Assembly (NCBI GenBank): GCA_964492775.1
Contig: CAZBLH010000008.1
Span: forward strand, 452-64,451
Direction of reading: 5' to 3'
Length of the DNA stretch: 64,000 nucleotides
Source of the DNA: an uncultured Eubacteriales bacterium
GTDB taxonomy: Bacteria; Actinomycetota; Coriobacteriia; Anaerosomatales; PHET01
Part shown: piece after piece, positions 1 to 64,000 of the stretch
Position numbering within the stretch: the stretch's first letter is position 1
Layout of the letters: each line of letters starts with the position of its first letter
Program-made: the position numbers and the translations under genes
Notes under the pieces: generated by a model
Database searches by the model: none
Told to the model about the DNA's origin: nothing
What the model saw: only the letters and a program-made list of their open reading frames with translations

Positions 1-350
1 CAGACCTTCTCGCGGTCGAGCCCGTGGGCGCTGATTCCCCGGTGCAAGAAGCTGCCGGCCTTGTCCTCGAGCGACTTCAGCGGCCGCTGGACTCCGTCGT
101 AGACGGCCTCGAGCATGCCTGGCCCGAGCTCTACCGAGAGCGGTGCGCCGGTCGGCACAACAGGGTCACCCGGTCCGATGCCCTCGGTCTCCTCATAGAC
201 CTGGATCGAAGCGCGGTCCCTGCGCATCTCGATGATCTCGCCCATGAGGCCCTCGGTGCCGACCTTGACCAGGTCGAACATCTTCGCGTCGCCGAGACCC
301 TCCGCCACGACGAGAGGCCCTGCGACCTTGACGACTGAACCGTGCTCCAT
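1..350 (-). CDS. atpA: V-type ATP synthase catalytic subunit A, N-terminal part (gene continues beyond window start)
   Basis: Own translation of the minus strand from ATG at 348-350 gives MEHGSVVKVAGPLVVAEGLGDAKMFDLVKVGTEGLMGEIIEMRRDRASIQVYEETEGIGPGDPV. This is typical of the N-terminal barrel of A/V-ATPase A subunits. It follows subunit F as in I-K-E-C-F-A-B-D operons. It is absent from the ORF track because no stop lies inside the window. Confidence 0.85.
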   Translation of the reverse strand, partial: MEHGSVVKVAGPLVVAEGLGDAKMFDLVKVGTEGLMGEIIEMRRDRASIQVYEETEGIGPGDPVVPTGAPLSVELGPGMLEAVYDGVQRPLKSLEDKAGSFLHRGISAHGLDREKV

Positions 351-403
351 CTTCTGATCGTCCCTTGTCTCCGCCGACCGCGCGTCGCGCGCGCAGCTCA
401 CCG

Positions 404-742
404 TCACGAATCCTCGCGCACGGGCATCTTGGTGCCCAGCGCGCGCTCGATAGCCCTCTCCAGCTTTGCGCCACCCACGCCGCCGCCCGAGCCGATTCCC
501 GGGATGACGGTCACCGCGGGCAGCGGCTTGTCGGCAACCTCGGCGATCTTCTCGGCGATCGCCTCGTACACCGGCTCGGTCACGAACACGACCGCGTAGG
601 TACCTGCCGAGAGCTCCGGCCAGTGCCGGAGCGCGTCTTCAGGTCGCTCGACGGGAAACGTCGCAACGCCGAGCGGCCTGAAGCCCGCCACGCTCGTCGC
701 ATCCCCTACTATCGCAATCTTCGTCGCCATGCTCTCGCTCAC
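404..742 (-). CDS. atpF: V-type ATP synthase subunit F
   Basis: 112-aa ORF (..KIAIVGDATSVAGFRPLGV..VVFVTEPVYEAI..) resembles V-ATPase F. The GTG start at 742 overlaps the subunit C stop as GTGA. An alternative ATG lies at 730. Confidence 0.8.
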   Translation of the reverse strand: MSESMATKIAIVGDATSVAGFRPLGVATFPVERPEDALRHWPELSAGTYAVVFVTEPVYEAIAEKIAEVADKPLPAVTVIPGIGSGGGVGGAKLERAIERALGTKMPVREDS

Positions 743-1758
743 CCCACCGTCCGCACGTGACGGCGCAGCGTCTCGCGATCAGTTCCATTGAGCCCGCCGA
801 TCAGCAGCGTTCGCAGCGCCGCAACCTCAGCCTCACGGTCGAGCACGTAGGCGATGACCGGCTCGGGTCCCGCCTCCATCTTGCGGCCTTTGCGCGTCTC
901 GGCGGCCGTGACCGAGTCCAAGTACGCGTCGAGCGCCTCCACATGTCCGAAGAGCTCCTGAGGGATTGGCGCGAGCCCGAGCTTGCGCTCGAGTGCCGGG
1001 GCGATCTCTGCGCCTGGAAGCTCCGCGATCGAGGTGAGCTCATCGGCGCGCGTCGAACCGCCGTCGATGAGCATCCCGGCGCAGGCGGCCGGTTCGATGC
1101 CCGCCCGGTGAGTGCGCACGATCGTCTTCACGTTCGCGATGTCGATAAGCAGCCGTGCGATCTCGATGAGATACCGGCTGCGCGACTCCTTTGCCGCCGC
1201 CACAAGCTCGGCGAAGAACGCCTTGTCGATACGCACGTCAATGGCGGACAACCGCTGGGAGCTCCGGCCTGTCGCCTCGGCCTCGCCGCCGCCAATGCCG
1301 AGCTCGGCGGCGAGCGACCCGAACGGCGCTGGGAGGTCGACCAAGTCGCGGGCGAAGCGCTCCAACGACAACGTGCCATGCGCCACGAGCAGCTCCGTGG
1401 CGCCTACGCCAAGGAGCTGCGCCTTGACCGCCGCTTTGAGGTTCGCGAAGTCATAACGGATGCGGAAGAAGCGCGTGACCGCCTCAGGCAACTGAGCCGC
1501 GTCCAGGAAGCCGTAGTACTCCTCAAGCGCGCGGTCCAGGCCGCGCTCCACGTCCTCGACGGTCTCCGCGCCCTCGATGAAGCGCCCGTAAGAGGTCTCG
1601 GAGAGCAGTCGCTTCTGCTCGGCGAAGGTGGGTGCATCAAGCAGCCGCTCGAACGCCGAGGAGTCAAGCGAGCGTGCCTGCAGCACGGCCACCTTGCCTG
1701 TGGCGAACCCGTAGCGGACTGCGTCGCGCGTTAGACGCACCTCGTCGAGGAGAAGCAT
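739..1758 (-). CDS. atpC: V-type ATP synthase subunit C (d-like)
   Basis: 339-aa helical ORF in the C position of the operon, between subunits E and F. Size and composition fit subunit C. Confidence 0.75.
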   Translation of the reverse strand: MLLLDEVRLTRDAVRYGFATGKVAVLQARSLDSSAFERLLDAPTFAEQKRLLSETSYGRFIEGAETVEDVERGLDRALEEYYGFLDAAQLPEAVTRFFRIRYDFANLKAAVKAQLLGVGATELLVAHGTLSLERFARDLVDLPAPFGSLAAELGIGGGEAEATGRSSQRLSAIDVRIDKAFFAELVAAAKESRSRYLIEIARLLIDIANVKTIVRTHRAGIEPAACAGMLIDGGSTRADELTSIAELPGAEIAPALERKLGLAPIPQELFGHVEALDAYLDSVTAAETRKGRKMEAGPEPVIAYVLDREAEVAALRTLLIGGLNGTDRETLRRHVRTVG

Positions 1759-1763
1759 CCCTC

Positions 1764-2351
1764 TTACGCCTCCTGCCCGAACAGGATGCCCGCGATCAGC
1801 AGCTCCAGGTCCTCACGCGCCTCATCCACGATTGCATCGAGCGAGAGGTCCGCTCCGACGCGATCGCCGACAACGAGCGCTCCGTGGTCGAACGGCGCTG
1901 GGTCGGGCGTGAAGGCGAGATTGAGTCCGGGAGCCACCTCGGCCAGCGCCTCTGCGACCGCGCCAGCCCGCCCGGTATCGGAGGCCCCGAGCCGGTACGA
2001 CTCCCCCGGCCGGGCTACCGCAGCGATACGCCGGGCGAGGAACCGGGCGTACTGCCCATCCTCGGCGGTCACGACACGCTCCACAGCGCGAGCGATTACC
2101 TTGTCGATGAGCGCACGGCGCCGTGTCACGGTCTCATCACGGGCTGAAAGCCGAGCGTTGACAACGATGCGCGCGGCCTCCTTCTCGGCCTCACGCTTCG
2201 CAGCCTCAAGCGCGGCATCGCGCCGCTCCGAAGCCAGCCGCCGGGCGTCCTCACGGATCTCGGCGGCGCGCCGCTCGGCATCCGCGATGATGCCCGCCTC
2301 TTCTGCGGCCGCGTCATTCTCGATCCTCTGAAGGATGTCAGCGAGTGCCAC
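1764..2351 (-). CDS. atpE: V-type ATP synthase subunit E
   Basis: 195-aa ORF with an Ala/Glu/Arg-rich N-terminal coiled coil (ILQRIENDAAAEEAGIIADAERRAAEIREDARR) typical of the peripheral-stalk E subunit. Confidence 0.8.
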   Translation of the reverse strand: MALADILQRIENDAAAEEAGIIADAERRAAEIREDARRLASERRDAALEAAKREAEKEAARIVVNARLSARDETVTRRRALIDKVIARAVERVVTAEDGQYARFLARRIAAVARPGESYRLGASDTGRAGAVAEALAEVAPGLNLAFTPDPAPFDHGALVVGDRVGADLSLDAIVDEAREDLELLIAGILFGQEA

Positions 2352-2361
2352 GTGGCATCCC

Positions 2362-2850
2362 CTACATGTACGCGGCCTGCAGGCCGAGCAGCATCAGGAT
2401 CGTGACGATCAGCGAGAGGATCGCGTAGGTCTCGACGAGCGCAGGGAACACGAGTGCAGGGGCACGCTTGCCCGCCGCGATGATCCCTGCAGCTGCGGCA
2501 CCGGCGCGTCCCTGATAGATCGGCGTGATCAGGCACAGCCACGCAACCGGCTGAACCGCCAGGAAGATCTGGAACCCAGCGATACCGGGCAGGTCGGTCT
2601 CCCCGCCGAGCAGGCTGAAGAACACCAGCACGAGCACTGCCGCGATGAAGCCATAGATGCCCTGCGTACCCGGCATCGCAGCAATCGGCAGCAGCTGGCC
2701 GAACTTCGAGTCATCCTCGCTCAGGATGCCTGAGGCTGTTGACGCGGCAACCGTGATGCCGATCGCCGAGCCGATGCCGCCGAGCACTGCGGCAAATCCG
2801 CCACCGATCAGCGCCCAGTCGGTTCCGGCCATCCCAAGAAACGTGTCCAT
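2362..2850 (-). CDS. atpK: V-type ATP synthase subunit K (proteolipid c-ring)
   Basis: 162-aa, very hydrophobic, Gly/Ala-rich protein of the four-helix type. It sits directly downstream of subunit I. Confidence 0.85.
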   Translation of the reverse strand: MDTFLGMAGTDWALIGGGFAAVLGGIGSAIGITVAASTASGILSEDDSKFGQLLPIAAMPGTQGIYGFIAAVLVLVFFSLLGGETDLPGIAGFQIFLAVQPVAWLCLITPIYQGRAGAAAAGIIAAGKRAPALVFPALVETYAILSLIVTILMLLGLQAAYM

Positions 2851-5022
2851 CTATCCTGCTCCTCCTTCCGGGCCGGTTCCCCCGGCCTCCAGCACCAGAT
2901 TGTTCGAGCGCATCTTGAACGGCGCGAACGGACTGCCGCCCCCCGCAAAGAACTTGCTGAAGAACTCGATGAACTGCAGGCGCGCGGGGTGCACGAACGC
3001 GCCGAGCAGGTTGATCACGACATTGAACACGTGGCCGACAACGAAGATCGCCGCGGCGATGAGGGCGACGAGCGCCCCCCACACAATCGATATTCCGCCT
3101 GCCGAGAAGAGGTTCATCGCCGGGGTCCAGACCAGGCCGGCAAGCAGGTTGAAGACCATGCCGACGAGCGCGCCGGAGAGCGCGAGTGCCGCAAGCCTCG
3201 TGTACGACAGGGTGTCGCCGATGAACGCGCTCATCCCGTACACCGAGTACGCCCCGCCGAGCAGACCGATCACGCCGGCGCGTCCTGTGCTCGAGACGAC
3301 AGCGGCGATTACCGATGCTACCCCGAAGACCGCGAGCCACATGCCGACGGGGCCAACGCCCATCCCAACGGCGGCGACGAGCGTCAGCGCGAGCCAGGCC
3401 CAGCCGATCGCACGATCAAGCAGCGAGCGGTCCTTCTCCCCGAATGCCGCCTGCAACGCGCCGCCCTGCATGAGCATCGTCCCGATCAGGGCGAGCGACA
3501 GCAGCACCCCCTGACGGGTGACGGCGAACGCAGCGAGCATTCCGAAGAACCAGATGGTCGAAAGCTGCCCAAACACCGCTCCCGTGACGTCGCCCCGGCG
3601 GAACGCGTCGACCGCTGCGACCACGACGCCGAAGAACACCTGGATGACACCCAGGCCGGCGGTGATGACCAGGAACGTCGTGAGCTCGCCGAGAGGATCG
3701 AGCACCTGAAGTCTTGCTAGGAATGGCGGAAGGTTCTCGACGGGCAGCGCGAAGTACGAGGCGAACAGCACGCCGATGACCATCGCGGAAGCGCCGCCGT
3801 ACATGAGAAGGCCCATGAAGCGCTTTACCCCGGGCGCGACGTCCAGGCGCGTCTTGATGAGCCACGCTGCCACGATGAGCATCAGTCCATACCCGAAGTC
3901 TCCAATGCAGATCCCGAAGAACAGCGCGAAAAAGGGCGCGAGCAACGGGGTCGGGTCTATCTCGCCGTACTGCGGCCGGCCGTAAAGGTCGGTGAGCACC
4001 TCAAAGGGCTCCAGCCACTTCGGGTTGCGCAGCTCGACGGGCACGATGTCATCCTTGGTTGGCTCCACGAGCGTGATGTCCACGTCCGCCGAGAAGGACG
4101 CGAGCGCCTCATCGAGCGCCTGCGACCTGTCCGCAGCCACCCATCCCGACATCGCAAACACCCGCTCGGTGTGCCCGACCGAGCCCTTGATCCGCAACCG
4201 GTCACGCTGGGATTCCACCGCCTCGACGAGTGCCACTGCGCTTGCGTAGTGCTTCTCGGCTAGTTCGCGCGCCCGGGCGTCGAGCTCGGCGGCCTCGGCC
4301 TCAAGCTCGGAGATACGCTGCTCGGCACGGGCGATCTCGTCGGCGGGAATCCCGGAAAGACCAGGGAAGCTGACCTCCGAGAAGTCGGTGGACGCAAGCG
4401 CGGCGCGCGCCTGTTTCGAACAACAGTGGTGCGCGATGACCACCCACGCCTGCCTTCCGTCGACCGTGCCGTACTCGTCGACGGTGACCTCGGGCACAAT
4501 CTCGCGTAGCTTCTGCCGGATCTCCTCCGCCTCCGAGGCGGGGACGGTTCCGGTGACAAGGTCGGTCGTCTGCGTGCAGCGCCACTGCGAGATCGGATAC
4601 TCCAGCTCGGCCCACGGGCGCAGGTCGGCAACGAGCGCCTGGAGGCGCTCGCGTTCGCGCTCACCAGCGGCCAGCCGGTCGGAGATCCTCAGGCACTCCT
4701 CGTACAGCTGCTCGCCGAATCCGGCGAAGCGCAAGCCCAGGTACTCCTCGTGCGAGAGGTGGAACTTCTCGGTGATGAACGCCGAGAAAGGCTGCGTGTT
4801 CTCGTGATACCTGCCGAGGAACTCGTGTACGAACCGCGCGTCGGCTGTCTCCTGGTCGAGCGCGCGCATACGCGGGTCGTCGGAAGGAATGTGCTCGGTG
4901 TCGAGCTCAAAGGGCGTGGTCTCGATCTGTAGGACGCCTGCCCGCTGTAGAGCGACGACGACCTCGTCCTGGACTGGGCGATAGCCCAGCACCGTGACCC
5001 TGAGCATTGGGGCGACGGACAC
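2851..5022 (-). CDS. atpI: V-type ATP synthase subunit I (a-subunit, stator/proton channel)
   Basis: 723 aa with a soluble coiled N-terminal half and a multi-TM C-terminal half. Its stop abuts the atpK start. Confidence 0.85.
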   Translation of the reverse strand: MSVAPMLRVTVLGYRPVQDEVVVALQRAGVLQIETTPFELDTEHIPSDDPRMRALDQETADARFVHEFLGRYHENTQPFSAFITEKFHLSHEEYLGLRFAGFGEQLYEECLRISDRLAAGERERERLQALVADLRPWAELEYPISQWRCTQTTDLVTGTVPASEAEEIRQKLREIVPEVTVDEYGTVDGRQAWVVIAHHCCSKQARAALASTDFSEVSFPGLSGIPADEIARAEQRISELEAEAAELDARARELAEKHYASAVALVEAVESQRDRLRIKGSVGHTERVFAMSGWVAADRSQALDEALASFSADVDITLVEPTKDDIVPVELRNPKWLEPFEVLTDLYGRPQYGEIDPTPLLAPFFALFFGICIGDFGYGLMLIVAAWLIKTRLDVAPGVKRFMGLLMYGGASAMVIGVLFASYFALPVENLPPFLARLQVLDPLGELTTFLVITAGLGVIQVFFGVVVAAVDAFRRGDVTGAVFGQLSTIWFFGMLAAFAVTRQGVLLSLALIGTMLMQGGALQAAFGEKDRSLLDRAIGWAWLALTLVAAVGMGVGPVGMWLAVFGVASVIAAVVSSTGRAGVIGLLGGAYSVYGMSAFIGDTLSYTRLAALALSGALVGMVFNLLAGLVWTPAMNLFSAGGISIVWGALVALIAAAIFVVGHVFNVVINLLGAFVHPARLQFIEFFSKFFAGGGSPFAPFKMRSNNLVLEAGGTGPEGGAG

Positions 5023-5025
5023 GAG

Positions 5026-5331
5026 CTACCCCTGCAACCGCTCGAAGACAGCCTGGACGGCGGCGTCAACGCGAGCGGACGCGGCATCCAGCGCCTCGTT
5101 GGAGGCGGCCGCTGCATCAGCCACGGCAGCCTCCGCGGTCTTCTTGGCCTCGGCGAGCATGCTGGCACGCAGATCGGCGACCTCTTGAGCGGCCTGCTCC
5201 CTCGACGCCCGCAGCAGCTCGGATGCGTCCGCGTTCGCGGCGCTCACGACAGCCGCTGCCCGCTCTCGGGCAGCCTGGATCCGCTGGCCCGCGGACTCCT
5301 CGGCCTTGAGTATCTCGGCGACCTTCTGCAT
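5026..5331 (-). CDS. small coiled-coil V-ATPase stalk subunit (H/G-like)
   Basis: 101-aa all-helical Ala/Glu-rich ORF. It is the first gene of the operon, 3 nt upstream of atpI. Confidence 0.55.
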   Translation of the reverse strand: MQKVAEILKAEESAGQRIQAARERAAAVVSAANADASELLRASREQAAQEVADLRASMLAEAKKTAEAAVADAAAASNEALDAASARVDAAVQAVFERLQG

Positions 5332-5370
5332 TCATCCTCACCCGAAGAATGTACGAACCAGGAGTGTGTG

Positions 5371-5388
5371 CCCGCCGGAACCGGCGGG
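5371..5388. promoter_or_regulatory. perfect palindrome CCCGCCGG-AA-CCGGCGGG in the divergent intergenic region upstream of the V-ATPase operon
   Basis: Read directly from the sequence. It lies in the presumed 5' leader of the minus-strand operon. It could be an RNA hairpin or a protein-binding site. Confidence 0.3.
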
Positions 5389-5401
5389 GTCAGAACAGTA
5401 T

Positions 5402-5415
5402 AGCTGTTAACAGCT
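5402..5415. promoter_or_regulatory. perfect 14-bp palindrome AGCTGTTAACAGCT (candidate operator)
   Basis: Read directly from the sequence. On the minus strand it abuts a TATACT -10-like hexamer (5396-5401), within TTTACGAGCTGTTAACAGCTATACT. Confidence 0.3.
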
Positions 5416-5497
5416 CGTAAATTCGCTGCTCCGCTATACTTCCCTGCAGCCCAAGGACGCGTCAGAGAGCGCGACAGCTTGACTTGCACAGGAGACG

Positions 5498-6415
5498 ATG
5501 GCGACCTATCCCGAAAGCCCCCCGGAAGCCGGCTTCGAGCGACCCTCCGCACCGGTCCCAGGACCTGATCGCCGCGAGCAGCGCAGACGCCGCCGGCGTC
5601 GGGCGCGCATGGTGCGCTCCGCGGTTGCAGCCACCCTGCTCGTGGCTGCCGTCGTCGGAGCGCTCGTGTGGCACCGCACCTCGTCCTCGGCGAGCTCCCA
5701 CCCTGCTCCGACCCGCGCAAACGCACCGCGGGGTGTGGGATCTGTCCGAGCGCTTTCTGAACCAACGCCCGATCCGACGCCGCTGTTCGCGAACTATGGG
5801 CCGATAGAGATTCGCCTTCCCGTGGCCGTCACGTCGCTCACCGAGGTAGGGTTCCACCAGGCCTCATACAAGTGGGCACTCGCGATCGAGACGCCCCTGC
5901 CGGACGCGAACATGGACGCCGCTCGGGGCAAAGGCACTGGGCGCGATCTCACTGCGCAAGCATCTGGCGAAGACTCCGTTCTGAGCGGCTCAGTGCTCCG
6001 CATGTGGCGCTCTCGACCGGGCAAGCCCAACACCGCCATCGACGTTGGCGCCGAGCCGGGGACAACCGTACTCGCGCCTGTGACTGGAAGGGTCGTGCGC
6101 GTGCGAGCCTACGACCTCTACGGCAAGTACCCGGACTTCGAGGTGCACATCCAGCCCGAAGGCAGGCCCGAGGTCGACTGCGTGCTGATACATATCGAGA
6201 ACCCGACGGTCGCCGCCGGTGACACCGTGATCGCAGGGGTCACGTCCGTCGGCAGCGTGCGCAGGCTCTCCGACAGAATCACCATGCAGCTCGCCGAGTA
6301 CACCAAAGGCAAGGGCGACCACATCCACATCCAGCTCAACGATGCGACCGACCCGACGTACAAGGGACTCGAGGGCGTGACCGAGATGGTCGCGCCCGCC
6401 CAAGACGATCACTAG
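5498..6415 (+). CDS. membrane-anchored protein with degenerate LytM/peptidase-M23-like C-terminal domain
   Basis: AGGAG RBS before the ATG. Arg-rich N-terminus followed by one TM (VAATLLVAAVVGALVW). The C-terminal part has IDVGAEPGTTVLAPVTGRVV and GDHIHIQ, resembling M23. The usual HxxxD histidine is not seen. Confidence 0.5.
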   Translation: MATYPESPPEAGFERPSAPVPGPDRREQRRRRRRRARMVRSAVAATLLVAAVVGALVWHRTSSSASSHPAPTRANAPRGVGSVRALSEPTPDPTPLFANYGPIEIRLPVAVTSLTEVGFHQASYKWALAIETPLPDANMDAARGKGTGRDLTAQASGEDSVLSGSVLRMWRSRPGKPNTAIDVGAEPGTTVLAPVTGRVVRVRAYDLYGKYPDFEVHIQPEGRPEVDCVLIHIENPTVAAGDTVIAGVTSVGSVRRLSDRITMQLAEYTKGKGDHIHIQLNDATDPTYKGLEGVTEMVAPAQDDH

Positions 6416-6639
6416 AGCGTATCAGTCTCGTCGCCCCGCTCGGCAGCGCGCTTGATGAAGCCCCGGAAGCGGCGGTCGAACTCGTAACGCTCCATCATCA
6501 CCGAGCGTCCGCACCCGCAGCAGTGCAGCCTTACGTCAGCGCCAACGCGCACGACCTCCCACTCGTTGGCGCCGCAGGGATGAGGCTTCTTGAGCCTCAC
6601 GACGTCGCCGAGCTCTATCGGCGTGATGGGGACGGCCAC
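6412..6639 (-). CDS. DUF951 family small protein
   Basis: The motif GDVVRLKKPHPCGANEWEVVRVGADVRLHCCGCGRSVMMERYEF is the DUF951 signature. GTG at 6639 has a GGAGG 9 nt upstream. The track ORF extends to 6693. Confidence 0.7.
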   Translation of the reverse strand: MAVPITPIELGDVVRLKKPHPCGANEWEVVRVGADVRLHCCGCGRSVMMERYEFDRRFRGFIKRAAERGDETDTL

Positions 6640-6740
6640 GAGCGCAGACCTCCGGATCGCGATTCGCGCGGACAGCGTGTGCCGCGGATACATGCGGTAT
6701 AACGGAGTATACCGTCGGCACCTAGCGAAGAAGGTCCGTC

Positions 6741-7016
6741 ATGAAGACACCCGCGATCCTGTCTGTACTCGGAGAAGACCGCGTGGGCATTGTGTCCGCG
6801 GTCTCGACCGTACTCGCCGAGGCGCACGCCAACATCGAAGACATCCGCCAGACCATCATCGGCACGATCTTCTCCATGACGATGCTCGTCACAGTGGATG
6901 AGGACGCGACCCCCTTCGCTGAGCTGCAGCGCCGGCTCGTCGAGGTCTCCGAGGAGCTCGGAATGCAGATCACCCTGCAGCGCGAGGACGTCTTCCGCTA
7001 CATGCACCGCATCTGA
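6741..7016 (+). CDS. ACT domain protein (UPF0237 family)
   Basis: 91 aa; [33 protein letters not shown] is a typical ACT fold start. It pairs with the downstream UPF0210 gene as in many Firmicutes. Confidence 0.8.
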
Positions 7017-7053
7017 CCGCTGCCGAACAGGCGCCGCACCGAAAGGCACGCAC

Positions 7054-8418
7054 TTGCAGATCACTCCTGCCGAGATCGTCGAAACGCTGGTGATGATCCA
7101 GCAGCAGAACCTCGACGTCCGAACCATCACGCTCGGCCTGTCGCTTGCGGGCTGCGCGCACGAGAGCGTCGACGAGACCGCTCGGCGCGTGTACGACCGG
7201 GTCACCTCAGTCGCCGAGAACCTCGTGAACGTCTCAGAGGCACTCGCGTGCGAGTATGGGGTGCCCATCGTCAACCAGCGCGTGTCGGTGACGCCGGTCG
7301 CGCAGATCGCCTCGGCGTGTACTGCCGAGGATCTCACGCCCATCGCGAGCGCGCTCGACCGGGCCGCGTGCGAAGTGGGCGTCGACTTCATCGGCGGGTT
7401 CTCGGCGCTCGTGCACAAAGGCATCGGTGACGCCGACCGCCGGCTGATTGCTTCGATCCCCGACGCGCTCGCCTCCACCTCGCGGCTCTGCGCTTCCGTG
7501 AACGTCGCCACCACGCGCGCCGGCATCAACATGGACGCTGTGCTTGCGATGGCGCGCGCGGTTCGCGCGACCGCCGAGAAGACCGCGGATTCCGACAGCA
7601 TCGGCTGCGCGAAGCTCGTCGTCTTTGCGAACATGGTCGAGGACAACCCGTTCATGGCGGGCGCGGTCCACGGCTCCGGCGAGCCTGACGCCGCCGTCAA
7701 CGTCGGCATCTCGGGCCCCGGCGTGGTGCGCGCCGTCATTGCCTCACTTCCCGAGGACGCCGACCTCACCGCAGTGGCCGAGGCCGTCAAAGCGACCGCC
7801 TTCAAGATCACACGTGTGGGCGAACTCGTGGCGCGCGAGGCCGCCAAGCGGCTTGGCGTCACCCCAGGCATCGTCGACCTCTCGCTCGCTCCCACCCCGG
7901 CCGACGGAGACTCGGTCGCCGAAATCATCGAGGCCATGGGCGTGGGTCGCTGTGGGGGCCCCGGAACGACCGCCGCGCTCGCCCTGCTGAACGACGCCGT
8001 CAAGAAGGGTGGCGCGATGGGCAGCTCGAGCGTCGGAGGCCTTTCGGGCGCCTTCATCCCCGTCTCCGAGGACCAGGGCATGATACGGGCGGCCGAGTCC
8101 GGAGCGCTGACCATCGAGAAGCTCGAGGCCATGACGGCGGTCTGCTCGGTGGGGCTCGACATGATCGCGATTCCAGGCGATACCAGCTGCGAGACGATCG
8201 CTGGCATCATCGCCGATGAGTGCGCCATCGGAGTCGTGAACTCGAAGACGACCGCAGTGCGCCTCATCCCCGCCATCAGCAAGAAGGTCGGAGACCGCGT
8301 GAGCTTCGGCGGGCTACTCGGCGAGGCGCCGGTGATGGCGGTCAACGAGTGGGCCGGCTCGGTGTTCGCGCATCGCGGAGGTCGCATCCCTGCGCCGCTG
8401 CAGTCACTGAGGAACTGA
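7054..8418 (+). CDS. UPF0210/DUF711 (PFL-like) protein
   Basis: The in-frame TTG at 7054 is preceded by GAAAGG. The N-terminus [30 protein letters not shown] matches the conserved UPF0210 start. The track ORF 6898..8418 carries an N-terminal extension overlapping the ACT gene. Confidence 0.8.
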
Positions 8419-8440
8419 CACTGGCGGGCTGACGCCTAGT

Positions 8441-9187
8441 CTAGATCCCGACGGCCTCGCGGAATTGGCGCACCTGGCGGCGTGCCACCGGGATGTTGGT
8501 TTCGTCGCGGTCGCCCGCCACGACGACGTAGCTCCCGTCGACTCGCAGAATCTCCTTCACGCTGTTCAGATTCACGAGATAGCTGCGGTGCACGCGCACG
8601 AACGACTCGCGCTCAAGGCGCGCCTCGAGCTCGCTCAAGGTCATGTCCACGATGAACCGCTGCTCGAACGTGTGCGCGTACGTCGACTTGTGGCGCGCCG
8701 ACACGAAGACGATGTCGTCGATGCTCAGCAGGACCGTGCGCCCACCCTTGCGCACCGCGACCTTGTGGAACTCCGTGTCGCCTGCTGCCGAGGCGCCCGC
8801 TAACCGGATCGGCGACGATACCAGGGACTCCACTCGCGCCGAGAGCTCGGCCACGCTGAACGGCTTGGTGACGTACTGCTGCACCCCCTGCCTGAACGCG
8901 TGGATCTTGGCGAGCTCTTCGGTCTTGGCGCTCAGGATGATGACCGGGATGTGCGCGGTCTGGGGGTTCGAGCGGATCTCGGCCAGCGCCATCCAGCCGT
9001 CCACGCTCGGCATCATCACGTCGAGCACCACGACATCGAAACGCTGCCTGCCGAGCATAGAGACGCACTCGCCGCCATCCTCAGCGCCGACAACCTGCAT
9101 CCCATCGGCCTCGAGGCCCATCTGTATCATCTCGACGACCGCCGGGTCGTCGTCCACAACCAGAACACGAATACGGTCGTCAGACAC
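8441..9187 (-). CDS. LytR/AlgR-family response regulator (REC + LytTR DNA-binding domain)
   Basis: REC motifs (VLVVDDD, DVVVLDVMMP, TKPF). The C-terminus has LytTR features (FVRVHRSYLVNLNSV). GTG start. Confidence 0.85.
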   Translation of the reverse strand: MSDDRIRVLVVDDDPAVVEMIQMGLEADGMQVVGAEDGGECVSMLGRQRFDVVVLDVMMPSVDGWMALAEIRSNPQTAHIPVIILSAKTEELAKIHAFRQGVQQYVTKPFSVAELSARVESLVSSPIRLAGASAAGDTEFHKVAVRKGGRTVLLSIDDIVFVSARHKSTYAHTFEQRFIVDMTLSELEARLERESFVRVHRSYLVNLNSVKEILRVDGSYVVVAGDRDETNIPVARRQVRQFREAVGI

Positions 9188-9313
9188 CGCTCATGCCCTT
9201 TCTAGTGCCGATAAGCGTGCAGGAAATACCCCTCAAACAGCGCTTGACGCCGTTCATCTGCAGGAGATTGTACCCGAACCCGCTGACATCCTAGCCCGCG
9301 CCGGACAAGATGC

Positions 9314-10765
9314 TCAGGTGCGTTCGGCGAGCCATTCGTCGATCGACGCGGCAGCGCGCTTGCCGGCCCCCATGGCCAGAATGACGGTCGCCGAGCCGGT
9401 CACAACGTCGCCACCTGCCCAGACGTCCTCCATCGAGGTCTGTCCGTCCTCGCCGGTAACGATGTAGCCGCGCGAGGTGGTCTCAAGGTCCGGTGCGGCA
9501 TCGGCGATCAGCGGGTTAGCGCGGGTGCCGACCGCGATGATGACGGTGTCGCAGTCGATTTCGAACTCCGAGCCAAGCACGCACACGGGCGCCCGCCGCC
9601 CACTCGAGTCCGGCTCACCGAGTTCCATGCGTGTTGCGACAAGTCCGGTCACCCAGCCGTCGCGCCCGGTGATCTCGACGGGCGAGCAGAGCATCTTGAA
9701 CTCGACGCCCTCCTCGCGCGCATGGTGGACCTCTTCGCGGCGCGCCGGCATCTCGTCCTCGGTTCGGCGGTACACGAGGAAGACCTCGTCCGCGCCGAGG
9801 CGCAGGGCGGTGCGCGCAGCGTCCATCGCCACGTTTCCGCCTCCGACTACGGCCACCTTGCGCCCGCGCCAGACCGGCGTGTCGGCGCGCGGGAACTCGT
9901 AGGCACGCATCAGGTTCACGCGCGTGAGGAACTCGTTGGCGGAGTAGACGCCGTTGAGATTCTCGCCCGGCAACCCCATGAAGACCGGCAGCCCAGCACC
10001 GGAACCGACGAAGACGGCGTCGAAGCCCTCCTCGGAAAGCAGCTCGTCTATGGTGGACAGCCGCCCGACGACGTAGTCGGTGACGATCTCGACGCCCATC
10101 GTGAGCAGCGTCTCGATCTCGGCGGCGACGACGTGCTTGGGCAGCCGGAACTCGGGGATGCCGTAGACCAGCACGCCTCCAGCTGCGTGCAGCGACTCGA
10201 AGACAGTGACCGCGTGCCCGCGGCGCGCGAGCTCGCCGGCGCACGCAAGGCCAGCCGGCCCGCTGCCGACCACCGCGATTCGCCGCCCGGTGCTCTCAGC
10301 GACTTCAGGCCGGCACCGCTGGCCAATCTCACAGGCAAGGTCCAAGTCACCGAGGTAGCGCTCGAGACGCCCGATGGCGACCGGGTTGCCCTTCTTCGCG
10401 AGCACGCACTTCGCCTCGCACTGCTCCTCCTGGGGGCAGACTCGCCCGCACACGGACGGCAGCGCGTTGCGCTCCTTGATGATAGAGATCGCCTCGGACG
10501 TGTTCCCGTCGATGATCTCGCGCACGAAGCCGCGAATATCGATGCTCACCGGGCAGCCCTGCTGGCAGGTGGGGTCCTTGCACTGCAGGCACCGGCTGGC
10601 CTCGGCCAGCGCTTCGTCTGCCGAGTACCCCAGCCCGACCTCGTCGAAGTCCCCCGCCCGCTCGGCAGCGTCGCGCTCGCTCATGGGCGTGCGCTCGCCG
10701 CGGACCGGCCGATGCCGCTCGCGGTCGTCGAAAACCCTGCGTCCCATGTCGTCTATATGTGGCAC
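9314..10765 (-). CDS. nfnB: NfnB-like / glutamate synthase small-subunit-like NADPH oxidoreductase
   Basis: Fe-S Cys motifs (RCLQCKDPTCQQGCP, CGRVCP..CE..C) plus two Rossmann GxGxxG motifs (VVGSGPAGLA, VVGGGNVAMD). It overlaps the nfnA-like gene upstream. Confidence 0.75.
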   Translation of the reverse strand: MPHIDDMGRRVFDDRERHRPVRGERTPMSERDAAERAGDFDEVGLGYSADEALAEASRCLQCKDPTCQQGCPVSIDIRGFVREIIDGNTSEAISIIKERNALPSVCGRVCPQEEQCEAKCVLAKKGNPVAIGRLERYLGDLDLACEIGQRCRPEVAESTGRRIAVVGSGPAGLACAGELARRGHAVTVFESLHAAGGVLVYGIPEFRLPKHVVAAEIETLLTMGVEIVTDYVVGRLSTIDELLSEEGFDAVFVGSGAGLPVFMGLPGENLNGVYSANEFLTRVNLMRAYEFPRADTPVWRGRKVAVVGGGNVAMDAARTALRLGADEVFLVYRRTEDEMPARREEVHHAREEGVEFKMLCSPVEITGRDGWVTGLVATRMELGEPDSSGRRAPVCVLGSEFEIDCDTVIIAVGTRANPLIADAAPDLETTSRGYIVTGEDGQTSMEDVWAGGDVVTGSATVILAMGAGKRAAASIDEWLAERT

Positions 10766-11592
10766 GAGCAGCTCCGGGAGTACTCGGCGTCCGCTTCACG
10801 TTCGGCATCCGCGTAGACGCGTTGGCGGCTCATCAGCTCTTCCCAGTCCACCGCGTGCCCGTCGAAGTCGGGCCCGTCCACGCACCCAAAGCGGGTTACG
10901 CCGCCCACGCTGACCCGGCACGCGCCGCACATGCCCGTTCCGTCCACCATGATCGGGTTCAGCGACACGGTGATGGGGATGTCGTACTCGGCCGCTGTTG
11001 CGGCGCAGAACTTCATCATGATTGCAGGACCCACTGCGAACGCGCGGTCGATGCTGTCTGCAGCCGCCATCCGCTTGAGCGGCGTGGTGACAAGCCCCTT
11101 CTCGCCCGCCGAGCCGTCGTCGGTGACCACGGTGAGCGACGCGAGCGCAAGATCACCGAGCTCCTTCTCAAGGAGCAGCAGCTCGCGGTTGCGAGCGCCG
11201 AGAATGACATGGACTTCGGCGCCGGCCTCAACCAGACCACGCGAGACCGGGTACGCCACCGCCGCGCCTACTCCACCACCGACGACCGCGATCCGTCCCC
11301 GGTCCTCAAGGTGCGTGGGCACGCCGAGCGGCCCGACGACATCGGCGAGCTCGTCGCCCACGCCGAGGTGGGAGAGCTGGTGTGTGGTCTTGCCGACTCG
11401 CATGTAGATGAAGCGGATCCAGCCCTCCTCGGCAGACCAGTCCGAGAAGGTGAGCGGGATGCGCTCGCCGCCCTCGGCGATCCTGAGCATGAGGAACTGG
11501 CCCGGGCGGACCTTTGCGGCGATCTTCGGGGCCTCGACGCCCATCTCGAAGACGGCGTCGGAGAGCTGGCGGGCGTGAATGATCCGGAACAC
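10753..11592 (-). CDS. nfnA: NfnA-like ferredoxin-NADP reductase subunit (dihydroorotate dehydrogenase electron-transfer-subunit family)
   Basis: GTG at 11592 with a GGAGG upstream. FRIIHARQLSDAVFEMGVEAP..IPLTFSD..VVGGGVGAAVAYP..MVDGTGMCGACRV is typical of the family. The track ORF (to 11961) is an N-terminal over-extension. Confidence 0.75.
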   Translation of the reverse strand: MFRIIHARQLSDAVFEMGVEAPKIAAKVRPGQFLMLRIAEGGERIPLTFSDWSAEEGWIRFIYMRVGKTTHQLSHLGVGDELADVVGPLGVPTHLEDRGRIAVVGGGVGAAVAYPVSRGLVEAGAEVHVILGARNRELLLLEKELGDLALASLTVVTDDGSAGEKGLVTTPLKRMAAADSIDRAFAVGPAIMMKFCAATAAEYDIPITVSLNPIMVDGTGMCGACRVSVGGVTRFGCVDGPDFDGHAVDWEELMSRQRVYADAEREADAEYSRSCSCHI

Positions 11593-11774
11593 GGGACCTC
11601 CGTCTGTGGGATCAAGTCGCGGGGTGATGAGGTCGAAACAGTATATCAGCCGCCCTTCGCACCCGCGGCGTCTTTGTGGGTAATTGGTGCTGCTGGTATA
11701 CTTGGTACGTTGATTGCGCCTTCCGGGGCCGGCCATACTACTTAATCGAAGCAGCGCACCGGAGAATAGGAACC

Positions 11775-12980
11775 ATGCATCGTAGCCGCGCAGTAGTAAC
11801 ACTCCTCCTGGCATTCCTCCTTGTCTTCGCGTCCGTGCTTCCGGCCGTCGGCGCAACCACGTCTGACCTGCAGAAGCACCGGAAGGCCGCAGAAGAAGCT
11901 CGAAAGCGCGCGCAGCAGTCTGAGAGCGCCGCTGCCAAGCTGGCGGCCGAGGTCGAGGCACTCGACGGTCAGATCGAGAAGATCGAGGCCGAAGCTCGCG
12001 CCCTCGATCCCAAGATCGCCGAGGCCGCCGCCAGGACCTCCAAGATCCAGGCCCAGGTCGACGCGCTTCAGGCCGAGATCGACCAGACCCAAGCCGAGAT
12101 CGAGAAGACGCAGGCCGAGTACGAGCTGCAGCAAGAGCTTCTCGCGAACCGGGTCAACTCCACGTACCGCCAGGGCACGTGGTTCTACTTCGACGTCCTT
12201 CTCGGCAGTCACGACATCGGCGACTTCATCACGCGCACCGAGTTCGTGAGCCGCATCATCGAGTCAAACAACGACCTCGCCCTGAGCCTCGATATCACCG
12301 AGCAGAACCTCGCGAAGGCCAAGGTCAAGCTGGATCGCTCGCTTGAAACCGTCGAGATCAAGCGCAAGGAGGCTGCCGAGGTCGAGCAGCAGCTCCGCGA
12401 CCTGCGCGCATCGCGGCAGGCGGCCGCCGCCCGCAGCGAGGCCGTGCAGAGCCAGAAGGCGCAGCTGGTAGTCGAGCACAAGGCGAACGCCAAGCGCCTG
12501 CGGGCACTCGCGGAGCAGGAAGAGGCGGAGTCCTCACGCATCGCTGCCGAACTGGCTGCGCGCGGTGGCGGCTCGGGCGTATACGCCGGAACCATGTCGT
12601 GGCCGGTCCCCTCGTCGCGCCGCGTGACCTCACAGTTCGGCTACCGTACTCACCCGATTTTCGGAGACCGCCGGCTGCACACGGGCATCGACATCGGAGC
12701 GTCGTCAGGCGCGGCCATCGTCGCTGCCGGTGACGGTGAGGTCATCTACGCCGGCTACCGGGGTGGCTACGGCAACACTGTGATGATCGACCACGGCAAC
12801 GGTGTCATCAGCCTCTACGCCCACCAGATCTCCGGCGGCATCGCCGTGCGGACAGGCCAGAAGGTATCCCGAGGCCAGCGCATCGGCGCGGTGGGCTCGA
12901 CGGGCAACTCGACCGGCCCGCACCTGCACTTCGAGGTGCGCGTGAACGGCTCGCCCGTGAACCCGATGAAGTACCTCTAG
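11775..12980 (+). CDS. secreted coiled-coil murein endopeptidase, peptidase M23 (EnvC/PcsB-like architecture)
   Basis: ATG at 11775. Signal peptide MHRSRAVVTLLLAFLLVFASVLPAVGA and a long coiled coil. The C-terminal M23 motifs are HTGIDI, GYGNTVMIDHGNG and GPHLHFEV. Confidence 0.85.
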   Translation: MHRSRAVVTLLLAFLLVFASVLPAVGATTSDLQKHRKAAEEARKRAQQSESAAAKLAAEVEALDGQIEKIEAEARALDPKIAEAAARTSKIQAQVDALQAEIDQTQAEIEKTQAEYELQQELLANRVNSTYRQGTWFYFDVLLGSHDIGDFITRTEFVSRIIESNNDLALSLDITEQNLAKAKVKLDRSLETVEIKRKEAAEVEQQLRDLRASRQAAAARSEAVQSQKAQLVVEHKANAKRLRALAEQEEAESSRIAAELAARGGGSGVYAGTMSWPVPSSRRVTSQFGYRTHPIFGDRRLHTGIDIGASSGAAIVAAGDGEVIYAGYRGGYGNTVMIDHGNGVISLYAHQISGGIAVRTGQKVSRGQRIGAVGSTGNSTGPHLHFEVRVNGSPVNPMKYL

Positions 12981-13007
12981 GGGCTTCTGGGGCTTCGCCG
13001 CTCGCGC

Positions 13008-13574
13008 TCAGTCCGCGTTGTACTCCCGCATAGCGCTGTCGATCCCGTGCTCCAGAATGTGCAGCACCGCTTGAGCGGCCGCAGGGATGCAGCTCTCAAA
13101 CTCCTCGAGCGACTCACCCTTGAGTCTCTGCAGCACCCAGTCGGCCGGGTCCATGCGACCCGTCGGTCGCCCCACGCCCACGCGCACGCGCAGGTACTCG
13201 TCGGATCCGAGCTTGGCATGGAGTGAGCGCAGCCCGTTGTGGCCGCCGTGCCCACCGCCGCGTTTGCAGAGCACACGCCCGGGCGCGAGATCGATGTCGT
13301 CGTGCACGACGATGATCTCGCGCACCGCGACCCCGTAGATCTCGGCAAGCTTTGCCACAGGTCCGCCGGAGACGTTCATGAACGACTGCGGCTTCGCCAG
13401 CACGAGGTCCTCGTCGCCGAAGCGAACGACGGCGACCTTCGAGCCTGCCTCGTCCTTCCAGTACGTGGCGCGAAGATTCTCACCGAGCAGGTCGATCACC
13501 TTGAAACCGGCGTTGTGGCGTGTGTGCTCGTATTCAGGACCTGGATTGCCCAGGCCCACAACCAGTCGGGTCAT
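13008..13574 (-). CDS. pth: peptidyl-tRNA hydrolase
   Basis: LVVGLGNPGPEYEHTRHNAGF..GGHGGHNGLRS are canonical Pth motifs. Confidence 0.95.
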   Translation of the reverse strand: MTRLVVGLGNPGPEYEHTRHNAGFKVIDLLGENLRATYWKDEAGSKVAVVRFGDEDLVLAKPQSFMNVSGGPVAKLAEIYGVAVREIIVVHDDIDLAPGRVLCKRGGGHGGHNGLRSLHAKLGSDEYLRVRVGVGRPTGRMDPADWVLQRLKGESLEEFESCIPAAAQAVLHILEHGIDSAMREYNAD

Positions 13575-13610
13575 AGCCTATGTCACCCGTGCAGGAGTGC
13601 CCAGCGGGGG

Positions 13611-14255
13611 CTATTCCTCGTCGGATGCATCCCCCTTGCCCACGAGCTCCGGCTCGGCGCCTTCCTCGAGAGCACCCTCTTCCTCGGCCTCTTCGAGGCG
13701 CGGCGCCTGCACTGAGGCGACCACGGCCTCGGGGTCGTCGAGAACAGTGACGCCCTTAGGCGGAGTCACATCGCCGAGAGTAATCGAGTCGCCGATCTCA
13801 AGTGCTTCCACGTCAACCTCGATTGCCTCGGGCAGGTCGGCCGGCTTCGCCTCGATGTTGACCTCGTGCACGTTGATCGTGAGGACACCGCCTGCGCGGA
13901 CACCAGCCGGGTCGTTCACGAGCCGGAGCGGCACCACCGTGGTGACCGGCTTGTTCATCGCGACCTCAAGGAAGTCGATGTGCAGGATCGTGCCCTTGAC
14001 TGCAGAGTGCTGCAGTTCGCGGATCATCGCCGAGACCGGCTTGGACTCGCCTTCGATCGCCAAGTCGACGATGGTGGCGCCGACGGAGTGGCGAGTGATG
14101 AACTGCTCGAACTCGTGCCGATCGATTGCTAGCGAGAGGGAGTCCCGTCCAGGCCCATACAGCACGGCCGGAATGAGGTTCTCGGGCGCGAGCTTCTTGC
14201 TGGTCTTGCCGACACGGTCGCGGAGGATCGCTTTGAGCACGTTGGCACCGGACAT
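13611..14255 (-). CDS. rplY: 50S ribosomal protein L25/general stress protein Ctc
   Basis: 214 aa; IPAVLYG..LHIDFLEV with an acidic C-terminal tail. It sits between prs and pth as in Bacillus. Confidence 0.9.
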   Translation of the reverse strand: MSGANVLKAILRDRVGKTSKKLAPENLIPAVLYGPGRDSLSLAIDRHEFEQFITRHSVGATIVDLAIEGESKPVSAMIRELQHSAVKGTILHIDFLEVAMNKPVTTVVPLRLVNDPAGVRAGGVLTINVHEVNIEAKPADLPEAIEVDVEALEIGDSITLGDVTPPKGVTVLDDPEAVVASVQAPRLEEAEEEGALEEGAEPELVGKGDASDEE

Positions 14256-14325
14256 GTATCTGACTCCTTCTTCTCACTTGCTGCTGACGGGGTGTATGTA
14301 CCCCTCCCAGCGCTTGCCACGGGAC

Positions 14326-15285
14326 TTACAGCTGGAAATCGGGGTCGAACAGCTCGGAGACGCTCTCGTCGCAGAAGACGTTCTGGACGGCACGAGCGAA
14401 CAGCGGCGCAACGGACAGGACGTGCAGCTTGCCGGCCTGCCTCTCGGCCGGGACGGTTACGGTATTGCAGACCACGACCTCCTCGATCGGCGCCGCTTCG
14501 AGACGCTCGAACGCCGGGGGCGAGAAGATGCCGTGGGTTGCGGTGACGTAGACCTTCTCGGCGCCGGCCTGCTTGAGCGCTTTGGCGCCCGCGGTGACAG
14601 AACCGGCCGTGTCGATCATGTCGTCGGCCACGATGCAGGTCTTGCCGGAGACGTCACCGATGACCTGCGTGATCTCGGCGACGTTGTGCTCCGGGCGACC
14701 CTTGTGCATGATCGCGAGCCCCGCGCCGAGCATGTCGGCGAGCTTCTTGCACGCCTTGGCGCGGCCGACGTCCGGGGACACGACCACGCAGTTGCTGAGC
14801 CGGAGCGACTCGAAGTAGTCGGCAAGGATGGGCAGCGCGGTCAGGTGGTTCACCGGCTGGTCGAAGAAGCCCTGGATCTGGCCCTGGTGCAGGTCCATCG
14901 CGATGACACGGTCGACGCCCGCGGTGGAGAGAAGGTCTGCAACCAGCTTGGCGGTGATGGGCTCGCGCGCCGCGCTCTTCTTGTCCTGCCGAGCGTAGCC
15001 ATAGTGCGGGATGACCGCCGTGATTGAACGGGACGAGGCGCGCTTGGCCGCGTCGACCATGATCAGAAGCTCCATCAGCGCGTCGTTTACCGAGCCACAA
15101 ATGGACTGCACGATGAACACGTCGGCGCCGCGGACGCTCTCGAGGTACCGGACGTAGATCTCCCCGTTGGCGAACTGGCTGATCTTCACGTTTCCGAGTT
15201 CGATGCCGAGGTGGCGCACGATTCCCTCGGCGAGCGCGGGATTGCTCGTCCCGCTGAACACGATCATGCGCGAACCGTCTAGCAT
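14326..15285 (-). CDS. prs: ribose-phosphate pyrophosphokinase
   Basis: The ATG at 15285 (MLDGSRMIVFSGTSNPALAEGI) is preceded by GAGGAG. The motifs YARQDKK and VVSPDVG..DDMIDTAGS are present. The track ORF start at 15435 would overlap glmU. Confidence 0.92.
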   Translation of the reverse strand: MLDGSRMIVFSGTSNPALAEGIVRHLGIELGNVKISQFANGEIYVRYLESVRGADVFIVQSICGSVNDALMELLIMVDAAKRASSRSITAVIPHYGYARQDKKSAAREPITAKLVADLLSTAGVDRVIAMDLHQGQIQGFFDQPVNHLTALPILADYFESLRLSNCVVVSPDVGRAKACKKLADMLGAGLAIMHKGRPEHNVAEITQVIGDVSGKTCIVADDMIDTAGSVTAGAKALKQAGAEKVYVTATHGIFSPPAFERLEAAPIEEVVVCNTVTVPAERQAGKLHVLSVAPLFARAVQNVFCDESVSELFDPDFQL

Positions 15286-15328
15286 CTTTGTGGCCACTCC
15301 TCGGTCTGGTGTCGTTGCACGAATGCCG

Positions 15329-16750
15329 CTACTCGGCCTCCGTGACCTCGGGCTTCGCCCGGTGACGCCGAGTCCAGTCCTCGACGTTCTTCTGATCCGT
15401 TCTTTCGATCGCGAGGGCTCCGGGCGGGACGTCACGCGTAATCACGCTTCCCGCGCCGATCGTAGCGCCCTCACCGATCCTTACGGGTGCTACTAGCATC
15501 GTATCAGAGCCCACGAACACGTCGTCCTCGATGATGGTCGGGTGCTTGCGGACGCCGTCGTAGTTGCAGGTGATGGTGCCGGCGCCGAGATTCACGCCCG
15601 AACCGATCGTGGCATCGCCGACGTACGACAGGTGCGGCACCTTGCTTCCCTCACCGACCGTCGAGTTCTTGATTTCGACGCTCGTGCCGGCCTTGGCGCG
15701 CGCCTCGAGCACCGCACCCGGCCGCAGGTACGCGACGGGCCCGACGCTCGCCTCCGGCCCCACCCGTGCGCCGACCAGCACGCTTGAGTCTACGCGAGCG
15801 CCAGCGCCGATCACCGAGTCCGTCGCGCGCGTATTGGGGCCGAGCACCGCGCCGTCACCCACCGAGGTCTTCCCGTAGAGCATGGTGAGCGGCAGTATCT
15901 CGACATCGCGCCCGACCTCGACATCCGGGCCGACCCAGACCAGATCGGGGTCGGTCATCGTCACGCCCGAGAGCATCAGATCGTGATTGATGCGCTGCTG
16001 CAGCACCTTGGTGACCTGCGCGAGCTGGACGCGGGAGTTCACGCCGAGCGTCTCGAACGGGTCAGCGGTCTCGCTGGCGGCAATCGTCAGGCCTTCTCGG
16101 CGGAAGATGTCCACCATGTCTGTGAGGTAGTACTCGCCTTGGGCGTTGCCGGTTGAGAGCCGGTCCAGGTGCGCGAAAAGCGCCGCAGCATCGAAGCAGT
16201 AGGTGCCGGTGTTGACCTCGTCAATGAGGCGCTGCTCAGGCGTGCAGTCCTTCTCCTCGACAATCGCCGCCACCCCGCCGTCGCGATCGCGCACGATGCG
16301 GCCGTAGCCGGTCGGGTCGGACATGCGCGTCGTGAGCAGCGCGGCGACCGCGCCTGAGGACTCGCGGATCGCGATCAGACCCGCGACCGTCTCCGCCGAG
16401 ATGAGCGGTGTGTCCCCCGAGAGGATCACCAGCGACCCCGTCGCAGTTCCCACCGCCTCGCGAGCGCACATCACCGCATGCCCCGTTCCGAGCTGACGGT
16501 CCTGGCGCACGAACTCGATGTCGCCAGCAACGGCCTCAACCGCCTCGGCCTTATGACCGGTGATCGCGATGACGCGCTCGCAGCCTGCAGCCCTCGCGGC
16601 TTTGACCACGTAGCTGATCATGGGCGTGCCGAGGACCTCGTGCACGACTTTGGGCTTGTCCGACTTCATCCGGGTTCCCTCGCCCGCGGCGAGGATGAGT
16701 GCGGTGGCTGTCACCAGTAGCCCCCCTGAGGATCGGAGCGTTGTACGCAT
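15329..16750 (-). CDS. glmU: bifunctional UDP-N-acetylglucosamine pyrophosphorylase / glucosamine-1-phosphate N-acetyltransferase
   Basis: LILAAGEGTRMKSDKPKV at the N-terminus and left-handed beta-helix hexapeptide repeats at the C-terminus. The start is uncertain: ATG 16750 or GTG 16714. Confidence 0.92.
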   Translation of the reverse strand: MRTTLRSSGGLLVTATALILAAGEGTRMKSDKPKVVHEVLGTPMISYVVKAARAAGCERVIAITGHKAEAVEAVAGDIEFVRQDRQLGTGHAVMCAREAVGTATGSLVILSGDTPLISAETVAGLIAIRESSGAVAALLTTRMSDPTGYGRIVRDRDGGVAAIVEEKDCTPEQRLIDEVNTGTYCFDAAALFAHLDRLSTGNAQGEYYLTDMVDIFRREGLTIAASETADPFETLGVNSRVQLAQVTKVLQQRINHDLMLSGVTMTDPDLVWVGPDVEVGRDVEILPLTMLYGKTSVGDGAVLGPNTRATDSVIGAGARVDSSVLVGARVGPEASVGPVAYLRPGAVLEARAKAGTSVEIKNSTVGEGSKVPHLSYVGDATIGSGVNLGAGTITCNYDGVRKHPTIIEDDVFVGSDTMLVAPVRIGEGATIGAGSVITRDVPPGALAIERTDQKNVEDWTRRHRAKPEVTEAE

Positions 16751-16776
16751 GGGCGCAGGGCGCGCGCTGGACGCGT

Positions 16777-16850
16777 TGGCTGGGGCACCAGGATTCGAAC
16801 CTGGATAGCGGGAACCAAAATCCCGAGTCCTGCCATTAGACGATGCCCCA
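16777..16850 (-). tRNA. tRNA-Gln (anticodon UUG), CCA encoded
   Basis: Hand-folded cloverleaf on the minus strand: TGGGGCA TC GTCT AATGGCA GGAC T CGGGA TTTTGGT TCCCG CTAT CCAGG TTCGAAT CCTGG TGCCCCA G CCA. All four stems pair. Length 74 nt. Confidence 0.9.
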
Positions 16851-16945
16851 ATCCGGCGCCCAGCCAGTGTAGGAACTGCCGATGGGCAACGTCAAACCAC
16901 CCGGACCGCAACCGGCGGCGGTATCCCCGATGGCGCGGGACCCCC

Positions 16946-17251
16946 TCAGGCCTCGGCGAACTCCTCCGGACCGCTATCCGCGAGGCTGAACGCCTCGATG
17001 CCGCCGTTCATCACGAACTCGTCGAGTACGGCCTGCTGGATGTGGTTACGAGCCTCGGTGTTGATCGGATGACAGATATCGCGAAAGTCCCCGTTCGGGA
17101 GCTTTCTCGAGGGCATCGCGACGAACAACCCTTTGTCCCCGTTGACGATTCGAAGGTCGTGAATGACGAAGCAGTCATCGATGACTATGCTCGCGATGGC
17201 CACGACCTTGTTCATCTCAACAGGCCTCAGGGTCACTTTCGTGATTTTCAT
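16946..17251 (-). CDS. spoVG: septation protein SpoVG
   Basis: The ATG at 17251 is preceded by AAAGGGGGG. MKITKVTLRPVEMNKVVAIASIVIDDCFVIHDLRIV..GLFVAMPSRK is the SpoVG signature. Confidence 0.9.
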   Translation of the reverse strand: MKITKVTLRPVEMNKVVAIASIVIDDCFVIHDLRIVNGDKGLFVAMPSRKLPNGDFRDICHPINTEARNHIQQAVLDEFVMNGGIEAFSLADSGPEEFAEA

Positions 17252-17308
17252 GGCCCCCCTTTGTCCGGCATTCACAATCCCCACTCGGACATTAGTTTAG
17301 CACTGGGG

Positions 17309-18091
17309 TCACAATAGGTCGGTCGTATTCTCGCGACGTTCGAACAGAACCCGTTCGGCGACCACGACATCAATGGGCTTGTCTACATCCGCTCCGATAG
17401 ATGCGTGCTGCGTGCTGATGGCCACGCACTCCCCATCGAAGACCTTCGCGAGCCGGTTTGCCACGTTCTCGGGGTCGAGCCGCCCCAGGAGGAGCTTGAA
17501 GATGAAGCTCACGCCGACGACACGCGCGAGATCGATAGGGCTCTTGCGCAGCTCGAACAGCTTCTGGGCGACCTCGGTGTTGCGGCGCACGAGCGCGGGG
17601 GTTACGACCATTAGATTGCCGCCGGTGACCGGACCGCTCTTGATCTTGACGTACGTGCGCTGCGAGCCGGGGAACTCGGCCTCCATCGCCTCTTTCGAGA
17701 CGAGCGGATAGCTGAGTTCGGCCCCCGACGCGAGCGAGCGCGTCACATAGTCGTCCACGGCCTCAACAGTGAGTGCCGGCAGGTCCCCGGTCGCGATGAC
17801 GACTGGGCGCTCCTCGCCGAACGCGCTTACTCCGGCGACAACGTTGTCGATGAAGGAGCCGTCGGAGACGACAAGCTCGTCGACCTTCTCTACCCAAGAG
17901 CCGAGTCCCTGGTCGGTGGGGACAACCACGGCCACACGCGAGACGGTGCTCGCCGCGCGCATCGTGTCCACGACCCACTCGACCATAGGCTTGCCGGCTA
18001 CCGTGACCAACCCTTTGATGCTCACGGCCGGGTCGATGACGCAGCCATCGCCTCCAGCCATGATGACCGCGTCAACCGTCGTATGCGTCAC
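17309..18091 (-). CDS. MobA-like NTP-transferase family protein, substrate unknown
   Basis: AVIMAGGDG..GLVTVAGKPMVEW is a nucleotidyltransferase P-loop-like motif. GTG at 18091 overlaps the ispE stop as GTGA. Confidence 0.6.
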   Translation of the reverse strand: MTHTTVDAVIMAGGDGCVIDPAVSIKGLVTVAGKPMVEWVVDTMRAASTVSRVAVVVPTDQGLGSWVEKVDELVVSDGSFIDNVVAGVSAFGEERPVVIATGDLPALTVEAVDDYVTRSLASGAELSYPLVSKEAMEAEFPGSQRTYVKIKSGPVTGGNLMVVTPALVRRNTEVAQKLFELRKSPIDLARVVGVSFIFKLLLGRLDPENVANRLAKVFDGECVAISTQHASIGADVDKPIDVVVAERVLFERRENTTDLL

Positions 18092-18978
18092 GCTCGGCCC
18101 TTCTCGTCGGTAACGGTAGCGCCCTGTGCGGACAGCTTGGTCGGTGTCGCCCACCAGCCCCTGCCAGCAGCCTCACGTGCAATATGTTCCGCTATCTCGG
18201 CACTTCCGACCACTCCAAACACCGCGGAGCCGGAACCGGACACCTGTGCTCCCAGCACCCCCTGCTGACGGCTGAGCCAGCCGAGAACCTCGGCAACCGG
18301 TGGCGCGACGGCGCACGCCGCCTCCGAGAGGTTGTTGGCGAGCCGTTCGCCGAGAAGAGCCGCGTCCCCCGCCATAAGCGCCTCGACCACGGCAGCGTGT
18401 CCGGCGGCAGACGAGGGCGACGCGTCGAAGGCCCGGTACACCTCAGCGGTGGAGGCCGGCACGTCGGGCCGGACAAGCACGAGCGCGAAATCGCGGGCGG
18501 GCAGCGCCTGGGAGATCTCGTCTCCCCTGCCAGTCATGAGCGCCGCCCCTCCGTACAGGAAGAAAGGCACGTCCGCGCCGAGACGAGCGGCGACCGCGAG
18601 GCAGCGCGGATCGAGCTTGTCGACGCCCCATACGTGCGCGAGCCCAGCGATGACCGCGGCCGCATCGCTCGAACCGCCGCCCAGGCCGGCCGCGTGCGGG
18701 ATGCGCTTGGTGACGCGGATGGCGAACGCGGCTTCGTGGCCGAGCGCGTCCGCCAGCTCGGTAGCAGCGCGATAGGCGAGGTTGCGCTCGGCGGGGATGC
18801 CGAGATCGGGAGCGCACTCGATCGAGAGCTCGGGCGCCTCGGCGATCGTGATTTCGTCGTGCAGTTCGAGGGCGTGCATGATGGTCGTGACTTCGTGGTA
18901 ACCATCGTCAGCCTGAGCGCCGACCCCCAGATAGAGATTGACTTTGGCTGGTGCGACGACGGATACGGTTCGCGGCAC
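18088..18978 (-). CDS. ispE: 4-diphosphocytidyl-2-C-methyl-D-erythritol kinase
   Basis: APAKVNLYLGV..DGYHEV..KRIPHAAGLGGGSSDAAA (GHMP kinase). GTG at 18978 follows GAGGGA. The track ATG at 19077 would overlap veg by 23 nt. Confidence 0.88.
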   Translation of the reverse strand: MPRTVSVVAPAKVNLYLGVGAQADDGYHEVTTIMHALELHDEITIAEAPELSIECAPDLGIPAERNLAYRAATELADALGHEAAFAIRVTKRIPHAAGLGGGSSDAAAVIAGLAHVWGVDKLDPRCLAVAARLGADVPFFLYGGAALMTGRGDEISQALPARDFALVLVRPDVPASTAEVYRAFDASPSSAAGHAAVVEALMAGDAALLGERLANNLSEAACAVAPPVAEVLGWLSRQQGVLGAQVSGSGSAVFGVVGSAEIAEHIAREAAGRGWWATPTKLSAQGATVTDEKGRA

Positions 18979-19054
18979 GTGAGTTCCCTCGAACGACGAG
19001 CGCGGACCCAGAGTGGGTTCCGCGCTCGGACAGGCTATCAGTATCGGTACCGGA

Positions 19055-19336
19055 CTAGCTGAGCCAGGGGAAGACACTCTCCCCGCTCTCCGGGTTCGTC
19101 AGTTCAACAGTGCCGGTGAGCACGTCCACGTACTGGTATGAAGCACGCGCAGTGCGCTCACGCTTCTCCTGCACCTCAACGACGAAGAGGGCCGGATGGG
19201 TCTGGGTCAGGATGCCTTCGCGCTCCACTATCTTCGAGCGCCCCATGTTCGCGCGTACCCGGATGCGGCTACCGGTCAGCTCCTCAAGGTTGGAGCGGAT
19301 GCGACCGACGACTTCGACCTGGCTAGCAAGATCCAT
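19055..19336 (-). CDS. veg: Veg family protein
   Basis: 93 aa; IRVRANMGRSKIVEREGILTQTHPALFVVEV..ASYQYVDVLTGTVEL matches Veg. A strong GAAGGAGG RBS is present. Confidence 0.85.
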   Translation of the reverse strand: MDLASQVEVVGRIRSNLEELTGSRIRVRANMGRSKIVEREGILTQTHPALFVVEVQEKRERTARASYQYVDVLTGTVELTNPESGESVFPWLS

Positions 19337-19366
19337 ATAAGGGTACCTCCTTCAGCTCAAAGAATG

Positions 19367-19395
19367 ATTATAGCGTGTGGCGCACTGATTTGCCA
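19367..19395 (-). promoter_or_regulatory. putative sigma-A-type promoter of veg (TGGCAA-17 nt-TATAAT)
   Basis: Perfect TATAAT on the minus strand (19367-19372), about 31 nt upstream of the veg ATG. The weak -35 TGGCAA lies at 19390-19395. Confidence 0.45.
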
Positions 19396-19423
19396 GCTGT
19401 CAGACTCTATTTGCGCGAACAAT

Positions 19424-20278
19424 TCACCGATCGAGCAGCACGCTACCGAGTCTGGCGAACGCCGAGAGAGACAGGGTCTCGGCGCGAGCGCCCTCATCGA
19501 TCTCGGCGCGCTCCAAGAGTGTTGCGACCTCATCGGCGGAGAGTCCGAGGGCTCCGCGTAGCGAATTCCGCACCGTCTTGCGCCGCTGAGCGAATGCTGC
19601 GTCGGCGGCGGACACGACCGCCGCCCGCAGCTCAGGCGCCATTGTCTCCTCGGCGCGCTCCAGCCGGATGACGGCGGACTCGACCCGGGGCGGTGGCAGG
19701 AAGCAGGAACTCGCGACGTTGAAGCGCCCTGCAGGTCGCACAAGAGTCTGCAGCTTAACGCTGTAGGCGCCGTAGTCTTTCGAGCCTGGAGACGCAGCCA
19801 TGCGATCGGCGACCTCGGCCTGCACCATCACCGTCGCCTGCCGAAGCGACGGGAGCAGCTCGAAGAAGCGCAGCACCACGGTCGCTGCAACCTGGTACGG
19901 GAGGTTGGCCACAAGCGCAGTTGGAGAGCCGAAGGGTTTGGACAACTGTTCTGGGCTCACGGTGACCGCATCGGCTTGCACGACCGCGAGGCGCGCACAC
20001 TCTGCGGTGGTCTCGGCAAGCACCGGGAGCAGCGCCTCATCGCGCTCGACGGCCACGACCGAGCCGGCCGCATCGCACAGCGCGAGCGTGAGCGTGCCGA
20101 TGCCGGGACCGACCTCGAGTGCTACGTCTTCGGGACCGAGTGCTGCGAGCCGCAGGATGCGACCGACGACGTTGTCGTCGACAAGAAAATGCTGGCCAAA
20201 GGACTTCTTGGTATAGAGCCCGTGCTGCTCGAGGACCTCGATGGTCGCAGTAGGCGATGCCAGCTTGGAGGCGGGCAC
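19424..20278 (-). CDS. rsmA: 16S rRNA (adenine1518/1519-N6)-dimethyltransferase
   Basis: KSFGQHFLVDDNVVGRI..LEVGPGIGTLT..ANLPY motifs. GTG at 20278 lies immediately after the upstream stop. The track ORF to 20611 is an over-extension. Confidence 0.9.
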   Translation of the reverse strand: MPASKLASPTATIEVLEQHGLYTKKSFGQHFLVDDNVVGRILRLAALGPEDVALEVGPGIGTLTLALCDAAGSVVAVERDEALLPVLAETTAECARLAVVQADAVTVSPEQLSKPFGSPTALVANLPYQVAATVVLRFFELLPSLRQATVMVQAEVADRMAASPGSKDYGAYSVKLQTLVRPAGRFNVASSCFLPPPRVESAVIRLERAEETMAPELRAAVVSAADAAFAQRRKTVRNSLRGALGLSADEVATLLERAEIDEGARAETLSLSAFARLGSVLLDR

Positions 20279-20279
20279 G

Positions 20280-21326
20280 TTAGTCGAGGATGACGATGGT
20301 GACCGAACGCCGACCCCACTGGCGCGCCTCGGCCACGGTGTCGAAGCAGAGGTCCACGTGCGCTCCCCTGACGCCGCCACCGGTATCCGCAGCCACAGCC
20401 TCACCGTAGCCCGGGATGTAGAGCCGCGTGCCGAGCGGGATGAAGCTCGGGTCAACAGCGACCACTCCGTGGCGCGCCTTCGCGCCGGTGGCCGTCGTCG
20501 AGTTGAGACCCGGCTGCTGGGCGGAGTAGCCCGTAGTGGACACGCGCACCGACTTGCCGCTGGGGCGCTTGGCGCTTGTCGTCGCCTTCGATGCGGGCTT
20601 CGCACCGGCATCCCGGCTCACCGCAATCGTCTTGGCAGGCGCTGCGCCGTCGGCGATCACCTTGGGGCGCGGAGCGGTCATGACGTGCTCGGCGGTGAGC
20701 ACGGGCGTGGATTCGATCCCGTTGACGACCACGACGCGGTACACGCGCAGGAGCGTGCCGGGGGCGCCTTCGTCGACGACCTTGGTCGCGCCCTTGGCAA
20801 GCGAAGGATCCTGCTTGCGCTCTACGCCGGCGGCGATGGTCGACTCCTCGCGCGCAACCTTGACGACCACGTCGGGAACGCTGATGGACATGCCCGCGAC
20901 GAGCGGGGTTGTGATCTCGGGAGTGACTCCTGGAACGCTGGACGGGTCGACACCCGCCGCGACGAGCGCATCTGCGACGGTATCGCCGACGACCTGGAGT
21001 TCAACGGGTTCGGAGCCGAGCTCGACGGTGACCGGTACCGCTCGGCGGACCACGATCACCATGCCCGGCTCAATGCGATTGCCCAGCGCAGGGCTCACGA
21101 CATCGGAGCCACCTACCGCCACGCCGGCATCGGCCAAGACACCTGCGACGTCCGCCGCTTGTGTCCTGACGCTACGAGGCTTCCCGTCAACCGCGACGGT
21201 GACCTCGGTCTGTGCCCACACGAACCCCGTGATACTGAGTGTGACGATGAGTGCTGGGACGATTGCTGCGACTAAGTGGTTTCTTCTTCTCGGGCTTCGT
21301 GCCGATCGAGTCGGCCGAAGACGCAC
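20280..21326 (-). CDS. YabE-like cell-wall protein (DUF348 repeats + G5 + 3D domain)
   Basis: N-terminal TM, then repeated VTVAVDG/VPVTVEL DUF348-like segments. The C-terminus has STTGYS..VAVDPSFIPLGTRLYIPGYGEAVAADTGGGV..HVDL (3D domain). Its position upstream of rsmA matches Bacillus yabE. Confidence 0.75.
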   Translation of the reverse strand: MRLRPTRSARSPRRRNHLVAAIVPALIVTLSITGFVWAQTEVTVAVDGKPRSVRTQAADVAGVLADAGVAVGGSDVVSPALGNRIEPGMVIVVRRAVPVTVELGSEPVELQVVGDTVADALVAAGVDPSSVPGVTPEITTPLVAGMSISVPDVVVKVAREESTIAAGVERKQDPSLAKGATKVVDEGAPGTLLRVYRVVVVNGIESTPVLTAEHVMTAPRPKVIADGAAPAKTIAVSRDAGAKPASKATTSAKRPSGKSVRVSTTGYSAQQPGLNSTTATGAKARHGVVAVDPSFIPLGTRLYIPGYGEAVAADTGGGVRGAHVDLCFDTVAEARQWGRRSVTIVILD

Positions 21327-21361
21327 CCGATGCCTTTCGGTTCGGTAACAGAACGCCTACC

Positions 21362-21394
21362 AGAAGAAAACGGTAGGACTTGAAAGCCTACCCC
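21362..21394 (-). terminator. intrinsic terminator after the flavoprotein gene
   Basis: The minus strand reads GGGGTAGG-CTTTCAAGT-CCTACC followed by GTTTTCTTCT. This lies 36 nt downstream of the stop at 21430. Confidence 0.6.
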
Positions 21395-21429
21395 TAACCC
21401 TGCTCTCCCGCAAACCCGCAGGTCGCCCC

Positions 21430-22050
21430 TCAGGCCTCAGAAGTCTGCCTGCCGAGCACCGCGCGCCGGACGAGTTCACCGCCGATCCATTCGGCCTGGG
21501 CGAGCATCTCCGGATAGCGCTCGATGTCGCCACGCTTGTCGATTCCGACGTACTCGTAGGCCTCGCCGATCTCGACCTCGAGGACGTTCATCACGCTTCT
21601 TGTGGGGGTCACGGCGCACTGCGTGCCGAAGGGATCTCCACCGCCTCCGACCACCAGGAGTGCGCCAGGCCGTCTCTGAGCCCTACGCGGCTCGTGCAGC
21701 ACATAACGCCTCGCCCAGTACGGCTGGCAGCGATCGTACAGCGCCTTGAGGCTTGCAGGGACGCTCGCGAAGTACACGGGCGTGACAACGGCGATCGCGT
21801 TTGCCGAGTCCAGCAGCGGGTAGACGTCGTTCATCCCGTCGTGCACGATGCAGCGGCCGTCGGAGGAGCACGCGTTGCAGCCTCGGCAAGGCGCGATTCC
21901 CGCATGGGACGGGGCGATCGCGACGGCGACACCGCCCTCGTCTTGGACGCCATGGATCAGGGCCTCGGCAAGACGGTCGGAGTTGCCGCCCCTACGCGGG
22001 CTGCCAACTATGCAGAGCACGTGAGGTGCGTAGGCGATCTCGGCACTCAT
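21430..22050 (-). CDS. NADPH-dependent FMN reductase / iron-sulfur flavoprotein family protein
   Basis: VLCIVGSPRRGGNSDRLAEAL..CRGCNAC..AIAVVTPVYFASVPASLKAL is typical of the flavodoxin-like fold. The ATG overlaps the tatD stop (ATGA). Confidence 0.65.
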   Translation of the reverse strand: MSAEIAYAPHVLCIVGSPRRGGNSDRLAEALIHGVQDEGGVAVAIAPSHAGIAPCRGCNACSSDGRCIVHDGMNDVYPLLDSANAIAVVTPVYFASVPASLKALYDRCQPYWARRYVLHEPRRAQRRPGALLVVGGGGDPFGTQCAVTPTRSVMNVLEVEIGEAYEYVGIDKRGDIERYPEMLAQAEWIGGELVRRAVLGRQTSEA

Positions 22051-22958
22051 GCGCGCGTCCTCGCAAGCAGTCGCAGGGCGGCATCGAACGCAGCCTGCGC
22101 GAACTCCTCGGCGGGCTCTTCACGCACCTCGGCAATGCGCGCCGCCGAGAAGACCGTGAACGCCGGCTCACACTTCTGGCCTCGGAAGGGCTCGGGGGCC
22201 ATGAACGGGCAGTCGGTCTCGGTGAGGATGCGGCCGGCGGGTACGACCGCCGCGGCGGCGCGGATCTGCTCGGCGCTCTTGAAGGTGACCGGCCCGGCGA
22301 AGCTCACGTGGCAGCCCAGTTCGAGGAAGGGTTGCATCTCCTCAGGGCCGAGCGTGTAGCAGTGTAGGATCGCGCCTGCCCCGGGCATACCGGATTCGCG
22401 CAGGATCGCGAGGCCGTCGTCGTGCGCCTCTCGCAGATGGATGACGGCCGGGAGCGCGAACTCGTGGGCGAGCTCCAGGTGGCGACGGAATCGGTCGCGC
22501 TGGATCTCGCGCGGCGAGTGGTCGTAGTGGTAGTCGAGGCCGGCCTCGCCGATCGCGCAGGTCGCGGGATCGGCGGCCAGGCGCCTGAGTTCGCGCTCGG
22601 CGTCAACACCGTACTCCTTGGCGTTATGAGGGTGCGCACCGACGATCACGCGCACCTGCGGAACGCGCACGCCGGATGCTCCGGCGCCCGCGAGCATCTC
22701 GCGCGCATTCGCCAGCCAGCTCGCCAGCTCGTCGTAGGAGCGCCACCCGTCCTCGGTCACGTCGGCCACGGTCGCGATGAACTCGACCCCGGCCAGTGCG
22801 GCCCGCGCGAGAGCGAGCGCGGGGTCCTCGAGCATGTCGAGGTGCGCGTGGGTGTCGGCCACTCCCGCACCGAGGCGCGGAGCCTCGACGGGGCGGCCCT
22901 TGGAGTCCGTAAACACCGGCCCTGCAAGCGGACCGTGCGGTTGCTCGTCTGTGGCCAC
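22047..22958 (-). CDS. tatD: TatD family metal-dependent hydrolase (YabD-like)
   Basis: DTHAHLD..GEAGLDYHY..HLREAHDD..ETDCPF motifs. It lies downstream of metG as in Bacillus. Confidence 0.88.
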   Translation of the reverse strand: MATDEQPHGPLAGPVFTDSKGRPVEAPRLGAGVADTHAHLDMLEDPALALARAALAGVEFIATVADVTEDGWRSYDELASWLANAREMLAGAGASGVRVPQVRVIVGAHPHNAKEYGVDAERELRRLAADPATCAIGEAGLDYHYDHSPREIQRDRFRRHLELAHEFALPAVIHLREAHDDGLAILRESGMPGAGAILHCYTLGPEEMQPFLELGCHVSFAGPVTFKSAEQIRAAAAVVPAGRILTETDCPFMAPEPFRGQKCEPAFTVFSAARIAEVREEPAEEFAQAAFDAALRLLARTRA

Positions 22959-22979
22959 GGGTTTCCTCCTAGTTGAGCC

Positions 22980-24533
22980 TCAGTCCTCGTCGACGATTCG
23001 CGGGAAGAGCGGCTCGCCCTTTTCCACGCTCCCACCCGCTGGCAGGCCGCCCCACGCGGCCTCCTCAGCAAGCGTGGTCACCGCGCCGATGTCGCCGAGG
23101 GAGAGGCGACGCCAGACTTCAGCGGAGGTGTTCGGCATCACGGGGGCGGTGAAGAGAGCGGCGATGCGCACGGCCTCGAGCGCGTTGTAGATCACCGCAG
23201 CGAGACGAGGGCGCGTCTCGTCGGTCTTGGCGAGGTTCCAGGGGGCGCGATCCTCGATGTAGCGGTTGGCGGCCTTGATGAGATCCCACGCGGCCTCGAG
23301 AGCGCCCGCGTAGTCGAGCGCGGACATCGCCTGCTCGTAGCGTTCCGGCAGCGCTTTGGCGACGTCGACGAGCGGCGCGTCCTCCTCGGCGACACAGGCA
23401 TCGCCTGGCACGGGAACCACGCCGTCGAAGTACTTGCCGACCATGTTGAACAGCCGGGAGCACAGGTTGCCCCAGTCGTTCGCAAGGTCGCCGTTGTAGC
23501 GCTGCACCATCGACTCGAGCGAGACGGAGCCGTCCTGCCCGAACTGCACATCGCGCAGGAAGTAGTAGCGGTACGCGTCGACACCGAACTGCTCGGCGAG
23601 CTCGGCAGGGGCCATGACGTTGCCCTTGGACTTGCTCATCTTCTCGCCCTTGGTGAGCAGGAAGCCGTGCGCAAAGACGGTGCCGGGGATCGGCAGGCCC
23701 GCGGCCATGAGCATCGCCGGCCAGATCACGCAGTGAAAGCGGATGATGTCCTTGCCCACGAAGTGGAACTGCGCAGGCCAGCGCTTCGCGAACTCCTCGG
23801 TACGCTCGGGGTCGCCGTAGCCGACGGCGGTGATGTAGTTGATGAGCGCATCGAACCATACGTAGACGGTGTGCGTCTCGTCCCAGGGCAGCGGGATGCC
23901 CCACTTGACGTTAGCGCGCGAGATTGACAGGTCGCGCAGCCCACCCTTCACGAAGCTCAGGACCTCGTTGCGCCGGGACTCGGGGCCGATGAACTCGGGG
24001 TGCGCCTCGTAGTGCTCGAGCAGCCGCTCCTGGTATGCCGAGAGGCGAAAGAAGTAGTTGTCCTCGCGCACGAACTCGAGCGGGCGGCCGCACTGCGGGC
24101 AGCAACCCTCAACGAGCTGGTCCTCGGCCCAGTAGGTCTCGTCCGGCACGCAGTACCAGCCCTCGTAGTGACCTTTGTAGATGTCGCCGCGGTCGTACAG
24201 GACCTGCGCGAGCGCCTGAACCGCCCGGGTCTGGCGCTCCTGGGTGGTCCTGATGAAGTCGTCGTTGGTGATGTCGAGAAGCTTCCAGGTCTCAATGAAC
24301 TTCTCGGCAAGGTGATCGCACCACTCCTGCGGCTCCATGCCGTTGGCCTGCGCCGCCTGCTCAACCTTCTGCCCGTGCTCGTCGAGTCCGGTGAGGAAGA
24401 AGACATCGTCGCCGGCGAGGCGCCGGTAGCGCGCGAGAGCGTCGGCGGCGATCGTCGTGTACGCGGTGCCCAGATGCGGCACCGAGTTCACGTAGTAGAT
24501 AGGCGTGGTGATAAAGAAGCTGCGTGGTGGCAT
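22980..24533 (-). CDS. metG: methionine--tRNA ligase
   Basis: ATG at 24533; FFITTPIYYVNSVPHLGTAYT (HIGH-type) and KMSKSKGN (KMSKS). The track ORF start at 24695 is an over-extension. Confidence 0.95.
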   Translation of the reverse strand: MPPRSFFITTPIYYVNSVPHLGTAYTTIAADALARYRRLAGDDVFFLTGLDEHGQKVEQAAQANGMEPQEWCDHLAEKFIETWKLLDITNDDFIRTTQERQTRAVQALAQVLYDRGDIYKGHYEGWYCVPDETYWAEDQLVEGCCPQCGRPLEFVREDNYFFRLSAYQERLLEHYEAHPEFIGPESRRNEVLSFVKGGLRDLSISRANVKWGIPLPWDETHTVYVWFDALINYITAVGYGDPERTEEFAKRWPAQFHFVGKDIIRFHCVIWPAMLMAAGLPIPGTVFAHGFLLTKGEKMSKSKGNVMAPAELAEQFGVDAYRYYFLRDVQFGQDGSVSLESMVQRYNGDLANDWGNLCSRLFNMVGKYFDGVVPVPGDACVAEEDAPLVDVAKALPERYEQAMSALDYAGALEAAWDLIKAANRYIEDRAPWNLAKTDETRPRLAAVIYNALEAVRIAALFTAPVMPNTSAEVWRRLSLGDIGAVTTLAEEAAWGGLPAGGSVEKGEPLFPRIVDED

Positions 24534-24704
24534 CGTGTCAGGGCTCCGTAACGACGGTAAGTGGTGCAACTGCATCCATCGGCTGCATGACTCAGACCCC
24601 GATTCTAACCGTTCGGGGCAGGTTGTATCCCCGTGACCGCTCCAATGGGCGATCGCGTCCGGATCATCCGCGAAACGCGTCGCCCGCTCCGGCATGTGCC
24701 GACG

Positions 24705-25541
24705 TCAGGTGCGATGTGCGATTCGGTAGACCTCTTTCTTGGCGAGACCGAGATCGCTCGCAACCTGTTTGACGGCGGCGGTGCGGCTCTCGCCTGCCGA
24801 GACGAGCGCTTCGACCCGCGCGAGGACCTCCTCGTCATCGGGCACCTCGACAGCCTGGGCGACCGGCGGTCCCACAAGCAAGACCACCTCGCCTTTGAGC
24901 GAGTCGCGCTCGGCGATCGTGGTCGCGACCTCCTCGAGCGGGCCGCGCACGACCTCCTCGTGCAGCTTCGTCAGTTCGCGCGCCATCGCTCCCGAGCGCC
25001 CCGGGAACGCCTCGGCAAGCGAGGCAAGCGAGGCGGCGGTGCGGTGCGGCGACTCGTAGAAGATGAGCGTGGCGTCGAGGTCAGCGAACGCCGCGAGTGC
25101 GCGGGCCCGCTCGCCGGTCTTTCTCGGCAAGAAGCCGCCGAAGTAGAACGCGCGCGTGGGCAGCCCGCTCGCGACGAGCGCGGTGATGGCCGCCGAGGGG
25201 CCAGGGAGCACGTCGACGGCGATGCCTGCGGTGAGCGCCGCGTCCACGAGCACCGCGCCGGGGTCGCTCACGCCGGGCGTTCCCGCGTCCGACGTGAGCG
25301 CGAAGGTCTCACCGGCCGCGAGCCGAGCAACGAACTCCGGCGTCCGGGAAGCCGCGACGTGCTCGTCGTAGCGCTCGAGCGGCGTAGATATGTCGTAGCG
25401 TGCCAGGAGCTTGCGTGATACGCGCGTGTCCTCGGCAAGGACGGCGTCTGCCTCACGGAGCGCGTCAAGCACCCTCAGCGTCACATCGCCGAGGTTGCCG
25501 ATCGGGGTCGCGCAGACGAGCAGGCGGCCGGACTCAGGCAT
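24705..25541 (-). CDS. rsmI: 16S rRNA (cytidine1402-2'-O)-methyltransferase
   Basis: LLVCATPIGNLGDVTLRVLDAL..AEDTR..SDAGTPGVSDPG are canonical RsmI motifs. Confidence 0.9.
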   Translation of the reverse strand: MPESGRLLVCATPIGNLGDVTLRVLDALREADAVLAEDTRVSRKLLARYDISTPLERYDEHVAASRTPEFVARLAAGETFALTSDAGTPGVSDPGAVLVDAALTAGIAVDVLPGPSAAITALVASGLPTRAFYFGGFLPRKTGERARALAAFADLDATLIFYESPHRTAASLASLAEAFPGRSGAMARELTKLHEEVVRGPLEEVATTIAERDSLKGEVVLLVGPPVAQAVEVPDDEEVLARVEALVSAGESRTAAVKQVASDLGLAKKEVYRIAHRT

Positions 25542-26661
25542 CGGGAGCCTGAGGCGGCGCAGGCGGCTGAGGTGCGACCGGGGGTTCGGGCGCGGGCGGT
25601 GCCGGCGCTTGAGGCGCGGGCGCGACAGGCGGTTGCCAGCCAGCGGGCGCGACCGGGACGACCGGCTGCGGCATCGGCGCTACAGCGACCTCCATGCCCG
25701 TCATCTTGCGGAAGAAGATCGTCCACAGAGCCGACGTGAACGTGCCCCAGATCGCCGAGTACAGGAACCCGATGATTGTGATCAACAGGGTCATGACCCC
25801 GACTCCCACGAACAGCGAGGCCATGTCGCCGGAGCGCATCGTGATCAGCGTCGGAGCGAGAACGGCCAAAGCCACTAGGAATATCGGGATAGCGATGACT
25901 ATGGACGCCACGATGTTGAGGCCCGAGTTGATGAGGTACATCAGGAACGAGTTCTTGAAGTCACCACGTATGAAACGCCAAGCGTCGCCAATTGACTCGA
26001 ATACCCGCCTGCCTCCGATCATCAGGTAGCGCTGCGCGATGAGCCGGATCAGATCGAGCAGGAAGCCAACCACGATGAGCAGCGGGATACCGATCGCCAG
26101 GCTCCCGCACACCGGTGCCGCAAGCGCGGCAGAGGGCTCATTCCCGGCGATGAGCGTACTGACGAGCGGGACGACCGCCACGGCAATCATCACCACGGCA
26201 ATCACGAACGTGGGCAAGGCAAGGATGAACGAGAGCCCGAACTGCGCGAAGATCCTGGAGAATCCCGCAGCCCACAACTCGCCGAGGCGCACCGGGTTGC
26301 CCGACTCTATCTCGTTCACGCCGACGATCAGCCCGCCGCGTGCAGCGAAGGACAGGATCCACCAAAGAATGCCGAGGAAGACGAGAAGCGCTACAACGCC
26401 GATGATCAGCGGCAGCCACTCGGCGAAGGCCTCGAAGTCCGGCATCCCGGTGAAGTCGAAGTCTGGTCCGGAGCCACCTTGGCCTCCTGTGAAGTCGCCT
26501 CCACCGCCGCTCCCGCCGCCACCCTGGCAGCCACCTGAGATCCCGGCGAAGAGCCCGAGCACCCACAGAACCTTGTGGCGCCACATGATCTCCCACGCAC
26601 GCTTGATGATCGCGCCGTACTCCATCTCGTCCTCCCCCATCGAGAGCCCGGCGAATGCCAC
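25534..26661 (-). CDS. polytopic membrane protein with Gly-rich loop and Pro-rich C-terminal tail, function unknown
   Basis: Multiple hydrophobic helices. There is a GGGGSGGGGDFTGGQGGSG loop, and the C-terminal 60 aa are Pro/Ala/Gln-rich. The gene overlaps the rsmI start by 8 nt. The start is uncertain (internal MEYGAIIKRAW is possible). Confidence 0.5.
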   Translation of the reverse strand: MAFAGLSMGEDEMEYGAIIKRAWEIMWRHKVLWVLGLFAGISGGCQGGGGSGGGGDFTGGQGGSGPDFDFTGMPDFEAFAEWLPLIIGVVALLVFLGILWWILSFAARGGLIVGVNEIESGNPVRLGELWAAGFSRIFAQFGLSFILALPTFVIAVVMIAVAVVPLVSTLIAGNEPSAALAAPVCGSLAIGIPLLIVVGFLLDLIRLIAQRYLMIGGRRVFESIGDAWRFIRGDFKNSFLMYLINSGLNIVASIVIAIPIFLVALAVLAPTLITMRSGDMASLFVGVGVMTLLITIIGFLYSAIWGTFTSALWTIFFRKMTGMEVAVAPMPQPVVPVAPAGWQPPVAPAPQAPAPPAPEPPVAPQPPAPPQAPDA

Positions 26662-26686
26662 CGGACATCTCCGTTACGAAGCATCC

Positions 26687-27661
26687 TTACCTGTGCAGAC
26701 CTTCCCGCGCATCGTACTCGTCGAATGCGAGGGCAGCCGCACCCAAGATGCCTGCATCATTGCCGAGCACGGCGTCGATGACGCGCACGTCTTTGCGCCC
26801 TGCAAGCGCCTCGCTCTGCACAACCTCGGCAGCTCGGGTGATTAGCGTGGGCGCGTTCTCGCCCACACCACCGCCCACCACGATGAGCTGCGGGTTGAAG
26901 ATGTTCACAAACCCGACGAGCGCTCGGCCGAGGATCTCCCCGACCTCGTCGAGAATCCCGAGTGCAACCGGATCGCCCGTCCTGGCTGCCGCGGTCACCG
27001 AGTCGGCATCCACAGCGCTCCTGTCGCCCCCCGCAGCCTCCACGATGGCTTGGCCCTTGTACTGCTCGGCGGCCTCTCGGGCACGCCCCTGCAATGCCGC
27101 CCTGCCGAGATACGACTCGAGGTGCCCACGCCCACCGCAAGGGCAGGGCGGTCCATCGAGGTCTATGACGATGTGGCCGATCTCGCCGCCGAGCCCGCGG
27201 CTTCCCCGGTAGGGCTCGCCGTTAACGAAGATTCCGCCGCCGACGCCGGTCCCGAGCGTGATCATCAGGAAATCGCGCGTGTCCTTCGCTGCGCCGTAGC
27301 GGAACTCGCCGTAGGCGGCCAGGTTGCCGTCGTTGTCGATGGTGATCTCGTGCTTGGTGCGCGACATGGCAAGCGACCGGACATCCACGCCCGCCAGCGG
27401 GAGGTTCGTGCAGAACTCGATGGACTGCTTGCGGAAGTCGATCTGAGCGGGAAGACCGGCGCCGATACCCACACACTCCGCGTGGGAGATCCCGACCGAA
27501 ACCTCCTCGATGAGATCGATGATAGTGTCGACGACGCCAAACGGCCCGGTGTTGGGAGTCGGCCGAAACGCGTCCCTCACAATCCGGCCCTTTCGCTCGA
27601 CGAGCCCGACAGCCGTCCGGGTCCCGCCGACGTCAACACCTATCGCGTAGTTGGGCCGCAT
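26687..27661 (-). CDS. ROK family glucokinase
   Basis: IGVDVGGTRTAVGLV at the N-terminus, plus GHIVIDLDGPPCPCGGRGHLE (the ROK zinc motif). Confidence 0.85.
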   Translation of the reverse strand: MRPNYAIGVDVGGTRTAVGLVERKGRIVRDAFRPTPNTGPFGVVDTIIDLIEEVSVGISHAECVGIGAGLPAQIDFRKQSIEFCTNLPLAGVDVRSLAMSRTKHEITIDNDGNLAAYGEFRYGAAKDTRDFLMITLGTGVGGGIFVNGEPYRGSRGLGGEIGHIVIDLDGPPCPCGGRGHLESYLGRAALQGRAREAAEQYKGQAIVEAAGGDRSAVDADSVTAAARTGDPVALGILDEVGEILGRALVGFVNIFNPQLIVVGGGVGENAPTLITRAAEVVQSEALAGRKDVRVIDAVLGNDAGILGAAALAFDEYDAREGLHR

Positions 27662-27787
27662 GCCTCACATCTCCTGTTCACGCAGCGTAAAGCCGCTCGG
27701 TTTCGGAACACGCCAGAATGATGATACCCGCTCGGCATGACACGCCGACGTCTGTGGACCAGGCTCCGCGTCGGGCATCTCGCCTCG

Positions 27788-28294
27788 TCAGAAGTCCCAG
27801 CCGATGCCTGCCGGTCCACGCAGCTGCCCGAGTTCGCGCATCCGGTCGGCCATCTCGCGCTCGCTCACGCCGAAGAGACGCGCGAGGTACCGGTGGTCGT
27901 TGAACCAGAGCCGCGCCTGCGCGATAACGAGGTCCTTTGGAAGCAGGATCTCGCGGGCGACAAGGTCGGCGCCTGTGTGCGCGCAGGCGCCCCGCGGGTA
28001 CGCGTCCTCCTCGCCAGCGAGCACGAGAAGCACGTGGCCGAGCATATGTGCCAGCGCTCTGCGTCGCTCGATCTCGGGTTGCGCCCAGTTCACGACCATG
28101 ACGGGCAGGCCGTCCTCGTAGACCGTGGCCGCCGTGAAGAACGCGGGCAGGCTCACCGCGCGCACGGGGATTCCGAGCGAACGAATCAGCGCATCCACAG
28201 GCACCGGCGGCTCGACGACGTCATGTCGTGCAAGCGCGTCGGTGGCGACGGCTCGGTAGTATGCTTCCGATCTTAGGGGCACGCGGCTCGCCAA
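27788..28294 (-). CDS. ImmA/IrrE-like (DUF955) protein with altered metal motif HMLGH
   Basis: 168 aa; RRRALAHMLGHVLL aligns with the HExxH helix of ImmA/IrrE peptidases, but Glu is replaced by Met. TTG start, uncertain. Confidence 0.45.
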   Translation of the reverse strand: MASRVPLRSEAYYRAVATDALARHDVVEPPVPVDALIRSLGIPVRAVSLPAFFTAATVYEDGLPVMVVNWAQPEIERRRALAHMLGHVLLVLAGEEDAYPRGACAHTGADLVAREILLPKDLVIAQARLWFNDHRYLARLFGVSEREMADRMRELGQLRGPAGIGWDF

Positions 28295-28416
28295 CTCGCT
28301 CGCAGACGACGTCGCTTCATATATCGGCAGCCGAGCGCGGGGGCTGTCATGCGATTGTGCGCAATATCACACTTTCCGGATGAAGGTGAACGCCTCGTCG
28401 CCCGATACATAAGTCA

Positions 28417-30375
28417 GTGAACAACCATCGTGGTGACATAGAAGTGGGCCTGCACCCTGGCCGACCGCGCCGAGCTGGCGTGAGCGTTGACGGATTTCCG
28501 CGCGCCGAGGAGGCACTCCGGCTACTCGCCGGAGCCGCCGGGACCTCGCGCCTCTACCCGCCGACATCTGCGCTACCGAGAGAAGCAGTCGCACGTTTCG
28601 TCGAACGGGTGGCGGCTCTGACGGTCGCCGGGCCACTGCGCTACATCGTCGAGGCCCAGGCCATCAAGATCGGCGACACCGAACTCGCGTCCGGGCAGAG
28701 CCAGGTCACGACGCTCGCCGAGTCACTGCACGCGCTACAGGTCGAACAGCTCGTCATCGCGCCCGGAGTGACCGCGGCCGAGACCGAGGCGTTCATCGCG
28801 CTCGCCAACTCCGACCCCGCCACCGTGCGCGCCGAAGGCGGCGCGCGAGCGTGGCTGTCGGGCGCGGGCGTGCGCCACATCGCGGTCATCGAAGTGTGGC
28901 TGCGCGCCGGCGACACATCGGGGCTTGCCGACCTCGATCTCTTGGGCGCGCCGCTCGAGGACATCGCCCGCGACGTGGCGCACGCGGCCGAGCGTCGCCA
29001 ACGGGCGCTTGAGGACGCGGGTTCGGACACGGCGCCCAAAGACGAGGTCGCCGAGGCGCTCGGCCATCTCGAGGACGCGACGCGAGGGCTGGCGGCAGAG
29101 CGGGTGGCTGCGGCGTTGATGCGCCTGGACGAGGCGACGCGGCTGCGCGTCCTCGAGATCGCGCTCGCAGCCGGCGGCGGGCCCGCCGACGGGCTGCTTG
29201 AGGTAGTCGCACGCATGAAGCCCGCCGCGCTCGCGCGCCTCCTTCGGCTGGCGGCCGCGAGCACGGGCGCCTCGGCGGAGCGCATCGCAGGGCGGCTAAG
29301 CCTGCCGCCGGAGACCGCCAAGACGCTCACGATCCTGCTCGCGCCGACTCCAGATGAGGGTTCCGAACTTGTGCAGGACACGCGGGACGCAGCCGACATC
29401 GCCGCAGAGGTCATGGGCGAGCAGAGTTCCGCCGAGCTCGATCGCCGCATAGCCGAGGCGGCGCTGGCCCGGAGCGCCGAGCGCGCGCTCAGCACCGCGA
29501 TCGCGATATCCCACCACCGAGTCGACGCTGACACCCCTGGGGCAATCGGCAAGGTGCTGCCGGGCGCGCTGCGCTCGGGTGCCTTTTCGACGGTGCGCGA
29601 GGCGCTGCGCCGGCTCGATGAGATCGGAGCGGAGCCGGCCTACGCCAGCGCGGTGCAGAGTGTACGCGCCAGCATCGCCGACCCCATTGTCCTGCGCGAC
29701 ATGTGTCACGCGACCAAGACGGATGCTGACGCGGCCATAGCCGGCGAGATACTGATCGCCGCGGGCACGGCTGGGGCCGAGGCACTACTCGACAGCTACA
29801 TCCGCATGCCCAAGTTGCAGCGTTCGCTCATGCACCCCGTGCTGAGAGCGCTGAGTGAACCCGTGATCGTCGCGGCGCGCTCGCTGCTGCAGACAGCCCC
29901 GGCCGTGGAGGCCGCCGCAATCGTCCGCGCGCTCGCGGCGCTCGGCGACCGCAGAGCAACCGCCGTGATCGCCGAGGCACTGGACTCGAGCCTCGAGGAA
30001 CAGGTGCGTTTCTCGGCGGTGACCGCCCTGGCGCACGCACCATTCCCTGAGGCCGAGCAGGCGCTGATCCGCGCGCTTTGCCACCGCGAGATCGAGACGC
30101 AACGCTACGTTGTGCGAGAGGTCGGCAGGGCACGGATCGCCAGTGCGGTCCCGGCACTCGTGCGGCTGTTCGACGACATGTCGGTCATGACGAGAGGCTA
30201 CGAGATCCGCAAGGAGATCATCTCGGCGCTCGCTTCGATAGACTCAGCGGAAGCGAGGCGTGCGCTCGGCCGGTTCTCCGTGCGTGTGGCACTTGGAAGG
30301 AAGAGCAGAGAACTCAAGCGGCTTGCGCGCGACGCAGCCGGCATCATCCCGAGGCAAGGAGTCGATGTTCCGTGA
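28417..30375 (+). CDS. HEAT-repeat protein with N-terminal domain related to that of the downstream HD-GYP protein
   Basis: The C-terminal third has repeated ..A.AL..LGD..A...L..AL.D....VR..A..AL HEAT-like units. GTG start; the stop overlaps the next gene's start as GTGA. Confidence 0.6.
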   Translation: MNNHRGDIEVGLHPGRPRRAGVSVDGFPRAEEALRLLAGAAGTSRLYPPTSALPREAVARFVERVAALTVAGPLRYIVEAQAIKIGDTELASGQSQVTTLAESLHALQVEQLVIAPGVTAAETEAFIALANSDPATVRAEGGARAWLSGAGVRHIAVIEVWLRAGDTSGLADLDLLGAPLEDIARDVAHAAERRQRALEDAGSDTAPKDEVAEALGHLEDATRGLAAERVAAALMRLDEATRLRVLEIALAAGGGPADGLLEVVARMKPAALARLLRLAAASTGASAERIAGRLSLPPETAKTLTILLAPTPDEGSELVQDTRDAADIAAEVMGEQSSAELDRRIAEAALARSAERALSTAIAISHHRVDADTPGAIGKVLPGALRSGAFSTVREALRRLDEIGAEPAYASAVQSVRASIADPIVLRDMCHATKTDADAAIAGEILIAAGTAGAEALLDSYIRMPKLQRSLMHPVLRALSEPVIVAARSLLQTAPAVEAAAIVRALAALGDRRATAVIAEALDSSLEEQVRFSAVTALAHAPFPEAEQALIRALCHREIETQRYVVREVGRARIASAVPALVRLFDDMSVMTRGYEIRKEIISALASIDSAEARRALGRFSVRVALGRKSRELKRLARDAAGIIPRQGVDVP

Positions 30376-31877
30376 GCGACAAGCCGTACCGCCCCGAGGA
30401 CGAGGGGCCGCTTCCCACACCCGATGAGATGGCTGCCGAGACGCAGCGCGACCGGCCTACGATGGTGGCTGTGAGAGCGCCCTTCGCCTCGCCGGAGAAG
30501 CTCGATCTCGCACGCGAGCTCGTGCGGACACTCGCTGTGGCGCACACGAACGCGGCGCTGTACCCCACGACGCACCCGCTCATCACCGAGTCGCTCACCG
30601 AGCTTGTCGAGGCCGTGGCGGCACTCGCCGACGCTGGTTTCCCGGCGGTCACGGTCAACATCTACAAGGGCACGCTCTTCGTGGAGAACCAAGTGTTCCC
30701 CGAAGAGAGCGTCGTCCACCGCAAGCTGGTCGAGGATCTTCTCGAGCACGGCATCTCGGCGGTTACCTTCTCTGGGGGGCTCGATGAGCAGGAAGCCGCC
30801 ACGCTGGTCGGAATCCTCGAGGACGCGTCGATCAACAACGTAGACGCCGCACGCGACGTGCTCGACCGCGCGGGCGCGGCCAACATCTCGGTTGCAGAGA
30901 CGTCCACGCTTGAGGAGAGCGGCGACGAGGAGCGCAACCGAGAGTCGCGCGCACGGGCGCGCGAGGCGTACGACAGCGGCGTCAGCGCCATGCGCGAGAT
31001 CGAGACACAGGCCAAGCTCGGAAGGGTGAACGAGGTCGGGCCGCTCCAGCGGGTCGTCGAGTCGCTCCTGGACAACCTGCTCCAAGATCCGGCTGCGGTG
31101 CTCGGCCTGACCGCGATCAAGGGGCACGACGACTACACGCTGATCCACGCGATCAACGTGTGCATCCTCGCGCTCTCGCTGGGCTCGGCGATTGGGCTTG
31201 CGAACGACGAGCTGCGCTCGCTCGGCCTCGCAGCGTTGCTCTACGACATCGGCAAGGTGCGTGTTCCCACCGAGATCCTCACGAAGCAGGGTCCGCTCAC
31301 CGCCGAGGAGTGGCGGTCGGTCAAGCAGCACACCGAGGAGGGCGCTGACCTACTCAAGCGGCTGAACTTGGCAGACCAGATGCCGATGGTCGTCGCCTAC
31401 GAGCACCATCAGCGCCACGACCTGATGGGCTACCCGCAGTCGGTCGGCGGTACCGAGCAGCACCTGTTCAGCCGCATCGTCGCGATCTGCGACGCATACG
31501 ACGCGATGACGACCATGCGGCCCTTCCGGCGGGAGATTCGGCCCGACAAGGCGCTGTCCGTCCTCATGCAGGGTCGCGGCAAAGCCTACGATCCGGATGT
31601 CACGCGCGCATTCGTTGAGATGCTCGGCATCTACCCGATGGGTGCGGTCGTGCTGCTCGACGACGGGGCGACTGCGGTGGTCTACCGGGTCAACAACGAC
31701 GACCTGCTGCACCCGCGCGTCAAGATTCTCGCCGACGCGCAGGGCCGGTGGCTCGAGACGCCGGACATCGCCGACCTGCGTCTGGTGGACCTGGAGACCG
31801 GAAAGCCGCTGCTCTCGATCGCTGAGTGCGTACCGGCAAACGACGCGGGCGTGGACGACGTCTGGCAGTACCTCTAG
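30372..31877 (+). CDS. HD-GYP domain protein (putative cyclic-di-GMP phosphodiesterase)
   Basis: GTG at 30372. HD motif (GHDDYTLIHAINV), YDIGKVRVP and HHQRHDLMGYP (GYP signature). The track ORF from 30078 is an over-extension. Confidence 0.85.
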   Translation: MSDKPYRPEDEGPLPTPDEMAAETQRDRPTMVAVRAPFASPEKLDLARELVRTLAVAHTNAALYPTTHPLITESLTELVEAVAALADAGFPAVTVNIYKGTLFVENQVFPEESVVHRKLVEDLLEHGISAVTFSGGLDEQEAATLVGILEDASINNVDAARDVLDRAGAANISVAETSTLEESGDEERNRESRARAREAYDSGVSAMREIETQAKLGRVNEVGPLQRVVESLLDNLLQDPAAVLGLTAIKGHDDYTLIHAINVCILALSLGSAIGLANDELRSLGLAALLYDIGKVRVPTEILTKQGPLTAEEWRSVKQHTEEGADLLKRLNLADQMPMVVAYEHHQRHDLMGYPQSVGGTEQHLFSRIVAICDAYDAMTTMRPFRREIRPDKALSVLMQGRGKAYDPDVTRAFVEMLGIYPMGAVVLLDDGATAVVYRVNNDDLLHPRVKILADAQGRWLETPDIADLRLVDLETGKPLLSIAECVPANDAGVDDVWQYL

Positions 31878-31904
31878 GCAGCGAGCGCTGAGACGGCCGC
31901 GCGC

Positions 31905-33143
31905 CTAGGCGGCCAGCGGGTCGCCGAAGTACCGCCAGAAGATCAGCCAGAACGACGTGTTGCCGTGCAGGTGCGGCGTGTACCGGTACAGCGCGAACGT
32001 CGCGCTGTTCGTGGGCATGACCACGCTGCCGTCGATGTTGAGCTCGGCACCGGGTTTCCACCGCTTTGCGTTCGCGTCCAGGCTCTTGGCCCCATACCAG
32101 ATCTGGTTGCCGAACCCGCGGTACTGGTTGAGCGTCGCCGAGTCGGTCTTCCCGCATCCCATCGCCCAATCCAGCGCGTTCTGTGTGGGCGCGCTACGGC
32201 TCAGCAGCGACTGCTCCTTCTGTAGCGTCGCAAGTATCACCTCGGGATTGACGTTCCAGGCTGCCGAGGCTTCAGCGATCATCTGCGCAGCGCTCTTGAC
32301 CTGGCCCTGGTAGTCGGCGACACGCAGGCTGGCAAGCCTGCCCGGCTGCTTCTCCAGAAACGCCTGGATGTCCATCACCGACATCGTGTTCACCGCGCGG
32401 AACCGCTCCTGCGAAATGATAGTGTCCGGGGCGAAACTCGCGTCGGGATTCCCTGGAATCTGTACCGCTGCGGCCTCGCGCATCATCCGGGCGATGTCCT
32501 CGCCCAGTTCGATGGCGCGCGCCTGCTGGGCGTCGATCTCCGCCTCGATGCGCTGCCGTCGCTCATCGGCGTCGACCTGCAGACTCTGCAGCTGCTCGAT
32601 CCTGCGTGCGAGCGTCTCCTGCAGGTACAGGCTCTCCTGCTGCTCCTCGCGCACGGACTGGATCAGGTGCGCATCGTGACGGCTTGCTGCCGTGAGATAG
32701 CTCATGCGGTCGATGAGATCGGGGATCGAATCGGCAGTGAACAGGAGCTGGACGATGACGAGCCGGTCGCCGCGGTAGAGCTCGATCACCCGCGCCGACA
32801 GGGCACGCCGAGCGCTCATCAGCGAGCCACTCTGCTCTTCGATCTGGGCCGTGACCTCGGCGATGTCAGCCTCGGTCTGCGAGATCTGGCGCCCCATCGA
32901 GACGTACTCGGCCATCTCCACGGCGAGCTCCTGGCGCATACGCTCCAGCTCGGCGACGGCGGCGGCTTTCTCGGCCTTCTTCGACTCGATCGTCTCGGTC
33001 GACACCTCGCCCGCAGGAGACGCGGGCTCAGCGAAGGCGCGGGCGGGGGCGAGGCTCGGCGCGAGCAGGCACGCGGTCAGCAACACGCCGACTCCGGTCG
33101 CCACACGCGCTCTGTTGAGCCATCCGCTCATCTCGTCCCACAT
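31905..33143 (-). CDS. secreted coiled-coil protein with conserved C-terminal domain of unknown function (PcsB-like layout)
   Basis: Signal peptide (GVGVLLTACLLAPSLAPARAFA) and about 200 aa of coiled coil. The C-terminal domain carries ILATLQKEQSLL..ALDWAMGCG..YRGFGNQIWYGA. An alternative ATG lies at 33131. Confidence 0.6.
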   Translation of the reverse strand: MWDEMSGWLNRARVATGVGVLLTACLLAPSLAPARAFAEPASPAGEVSTETIESKKAEKAAAVAELERMRQELAVEMAEYVSMGRQISQTEADIAEVTAQIEEQSGSLMSARRALSARVIELYRGDRLVIVQLLFTADSIPDLIDRMSYLTAASRHDAHLIQSVREEQQESLYLQETLARRIEQLQSLQVDADERRQRIEAEIDAQQARAIELGEDIARMMREAAAVQIPGNPDASFAPDTIISQERFRAVNTMSVMDIQAFLEKQPGRLASLRVADYQGQVKSAAQMIAEASAAWNVNPEVILATLQKEQSLLSRSAPTQNALDWAMGCGKTDSATLNQYRGFGNQIWYGAKSLDANAKRWKPGAELNIDGSVVMPTNSATFALYRYTPHLHGNTSFWLIFWRYFGDPLAA

Positions 33144-33249
33144 CTACGCAAGCCATGCGCCACGGTGCTGCTGCGCATCCTCCCGGTGTATCGGGAAACG
33201 GCACCCGCAGATCAACCCGGCAAGCGGGCGTAACCGGCCTGCCGTGAGC

Positions 33250-33660
33250 CTACAGTTCCCAGTCTCCAGCGGCCTCCGGCTGGTACAGGATCGAGGCAAT
33301 ACGCAGGCGGCGCACCCCGGACGGAACCTCCCACTCGATGATGTCACCCTCCGAGTAGCCGAGGATCGCGGTACCGACCGGCGCAATCACCGAGATGGCC
33401 CCCGCATCGATGTCAGCGTTCTCCGGGAATACGAGCGTGAACGTCATCTGCTCGGAGGAGTCGACATCCTCGAGAAGGACCTTCGAGTTCATCGTGACCA
33501 CATCGGCAGGCACGTCCTGAGGGGCGACAACACTCGCGCGCGACAGCTCGGCTGCAAGATCATCGAGATGGCTGGCATCGCGTCCCGGATGTGCCTCGGC
33601 AATCAGCTTCTCGATACGCTGCTTGTCGTACTCGGTGATGTAGATGGTCCGTTGTTTCAC
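33250..33660 (-). CDS. GreA/GreB-family regulator (Rnk-like)
   Basis: GTG at 33660 lies 5 nt after a GGAGG. The C-terminus has VSVIAPVGTAILGYSEGDIIEWEVPSG, a GreA C-terminal-domain-like motif. Confidence 0.65.
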   Translation of the reverse strand: MKQRTIYITEYDKQRIEKLIAEAHPGRDASHLDDLAAELSRASVVAPQDVPADVVTMNSKVLLEDVDSSEQMTFTLVFPENADIDAGAISVIAPVGTAILGYSEGDIIEWEVPSGVRRLRIASILYQPEAAGDWEL

Positions 33661-33752
33661 GACTACCTCCGATGAAGGCCAAAACAATAGTATGCCCTGT
33701 CTGGTCGCCGAAAGGCTAGCGTGCTGCAGGAACGCGAGTCGGGCGGTGCGCC

Positions 33753-34847
33753 TCAGCGAGCCAGCCTGCGCGCCTCAAGGAAGCTCGCCAGCCGCTCGAG
33801 TCGCCAGTCCCCCGCCATCATCTGGCTGACCAACTGATAACGCACCGGCGCGTACACGTAATCGAACGAGCCGACGAAGGTGACCAGGTTCTTGCTGAAG
33901 CTCCGCTTGTAGTTCAGCACGCCCCACTCGCCGTCTCTGCGGTCCCAAGGAATCTGCCCACCGGAAGCGACGATGTCTCGAACCTCGCCGGGCGCTCCCC
34001 ACAGGTCAAACGTATGACACCCCATCTTCTTCGACCACCGTGCGAGTTCCCAGAGTAGCGCTGAGGAGGGGCTGATTCCCTTGATGCGCATCGACGCACC
34101 GGGGCCAGGTCCGGCCGCGTAGCCGCCGAATCGATAGGCGCAGTACGCCGATACCGGACGGCCGTCGTACTCGGCGATCAGCAGGTGGGCCATGTCCTTC
34201 TCGGCAAGCATGGAATACTCGGTCTCGTAGTGCTCGAAGGAACGGATGTTCACGCCCGTTCGTTCGGAGGCGTCCCGCATGATCTCGTAGACGAGCGGCA
34301 TGTCGGGCAGCCCGCCTACACGCCAGCTCACGCCCTTGCCGCCACCGGAGCGGATCGAACTGCGGAGACCGCGCGAGAAGCTCGCAAGCATCTCCTCCTC
34401 TGACGGGCGCAGGTCGAGCAGCACCGTGGCCTGGGGCGTCATCGGGTGCGTGCTCTCACGGAATCCCAGATCCCGCATGGCCTGCCGGTTCTGCGCGCTG
34501 TCCGACAGCGGCGGCACGACCTTGGTGAAGACGGCGTTCGAGTCCCGGGCGATCTCGTGAAGCGTGCCGAAAAGGAGCGCGGCGACCTCGGGGTCCAGCC
34601 AGTCTCCGACGGGGCCTCTCGGCACATAACCGATTGATCCGGCGCGCGCCGGCAGGCGACGCACCATCATCTGAGCGGCGGCCGCGGGCCTCCCAGCTTC
34701 TTCAACGAGCACGCGGTGGACTTCCCAGCCGAGACGGCTGCGAATCTCGCCCCATTGCCACGACTGCATGATGACAGCCGAGTCCTCGCGGGCGACGAAT
34801 TCGTCCCAGGCCTCGGCCTCGTCGGGACCAGCTATGCGCGCTCGCAT
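33753..34847 (-). CDS. FemAB-family peptidoglycan interpeptide-bridge aminoacyltransferase (paralogue 1)
   Basis: 364 aa; SWQWGEIRSRLGW, FTKVVPPL and the YDLWG-like FDLWGAPG are FemAB/lipid II transferase features. Confidence 0.75.
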   Translation of the reverse strand: MRARIAGPDEAEAWDEFVAREDSAVIMQSWQWGEIRSRLGWEVHRVLVEEAGRPAAAAQMMVRRLPARAGSIGYVPRGPVGDWLDPEVAALLFGTLHEIARDSNAVFTKVVPPLSDSAQNRQAMRDLGFRESTHPMTPQATVLLDLRPSEEEMLASFSRGLRSSIRSGGGKGVSWRVGGLPDMPLVYEIMRDASERTGVNIRSFEHYETEYSMLAEKDMAHLLIAEYDGRPVSAYCAYRFGGYAAGPGPGASMRIKGISPSSALLWELARWSKKMGCHTFDLWGAPGEVRDIVASGGQIPWDRRDGEWGVLNYKRSFSKNLVTFVGSFDYVYAPVRYQLVSQMMAGDWRLERLASFLEARRLAR

Positions 34848-34883
34848 CCTCTGACCACCCCGAGACTTCGGCCGCTCGTGGAG

Positions 34884-35993
34884 CTACCGGCGGACGGTCC
34901 GTGCTTCAATCCAGCTCGAGACGCGCTCAAGTCTGGAGTCTCCGGCGAGGAACTGGCTAACGAGTTGGTAGCGCATGGGCGCGAAGACGTAGTCGAACGA
35001 ACCGACGAACGTCACGACATCTTTGCTGAAGCCGCGCTTGAACTTGAAGACGCCCCACTGTCCGTCCGTGCGTTCTTCGGGAATCTCGGCTCCTTCGGCT
35101 TTCATCTTCCTGACCTCACCGGGAATGCCCCACAGGTCGAACATATCGCATCCACGTTCTTTAGCCCACTTGACCTGCTCCCAGATGAGCAGGACGTTCG
35201 GGTTCAGGTTTGCGCGGTCGGCCGAGGACCCGCCGTGGAAGTAGGCGGCCCAGCCTCCGAAGGTGTAGGCGATATGCGCCGCCACTGGCTTGCCATCATG
35301 CTCGGCAATCACAAGCAGCGCCCGGTCAGAAGCATCGAACACTGAGAATTCGGCGACAAAGCGCTCCTGTGCACGCACCGTCATGCCGGTGCGCTTGAAC
35401 GTCTCGAACATCAGCTCGTAGAAGATCGGGATATCATCCACGCCACCCCTGCGAACACTCAGGCCCTTGCGCTCTGCAGCGTTGATCTTGTTGCGAGTCG
35501 AGCGGCTGAAGCCCTTGAATATGTCCTCAAGGGGCCGGGACAGGTCCAGGAATACGGTCGCCTCTGGCTGAATGGGATGCACGCTCTCCCGAAAGCCCCG
35601 GTCAGTCATGGCGCGACGGTTCTCCGGGCTGTCTATCCACGGCGGCTCGACCTTGAGGAAGATGGCGCGATGCTCTTGGGCGATTTCGCGCAGCTTCTCG
35701 TACAGGAGGTCGAGGGTGTCGGGCTCCTCGGAAATGACGACAGGGCCGCGCGGGACGTGCACTACCGAACCCATCCCCAGCGGGAACTCCTTGATGAACA
35801 CCTGCGCCGCAGCCAGCGGCCCGGCATCGCCGGAGACCATGACGCGGTGAGGCTCCCACCCCAGGGTCGACTTGAACTGTCCGTAGCCCCACGACTGCAT
35901 CAGCCCGAAGCAGTCGCATTGGGCGACGAAGCGGTCCCACTCTTCCGCATCAACGTCATCGACCGAGACCCTCAACACGGCTCCCCGATTCAT
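34884..35993 (-). CDS. FemAB-family peptidoglycan interpeptide-bridge aminoacyltransferase (paralogue 2)
   Basis: Collinear with paralogue 1 (SWGYGQFKSTLGW, FLKVEPPW, FDLWGIPG). The ATG at 35993 was chosen by alignment with paralogue 1. Confidence 0.75.
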   Translation of the reverse strand: MNRGAVLRVSVDDVDAEEWDRFVAQCDCFGLMQSWGYGQFKSTLGWEPHRVMVSGDAGPLAAAQVFIKEFPLGMGSVVHVPRGPVVISEEPDTLDLLYEKLREIAQEHRAIFLKVEPPWIDSPENRRAMTDRGFRESVHPIQPEATVFLDLSRPLEDIFKGFSRSTRNKINAAERKGLSVRRGGVDDIPIFYELMFETFKRTGMTVRAQERFVAEFSVFDASDRALLVIAEHDGKPVAAHIAYTFGGWAAYFHGGSSADRANLNPNVLLIWEQVKWAKERGCDMFDLWGIPGEVRKMKAEGAEIPEERTDGQWGVFKFKRGFSKDVVTFVGSFDYVFAPMRYQLVSQFLAGDSRLERVSSWIEARTVRR

Positions 35994-36027
35994 CAAAGGT
36001 CCTAGGTGTCTTCTAAGTCCCATCATC

Positions 36028-36510
36028 TCACACAGCACGTCTGTACTGCGCAAACCATACCCAGAGGAAGGCGATGGTCATCAGGATGAGTCCCGCGCCA
36101 TCGAAGACGGCGAAGCGACCGACGGAGACAGCGAGGCGCTCGCCCCCACCCGACAGCCCGAACCTCAGCACCAGATCGCCCGCGACCGCGATCGCCTGTT
36201 GGACGAGCACAACCCCGAAAAGCGCGAGATGCCGAGAAGGGCCTGCGATCACGAGCGGAAACGTCGCGTTCCACATCAAGAACAGCACGCCGACAGCCTG
36301 TACCGCCGTGGTCGCGCCGGAACCACTGATCTCGAAAGCCGCGGTGTAACCGGCAGGACGTGCGATGAAGCTCACGGCCGCATGGATGTTTATGGCGAAC
36401 ACCGCTGCCACGGCGAGCCGAGCGAACCAGACCGACCACGCGGAAACGACCGGCGACGCACCGCCAGGTAGGGCACCGTGAGACTCGTGGCTAGACCGCG
36501 ACTGCTTCAT
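36028..36510 (-). CDS. small polytopic membrane protein, unknown function
   Basis: 160 aa from the ATG at 36510, with four predicted hydrophobic helices. Its start overlaps the 3' end of the giant activase-fusion gene by 20 nt. Confidence 0.5.
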   Translation of the reverse strand: MKQSRSSHESHGALPGGASPVVSAWSVWFARLAVAAVFAINIHAAVSFIARPAGYTAAFEISGSGATTAVQAVGVLFLMWNATFPLVIAGPSRHLALFGVVLVQQAIAVAGDLVLRFGLSGGGERLAVSVGRFAVFDGAGLILMTIAFLWVWFAQYRRAV

Positions 36511-39500
36511 CTTCGGCCCGATCGGGCCCGGGTGCGCAGTGCGCAGACGAGCGGTGGCCCTGCTTGGCGAGGCCCGTGGGCGGCTCGGCCGAGGCATCGT
36601 GCCCGTAGTGGCGCTCCTTGGCGGTGGCGACCATGAGCTTGATTCGGTTGAGCTGGTTCGTCTGGCTGGCACCGGGATCATAGTCTATCGCGACGATGTT
36701 GGCCTCGGGGTGCAGCCGGCGAATCTCCTTGATGACGCCCTTCCCCACCACGTGATTGGGCAGGCACCCGAACGGCTGCACGCACACGATGTTGGGAACG
36801 CCCGCCGAGGCGAGCTCCCGCATCTCGGCGGTGAGCAGCCAGCCCTCGCCCATCAGGTTGCACAGCGACAGCACCTCGCTCGCCAGCTCGCGCAGCCGCG
36901 AGATGGCGACGGGCTCCTCGAAGCGCTCGCTGCGGGCGAACGCCGCTGACGCCGGCCGGCGCAGCGCCTCGAGCATCCCGGTCGCCGCCAGCGCAATCGC
37001 CTTGTCCTTGCGCGGCGTGCCGAGCACTGGCCGGTTGATGATGCCGCCGAGGCACGAGTAGATGAGGAACCCCATCAGGTCGCCGACGGTCGCCTCGCAT
37101 CCTTCGTCTTCGATGAGCTCGACGACCCGGTTATTCGCGTCCGGGTGATACTTCACGAGGATCTCGCCGACGACACCGACACGAGGACGCCGCTCGCCAC
37201 TGATGGGCAGCGCGTCGAAATCGGCGACGATGGCCCGCAGGTCCCTGCGGTAGGTGATCGGGTTGAACCGCTTATGGAGGCGAAGCTTCAGCCGCTCGTT
37301 CCAGGTCCGGTAGAGCGCCTCGGCAGAGCCCGGCTCGATCTCGTAGGGCCGCGTCCGGTACAGACAGCGCATGAGCGTGTCGGCATACACGATCGCGGCA
37401 AGGCCGTTCACGAGCAGCGGCAGGGTGATCGAGAAGCCCGGCGTGCGCTCCCCGGTGATCCCCGGGCTCAGCGAGATGACCGGCACGTGAGCCATACCCG
37501 CGTCGGCCAGGGCCTTGCGTAGAAGGCCGATGTAGTTCGTCGCTCGGCAGATGCCGCCCGTCTGGCTGATGAGCACCGCAGTGCGGTCCAGGTCATACTC
37601 GCTGGACTTCAGCGCCTCCATCAGCTGCCCGATTGCCATGAGCGCCGGGTAGCAGGCGTCGTTGTTGACGTGGCGCAGCCCTTCCTCGACGGCGCCCGGG
37701 CCGGCGGTCTCGAGCACCCGCATGTTGTAGCCCGCCGAAACGAAGGCCTCGCTCAGCAGGTCGAAGTGCATCGGCGCCATCTGCGGCACGAGAATCGTGT
37801 AGCGCTCGTCGCGCATACGCTCGGTGAACTGCGTCCTCGGCGCGGGCGTGAAGGCGGTGCTCTCGCGCCTCGGCGCTCCTGTGCGGTCACGCTCGTCCAG
37901 CGCGGCGACGAGCGAGCGAATCCTTATGCGCGCCGCGCCGACGTTGTTGATCTCGTCAATCTTGAGCACGGTGTGGATCTTGTGCGCCTGCGCGAGCACC
38001 TCGGTGACCTGGTCGGCGGTGATCGCGTCGATGCCACACCCGAACGAGTTCAGCTGTACGAGGTCGAGGTCGTCTCGGCTGGCGGCAACGGACGCTGCCG
38101 CGTACAGGCGGGTGTGGTAAGTCCACTGGTCGAACACGCGCAGCGGCCGGGGCGCGGCATCCATCCACGCGACGCTGTCCTCGGTGAGGACCGCAAGCCC
38201 GAGCCGAGCGATCATCGTCGGGATTCCGTGGTTGATCTCAGGATCGACGTGGTACGGCCGACCGGCGAGGATGATGCCGCGGCCGCCGTTCGCCTCCATC
38301 CACTCAAGCGCGCGCCGGCCCTCGGCACGCACGTCCTCCTTGAACGCCTCGTCGGCGTGCCACGCCTCGGCGACCGCCTCGCGAGCCGCATCGAGCGTCA
38401 CGCCCCAGTCGGCGAGCTCCTCGGCGAGACGCACCGGCAGGTACTCGCGGTCGTGGTACGGGAGAAACGGGTTGCGGAAGTCGACGTCCTTCTCGGCGAG
38501 GTTCTCGATGTTGAGCGCGAGCGCCTCGGGGTAGCTCTGGACGATGGGGCAGTTGAAGTTGTTGTCGGCGTGCGGGTCCTCGGCGCGCTCGAAGCGGATG
38601 CAGGGCATGAAGATGCGGCGTACGCCCCGCTCGATCAGGTTTTCGACGTGACCGTGGCTGAGCTTGGCCGGGTAGCAAACCGACTCCGAGGGCATCGAGT
38701 CGATGCCGTCCTCGTAGGTCGCCTTGGTGGTGGGGTCGGACAGCACAACGCGGAAGCCGAGCCGCGTGAACAACGTGAACCAGAACGGGTAGTTCTCGTA
38801 CATGTTGAGCGCGCGCGGGATACCGATCTCGCCGAGCGGGGCGTCGGCGGGCTCAAGCGGCTCGAAACCGAAAACGCGCTCGTACTTGTAGGCAAACAGG
38901 TCGGGCACTGCCGAGCCGGTCGCCGCGCCTACGACCAGCCCCTCGCCGCGCTCACAGCGGTTGCCCGACGTGAAGCGACGCTCCCCGTCGAAGCGGATGC
39001 GGGTAAGCGTGCAGGTGTTGGCGCAGCCTCGGCAGCGCGAGGTGCGCTGCTCGACGCGCAGCGACTCAAGCTCGGCCGGGGACAGCAGCGAACTCGACGA
39101 GTCCGTAGCCCGCTGCGCACGGTCGCGCGCGATGAGCGCCGCGCCCCACGCGCCCATGAGCCCGGCGATGTCGGGGCGCACGACCTCGCGCCCGGTGATG
39201 AGCTCGAAGGCGCGGAGCACGGCGTCGTTGGAGAACGTGCCGCCCTGGACGACGATGCGCCGTCCGAGCTCCGAGAAGTCGTTGATGCGGATGACCTTGT
39301 AGAGCGCGTTCTTCACGACCGAGTAGCACAGCCCCGACGCAATGTCAGCGACGCTCGCGCCCTCCTTCTGCGCCTGGCGCACGCGCGAGTTCATGAAGAC
39401 GGTGCAGCGCGAACCCAGGTCCACGGGGCTCTCGGCGAACAGCGACTCGAAAGCGAACCGCTCGATAGAGAGCCCAAGCGAGTTCGCGAACGTCTCGAGA

Positions 39501-40840
39501 AACGAACCGCACCCGGACGAGCACGCCTCGTTCAAGAGGATGCGGTCGATGACGCCATCCGAGAGGTGCAAGCACTTCATGTCCTGCCCGCCGATATCGA
39601 GCACGAAGTCGACGTCGGGAGCGAACTCGCGGGCGGCCCGCGCGTGCGCGATCGTCTCGATCTCGCCGGAGTCGACGCGCAACCCTGCGAGCAACAGCGC
39701 CTCGCCGTATCCGGTGACCGTCGAGGACGCGATACGCGCGCCCTCCGGCAGCGCGCGGTACAGCTCGCAGAGCGCCGAGCGCGCCGTCTCGATGATGTCA
39801 CCGTGGTTGGAGCCGTAATGCGTGTGCAGGAGCTCGCCGCTCTCGCCGATCACCGCCATCTTGAAGGTGGTCGAGCCGGCGTCGATCCCCAGGAACACGT
39901 CGCCCCGATACTCGGCCAGCTCCGAGCGGGGCACCGAGGCCTCGGCATGGCGGGCCGAGAACTCCGCGTAGTCGTCTTGCGACTCGAACAGCCGCGGCAG
40001 AACCTGCGAGTCGCGCGGCTCGTCGGAGAGCGAGGCGAGGCGCGCAAGTACCTCATCGAGGTCGACCTCGGCAGTCTCGCGGGAGGTAAGCGCCGCACCC
40101 TTGGCGACGAACAGGTGCGCGTCAGCCGGGCAGATCGCCTCGTCTTCGGCGAGCGAGAGCGTGGTGGCGAAGCGCCTCCGCAGCTGCGGCAGGTAGTTGA
40201 GCGGCCCGCCGAGAAACACGACCTTGCCCCGGACCGGGCGACCGCATGCGAGCCCCGAGATCGTCTGGGTGACCACGGACTGCAGAACCGAGGCTGCGAC
40301 GTCCTCCTTGCGCGCGCCGTCGTTGAGCAGCGGCTGGATATCGCTCTTCGCGAACACGCCGCAGCGCGCGGCGATGGGATAGATGATGGTGGCCCGAGCG
40401 GCAAGAGCGTCCAGGCCGGCAGCGTCGGTCTTGAGCAGCGCGGCCATCTGGTCGATGAACGCGCCCGTGCCCCCGGCACACGATCCGTTCATGCGCTCCT
40501 CGACGCTGCCGCGCAGGTATACGATCTTGGCGTCCTCGCCGCCGAGCTCGATGACCACGTCTGCCGAGGGCGCGAACTCGCGCACGGCCGCGCGCACGGC
40601 CACGACCTCCTGGACGAACCCGACGCCGAGACGGTCAGCGAGGCGCAGGCCCGCCGAGCCGGTGAGCACGAGGCGCACGGGGCTGCCGTCGGCGACCTCG
40701 CGTGCCTCGGAAAGCGCCTGCTCGACGGCGGCGCGCGTGTCCGAACGGTGTCGCCGGTAGCTCTGGTGCAGCACCCGGTGCCGCTCGTCAGTGATGACCA
40801 TCTTCACGGTCATCGACCCGATGTCTATGCCTATGTACAT
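36491..40840 (-). CDS. giant fusion protein: two BcrAD/BadFG (HgdC-like) activase ATPase domains + 2-hydroxyacyl-CoA-dehydratase-like/DUF2229-type domains
   Basis: ATG at 40840 (MYIGIDIGSMTVKMV). A second ATPase start is VFLGIDAGSTTFKMAV. A Cys cluster RCRGCANTC..GNRCERG follows, and the C-terminal half resembles a dehydratase D-component (VGVVGEILVKYHPDANN). Confidence 0.75.
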   Translation of the reverse strand: MYIGIDIGSMTVKMVITDERHRVLHQSYRRHRSDTRAAVEQALSEAREVADGSPVRLVLTGSAGLRLADRLGVGFVQEVVAVRAAVREFAPSADVVIELGGEDAKIVYLRGSVEERMNGSCAGGTGAFIDQMAALLKTDAAGLDALAARATIIYPIAARCGVFAKSDIQPLLNDGARKEDVAASVLQSVVTQTISGLACGRPVRGKVVFLGGPLNYLPQLRRRFATTLSLAEDEAICPADAHLFVAKGAALTSRETAEVDLDEVLARLASLSDEPRDSQVLPRLFESQDDYAEFSARHAEASVPRSELAEYRGDVFLGIDAGSTTFKMAVIGESGELLHTHYGSNHGDIIETARSALCELYRALPEGARIASSTVTGYGEALLLAGLRVDSGEIETIAHARAAREFAPDVDFVLDIGGQDMKCLHLSDGVIDRILLNEACSSGCGSFLETFANSLGLSIERFAFESLFAESPVDLGSRCTVFMNSRVRQAQKEGASVADIASGLCYSVVKNALYKVIRINDFSELGRRIVVQGGTFSNDAVLRAFELITGREVVRPDIAGLMGAWGAALIARDRAQRATDSSSSLLSPAELESLRVEQRTSRCRGCANTCTLTRIRFDGERRFTSGNRCERGEGLVVGAATGSAVPDLFAYKYERVFGFEPLEPADAPLGEIGIPRALNMYENYPFWFTLFTRLGFRVVLSDPTTKATYEDGIDSMPSESVCYPAKLSHGHVENLIERGVRRIFMPCIRFERAEDPHADNNFNCPIVQSYPEALALNIENLAEKDVDFRNPFLPYHDREYLPVRLAEELADWGVTLDAAREAVAEAWHADEAFKEDVRAEGRRALEWMEANGGRGIILAGRPYHVDPEINHGIPTMIARLGLAVLTEDSVAWMDAAPRPLRVFDQWTYHTRLYAAASVAASRDDLDLVQLNSFGCGIDAITADQVTEVLAQAHKIHTVLKIDEINNVGAARIRIRSLVAALDERDRTGAPRRESTAFTPAPRTQFTERMRDERYTILVPQMAPMHFDLLSEAFVSAGYNMRVLETAGPGAVEEGLRHVNNDACYPALMAIGQLMEALKSSEYDLDRTAVLISQTGGICRATNYIGLLRKALADAGMAHVPVISLSPGITGERTPGFSITLPLLVNGLAAIVYADTLMRCLYRTRPYEIEPGSAEALYRTWNERLKLRLHKRFNPITYRRDLRAIVADFDALPISGERRPRVGVVGEILVKYHPDANNRVVELIEDEGCEATVGDLMGFLIYSCLGGIINRPVLGTPRKDKAIALAATGMLEALRRPASAAFARSERFEEPVAISRLRELASEVLSLCNLMGEGWLLTAEMRELASAGVPNIVCVQPFGCLPNHVVGKGVIKEIRRLHPEANIVAIDYDPGASQTNQLNRIKLMVATAKERHYGHDASAEPPTGLAKQGHRSSAHCAPGPDRAEDEAVAV

Positions 40841-40932
40841 CTCGTTGCCGAGGCTCCACTGTCCGCGAGATACGTCCTTGCGAATGAAGCACCATACCAC
40901 CCGATCAGGGCAGCACGGCACTACTCGGAGAA

Positions 40933-41538
40933 CTACTCGACGATAGCGGTCTCACCCGTCTTGGCATCCACACCGATGGTCGAGGTCGTCGCGCCGCTGT
41001 CGCCCGGATCAAGGGCGACGTACCAGCGGAAGGCTTTCGACCCAGAGGTACTGGTCGAAGGGATGTAGGTCTGGAAGCCCATCACGTAGGCACGCGGATC
41101 ACCCTTGGCGCCGCTGGCTTCGATAGCCTTCTTGAGCGCGGCGTCCGAGTCGATCTTCCAGGTCTTGAAGTCGCTCGGCACCTCGTCCCACTCTTGTTCG
41201 GTGAGCCCACCGGTGCCGTACTCGGAGGTGCCGAGCGTCTGGCCTTTGGCGGCTATGACGAGGTAGGTCTTGTCCGTCTCTGGCGAGCCAAAGAGGTACG
41301 ACCACACCGGGGTGCTCGTCGTGCTGGCCGACTGAGCTGTCTGTACGACGAGGAGCTTCGCATCCGGTGCGAGCGAGGTGACCGCCGATTCAGCGACCGC
41401 GTAGTTCGCACGCGCCGTGTCGGTGGATACCGGCTCCTCGGCCTTCTCGCCACACCCGGTCAGGCCCGTCGCGACGAGCAGGAAGAGAACGGATACGGCG
41501 GCGACAGCGAACCACTTCGCCGAGCATGCACGATGCAT
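40933..41538 (-). CDS. lipoprotein, unknown function
   Basis: ATG at 41538. Signal peptide with lipobox (AVSVLFLLVATGLTGC). Confidence 0.6.
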   Translation of the reverse strand: MHRACSAKWFAVAAVSVLFLLVATGLTGCGEKAEEPVSTDTARANYAVAESAVTSLAPDAKLLVVQTAQSASTTSTPVWSYLFGSPETDKTYLVIAAKGQTLGTSEYGTGGLTEQEWDEVPSDFKTWKIDSDAALKKAIEASGAKGDPRAYVMGFQTYIPSTSTSGSKAFRWYVALDPGDSGATTSTIGVDAKTGETAIVE

Positions 41539-41858
41539 AGGTGAACTCGTCTCTAGTAGCACTGGGTACAGAACATCCCCCTACTATCTCATATCGCGAC
41601 TCTCCATCGCGGTATTGACACCTTCTCCTGCCGACAAGCCCAGGTCCCTCGTGCCAGTACAACTGGGGCGGCGCGACCGTTATGGGTACATAGTCTGGTA
41701 GCAGCGGGTTCCCGGGCTCCCTACTCAGGCGGCTGCTGCCACCAGTTCGCACATAGTCCGTCCCGAAGGGTGTGGCTTCCGGCATGGTCACACCCTTCGC
41801 CCTGCTCGGGGTCAGGACGCGTCCGCGATCGGGACGCGGCCTCAGCTGCAGATTCGCG

Positions 41859-43985
41859 CTACTTGAGCGCGCTCATCACCGCGTCGCGCACTGGTGCGGA
41901 GACTGCCGAGTACGAGCCGAAGCACTTCACCCGCTCGACAGCGGAGCCGTGCGCTTGAAGCGCCTTAAGCGTCGCGGGCGGAATCGGCATCGCGCGACCG
42001 ACAAGCAGCAGCACCGAGCAGCTCGAGCCGAGTACCGGACCCGCAACCAGCGCATCGGGGTAGTCCGTCCCGACCGCGAGGCCGACCTGCAGCCACGTCA
42101 TTTCGAACTCGGCGACCGATGCCTCGGCGATGCGCGCAGCGGTCTCGTAGCGGTCGTTACCGCCGATACGTGTCACATTCCCGCTGCCCAGACGTGCGCG
42201 GAGCGCTGCCTCAGCGGTGGCAGGTACCGCTTGTGCACCGCCCACGATGACCGCATGCGTAACCCCGGCTGGAAGCGTCAGGTCAGCTCGGACGGGATCG
42301 GCGAGCAGCACGGGCATACCGGCGGCGACGGCCACCGGCGATGCGCCGAGGGCATCGGGGTAGCCGGCGCCGGTCGCAACGACCGCCCCACCCTCGTAAC
42401 CCTCGCCGAGCAGCTCGATGGTCTCCTCGGCGATCCGCGTCGCGGTCCGGTAACGGTCGGCGCCGTTCAACCGCACTACCGTGCCGAGCGGCCGCAGCGC
42501 AGCCTCGACCTGTCGCGAAACGGCGCTCTCTCCACCGAGGACGTAGATCTTCTCGGCACCGAGCCGGCTGATCTCGGCCGCGACCTCCGCGGGCAGCGCG
42601 CCCTTGCGGGTGAGCAGCACCGGACCTTCGACCGCGCCCGCGAGCGCGGCGCCCGCCAGCGCGTCCGGGTAGTTCTCGCCGGTAGCGATGACCACCGTTT
42701 CCGCCCGCTTGAACGTGTGTTCAGAGGCCGCGACTGCGGTCTTGTAGCGGTCGGCGCCGCCGATAGCGATCAGCGTGGTCTCGATGGGGTCTGGCGGATC
42801 TGGTGGGTCCGGAGGATCCGGGGGATCAGGTGGGTTTGGAGCCTGCCAGGTAACGCTGCCGAGGGGCGCGATGTTGTCGCTCTCGTCGAACTCGGCGACC
42901 GTATGCGCGCCATCGGCCTCAAGCCACAGGTAGCGGATGCCGTACTCGGGCAGGGTTACCTCGGCGGTCGTCTCGAAGGTCACTCCCGCAGCCAGCGCAC
43001 CCACGTTGATGCGCGCAAGCTCGGTCGCGGCCGTATCGCCGTATGTCGGCCCCGGCGTCGCGAGCACGCGCGCGACCGTCGCCGGAGCGGGCTGCGCCGC
43101 CGCGGTGTTGGCGACGGTGAGCTCCACGGTCGCTCGGCCGGATTCATCGGCGGTGCGCGAGCGGCTGGGGCCTTGCGCGGCCAGGTTTGTGCCGACGCGC
43201 AGCGTTACAGGACCGGCAAGGTTGTCGGCTTCTGAGACCTCGGTGAGCTGCCCGGAGCGATCGGCGAGCGCCCAGACGCGGTAGGTTCCCGCAGCGAGGC
43301 CACCGGGGAGCGCGAATTCGACGGCCCGATCGCCATCGGCGGCATCCAACACGAGCGCGACGTCAGGCGCGTCGCCTGCTACCGGCGGCGTGGTGCCCTC
43401 GCGCACGTACAGCCCGAGGTCGACGGAGCTGCGCCGCACGTCCTTCATCGAGACCTGCGCCCCGAAGGAGAGCGCCTGTCCCTCTGCGGGATTCGTCGAA
43501 CCCGTGCCGAGGCCAGCGATGCCGACGTTCTGCTCGTCGACCTCGAACGTGAGGACGACCACGTTGTCGGCGGGGTTCTGCTCCTCTTGAGAGACGCTGT
43601 AGGCCTCGAGCCGCACCGTCTTGGTGCCCGGCGTCGTGAACTTCACGGGAATCCAGACCTCGGTCGAGTGAGGATAGTGCCCGCCGAGTACCCTCAGGTT
43701 CCACTTGCCGACGACGTCGCCCGTCGCCTCCAGCCACGGCGACTGCGAGGTCGCCGACTCCAAGCCGCCTTTCAGGTTGGAGACGTACACCACGATGGTA
43801 GCGCTCTGGCCGACACACAACCTCGTGGCTGTGGGGTAGGCGACCACCTCGAGATCGGGCATGTCGTCCTCGGACAGAGCGCGTGGGACGGCTCCCGCGG
43901 CGCTCGGCAACAGCCCGACGAATGCGAGCGCGAGGCTCAGCAGCACGCGCAGGATCCCCGCGCGCATTCGAGCCGCGTCAGGCAT
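41859..43985 (-). CDS. S-layer-like surface protein: signal peptide, Ig/CARDB-like beta repeats, (PPD)5 linker, three C-terminal cell-wall-binding-2 (CWB2) repeats
   Basis: Three copies of the IGGADRY.TA....E / YPDAL..A. motif (IGGADRYKTAVAAS, LNGADRYRTATRIA, IGGNDRYETAARIA). Start at ATG 43985 (overlapping the upstream stop by 8 nt) or ATG 43967. Confidence 0.75.
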   Translation of the reverse strand: MPDAARMRAGILRVLLSLALAFVGLLPSAAGAVPRALSEDDMPDLEVVAYPTATRLCVGQSATIVVYVSNLKGGLESATSQSPWLEATGDVVGKWNLRVLGGHYPHSTEVWIPVKFTTPGTKTVRLEAYSVSQEEQNPADNVVVLTFEVDEQNVGIAGLGTGSTNPAEGQALSFGAQVSMKDVRRSSVDLGLYVREGTTPPVAGDAPDVALVLDAADGDRAVEFALPGGLAAGTYRVWALADRSGQLTEVSEADNLAGPVTLRVGTNLAAQGPSRSRTADESGRATVELTVANTAAAQPAPATVARVLATPGPTYGDTAATELARINVGALAAGVTFETTAEVTLPEYGIRYLWLEADGAHTVAEFDESDNIAPLGSVTWQAPNPPDPPDPPDPPDPPDPIETTLIAIGGADRYKTAVAASEHTFKRAETVVIATGENYPDALAGAALAGAVEGPVLLTRKGALPAEVAAEISRLGAEKIYVLGGESAVSRQVEAALRPLGTVVRLNGADRYRTATRIAEETIELLGEGYEGGAVVATGAGYPDALGASPVAVAAGMPVLLADPVRADLTLPAGVTHAVIVGGAQAVPATAEAALRARLGSGNVTRIGGNDRYETAARIAEASVAEFEMTWLQVGLAVGTDYPDALVAGPVLGSSCSVLLLVGRAMPIPPATLKALQAHGSAVERVKCFGSYSAVSAPVRDAVMSALK
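42786..42838 (-). repeat. imperfect 9-nt tandem repeat encoding PNPPDPPDPPDPPDPPDP linker
   Basis: Minus-strand codons are cca cct gat / ccc ccg gat / cct ccg gac / cca cca gat / ccg cca gac. Synonymous variation between units argues against recent slippage. Confidence 0.8.
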
Positions 43986-46900
43986 CGGATGCTCCACCGA
44001 TCGCCGAGTCCAGCTCCGTCGGCTCGATCGCGAACAGCGCCACGTCGTCACGAAGGACCCCTTCACTGAACGCGACCACCACGCGCATGACGGCATCGCT
44101 CAGCTCGGCGGTCGGAATGTCGGAGTGGCGCCGCAGGGTCTCGACCAGCCCATCGTGACCGAAGAACTCCCCGCTCGGCGTCCTGGCTTCGGTGGCTCCG
44201 TCCGAGTACAGGAACAGCCTTTCGCCGGGCGCCATCACCATTTGACACTCGAAGTACGAAGCGTCCTCGAAGGCGCCAAGGATCGGGTCGCTGCACTGCA
44301 ACTCGTGGACTTGCCCGTCGGCGGACAGCATGAGCGCGGGTGGGTGGCCCGCAGCGACGTAGCGCAGGTGGCCGGTCTCGGTGTTGAGCAGCCCGAACCA
44401 GAGGGTGACGAACGAGTCGACCTCGGTGAGCCGGCGGATGATCACGTTCGCCTTTGACGCGACCTCGGCAGGCGCGAGCCCGTCGATGGCGAGCACGCGA
44501 AGCGTCGTGCGAATGAGCGAGGTGGTGACAGCCGCCTCAATCCCCTTGCCTGACACGTCGCCGAGCGAAAGCCCGACCAGTCCGGGGCGAACCGTGAAGA
44601 CGTCGATGAAGTCGCCACCCACGCGCCCGCTCTCGTACGTCGCGCTCTCGTACGCGCGCGAGAAGACGAGCCCGGGTATCTGCGCCCGCAGCACAACGAG
44701 CGTCTCCTGCAGCGCCTCGGCGATCTCGCGCTCACTCTCGTAGAGGCGCGTGTTCTCGATGACGATGCCGACCTCGGCCGCGATCGAACTGCAGAACTCC
44801 ATGTCGGCCGGGGCCGTCGACTGGGGCTCGCGCCACCCGAAATGCAGCCGGCCGATGGTCCTTCCTCGCGAGACGAGCGGCAGGATCACGTAGCATCCGC
44901 CGTCAATGCCGATGCACTCGCACACCTCGCGCCCCGGCTCGAGCGCGGCCGACGCGTCCGGCACGAACGCCGACTCGTTCGCCAGAAACTTCTGGAGCTC
45001 TCCATTGGGCGTCGCAATCGGAATTGCCGAGACGCCCGCGAGCGCGTCGGGCGGATAGCCGACGCTCGCGACAAGCTCCAAGTACTCGCCGCGTACGAGC
45101 CAAAGGCTCGCGATCTCGAAGTCGTGACGTTTCACGAGATGGTCGAGGATGCGCTGCGCCGAGGCCGCGACGTCAAGCGACGACACGGCGACCTCCATGA
45201 TGTCGTGCAGTGCCTGGATCCGTCGGCGGCGCTTCCGCTCGGCGGCGAACAGCTCGGCGTTCTGAATGCCCAGCGCCACCTCGGACGCGATCGAACGCAG
45301 GAGCGACTCCTCTTCGTCCTTGCGCTCGTGAGCCTCAGCGCGCACGAGCGTCAGCGTCCCCATGATGTTGCGCGACACCTGCAGCGGCAGCACCGCCATC
45401 GAGCCGACACCGCGCCTGAGGAGACGCTTGCGGGCGTTCGGCGAGAGAGTGGTATCGCTGGCAACGTCCGCGATGTAGACGGGAGCGCCGGTCTCGTGCA
45501 CGCGCACGACGGCGGTGGCGTCGTCGAGCGCATCGAACGAGACGTTCTGCAGCGCGCTGGATGGCAGTCCGAAGCTCGCGATCGGCTGCAGCACCTCAGA
45601 GGCGTCGTCAGGCACCATCACCAATGCGGCGCGCAGGCCGAGGAAGCTCGCGAGCACCGCGAGCTGGCGCTCGGCGACGAGGGAGCGATCGCGCGTCGTG
45701 GTCCCGATGTCGGCGATCCGGCGCAGGAGCGTCATCTCCTCGGCGCGCCGGGCCTGCGTCACCCGGGCGGCGTGCTCGGCCTGGTACAGCCGCGCGTTCT
45801 CGAGCCCGAGCCCGAGCGATGCCGAGAGAAGCCGGGCGAACTCCTGCTCCCGCTCGGTGTAGACATGCGTAAGCTCGTGGTGGCAGAAGAGCAGCAGCGC
45901 GGCGATCTCGCCCTGCTCGCACAGTGGTGTCACCATCATCGAGCGCACCGCGTGCTGCCGGTAGATTTCCGGGATCGTGGTCTCGTCCGCGTCGTCGACG
46001 ACCGCACTCGCCCGGGTTCTTTCGGCTTCGGACGCGGCCGGAAACTCGCCGTCGGTGATGCATAGCCCGATCGCGGACTCGGGGAACTGATGCACGTGTC
46101 GGATGACCCACTCGCCGTCCTCGCGCACGAGCAGTGTCGAGGAGTCGCAGCCAAGTGCGTCGGCGGCCTCGACCACCACGCGCGCGAGCATCTGGTCGAC
46201 GTCAAGCGTGGCGTGGACGCTGCGGTCGATCTCGCCGAGCGCCTCGCCGAGCCTCGTTGTCTCCCGCTCCCGCTGGAGGAGCCGCGCGTTCTCGATCGCG
46301 ATGGCGGCTCCTCGGGCAATGCTCGAGACCAGCTCGACCTCGCGCAGCCCGAACTCGTGTCGTTCGCCGGGCCTGTCGAGGCTGATCGTGCCGATCGCCT
46401 CCTCGCCAAGCATGAGCGGCACCACGAGCGCCAGGTGGCAATCGCAGTCCTCACGGAGCCTGAGCTGGGGCTGCTCGTCGTAGTCCACGATGGCCGACTC
46501 GCCCTGCTCCATCACCTGGAGGAAGTGTGGGGCGGGCCCCCGCAGGTGAGCGCATTCGATCGGTTCGGCACCGCTCGAGTCGGCCATGGCGATGGTGGTC
46601 AGCTTCCCGCCCACCTTGAGCGAGACGCAGGTCCTCACGCCCGCGACGATCTCCCGCATGACCTCGGACACGGCAGTCAGAATCGACTGGATATCATGCT
46701 TGCCTCCGAGCAGGATCGCGCTGCGCAAGAGCACCTGGGTGGACTGGAGCTCGCGGTTCGCCAGCTTGCGCGCGTTGCGCTCGGCGTCGAAGATCTGGCC
46801 GCACCTTAACGCGGAGGAGAAGCGGTTCGCGATCGTCGTGACGAACGAGAGGTCTTCCTCGGAGACCATGTTCGGCCGGTCCCACGCCAGCGTGAGCCCG

Positions 46901-47958
46901 CCAATCACCGAGCCGTTCGCGATGAGCGGCACCGTCACCAGGGTCCGCAGGTCCATCCCGTACCGTGCGTACGTCTCGCGCACGGGCTGATGCAGTGGAA
47001 CGTCGGGGGTGACGTTCTCGACGACCTGAGGCTCGCCTGTGCGGACCGCGTGCGCGACGGGATAGGGTTCGTCCACCCCGATGCCTTCGGCGAAATCGTC
47101 CCGGAATGTGTCCGGGAACCCATACGCGCCCACAAGCGTCAGGCGCCCGCCGCGCGAGTCAAAGCTCCATGCCGTGGCAGCAGCGTTGTTGAGATGCTCC
47201 TCGATGATCACAAGCCCGCGTGCGACGATCTCGGCCACGTCGAGCGTCGAGGTCACGAGGTCGTCGATCTCGGAGAGCGCTCTGAGCTGCGCGTTGCGCC
47301 GCTCCTGGGCGACGAACAGCCTCGTCTGCTCGATGGTGACGGCCGCCTGCTCGGCGAGCGCGGTGGCGACTTCGATATCGTGCCGAGTGAACGGACGCCG
47401 AGCCTGAGCGGCCACGCCGGCAGCGCTGCCACAATCGGCGTCGTCCACGGTCATGCATCCAACCAGCAGGTCGTCGTGTACCTTCAGGGGGGCGAGCAGG
47501 ACCTGGCGGGCGCCGAACCTCTCGACATCGATGGCCGCCTCCGCCGAGCACCCCTCGGCCGCAAGATCGACGACGACCGCCTCGCGAGCCTCGATCGCCT
47601 GGCACAGCTCCGCCGAGACGGCTTCCGCGAGCCCGTTCCCGTCCCGGAACGGCGGCCCGCCGAAGACAGCGGCCGTCACGAACGTGCCTGCCTCGTCGGG
47701 AAGGTGGATGGCGACCCGGGTCCGATCAAGCCGCTCGGCGGTAATCCTCGCAAGCCTGCCGAGAACCTCCGGCATCCCGGAGGTCGCGGGGACGGTCGCA
47801 GCATCGAGCAGGGCGTGCGTCGTCGCGAGCTCGTCGCGAAGCCGTTGTGCTTCGTCGGCGGGCACGCCGGCCTCGGGATCAGGCTGCATCGTACCGGACA
47901 CCCTCGTACCCTTCTCTGCGAGGGCATTATCGCGCGGTTGCGGCGGAAACACCAGCAC
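43978..47958 (-). CDS. giant sensor phosphatase: six tandem GAF domains + C-terminal PP2C/SpoIIE-type serine phosphatase
   Basis: Six recurring inter-domain linkers (IEQTRLF, ENARLL, ENARLY, QNAELF, ENTRLY and others) are spaced about 170 aa apart. The C-terminus has GGDFIDVF..GDVSGKGIEAA..LYSDG, a PP2C motif set. The start is uncertain: GTG 47958 or ATG 47889. Confidence 0.8.
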   Translation of the reverse strand: MLVFPPQPRDNALAEKGTRVSGTMQPDPEAGVPADEAQRLRDELATTHALLDAATVPATSGMPEVLGRLARITAERLDRTRVAIHLPDEAGTFVTAAVFGGPPFRDGNGLAEAVSAELCQAIEAREAVVVDLAAEGCSAEAAIDVERFGARQVLLAPLKVHDDLLVGCMTVDDADCGSAAGVAAQARRPFTRHDIEVATALAEQAAVTIEQTRLFVAQERRNAQLRALSEIDDLVTSTLDVAEIVARGLVIIEEHLNNAAATAWSFDSRGGRLTLVGAYGFPDTFRDDFAEGIGVDEPYPVAHAVRTGEPQVVENVTPDVPLHQPVRETYARYGMDLRTLVTVPLIANGSVIGGLTLAWDRPNMVSEEDLSFVTTIANRFSSALRCGQIFDAERNARKLANRELQSTQVLLRSAILLGGKHDIQSILTAVSEVMREIVAGVRTCVSLKVGGKLTTIAMADSSGAEPIECAHLRGPAPHFLQVMEQGESAIVDYDEQPQLRLREDCDCHLALVVPLMLGEEAIGTISLDRPGERHEFGLREVELVSSIARGAAIAIENARLLQRERETTRLGEALGEIDRSVHATLDVDQMLARVVVEAADALGCDSSTLLVREDGEWVIRHVHQFPESAIGLCITDGEFPAASEAERTRASAVVDDADETTIPEIYRQHAVRSMMVTPLCEQGEIAALLLFCHHELTHVYTEREQEFARLLSASLGLGLENARLYQAEHAARVTQARRAEEMTLLRRIADIGTTTRDRSLVAERQLAVLASFLGLRAALVMVPDDASEVLQPIASFGLPSSALQNVSFDALDDATAVVRVHETGAPVYIADVASDTTLSPNARKRLLRRGVGSMAVLPLQVSRNIMGTLTLVRAEAHERKDEEESLLRSIASEVALGIQNAELFAAERKRRRRIQALHDIMEVAVSSLDVAASAQRILDHLVKRHDFEIASLWLVRGEYLELVASVGYPPDALAGVSAIPIATPNGELQKFLANESAFVPDASAALEPGREVCECIGIDGGCYVILPLVSRGRTIGRLHFGWREPQSTAPADMEFCSSIAAEVGIVIENTRLYESEREIAEALQETLVVLRAQIPGLVFSRAYESATYESGRVGGDFIDVFTVRPGLVGLSLGDVSGKGIEAAVTTSLIRTTLRVLAIDGLAPAEVASKANVIIRRLTEVDSFVTLWFGLLNTETGHLRYVAAGHPPALMLSADGQVHELQCSDPILGAFEDASYFECQMVMAPGERLFLYSDGATEARTPSGEFFGHDGLVETLRRHSDIPTAELSDAVMRVVVAFSEGVLRDDVALFAIEPTELDSAIGGASDA

Positions 47959-47995
47959 AGGAAGCGGCCGCGCTGCGAGGTGCTTCAGCTACTCA

Positions 47996-49747
47996 CTATC
48001 GATGGCGCGGCAGCGACAGAATGAATGACGAACCTGCCCCTGGCTCAGACGAGACGGTCACCTTGCCGCCGTGTCGCTCCGCCGCATGCTTGACAAGGGC
48101 AAGCCCAAGTCCCGTGCCTCCGACAACTCGATCTCGCCCTTGATCCACCCGATAGAACCGCTCGAAGATGCGTTCAAGATGTTCAGGAGCAATGCCACGC
48201 CCTGTGTCACGCACCTCGACATTCACCTCATCTGGCCCCGCGTCCACAACCAGTTGAACTGATCCCGCGTCGGTGTAGCTCAGCGCGTTCACGACGAGAT
48301 TGTCGAGCGCCACTGCAAGGTCAGTGGGGTCAGCCGCGACGAACACGTCTTCGTCGTTCACGGCAGAGAAGTCAGTCACGAGATCGAGGCCCTTGCCAAC
48401 CGCCGCGCTTCGGTGGCCGGCGATCACGTTGCGGACAGCGGTTCTCACATCAGCTATCGAATCGGGCGCGGGCAGCGCCTCGAGACGAGACAGATCGAGG
48501 AGGTCGCCTACCAGCTGATCGATGCGGTTCACCTCACCGAGAATCTGCGACGTGAACATGGCTGCCCCCGTCATGTCACCGTCTGCGGTCGCCATCTGCG
48601 CCGATTCGGCAAGCAGCTTGACGGCCGCCACCGGCGTCTTGAGCTCATGACTGGCGTTGGAGACGAACTCCCTGCGAACCTTGTCAAGCCGGCTCCGGTC
48701 CGTCACGTCGCTGATGAGTACCAGCGAACGACCGACGGGGCCAGTTGACTGGAGCCTGACGACACTGACCCGGAACACGCGGCCGAGAGGGTCAGGTGGA
48801 AGTTCGGTTTCACCCGACGACACATCAGAGACTTGAGACTCTATCGCGGCTCGCAGTGAGGCCGGCAGAGGTAGGCTTGCAAGGGTGCGTCCCGCTGTCA
48901 TCGCCGTGCGGCTGTCGGCCAGCCTGACTGCGGCGCTGTTCATGAGTGAGACCGAGTCTCCTTCGACCAAGAGCACCGCGTCGGTTATCCCGTCGAAAGC
49001 GGTCTGAAGAGTCAGCCGTTCGGCATCGAGGGCCTCGATCCTCGATCTCATCTGATCTCGCAATCCTGTCAGCGAGTCAGCCAGAACCTGGAGGTCGGAC
49101 GGCGCCTTGGGAACATGCACGGCAAGGTCGCCGGCTGCCATCTGCTTGGCGGTGTCGGCCAACTGCTGAACCGGTTGCGCTGCCGACCGGCTCGAACGCC
49201 ACGCGATCAATACCGTGAGTCCCAGCGCAAGACCGAGCATGAGTAGACCGAAACGCCTCAGAGCCGCCGCGATGCGTCGGACATCTTCGAGTGACTGCGC
49301 TACTCGAATAGCGACGCGTTGCCCGTGCAGGGAGCCGGGAACCGCGACGTAGAGCTGGTCGTACCCCTCCGTGGCGGACAACCGCTGATCGACACCGGTC
49401 TGGCCTTCCAGCGCCGAACGCACTTCAGGTCTGTCGGCATGGTTCTCCATCTTGGCGGGATCGAACTCGGAATCGGCGAGCACGCGGCCGTCGGCGGCAA
49501 TGATGGTCAGCCGAAGATCGGTTCGAGCGACAAGTTGCCGTGCGATGGTCTGGGCCGGCTGATCGGATTCCTGCACAAGCAGCACGGCGGATTGTGCGAC
49601 CGCCTTCAGATTGCGCACCTGCTGTTGTGTCACCGCATGGGTCAACGGACCATACAGCGAGTAGAGCCAAGCGCCAGCAAGCACGACCGCGACCAAGACG
49701 TAACCGACCACGATCCGCGAGAAGGTGGACTTGAACGGTGAGCCCAT
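47996..49747 (-). CDS. sensor histidine kinase (PhoR/SenX3-like; TM-HAMP-PAS-HisKA-HATPase)
   Basis: ATG at 49747, 2 nt after the regulator's stop. H-box SHELKTPVAAV and G-boxes DTGRGI, GGTGLGLALV. It neighbours pstSCAB. Confidence 0.85.
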   Translation of the reverse strand: MGSPFKSTFSRIVVGYVLVAVVLAGAWLYSLYGPLTHAVTQQQVRNLKAVAQSAVLLVQESDQPAQTIARQLVARTDLRLTIIAADGRVLADSEFDPAKMENHADRPEVRSALEGQTGVDQRLSATEGYDQLYVAVPGSLHGQRVAIRVAQSLEDVRRIAAALRRFGLLMLGLALGLTVLIAWRSSRSAAQPVQQLADTAKQMAAGDLAVHVPKAPSDLQVLADSLTGLRDQMRSRIEALDAERLTLQTAFDGITDAVLLVEGDSVSLMNSAAVRLADSRTAMTAGRTLASLPLPASLRAAIESQVSDVSSGETELPPDPLGRVFRVSVVRLQSTGPVGRSLVLISDVTDRSRLDKVRREFVSNASHELKTPVAAVKLLAESAQMATADGDMTGAAMFTSQILGEVNRIDQLVGDLLDLSRLEALPAPDSIADVRTAVRNVIAGHRSAAVGKGLDLVTDFSAVNDEDVFVAADPTDLAVALDNLVVNALSYTDAGSVQLVVDAGPDEVNVEVRDTGRGIAPEHLERIFERFYRVDQGRDRVVGGTGLGLALVKHAAERHGGKVTVSSEPGAGSSFILSLPRHR

Positions 49748-49749
49748 CG

Positions 49750-50454
49750 CTACTGAGCCTCGGTCTTCTCGATGACCTCGAATCGGTATCCCATACCGTG
49801 GACGGTGTGTATGTAGGTGTACGCGGATGGGCCTTCGACGGCCTGCCGCAGCCGACGAATGTGAACGTCGATCGTGCGCGACGACGTCATGTGCCCGTAG
49901 CCCCAGACCTCCTCGGCGAGCATTTGCCTGGTGCACAGACTGCCCTCATGCCGAGCGAGTGTCAGCAGAAGCTGGAACTCCTTCAGGCGCAGTGCGACGG
50001 CTTGTCCCGCAACGGACACCTTGTAGCTCTTCGGCTCGAGCACGAGATCGCCGACTTCGATCGTCACGTCGGCCGCGAGGGTCTCTCGCTGTCGCACTCT
50101 CCTGAGATTCGCCCGCACCCGTGCAAGCAGCTCCTCCATCGAGAAAGGCTTCGTGATGTAGTCGTCAGCGCCCGCGTCGAGGCCCTTCACCTTGTCGGCC
50201 GCTTGGTCGAGCGCGGTGACCATGATGATGGCGACTTCCTTGTCGGACTCACGCAGCCGCTCAGCCGTCTGGTAGCCGTCGAGCCCCGGCATCATGAGAT
50301 CCAGCAAGATGAGGTCCGGCGGCTGCACCTTGACCGCCGCGAGGGCCTCGTTACCGTCGGCTGCCATTGCAACATCGAACCCGGCCCGCTTCAGCGCGTA
50401 GCCCATTGTCTGGCGAATGATGGGGTCGTCTTCGACTATGAGAATGGACGACAT
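49750..50454 (-). CDS. OmpR/PhoB-family response regulator (PhoP/RegX3-like)
   Basis: The ATG at 50454 follows GGGAG. ILIVEDDP, LILLDLMMPGLDG, and a C-terminal winged helix ending TVHGMGYRF. Confidence 0.88.
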   Translation of the reverse strand: MSSILIVEDDPIIRQTMGYALKRAGFDVAMAADGNEALAAVKVQPPDLILLDLMMPGLDGYQTAERLRESDKEVAIIMVTALDQAADKVKGLDAGADDYITKPFSMEELLARVRANLRRVRQRETLAADVTIEVGDLVLEPKSYKVSVAGQAVALRLKEFQLLLTLARHEGSLCTRQMLAEEVWGYGHMTSSRTIDVHIRRLRQAVEGPSAYTYIHTVHGMGYRFEVIEKTEAQ

Positions 50455-50519
50455 CGAGAACTCCCAACCGCGTAGGGATGCGCTCATTCTAGGAGCGCTC
50501 AGCCGAGTGCGGTATCCAT

Positions 50520-50556
50520 TTCACAATCGTTTTACAAATGCCTTGCCGAGTTTACA
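50520..50556 (+). promoter_or_regulatory. putative Pho-box-like direct repeats (TTCACA-N5-TTTACA ... TTTACA) upstream of pstS
   Basis: TTCACA at 50520 and TTTACA at 50531 are spaced 11 bp apart. A third TTTACA lies at 50551 (20-bp spacing). The region is the divergent spacer between the regulator and pstS. Confidence 0.3.
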
Positions 50557-50657
50557 TCGCTGCAACCACCCGCACGTACTCCCCTGCCTAGCATGACCTC
50601 GACGACGCCGAAGGTGCGTCGCAGGCGCAACGACATCGCTCATGAAGGGGAGATGAC

Positions 50658-51524
50658 GTGAAGGCACTCAAGCTGGGAGTGATTGCGGCGCTCGCAATTG
50701 CTGCAATTGCGTTGGCAGGATGCGGTAGCTCCGACGGTACGTCGGCCGACAGCGGGACCGACAGCGTTACGGGCTCGCTCACGGTTCAGGGCTCGGACAC
50801 TATGGTGAACCTCGCCCAAGCGTGGGCCGAGGCCTATCAGACAGCAGAGCCCGGCGTAAGCATCTCCGTCACGGGCGGCGGCTCTGGAACCGGTATTGCA
50901 TCGCTGATCAATGGCACGGTCGACTTCGCAAACGCTTCTCGGGAGATGAAGTCCGAGGAGATCGAACAGGTGAAGGCAGTCGGCGTAAGTCCGGTCGAGA
51001 CCGAAGTCGCCAAGGACGGCATCGTCGTTCTCGTGAACCCGGCCAACACAGTCGATGACCTGACGGTTGAGCAGCTCGGCAGGATCTATCGGGGCGAGAT
51101 CCTCAACTGGAAGGAACTCGGCGGCGCGGACGCTGCTATCGTCCTGCTGGGGCGGGACACGTCCTCGGGAACGTACGAGTACTTCAAGGAAGAGGTCGTC
51201 GGCAAGGACTCTGAGTACGCGAAGTCCATGAAGAACCTCCAGTCGAGCCAGGCAATCGTCGACGAGGTCGGCAAGAACGCCAACGCGATCGGCTACGTCG
51301 GGATCGGTTATGAGAACGACGCGACCAAGCCCGTGAGAGTAGAGGGCGTGGCTGCATCGATCGACACCGTGCTGGATGGCACCTATCCGCTCAGCCGGGG
51401 CCTGTACATGTACAGCAGCGGCGAGCCGGAAGGCGCCAGGAAGGCCTATCTCGACTGGATCATCAGCGCCGAGGGACAGAAGGTCGTCGCCGACCAGGGC
51501 TTCGTGCCGCTGCACAAGCAGTAG
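50658..51524 (+). CDS. pstS: phosphate ABC transporter substrate-binding lipoprotein
   Basis: GTG start after GGGGAG. Lipobox IALAGCGS; GSDTMVNLAQAW..GGGSGTG is the PstS family motif. Confidence 0.9.
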   Translation: MKALKLGVIAALAIAAIALAGCGSSDGTSADSGTDSVTGSLTVQGSDTMVNLAQAWAEAYQTAEPGVSISVTGGGSGTGIASLINGTVDFANASREMKSEEIEQVKAVGVSPVETEVAKDGIVVLVNPANTVDDLTVEQLGRIYRGEILNWKELGGADAAIVLLGRDTSSGTYEYFKEEVVGKDSEYAKSMKNLQSSQAIVDEVGKNANAIGYVGIGYENDATKPVRVEGVAASIDTVLDGTYPLSRGLYMYSSGEPEGARKAYLDWIISAEGQKVVADQGFVPLHKQ

Positions 51525-51542
51525 CGGCACCACGTCGGACAC

Positions 51543-52472
51543 ATGAGACAACGACCTATCGTACATAGTGCGTCGCGACGCAGCCGCCTGGGATTGTCCC
51601 GGGCGGCTGACGCTCTCGTCAGACGTCTGATCGCCCTTTTCGGACTGGTGGCGATACTCATCCTCGCGGGCATCTTCGTGTTCCTCGCCTTAAACTCGAT
51701 CAAGGCCATCCGCGAGGTTGGTCTGGTCTCCATGCTGACTGGCGCGGATTGGTACCCGACGTCGGAACCGGCACGGTTCGGCTTCTTGCCATCCGAGGTT
51801 GGCTCGTTATGGGTGACCTTCGTAGCGTTACTGCTGTCCGTACCAGTCGGCATAGGCGCGGCAATCTACCTTTCCGAGTTCATGTCGGGGCGCCTCAAGG
51901 AGCTCGCCAAGGCCGTCGTCGAGTTCATGGCCGCCATACCCTCCGTCGTGTTAGGTCTGCTCGGAATCGCATTCGTTGTGCCGATGGTGCGCGACACTTT
52001 CGGCCTCTCGAGCGGACTCACCGCCTTCTCGGCGGGCTTGGTGGTTGGAGTGCTCTGCCTGCCCACGATCATCTCCATCAGCGAAGACGCCTTGCACGCC
52101 GTGCCTTCGTCTCTGCGCCAAGGCTCTCTCGCCCTGGGCAACACCCGCTGGCAGACCACCCGCAAGGTTGTTGTGCCGGCTGCAGGGTCTGGCATATTCG
52201 CGGCAACGATGCTCGGTCTGGGCCGGGCGATCGGCGAGACCATGGTCGTCCTGATGCTTGCAGGCAACTCCGGGCTCATCGTCCGAACGCCGTTCGAAGC
52301 GGCGCGCACCCTGACCGGCACCATCGCAGGAGAGATGGCGGAGGTTGTCCGTGGTGGACTCCACTTCTCAGTGCTCTTCGCCATGGCGCTCGTGCTGTTT
52401 GCCATCACGTTCGTCGTCAACCTTGCGGCCGACTCCGTGCTCGAGCGACAGCGCCGCCGGTGGCGCAGATGA
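51543..52472 (+). CDS. pstC: phosphate ABC transporter permease
   Basis: 309-aa polytopic protein with the EAA-like loop SLALGNTRWQT. Operon position fits pstC. Confidence 0.88.
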   Translation: MRQRPIVHSASRRSRLGLSRAADALVRRLIALFGLVAILILAGIFVFLALNSIKAIREVGLVSMLTGADWYPTSEPARFGFLPSEVGSLWVTFVALLLSVPVGIGAAIYLSEFMSGRLKELAKAVVEFMAAIPSVVLGLLGIAFVVPMVRDTFGLSSGLTAFSAGLVVGVLCLPTIISISEDALHAVPSSLRQGSLALGNTRWQTTRKVVVPAAGSGIFAATMLGLGRAIGETMVVLMLAGNSGLIVRTPFEAARTLTGTIAGEMAEVVRGGLHFSVLFAMALVLFAITFVVNLAADSVLERQRRRWRR

Positions 52473-53332
52473 CGAGCACCAGACGCATCCGTAACGCGAG
52501 GCGAGTCGAACAAGTGATGAGGCTCATCACTGGAGCGTGCCTCTTCGGAGTTGTCGGCCTGACGCTCCTTGTATTCGGTGCGATCCTGTTTCGAGGTCTC
52601 CCCTCAGTCTCAACGGAGTTCATCTTCGCCATGCCCAAGGAGAACATGACGGCTGGCGGGATATGGCCCGCTATCGTCGGTACGTTCTGGCTGACGCTGG
52701 GCACCGCAGCCTTCGCCATTCCGATCGGGGTCTCCACCGGTGTCTACCTGGCCGAGTACTCGCGGAACGGGCGCTTGACGAGGATCATCCGACTGTCGAT
52801 TGCGAATATGGCGGGTGTACCTTCCATCGTCTACGGCCTGTTCGGCCTATCGGTCTTCGTCATGGTGATGAGGTTCAACCAGTCACTTCTGGCGGGCGCC
52901 CTTACTCTGGCCTGCCTCACGCTGCCGATAATCATCACGTCGACCGAGGAGTCGCTACGGCAGGTTCCGAGCGAACTTCGGCAGGCTTCCCTGGCGCTGG
53001 GCGCCACACGACTCAGAACGATTCTTCGCGTCGTTCTGCCCGCCGCCGGCCCCGGCATAGTCACCGGCGCTGTCCTGGGTCTTTCGCGTGCCGCCGGCGA
53101 GACGGCACCGATTCTTGTGACTGCCGCTGCCTTCTCGGCGCCCCTGCCGCGAACCCCATTCGATCGTGTCATGGCGCTGCCCTACCACCTCTACATCATG
53201 GCGACCCAAGCGGTTAAGCCGGCACCCCACGTCGTCTGGGGAACCGCCCTTGTGCTCGTAGCGGGCGTGACTGTTATCGGAGTGGCGGCGACGTCCTGGC
53301 GCTCCCGGCAAAGGAGAAGGATCAGATGGTGA
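52469..53332 (+). CDS. pstA: phosphate ABC transporter permease
   Basis: The ATG at 52469 overlaps the pstC stop (ATGA). [19 protein letters not shown] loop. The track ORF from 51749 is an over-extension. Confidence 0.88.
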
Positions 53333-54111
53333 GCCCCGGCACTGGTGTGTTCGACCTGCAGGACGTCTCGGTCGCTTACGGCAAAGAGACCGCCATCGCC
53401 GGAGTGTCGATGCACATTCCGAGTCGCTCGGTCACCGCGCTCATCGGCCCATCAGGCTGCGGCAAGTCCACGTTGCTGCGCTGCCTGAATCGGATGAACG
53501 ATGAGATCGGCAACGTCACTGTGGGCGGAGACATTCGTCTGGACGGCAAGGACATCAACGGTCGCGAGGTCGACGCGGTGGAGCTGCGCACGCGAGTCGG
53601 AATGGTGTTTCAGAGGGCGAACCCGTTCCCCATGTCGATCTATGACAACGTCGTCTACGGCCCCAAGACGCTGGGCGTCAGGAAGAAGTCCGACCTCGAC
53701 GACATCGTCGAGAGCGCGCTCACCGATGCGGCACTGTGGGCTGAGGTCAAAGGCTCGCTCAAGAAGCACGCCTTCGAGCTCTCCGGTGGCCAGCAGCAGA
53801 GACTGTGCATTGCGCGCGCACTCGCGACGAGCCCCGAAGTGCTCTTGATGGACGAGCCGGCATCGGCGCTGGATCCGATCTCGACGCAGCAGATCGAAGA
53901 CACGATCGCCGAACTGAAGTCCCAGATCACCATCGTCATCGTCACCCACAACATGCAGCAGGCCGCCCGAATATCGGACCAGACGGCGTTCATGCTTCGC
54001 GAGTCTGTGGATCGTCCGTCTGCGCTGATCGAAGTCTCCTACACGCATCAGATGTTCACGAATCCGACCGACAAGCGCACCGAGGCTTACATCACCGGCC
54101 GTTTTGGCTAG
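53326..54111 (+). CDS. pstB: phosphate ABC transporter ATP-binding protein
   Basis: Walker [10 protein letters not shown], signature LSGGQQQRL, Walker B LLMDEP, and the C-terminal YITGRFG typical of PstB. Confidence 0.95.
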
Positions 54112-54201
54112 GTACTCCACCTTGCGACGCCCGCGTCCGCAGCGCGCTGTGCGACGCGACGATAGAGATGCCTCCGACCCACGTCGCACAAGACCCCGTT
54201 C

Positions 54202-54640
54202 TCAGCTACTGACCAACCCAAAGAACCGCTCAAAGAACTCCGTGAGCGCGGCCAACACGCGCCGCTTCTTCTCGCCATGTCCACCATCCGGCGTGAATCG
54301 CGACACCGGAGGCAGCACCTCGGTGATAGCACTGCCCGTGGTCTGCATCACACCATCACGGAAAGCCATGTCGATATCGGCGCGTGTAGCGTCCGGGTGT
54401 AGGTTCTCAGCTTCAACGATAGCGTTCAGCTCAGCATCACAGCGTTCCCTGATGAAAGCGTCCCACTCGGCGTCGACTTCGCCACTGGGAGACACGCTGT
54501 CGACAAACGCCTCGATCAGGTCCTTCTTGCTTCGGAGCGTGGGGCTAGCGTCGACTGCACGCGAGATTGAGGCGCGAAGCTCACCATCCTCGCCGTCACC
54601 ACGGGTCCTTCGCCATTTCTCGACGAGCATCAGGATCGAG
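54202..54640 (-). pseudogene. hsdR: C-terminal remnant (about 145 codons) of Type I restriction enzyme HsdR (EcoR124-type C-terminal domain)
   Basis: The translation ..SPTLRSKKDLIEAFVDSV..VDAEWDAFIRERCDAELNAIVEAENLHPDATRADIDMAFRDGVMQTTGSAITEVLPPVSRF..GEKKRRVLAALTEFFERFFG matches HsdR C-termini. No helicase or nuclease part is present upstream. Confidence 0.75.
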
Positions 54641-55129
54641 CGGCGGGACCGGGATGCTGATCTTCTCCAGGGACCTAGCGGATACATCGATGACCTTCGT
54701 GCCGGTAGCGTACTTCTTCTTCTGATTGAAGAAGTCCGGTGTCTGAAACCAATATGCGATGTACCTCGGGTCCTGCTTGTGCTTGAAGACGGTGGCGTGA
54801 CCACCGGTGACAATAGTGTCTGCACCAAGCCAGGCGACGGCCTTACCCACGTCATTCAAGTTCTCGCTGGTGTTGGTGATGATCACGTCACCCGGAGCGA
54901 CTTGGGCCAAGCGTGCGGCAGTCTCAGGGGCAACGAATGAACGGGTCACCTCAGTCCACGTGCCGTAGAAGGTGTAGATCTGGCCGTAGTGGATGGCACC
55001 GACACCCGACTCGGTGAAGTCGGACTTGGGCATACCATTGCCTCGCACCAGTTCGCCGAGCTCGCCCATCAGTCGGCGAGGAACCCCTTGAGGGCAGAGC
55101 TTTCGGAGTAGGTCGTCGATTCTGCTCAC
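54596..55129 (-). pseudogene. hsdS: truncated Type I specificity subunit HsdS (single target-recognition domain, ends just after ..ISIPVPPL)
   Basis: 177 aa versus the usual length of about 400. It has the N-terminal conserved region plus one TRD. The frame leaves HsdS-like sequence at about 54638 and stops 13 codons later. The GTG start overlaps the mrr stop (GTGA). Confidence 0.7.
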
Positions 55130-56043
55130 TCGAAGAAATCCTCGTCTACCTCGACGATGTTGATCGTCTGCTTCACCTGGACACCGACGCCGTAGCGAAT
55201 CATCAAGCCGGTGAGTCTGGTGCCGTCGATGAGGATGATGCGGGTATGTGCCTGCTCGGCATACTCAGTGGCACCCGATGAGAAGCGACCCGTGGTGATG
55301 AAGACGCCGGTGGAAGCCTTGCCGCTCAGTGCCCCCACGAACCGCTGGATGTCGGGACGACCCACAGGGTTGTCGCTCGCGTACCGCTTGGCTTGGATGT
55401 AGAGACGATCCAGACCCAGCGCGTCGCGGTCGATGATGCCGTCAATCCCGCCGTCACCGGATGCCTGGGTGACCACCGCTCGGCCGTCGGCGCCTCCGTA
55501 GCCCATGCCCACGAGCAGCTTGACCACAGCGTTCTCAAAGAACGTGGGGTCTTGCTCCTGCAGGCGGGAGAGCAGGTCGGTCGCTACATCGGCGTGGACT
55601 CGACTTATGCCCTGCGCAATCTGCTCGTGTGGATCGAGCTGATCTGCGCCCGTCGCCTCTGCACCAACTGGCTGCTTCGGCTCGTCGGTGGTCTTTTTCG
55701 TCCACCACTCATCGCCCGGGACCGCGAGTTGCCTGAAGTCGGCCTCGGTCAGACCGCCTGGATAATCCCGCAGGACTTCGCGGCCCTTGTCGGTAATCGC
55801 GTAGTGGGCCCGCTTCGGCCTGTTCAGTGCCTGGATCCGGGTCAGGTACGACACAGCCCAACCAATGCGGCTGTCAGTGAGCGGGTCACCGGTCGACGGG
55901 ATGGTGAGCGCACGCTGCTCGGGAGTGAACTCGTACGTGTCTGCCAGACCCCTGAGGATCTCGCGTCGGGTGAGTGTCGCACCGTCCTGCATGAACGCCA
56001 GCACCGGTATCGCGAACTCGTTCCAAGCAGGCAGCGTCGTCAC
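55126..56043 (-). CDS. mrr: Mrr-family Type IV restriction endonuclease (Mrr_N winged helix + Mrr catalytic domain)
   Basis: The N-terminus ..[22 protein letters not shown] and the catalytic core [17 protein letters not shown] (D..QxK) match Mrr. The GTG start overlaps the hsdM stop (GTGA). Confidence 0.85.
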
Positions 56044-57611
56044 GGCTGGCTCCCCTCCAAGTCGGCCACGATCGCATCTATCTGAGTCCGAAGTTCGCTC
56101 TGCCTTGCCACGATCCGGGCGATCTCGGCGTTGAGCGCAATGATGTCGACGGGTTCGCGAGTGTCCTCCTGCTCGACGTACGAGGACACGGCGAGGTTGT
56201 ATTCGTTCTCGGCAATCTCGGAGTTGGGAACCAGTCGAGCGAAGTGCTCGGCGTCAACGCGAGCGGTGAAGGCGTCGAGGATCTTGTCTCGGTTCGCCTC
56301 GGTGAGCTTGTTCTTGTTGCCGCCCCGGACGAACTCGGCTGATGCGTCGATGAACAGCGTCGCATTGTCTGTCTTCGACTTCTTGAGCACGATGATGCAG
56401 GTGGCGATCGTGGTGCCGAAGAACAGGTCGGGTGGCAGCTGGATGACGGTGTCGACGTAGTTGTTGTCAATGAGGTACTTGCGGATCTTTCGCTCGGCTC
56501 CCCCGCGGTAGAGCACGCCGGGGAACTCGACGATGGCGGCCGTGCCGTCGACAGCAAGCCAGCTCAAGATATGCATGGTGAAAGCGAGGTCGGCCTTCGA
56601 CTTCGGTGCGAGCACACCCGCAGGCGCGAACCGCGGGTCGTTGATCAGGAGCGGGTTCGCGTCGCCGTCCCACTTGATGGAGTAGGGCGGGTTCGACACG
56701 ATCGCCTCGAATGGCTCGTCATCCCAGTGCGCCGGGTCGATTAGCGTGTCGCCGTGCGCGAGGTCGAACTGCTCGTAGTTCACGTCGTGCAGGAACATGT
56801 TGATCCTGGCGAGGTTGTAGGTGGTCAGGTTGATCTCCTGGCCGAAGAAGCCCTGACGCACGTTCTCTTTGCCCAGCACCTTGGCGAACTGCAGCAGCAG
56901 CGAGCCCGAGCCGCACGCCGGGTCGTAGACCTTGTTGACCTCGGTCTTGCCCACCACCGTGATCTGGGCGAGGAGCTCGCTCACCTCTTGGGGCGTGTAG
57001 TACTCGCCCCCCGACTTGCCTGCGCTCGACGCATACATCTGCATCAGATACTCGTAGGCGTCACCGAATGCGTCGATGGTGTGGTCATCGAAACGGCCCA
57101 AGTCGAGGTCGCCAATGGCGTCCAGTAGCTTGACGAGCTTCTCATTGCGCTTGGCGACAGTGGCTCCGAGCTTGGCGCTGTTCACGTCGAGGTCATCGAA
57201 CAGGCCCTTGAGGTCGTCTTCGCTATCAGCGCCAACAGCCGAGCCTTCCACGTTGCGGAAAACACGCTCGAGCGTCTCATTCAGATTCGGATCATGTGGA
57301 GCCTGCGCTCTGACGTTGCAGAACAGTTCACTCGGAAGGATGTAGAACCCCTTCTCGGCGACTGTTTCCGCGCGTCCGAACTCGGCTTCCTGATCCGAAA
57401 GCCTCGCGTAGTCGAAATCGACACTCCCCGCAGCCCGCTCCTGCTCATTCAGATACGCTGTCAGGTTCTCCGAAATGAAGCGGTAGAAGAGCATCCCAAG
57501 CACGTAGCTCTTGAAGTCCCAGCCATCCACGGACCCGCGCAAGTCATTCGCAATCCGCCAGATGGTCTTGTGCAGCTCCGCCCGCTGAGCTTCCTTGGTG
57601 TCTGGCACCAT
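56040..57611 (-). CDS. hsdM: Type I restriction-modification DNA methyltransferase subunit
   Basis: ATG at 57611. HsdM_N ([36 protein letters not shown]), the AdoMet motif [10 protein letters not shown] and the catalytic NPPY (SNPPYS). Confidence 0.92.
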
Positions 57612-58087
57612 CCCGAGAGACTCCCCCTCAAGTCGACGGAACAAACTGCTTCATACTCGCACAATCGTCCATAGCCGAGGCTACATTAGCGGTAGCAGCG
57701 CGGCGCCTTCCGAAAGCGCGAACACAAGGCATGCGAGTCCTAGTGACGTTGCGACAAGCTGAAGCCACCGCTCGTGACCGCTCCAGTCCCACCACTCGGA
57801 TCCCCACCGCGCTCTCAGTAGCGTCGTGCCCATCACAAATGACCCAATCGTGATCCGCGTCCGCGGCTCAACTGCAATCGCGGCTGCTGACAATGCATTC
57901 TTGGCGAATCCCGAGCCTCAGCCCCTTCCGTGTGTGGCCGGAGGCTAGCAAGCGCCGCTGACATCGACCGGTTAGAAGACGGCAAGACCCGTGTCAGGCA
58001 CCGGCACAGTGGCCCCGCCCCTCGGGGCCGACGACACCGCACCCCACTTGGTGCCGTCACTGCAAATCCTAGCCTCGCCCAAGCAAG

Positions 58088-58114
58088 AAAGCCCCACCGC
58101 AAGGGCAGGGCTTT
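58088..58114 (-). terminator. hairpin immediately downstream of the tRNA-Phe 3' end (probable native tRNA terminator)
   Basis: AAAGCCC..13 nt..GGGCTTT. On the minus strand it is followed by CTTGCTT, a weak U-tract. Confidence 0.4.
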
Positions 58115-58126
58115 CGCTGATTCCTA

Positions 58127-58169
58127 TGGTGGCCAGAGACGGACTTGAACCGCCGACACGGGGATTTTC
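58127..58169 (-). tRNA. tRNA-Phe(GAA) 3' fragment only (anticodon to CCA); no 5' half - probable att junction
   Basis: The minus strand reads GAAAA TCCCC GTGTC GGCGG TTCAAGT CCGTC TCTGGCC A CCA. The anticodon arm and variable loop are identical to the canonical bacterial tRNA-Phe pattern (GAAAATCCCCGTGTC). The upstream sequence cannot pair with the acceptor or anticodon stems. Confidence 0.75.
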
Positions 58170-58285
58170 GGAGTGAGCATATCGCCTGTTGAGGACCCCG
58201 TGTCGGCATCCCTTGACATGCCCTTCACTTCACACGCCAGTTGAAGGGCCACGGGATGGCCAGTAGTCCAACCCGGAACCCTGCG

Positions 58286-58798
58286 CTAGATCCGCTTTCC
58301 GCCAGTACCGGGAAGTTCGAACCCTACTTTCCCACCGACGAACACGACTGCAAGGAGCAAGGCGCCTCCTACAGCCGCGCCCATGATGGAGTACATCTCC
58401 CTCACAAACTGCTTATTCTCCGTATCCTTCGCGTACTCCAGCTTGCCGGTATCCATAAGTAGATCGAGGATGTACTTCCTCTGCTCCCATGGCAGATCTT
58501 CGACCTCAAGCTGCCCTCTTAGGATCTCCCGTATCTCCCGAAACGCCTCGTGCACCTGCGCCATGCTCTGCTTGTTATCTGCATGAGCAGACTCGTGAGC
58601 CTTCTGCATCACGTTGATGGCCTCTAGCGCGAAGCTGGTGAACTCGGGAAGCTGCTCGACGATCTTTAGGGCGACTTCCTTGTCCACGTCGGGCAGCATG
58701 GCCGCGAACCGCGTGACGTTGTCCCTGGACAAGTTTCGCCAAGTGTCGATACCAAGGGCCTTCTTGATGTCGTCCTCGTTCGTGTACCTCAAGAGCAA
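58286..58798 (-). CDS. hypothetical helical protein with C-terminal transmembrane anchor
   Basis: 170-aa ORF. The C-terminus MGAAVGGALLLAVVFVGGKV is a single TM. TTG start; TTG at 58792 has better spacing from the GGGAGG. No family recognised. Confidence 0.5.
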   Translation of the reverse strand: MLLRYTNEDDIKKALGIDTWRNLSRDNVTRFAAMLPDVDKEVALKIVEQLPEFTSFALEAINVMQKAHESAHADNKQSMAQVHEAFREIREILRGQLEVEDLPWEQRKYILDLLMDTGKLEYAKDTENKQFVREMYSIMGAAVGGALLLAVVFVGGKVGFELPGTGGKRI

Positions 58799-58920
58799 CC
58801 TCCCATGATGTCGTCAGATCTACGATGCACAACGTGCGGACGCTCGCGTCTTGTGCTCGTCCATCAGGCGGCGTAGAGCGAAAGACGTTGGCCACCAGAA
58901 GGAAGGGCGGGACAGACCAT

Positions 58921-60771
58921 CTATGCTGTATCGCGATCCTCGTCTTGGACGGAACCGTCGGCCATGACGAACTCTTGGCCCATGTCGTTGCGCTCATAGA
59001 CGGCCGCGTCAGTCTGGCCGGCCATGTCGACCAAGTCGAACGGGACGCCCTCAAGCTCGGTACGCAGCTTGTTGACGATCATGTCGAGCCGACCCTCCGC
59101 GAAGTCCGTCAGCGCCGTGACCGGAAGCTCCTCCTGAGCAACCCACTCGGACAGGACGCTCGGCAGCAGATGCGATCGCTCGATGTCCTCGAAGCGCGTT
59201 CCGATGAAGTCGCGCATGTACTCGAGCGGGTTGCGGTTGCTGATCTTGAGGTTCGTCATCTGCGTGAGATACGCGATGTTGAGCAGACTGTTGGCCAGCC
59301 GGTCGTCATCAAGCTGCTTCTCGCAGAAGTCCAGCGGAAAGATGTGGTGCAGGTTCGGGTTGTCTGTCAGCTCGTAGTAGACCTCCGTGAGAACGGAGCG
59401 ATCAGGAATAGCCCAGTCCACCGGGTTCTGGTTGGCGTAGAGCGCAAGTACCGCACGCGAGAGACGTCCACGGTTGCTGTAGCTGATCCGGCGCAACTTC
59501 TCCTTGTCGATCAAGAAGCGGCCGAAGCCGAAGTCACCCTCCTCGCGAGTGCTCCTCAAACGCACGACGTGGTCCCTGAGATGGGACGTGTTGGTGAGCA
59601 GGTCGTCATTGTGGAAGCTGAAGTACCAGAAGTACCGCTTGAGAAGCGCATAGTCCGGTTCACGGTTTTCGTGCAGATAGGCCGCGACAGTCATGTAGAA
59701 GTAGCGGTTCGGGATGAGCGCCGGACCGGGAAGCCGAAGCTGGTTGTCGAAGAAGTCGAACGTCTTTCGGATGGCCTTGGAGCCCGCTTCCCACACTGCC
59801 TCGATGTGCTCGGTCTTGAGCGCGTTCAAGTAGCGGTCTGTGATGTTCTGGACGCCAGCTTCTGGAACGCTGTCTCGAACCAGCACTGCGAGGATCTGCA
59901 GGATCGTCATGTCGTCGACGGACGAAAACCTACTTCCGGCAACCTCCAGACCATGCCGGAAGTCCTCGAACAGCCCCCTCAGATAGAAGCCGGCGACTCC
60001 CGGCTCCTCGGGGCGAAACGTCTTCGCGACCACGATGTCAAACATGCTGAGAGGCTGACCGGCCTGGTTGATGCGCTCGAAGATCTGGCAGACCTCAGCG
60101 ACCTCGATCCCACGAAGCTCTATGAAGGAGAGCTTGTAGTTGTCGAACACCTGCTTGAAGCTCCGCAGCTGCACACGTGCAGGATCGTCGTAGTCTACGC
60201 GGCCCTTTTCGACGAGCCCCCGCTCGACGTCGCCGTAGCGATGAGCAATGTCCTCGAGCTTCACGATCAGCCCGTCGTCGTACCGCTTCTTCCGTCCCGT
60301 GTTCCGAAGCAGTTGGCCGTCACGGTCGTCGATCTCGTCCCAGAACAGGAAACGCTCCCGCCACGACGCGTCCTCGACTTCGTCGGCATCCTCGACAGTA
60401 AGGTCGACGAAGAGGTGCAAGTCCTTGTCCTTCTGTCCCTTGATGCTCCCGCCGTACATCGATGTGAGAAGAGCGGTCGTCCGCTGCTGGCCATCGAGGA
60501 GGTACTGGTAGTCTCCGTCGCTATGGCCATGCTCCAGCGGGTGACCGCCGATCTCGCGGTGGTTCTGGAGACGCGTTGGCGTACGCCACACGAGTATGCT
60601 GCCCAGCGGATAGAAGCTGTAGATGCTGTCCCAGAGGCGCTTGACCCGGTCGGGACCCCACACAACGTCGCGCTGGAAAGTCGGTATCTGATAGTGCCCA
60701 CGTTGCAGGCTCTCTAGGTACGTCGTTATGCCGTACGAGTCGGGCTTGATCCGGTCAACATGTGAGTCCAA
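58921..60771 (-). CDS. DUF262 + DUF1524 protein (GmrSD-like Type IV restriction/NTPase-nuclease family)
   Basis: The TTG start lies 6 nt after GGAGGAG. The N-terminal DUF262/ParB-like motifs are IPTFQRDVVW and LLDGQQRTTAL. The C-terminus has the His-Me-type HHIFP..NIAYLTQMTNLKISN. Confidence 0.8.
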   Translation of the reverse strand: MDSHVDRIKPDSYGITTYLESLQRGHYQIPTFQRDVVWGPDRVKRLWDSIYSFYPLGSILVWRTPTRLQNHREIGGHPLEHGHSDGDYQYLLDGQQRTTALLTSMYGGSIKGQKDKDLHLFVDLTVEDADEVEDASWRERFLFWDEIDDRDGQLLRNTGRKKRYDDGLIVKLEDIAHRYGDVERGLVEKGRVDYDDPARVQLRSFKQVFDNYKLSFIELRGIEVAEVCQIFERINQAGQPLSMFDIVVAKTFRPEEPGVAGFYLRGLFEDFRHGLEVAGSRFSSVDDMTILQILAVLVRDSVPEAGVQNITDRYLNALKTEHIEAVWEAGSKAIRKTFDFFDNQLRLPGPALIPNRYFYMTVAAYLHENREPDYALLKRYFWYFSFHNDDLLTNTSHLRDHVVRLRSTREEGDFGFGRFLIDKEKLRRISYSNRGRLSRAVLALYANQNPVDWAIPDRSVLTEVYYELTDNPNLHHIFPLDFCEKQLDDDRLANSLLNIAYLTQMTNLKISNRNPLEYMRDFIGTRFEDIERSHLLPSVLSEWVAQEELPVTALTDFAEGRLDMIVNKLRTELEGVPFDLVDMAGQTDAAVYERNDMGQEFVMADGSVQDEDRDTA

Positions 60772-60815
60772 CTAACGCTCCTCCGGTGTGGGGTACGAGA
60801 TCCGTGATCTGAGGC

Positions 60816-61280
60816 CTAGAGCGGATGCTCGATGATGATCGGGCCCTCGGGCACGAATGGCATTCCGTAGTCCTTGTCAGCCTTGTATCCGCGTAGATCA
60901 GCCGTCGATATGTGTGCGATCGGATGAAGCCCCTCGACTTCCCAGAAGACAGCCCACCAGCCCGATCCATCCTCCAGCGCAAGTCGTGACCTGAACTTTC
61001 GGCCATCCGGGTGCTTGCCGTCGACGCCTTCCACGTGCCGGACGTAGCGTCCTTGCCAGGACACAACCTTCTCAAGACTGCCCGCGTGAGACGCGTACAT
61101 GTAGACGTCCACAGGCATCCCCTCTCGCATCGTGTCCAGCGAGCGAAACACCTCCCAGGCGCGACTGCCGAAGGCCACTTTGCCTTTGGCTTCACAGACT
61201 CGCCGGCCTTCGAGCAGCGGGCCCTCAGGCACTGGGGCCAGCAAAGCGATATTCGGATGTGACTGCGCCTCGGTGGACAT
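60816..61280 (-). CDS. hypothetical protein, about 154 aa, no recognised family
   Basis: The ATG at 61280 follows GAGGGGAG. The track ORF starts at GTG 61301. It is conspicuously Trp-rich (SWQGRY, GWWAVFWEVEG). It lies 6-27 nt downstream of the DUF3825 gene. Confidence 0.55.
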   Translation of the reverse strand: MSTEAQSHPNIALLAPVPEGPLLEGRRVCEAKGKVAFGSRAWEVFRSLDTMREGMPVDVYMYASHAGSLEKVVSWQGRYVRHVEGVDGKHPDGRKFRSRLALEDGSGWWAVFWEVEGLHPIAHISTADLRGYKADKDYGMPFVPEGPIIIEHPL

Positions 61281-61307
61281 GCTGCTCCCCTCGGTCTTCA
61301 CGGCAGC

Positions 61308-62228
61308 CTAGACGGTGCCCTCCTTGAAGCCGCCGAGCCACTCACTGTTGGGTCTGGTTAGCAGTCGAGCGTGTCTGTAGGCCCAGTCGGGATACAGAAC
61401 GGTTGCGGCGCGATACCACTCCCCACAGCGCTCAAGAGTCAGTGCCAGATCGGGAACGTCGGCGCTTCGCAGGTACAGGGGCAGCAAAAGCTGGATCTTG
61501 CCCCTGTGAAACTGGGGCACCGCCATACGGTAGCTGCGCTTCGCCAAGCGAACGCTGTGCTTCATGGCGCCCTCTAGTGCGTTTCTCAGAGCGAGCGGGA
61601 CAACAATGGCGGACTCGCCCCCGTCGCCCGCCACATCTTCGTCAGTGTCGCTCCCCGGCGAGGCACTCTCGCCGGCCTCGTCTTCGATGTCTGGGGACGC
61701 AGTAATGTCGAGCGGCTTCCCGTCGGGTCCCAACTGGCCGCCCAGTTCGACAGGGAAGCGGTTCAGGTTTTCACGGATGATGTGGTCGAGGTTCAGTTGG
61801 ACTTGCAGATGCGGATCGAATACGAGGTCGGCCGGGTTATCCCAGTACGTCGGCAGCTGAGGAAGCTCCATGAAAGAGGTCAGGATCTTCTCGCCTGCAC
61901 GCAAGAAGTTCTTGAGATACCACTTCTTGTTGTCCGGTCCGACGGGCTTCGTCGGGTCATAGTGATTAAAGACCTTGAAGACCCCGAAGATCTCCTCCTG
62001 GTCGGGAGTCATGAGGCCCGTATTGAAGCAGGCAAGCGTATCGGTCTCGGCCACCCTACCCTGCTCGTGGAGACGAAGGAACGTGTACCGGACGTAGCTA
62101 TCGAGGATCGGCAAAGGCGAGTGATCGGGTACGGACTTAAACGTCCACCGCTCGGGTTCGGCCAGGTTTGCCAGCTGCTCGAGACGGCCATCCCATGCGG
62201 TCACCGCCGCGTAGTCGAATATCCTCAC
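61308..62228 (-). CDS. DUF3825 domain protein
   Basis: LANLAEPERWTF..PILDSYVRYTFLRLHEQGRV..CFNTGLMT and the C-terminal YPDWAYRHARLL resemble DUF3825, recalled from memory. The GTG at 62228 follows GGGGGAG and overlaps the integrase stop as GTGA. Confidence 0.6.
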   Translation of the reverse strand: MRIFDYAAVTAWDGRLEQLANLAEPERWTFKSVPDHSPLPILDSYVRYTFLRLHEQGRVAETDTLACFNTGLMTPDQEEIFGVFKVFNHYDPTKPVGPDNKKWYLKNFLRAGEKILTSFMELPQLPTYWDNPADLVFDPHLQVQLNLDHIIRENLNRFPVELGGQLGPDGKPLDITASPDIEDEAGESASPGSDTDEDVAGDGGESAIVVPLALRNALEGAMKHSVRLAKRSYRMAVPQFHRGKIQLLLPLYLRSADVPDLALTLERCGEWYRAATVLYPDWAYRHARLLTRPNSEWLGGFKEGTV

Positions 62229-63409
62229 GCTACTCCCCCATCTAGACGACTTGCCCCTGCACGGCATGATACCTGTCGAGGCTGACAAGTGGTGCTATCG
62301 AGCGTGAAGGCCGTCCCTATCCAAGCAGCTGCGGCGACCTCCTGGGACAACCACTTATCGAGGTCAGCAACCGCCTGATCCCCTTCATCTGGAAAGAGCC
62401 ATGAGTACGTGTTCAACGTCACGCTCGCATTCGCATGGCCCATCGTCGTCTGCACGTATTTCACTGACCGGCCCAGCATTATCTGAGTGGAAGCGTACTG
62501 ATGGCGAAGATCGTGTAGCCGCAAGTGAGGAAGGCCGGCTCGCTCCCGTGTCTTGACGTGCACTCTCGCGTAGTAGTTCGGAGGGTCGACAGGTCGCCCT
62601 TCTGGCGTAGGGAATAGCAGGTTGAGCTCGTTCTCCGGCCTGACTGTGAGAAACGCGATCAGTGCTTCGACGGTCTGCCTGGGCAGCGGGATCCGGCGAT
62701 AGGCGGCATCGCTCTTGAGATCGACGAGCTTCCGCTTCACCAACTGCCGGCGGATGTGGACCACGCCGGCATCGAGATCCAGGTCTGCCAGAGTCACTCC
62801 CCACGCTTCGGCGCGTCTGGTTCCGGTGGTCAACAAGAACAAGTAGAACGGACGCCAGTAGTCGGGGGCACATGCGAGCAGCCGGTCGACCTCTTGTCTT
62901 GTGAGGGGGCGCCACACGCGCTTCCTGAGCTTGGGCAGCGGGAGCTTCGTGGCCCCCGTCGGTAGCGAGTCGATGTAGCCCCAGTCGACGGCCACGCGAA
63001 GCATCGACTTCATGATGGTGATGGTCTTCCTAGTGGTCGACGGTGAGTAGCGAGCCGACAGTGAGGCGATGGCCGCGTCGATCTCGCGTCTCGTGATGGC
63101 CGTTACGAACATCGGCCCGAAGAACGGCTTGAGACGTCGGATCGCCTTGTCATAGTCAGTCTTCGTCGCCGGCCGCACAGAAGTCAGTCCGGCCAACCAC
63201 CGCTTCGCAAGGGCATCGAAGGTGATCTGCTCCCTCGGCTTCAGCGGTTCGCCCAAGAGCATGCGACGCTTCATCTCCTGCTCCGCGTGCTCGGCGTCCT
63301 TTCGTCGGTCGAAAGAGCCGACGTACTTCTGCCGACGGGCGCTCTTGTCGTTGACGTACACGTGAAAGTGGACGTTGCCGCGCTTGTCCACGTACCTCTT
63401 GATGGCCAT
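62225..63409 (-). CDS. int: tyrosine-type site-specific integrase
   Basis: The ATG at 63409 follows AAGGAG. Motifs are TGTRRAEAWG (Arg I), HDLRHQYAS (H-x-x-R) and GHANASVTLNTYSWL (His/Tyr). The track ORF to 63460 would run through the upstream terminator. Confidence 0.9.
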   Translation of the reverse strand: MAIKRYVDKRGNVHFHVYVNDKSARRQKYVGSFDRRKDAEHAEQEMKRRMLLGEPLKPREQITFDALAKRWLAGLTSVRPATKTDYDKAIRRLKPFFGPMFVTAITRREIDAAIASLSARYSPSTTRKTITIMKSMLRVAVDWGYIDSLPTGATKLPLPKLRKRVWRPLTRQEVDRLLACAPDYWRPFYLFLLTTGTRRAEAWGVTLADLDLDAGVVHIRRQLVKRKLVDLKSDAAYRRIPLPRQTVEALIAFLTVRPENELNLLFPTPEGRPVDPPNYYARVHVKTRERAGLPHLRLHDLRHQYASTQIMLGRSVKYVQTTMGHANASVTLNTYSWLFPDEGDQAVADLDKWLSQEVAAAAWIGTAFTLDSTTCQPRQVSCRAGASRLDGGVA

Positions 63410-63430
63410 GTTTCTCCTTCTCAAATGAAG

Positions 63431-63451
63431 AAGCCCGCTCATGGCGGGCTT
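63431..63451 (-). terminator. GC-rich hairpin AAGCCCGC-TCATG-GCGGGCTT between the partial upstream ORF and the integrase
   Basis: Perfect 8-bp stem with T-rich flanks on both strands (CTTTTC on the plus strand, CTTCTTCATTT on the minus strand). Confidence 0.6.
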
Positions 63452-63474
63452 TTCGGTCACAGTTCATTGGGCGG

Positions 63475-64000
63475 CTACGCTCGTGGCCCACGTGCCTTTC
63501 GGCCACGGCCCAGACGAGGCGAGTCGGACGCCAACTCTATTTGGGGTAGGGGTACCTCAGTTCTGCGTAGCTTTCGGATGGTCTCTAGGTCTATTAGGGG
63601 TTCAGTGACGTTGTCTATCGGTGTGATAGTGATGGTCAAGCCAACAGGAGTGAGGGCGGTTCGGTACGCTTCGACCTCGGTGATGAGGTCCTCGATGGCC
63701 GGCTGTCTCGACCACATCTCCAGCGGCGACAGCGCCTCGTCCTTGTAGGCCGCAACGTGCAGCAGGTGCACGAGTCGTGTGACGACGTTCTCGAGATCTG
63801 CGGTCTTCTTGGAGTTTACGATCACAGTCGCACGGTAGGGGCCGCCGGATGGCAAGCGGCGGACGGCCTCAACGGTCTCTTGGTCGACTTCGCGTGCGAC
63901 CTCCTGCCACTGGTCGAGCAGTTCATCCACGTAGGTGTCGATGTCACGACCGGTAGCCTCACCAGAGGGAGCTATCAGCGGCCTTGTCCCAATGGGAGCC
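63475..64000 (-). CDS. hypothetical protein, C-terminal part (frame open to window end)
   Basis: Own translation shows the frame of track ORF 63475..63930 stays open upstream to position 64000 (..APIGTRPLIAPSGEATGRDIDTYVDELLDQW..). No family recognised. Confidence 0.45.
   Translation of the reverse strand, partial: APIGTRPLIAPSGEATGRDIDTYVDELLDQWQEVAREVDQETVEAVRRLPSGGPYRATVIVNSKKTADLENVVTRLVHLLHVAAYKDEALSPLEMWSRQPAIEDLITEVEAYRTALTPVGLTITITPIDNVTEPLIDLETIRKLRRTEVPLPQIELASDSPRLGRGRKARGPRA

Follow-up and report, generated by a model that had tools for sequence, protein, structure and literature searches.

A candidate two-gene Type IV restriction module in a probable mosaic integrative island at tRNA-Phe

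In this study, we analysed five co-directional genes on the minus strand of the window, which is the whole 64,000-nt stretch of DNA. They encode, in order, an integrase, a DUF3825 protein, a protein of 154 aa (p154), a GmrSD-like nuclease with a DUF262 domain, and a protein of 170 aa with a tail anchor (TA170). Comparison of homology blocks and gene neighbourhoods indicates that the five genes are not one defence system and instead appear to belong to a mosaic integrative island. In our main reading, to which we give a probability of about 0.68, the integrase leads three independently moving units in an island at tRNA-Phe, and p154 together with the GmrSD-like gene is a Type IV module. The region would then hold the cargo of a small island that integrated at tRNA-Phe, at one end of that island, and its accessory units would be DUF3825 alone, p154 with the GmrSD-like gene, and TA170 alone.

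Gene layout and the tRNA-Phe junction

As shown in Table 1, the five ORFs lie at the coordinates, on the strand, and with the spacings that had been claimed for them in the earlier note. Homologues were found for all five, so all five are real genes. The GTG of DUF3825 overlaps the integrase stop by 4 nt (GTGA), and this choice of start is backed by the N-termini of homologues. For p154, an alternative GTG start is present at 61301, with which the spacing to DUF3825 becomes 6 nt. An Rfam search over 57.5-64 kb returned sub-threshold chance matches only, among which the Trp_leader match was the terminator hairpin.

Table 1. Positions of the genes, junction elements, and flanking locus in the window
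Feature	Position	Strand	Details
Integrase	63409..62225	-	394 aa; ATG start, preceded by GGAGAA ribosome-binding site
DUF3825	62228..61308	-	306 aa; GTG start
p154	61280..60816	-	ATG preceded by GAGGGGAG; DUF3825 stop 27 nt away
GmrSD-like	60771..58921	-	616 aa; 44-nt gap
TA170	58798..58286	-	122-nt gap
Terminator-like hairpin	63431..63451	-	between integrase start and upstream 151-aa ORF
tRNA-Phe(GAA) 3' fragment	58127..58173	-	read from sequence; single occurrence in window
Perfect 12-nt inverted repeat	58152-58163 and 58196-58207		GCCGACACGGGG and CCCCGTGTCGGC; brackets tRNA/island junction
Terminator-like hairpin	58091..58106	-	just downstream of tRNA-Phe fragment
Decayed Type I R-M locus with Mrr insert	54202..57644	-	beyond tRNA fragment, outside island

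The first protein matched the Pfam profile Phage_integrase (PF00589, 2.4e-18), as well as Phage_int_M and SAM_3, and phrog_1 in PHROG (2e-67). The tRNA-Phe fragment consists of the GAA anticodon, the variable loop, the T-arm, the acceptor 3' strand, and CCA, and ARAGORN called no full tRNA at this place. The fragment is probably a displaced attachment-site copy that marks the island end. The inverted repeat around the junction probably represents core-type binding sites of the integrase, and the hairpin downstream of the fragment is likely the native tRNA terminator. The intact tRNA-Phe and a second att copy were not present in the window, beyond which the contig runs for <2.7 kb, and a repeat scan of the window detected no direct repeats spanning the island. 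The GC content of the island is lower than that of most of the window.

A sister island (L084/L085) ends in a tRNA-Phe fragment identical over 42/43 nt. Its integrase is 52% identical to that of the window, and the tRNA-Phe site is common to both. The flanks that had been described for the cassette, the tRNA-Phe 3' fragment and the decayed Type I R-M/Mrr locus, are both present, the latter with HsdM and Mrr intact, half of HsdS, and a C-terminal HsdR fragment. The proposed defence-island setting was borne out, and the setting is that of an integrative island as well. The region resembles tRNA-integrating islands with variable defence cargo in its tyrosine integrase, displaced tRNA 3' fragment, and restriction cargo; the window island is known from one end only.

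Homology blocks and gene neighbourhoods

The region was split by blastn into a DUF3825 block and a block of p154 plus the GmrSD-like gene, and the two blocks meet within the 27-nt spacer. A separate relative, L025, matches the DUF3825 block at 76% nucleotide identity, and the block stops at 61295, within that spacer. The homology of the pair forms one continuous block limited to the two genes, from 61264 to 58949 of the window. p154 followed by a GmrSD-like gene of 612-622 aa was found in L002, L076, and L079/L080, in four flanking contexts other than that of the window. The order was constant, with p154 first and gaps of 44-60 nt, and the amino acid identities of p154 and the GmrSD-like protein to those of the window were 72% and 75% in L002 and 70% and 87.5% in L076. 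The flanks of the pair were wholly different, with DarTG in one locus and an Eco57I MTase, a PLD-SNF2 protein, and a MORC ATPase in another. In L004 and L007, more remote p154 genes also lie next to GmrSD_N proteins of other kinds. These results suggest that p154 and the GmrSD-like gene are the sole conserved multi-gene unit among the five genes.

DUF3825 matched PF12873 (7.5e-68) and has >905 homologues with 60-68% identity across phyla. At 44 metagenomic DUF3825 loci and L026, p154, GmrSD, and TA170 were all absent nearby and no partner recurred. The gene occupies moron positions in prophages. A linkage between DUF3825 and integrases was considered and rejected, since integrase-like ORFs were present at 4 of the 44 loci only, 2-6 kb away and on the opposite strand. 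The AF2 model of DUF3825 was moderate (pLDDT 72.3), and Foldseek searches of PDB and BFVD with it gave nothing significant (best E 0.2-0.27, low probabilities). A literature search on DUF3825 and PF12873 found no papers, and DUF3825 is not mentioned in the OST-HTH paper. DUF3825 appears to be a solitary gene that is highly conserved and spreads horizontally.

TA170 is helical and is anchored by a transmembrane segment at its C-terminus, IMGAAVGGALLLAVVFVGG; this hydrophobic stretch is preserved among its homologues (alignment A3), of which 64 were found. It matched nothing in Pfam, NCBIfam, or PHROG; weak PADLOC matches to JukA and PDC-S02 (14-15 bits) were treated as noise. The family occurs on actinobacterial phages or viral contigs, plasmids, and islands with no fixed partners, and TA170 was solitary in the nine viral contigs, three plasmid regions, and three chromosomal loci examined. 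It thus appears to be a solitary tail-anchored gene of mobile elements, confined to Actinobacteria.

The earlier note had put the five genes forward as a candidate defence module. In such a reading, DUF3825, p154, the GmrSD-like protein, and TA170 would act together as a single novel defence system brought in by the integrase, for instance with a sensor, a regulator, a nuclease, and a membrane effector as its components. The tight co-directional packing with no predicted terminator between the genes speaks for such a system, as does the overlap of the integrase and DUF3825 genes, and in the sister island L084/L085 a related integrase is again found together with a CSD-DUF3825 protein and TA170, along with a DUF262 nuclease whose partner is HNH-like. 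In L084, however, p154 is missing, and the nuclease module is a different one (NTase-like, DUF262, HNH) on the opposite side of TA170. About 50 other DUF3825 loci lack p154, GmrSD, and TA170, except that TA170 alone of these is present in L025 and L084. DUF3825 was found in none of the p154 loci (23 genomic, 4 looked-up contigs, 3 plasmid regions), and none of these roughly 30 other loci had TA170. In addition, the pair of p154 and GmrSD travels without the other genes according to blastn, and PADLOC models gave no significant match to DUF3825, p154, or TA170. One system of this kind is very improbable, and the neighbourhood data have largely refuted it already. Given these neighbourhoods and the separate blastn blocks, the claim of a single conserved module was not upheld. 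Co-occurrence in other genomes, whose lack had been set beforehand as what would speak against the claim, failed for the set of five and held for p154 with GmrSD. The suggested conserved partnership for the GmrSD-like protein was found with p154 (L002, L076, L079/L080) and not with the set of five.

A narrower alternative is that DUF3825 and TA170 are a functional pair, either as island backbone or in exclusion or abortive infection, which was split here by insertion of p154 and the GmrSD-like gene. A TA170-family gene directly follows DUF3825 in L025 (23-nt gap) and in L084/L085 (71-nt gap). The identities of the two proteins are 82% and 37% in L025 versus 34% and 80% in L084, and this differing pattern suggests that the two genes came together more than once and were not inherited as a single block. 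Furthermore, the p154 and GmrSD block of the window is bounded exactly by DUF3825 and TA170. On the other hand, TA170 occurs without DUF3825 in 15 contexts (L027-L029, nine viral contigs, and three plasmid regions), about 45 DUF3825 loci have no TA170, and the three co-occurrences may all fall within a single family of actinobacterial islands. We consider this pairing quite unlikely; the recurrence in L025 and L084, with a DUF262 nuclease in the sister island, makes some functional link possible.

p154 and its GmrSD-like partner

The five proteins had been put forward for profile searches, and Pfam profiles matched the integrase, DUF3825, and DUF262 but neither p154 nor TA170. In the GmrSD-like protein, the N-terminal DUF262 domain (a ParB-like NTPase) was assigned at residues 18-251 (PF03235, 2.2e-29) and carries the FQR motif in IPTFQRDVVW and the DGQQR motif in LLDGQQRTTAL. 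The protein also matched the BrxU structure 7p9k (E 1e-9). Of the domains claimed for it, DUF262 was confirmed and DUF1524 stayed below the Pfam threshold (GmrSD_C, PF07510, E 0.02, 15.2 bits versus a cut-off of 23). By eye, the C-terminal stretch HHIFP...NSLLNIAYLTQMTNLKISN fits the His-Me finger pattern H...N...N, so that the DUF1524 assignment, which is weak, draws on the sub-threshold match and the visible motif. The 616-aa protein is predicted to be a GmrSD/BrxU-like Type IV restriction enzyme, and a Pfam profile search found no methyltransferase gene inside the island.

In PADLOC, the GmrSD-like protein best matched PDC-M55C (2.4e-42), followed by HEC-05 (6e-27). It thus resembles component C of PDC-M55, whereas components A and B were unmatched here at E<=0.01 and the full set is not present. 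A literature search found no published description of PDC-M55. The window enzyme resembles the GmrSD/BrxU family in its DUF262 domain with FQR and DGQQR, its BrxU match, and the HxxP...N...N motif at its C-terminus, and differs in having a conserved, separate PUA-like partner gene directly upstream. Characterised GmrSD/BrxU enzymes are single polypeptides, or GmrS and GmrD halves, and are not known to have a PUA reader. Since these relatives act as single proteins, p154 may be dispensable in the window pair. In a search for close relatives lacking p154, the plasmid matches to the GmrSD-like protein were all <=27% identical.

p154 contains 5 Trp in its 154 aa, and its family comprises 545 cluster representatives. 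p154 had no match in Pfam, NCBIfam, PADLOC, or PHROG, and none of 31 family members matched Pfam even at E<=10. A PDB profile search gave nothing relevant. A sequence link to EVE was rejected on the blank Pfam result for the 31 members and an hhalign probability of 0.5% against an EVE-NOV_C protein. As no Pfam model of the PUA clan (EVE, ASCH, YTH, SRA) matched, p154 represents an unnamed, divergent family. p154 was absent from 50,697 phage records. In p154 variants of ~240 aa, an N-terminal extension of ~85 aa was considered as CsrA-like; one member gave a weak match (E 5e-4, below the cut-off), BLASTP of P0316 against E. coli CsrA gave no match, and the candidate was dropped.

The AF2 model of p154 reached a pLDDT of 89.8. 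Among the Foldseek matches to PDB listed, 50 of 50 were EVE, YTH, ASCH, or YTH-like McrB-N structures with probabilities up to 0.99, although the scores themselves were low (best E 9e-3, TM 0.40-0.48). The model thus places p154, with weak scores, in the class of PUA-like beta-barrels. We infer that p154 is a stand-alone PUA-like (EVE/YTH/ASCH-like) reader of modified bases. The residues W75, W109, F112, W113, Y62, Y79, and H90 are invariant, and these aromatics together with H90 are candidates for the pocket of a flipped modified base.

Three proteins, P0311, P0393, and P0455, carry the p154 domain joined to HNH_2/HNH, and P0345 carries it joined to GIY-YIG. Known enzymes that depend on modification are built in this way, from a reader and a nuclease (PMC6765204, PMC7641849). 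p154 shares its modelled fold class and its HNH_2 and GIY-YIG fusions with enzymes that combine a PUA reader and a nuclease, such as EVE-HNH, SRA-HNH, and YTH/EVE-McrB (Bell et al. 2020, PMC7641849; Lutz et al. 2019, PMC6765204); unlike in these, the reader of the window stands in trans to a GmrSD-type enzyme and is not fused to it. EVE-GmrSD fusions exist and are rare (Bell et al. 2020, PMC7641849). p154 also lies within operons of an SNF2 nuclease, a DUF1156 MTase, and DUF499 in L018, L082, and L083. Bell et al. (2020) described a stand-alone EVE protein in DUF1156-DUF499-SNF2 operons (PMC7641849), so p154 occupies the EVE slot there, as EVE proteins that stand alone do in R-M-like operons. 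Other neighbours of p154 were EVE-NOV_C, NOV_C, Zorya ZorC/ZorD, and Type III-like R-M genes. Taken together, the fusions and fixed operon partners suggest that the family serves nucleases as a specificity domain. Among the roles guessed for the cassette, that of a modified-base sensor fits p154, given the PUA-like fold, the nuclease fusions, and the EVE slot.

p154 could instead be a regulator of adjacent toxic nucleases or an immunity factor against them, acting like an antitoxin or as an inhibitor. It could also be a small protein that works by itself in defence or housekeeping and simply gathers in defence islands. GmrSD-family enzymes are known to work alone. At about half of the examined p154 loci no nuclease could be recognised next to the gene, so that a partner is not strictly needed by p154, and the partners are very heterogeneous. 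In addition, a toxin-antitoxin-like logic has been discussed for stand-alone-EVE systems (Bell et al. 2020, PMC7641849). However, HNH and GIY-YIG fusions are expected of a specificity domain and not of an inhibitor, the order and spacing beside GmrSD are fixed in four flanking contexts, and the modelled fold class matches base readers. Such a role is unlikely. Most likely, p154 and the GmrSD-like gene together form a Type IV restriction module of two genes, one of which encodes the reader. The PUA-like barrel of p154 would bind a modified base flipped out of the invading DNA and would recruit, license, or set the specificity of the adjacent DUF262 NTPase/His-Me-finger nuclease. The GmrSD-like nuclease would then cut the modified DNA, and host DNA without the modification would be spared. 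The gene structures, the family assignments, the conservation of the pair, the mosaic blocks, the nuclease fusions of the p154 domain, and the fold class of its model were observed directly, whereas we infer the base binding by p154, its physical or functional interaction with GmrSD, and an anti-phage effect of the pair.

Implications for modification-dependent restriction

It is conceivable, at slightly less than even odds, that p154 founds an unnamed branch of PUA-like readers and serves as a portable specificity subunit for unrelated nucleases, in trans or, when fused, in cis. Its partners in trans would then be GmrSD-type, DUF1156/DUF499/SNF2, and NOV_C nucleases, perhaps also Zorya, and it may recognise a base modification outside the range of known readers.

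The resolution of the cassette into independent parts by block-wise homology and neighbourhood checks illustrates that genes packed closely behind an integrase should not, on that ground, be taken for a system. Modification-dependent restriction enzymes have already yielded mapping tools for 5mC, 5hmC, and 6mA. If p154 is a new modified-base reader, it would add a further sensor family to these enzymes, and P0311 and P0393 (HNH) and P0345 (GIY-YIG) would be ready-made single-chain enzymes. It would also mean that GmrSD-type enzymes, usually thought to be self-sufficient, can draw their specificity from a separate subunit.

Gene layout and the ends of the island

The earlier note described five co-directional genes, led by a tyrosine integrase and reaching to an orphan tRNA-Phe 3' half, next to a decayed Type I R-M/Mrr locus. 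All five open reading frames were found on the minus strand with unchanged coordinates, and both neighbours were identified as described. The integrase TGA and the GTG start of DUF3825 overlap as GTGA, and this start is backed by the consensus N-terminus of 30 homologues. The 616-aa protein had been read as a DUF262+DUF1524 nuclease. Its N-terminal half indeed matched DUF262, and by this domain the nuclease is assigned to the GmrSD/BrxU family; for the DUF1524 half, a weak Pfam match (E 0.02) was accompanied by nothing further than an HHIFP...N...N motif. Component C alone of PADLOC PDC-M55 was matched by the window proteins. The tail-anchored 170-aa protein (TA170) has a C-terminal hydrophobic segment that is kept among its homologues.

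Features of the island and its surroundings in the window
Feature	Position	Strand	Remarks
R-M locus left of island	54202-57644		intact HsdM, intact Mrr, half HsdS, C-terminal HsdR fragment
tRNA-Phe 3' fragment, 47 nt	58173..58127	minus	GAA anticodon, variable loop, T-arm, acceptor strand, CCA
Perfect 12-nt inverted repeat, GCCGACACGGGG / CCCCGTGTCGGC	58152-58163 and 58196-58207		brackets tRNA/island junction
TA170, 170 aa	58798..58286	minus	122-nt gap after GmrSD-like gene
GmrSD-like DUF262 protein, 616 aa	60771..58921	minus	44-nt gap after p154
p154, 154 aa	61280..60816	minus	ATG behind GAGGGGAG; DUF3825 stop 27 nt upstream
DUF3825	62228..61308	minus	PF12873 7.5e-68; GTG start
Tyrosine integrase	63409..62225	minus	ATG behind GGAGAA ribosome-binding site; Pfam Phage_integrase, Phage_int_M, SAM_3; phrog_1 2e-67
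Strong terminator-like hairpin	63431-63451		between upstream 151-aa ORF and integrase
151-aa ORF, upstream of integrase	63475-63930	minus	no family match

The tRNA-Phe fragment is present in a single copy within the window, no complete tRNA was called there by ARAGORN, and a terminator-like hairpin comes after it. One arm of the inverted repeat lies within the fragment and its partner belongs to the island; the arms flank the presumed crossover point and are probably a pair of integrase core-binding sites. At the opposite end, since a further ORF and then a hairpin lie upstream of the integrase, the island probably extends past the window. The integrase may have its own transcript start. The GC content of the island was about 0.59-0.61, compared to 0.65-0.70 in most of the window. 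GC falls from about 0.65-0.70 to 0.59-0.63 across the last 16 kb (48000-64000), a stretch that contains not just the island but also the housekeeping genes pstCAB, and low GC alone therefore does not delimit the island. In the R-M locus, the intact mrr is placed between hsdM and the truncated hsdS, and hsdR retains only its C-terminal 217 aa. The apparently intact HsdM could methylate DNA only with a functional S subunit encoded elsewhere.

Recurrence of the five genes and the mosaic structure

The five genes had been proposed to form one conserved defence module. The p154 loci were screened with the window proteins, and DUF3825 and TA170 were absent from all 23 genomic loci, four looked-up contigs and three plasmid regions. 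Genes for p154, GmrSD and TA170 were found in none of 44 metagenomic DUF3825 loci or in L026, another DUF3825 locus. No co-occurring set of five was found, and a five-gene defence system is not supported; what did recur in this neighbourhood analysis was the p154+GmrSD pair.

In the comparison loci L002, L076 and L079/L080, p154 is followed by a GmrSD_N protein of 612-622 aa, with constant order and gaps of 44-60 nt. Amino acid identities to the window for p154 and the GmrSD-like protein were 72% and 75% in L002, and 70% and 87.5% in L076. The flanks of the pair are unrelated between loci (DarT/NADAR in L076; Eco57I methyltransferase, PLD-SNF2, MORC-like ATPase and Metallophos in L079). Window 61264->58949 forms one continuous nucleotide block (72-79%) with the pair-bearing loci, which covers p154, the spacer and the nuclease only. 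A separate block, 62246->61295, showed a 76% nucleotide match to the DUF3825 locus L025 and covers DUF3825 only, and the two blocks join within the 27-nt DUF3825/p154 spacer. Therefore, the region is a mosaic, and p154+GmrSD is its mobile unit. For a p154 homologue (P0002, 80% identity) and for a DUF3825 homologue (P0122, 84%) alike, the longest recorded contig is one of 1808 bp, which suggests that one near relative has the window's DUF3825/p154 arrangement.

More than 905 DUF3825 homologues were found, with 60-68% identity across Gammaproteobacteria, Nitrospira, Coriobacteriia, Acidobacteria and Caulobacter. Clustering of all neighbours revealed no recurrent partner, bar near-identical copies of one element. 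Integrase-like ORFs were near DUF3825 at four loci (among the 44 metagenomic loci and L026), 2-6 kb off and on the opposite strand. Other neighbours include PPK, GGDEF, RuBisCO, a UvrD-PD-(D/E)XK protein, a STAND ATPase, an N6/N4 methyltransferase and an OLD-like ATPase. At the DUF3825 locus L058 (7995-9760), an N6/N4 DNA methyltransferase gene begins 4 nt ahead of the DUF3825 stop, an overlap of the same kind as that between integrase and DUF3825 in the window. Phage homologues of about 27-30% identity occupy moron positions. In Listeria phage A006 (L074 3959-4747), DUF3825 (gp21) closes the AcrIIA1 locus and lies between lysin and integrase, co-directional with and downstream of AcrIIA1 and an HNH gene; in Streptococcus prophage Javan385 (L075 3923-4894) it is placed after the lysin. 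These positions hint at a possible role of DUF3825 in defence or counter-defence.

TA170 had 64 homologues, from Actinobacteria wherever the source was named; nine viral contigs from IMG/VR carry it, as do five plasmids. In the loci examined (three chromosomal ones, the nine viral contigs and three regions of plasmids) it was solitary, with no fixed partner and often with adjacent recombinases.

The contigs with the closest TA170 relative (L084/L085; L084 1112-10728) represent a sister island. Its order is integrase (52% identity), a 301-aa gene, CSD-CSD-DUF3825 (34%), TA170 (80%), an NTase-like 191-aa gene, a 345-aa DUF262 gene, an HNH-like 296-aa gene, two more genes and a tRNA-Phe 3' fragment that agrees with that of the window in 42 of 43 nt. 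Here, too, there is no complete tRNA. The integrase, DUF3825, TA170 and a DUF262 nuclease thus do keep company, in partial agreement with the earlier note, in an island with another nuclease module and without p154. Because the module differs and p154 is absent, a shared backbone with variable restriction cargo fits better than a single machine. These results suggest a tRNA-Phe island family with a common backbone of integrase, DUF3825 and TA170 and swappable DUF262 nuclease cargo at differing positions.

In both L025 (8001-9475) and L084 (3333-5122), the gene next after DUF3825 is of the TA170 family, and in the window it is precisely the p154+GmrSD block that lies between the two. This adjacency would fit a functional pair, which we regard as improbable. 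The partner is absent from most other TA170 and DUF3825 loci. The identities are discordant (DUF3825 82% and TA170 37% in L025; 34% and 80% in L084). A shared insertion hotspot is a possible explanation of the adjacency.

The p154 family and its predicted role

p154 has 222 close homologues, and clustering at 50% gives 545 representatives of the family. For p154, the profile, structure-prediction and Foldseek checks advised in the earlier note gave no profile match and a predicted PUA-like fold. p154 matched no Pfam, NCBIfam, PADLOC or PHROG model, and PUA-clan models matched 0 of 31 family members even at E<=10. From the family alignment, AlphaFold produced a confident model with pLDDT 89.8 and pTM 0.85, for which all 50 Foldseek PDB matches listed were PUA-like base readers. 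These included the EVE protein 2g2x (E 9e-3, probability 0.99), many m6A-bound YTH domains, the YTH-like N-terminal domain of Staphylothermus McrB, and ZmASCH; TM-scores were weak (0.40-0.48) and the match list uniform. p154 is predicted to act like EVE/YTH readers by fold, fusions and operon slot, but unlike the named PUA families it has no sequence-profile membership in any of them. Judged by sequence, it constitutes an unnamed family.

Nuclease fusions and operon position agree independently with the fold matches. The p154 domain is fused to a C-terminal HNH_2/HNH nuclease in three homologues (P0311, P0393 and P0455) and to an N-terminal GIY-YIG nuclease in P0345; this reader-plus-nuclease layout is shared by modification-dependent restriction enzymes (PMC6765204; PMC7641849). 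In Rhizobium mesosinicum (L018), p154 follows an SNF2-NOV_C nuclease, a DUF1156 methyltransferase and a DUF499-HEPN ATPase, and related arrangements were found on Rhizobium and Bradyrhizobium plasmids. For operons of this type, Bell et al. described a stand-alone EVE protein where p154 stands here, and they reported rare EVE-GmrSD fusions (PMC7641849). Further neighbours of p154 were two GmrSD_N proteins (L004, L007), EVE-NOV_C (L005), HNH_repeat-NOV_C (L024) and a Type III-like R-M system (L020). About half of the p154 loci have no recognisable nuclease adjoining. The main alternative, in which p154 acts as a regulator or on its own, would fit such loci; we consider it unlikely. The most far-reaching interpretation, in which p154 represents a new class of reader that is portable among several nuclease systems, has a probability of roughly 45%.

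L022 (4384-10333) contains the Zorya type I genes ZorC (EH_Signature) and ZorD (SNF2-Mrr) and, two genes downstream of them and behind a 234-aa gene, a p154 homologue that may be an accessory reader of that system. In a recurrent class of p154 proteins of about 230-253 aa, the N-terminus is extended by about 85 aa (P0308, P0314, P0316, P0321, P0331, P0346, P0347, P0365, P0381 and P0403); in P0345 the extension is the GIY-YIG nuclease. CsrA was considered as the extension and rejected, as a weak sub-threshold match in one member was not confirmed by BLASTP. No p154 was found among 50,697 phage genomes.

In the proposed mechanism, an aromatic pocket of p154 would bind a modified base flipped out of incoming DNA; the invariant W75, W109, F112, W113, Y62 and Y79 are candidate residues for this pocket. 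p154 would then target or license the adjacent DUF262 NTPase/His-Me nuclease, leading to cleavage of that DNA. The analysis shows the gene linkage, the fusions and the fold class, and binding, interaction and phenotype are inferred. The unit that remains of the five genes is most likely a Type IV restriction module with a separately encoded reader, which a mosaic tRNA-Phe island carries among its cargo.
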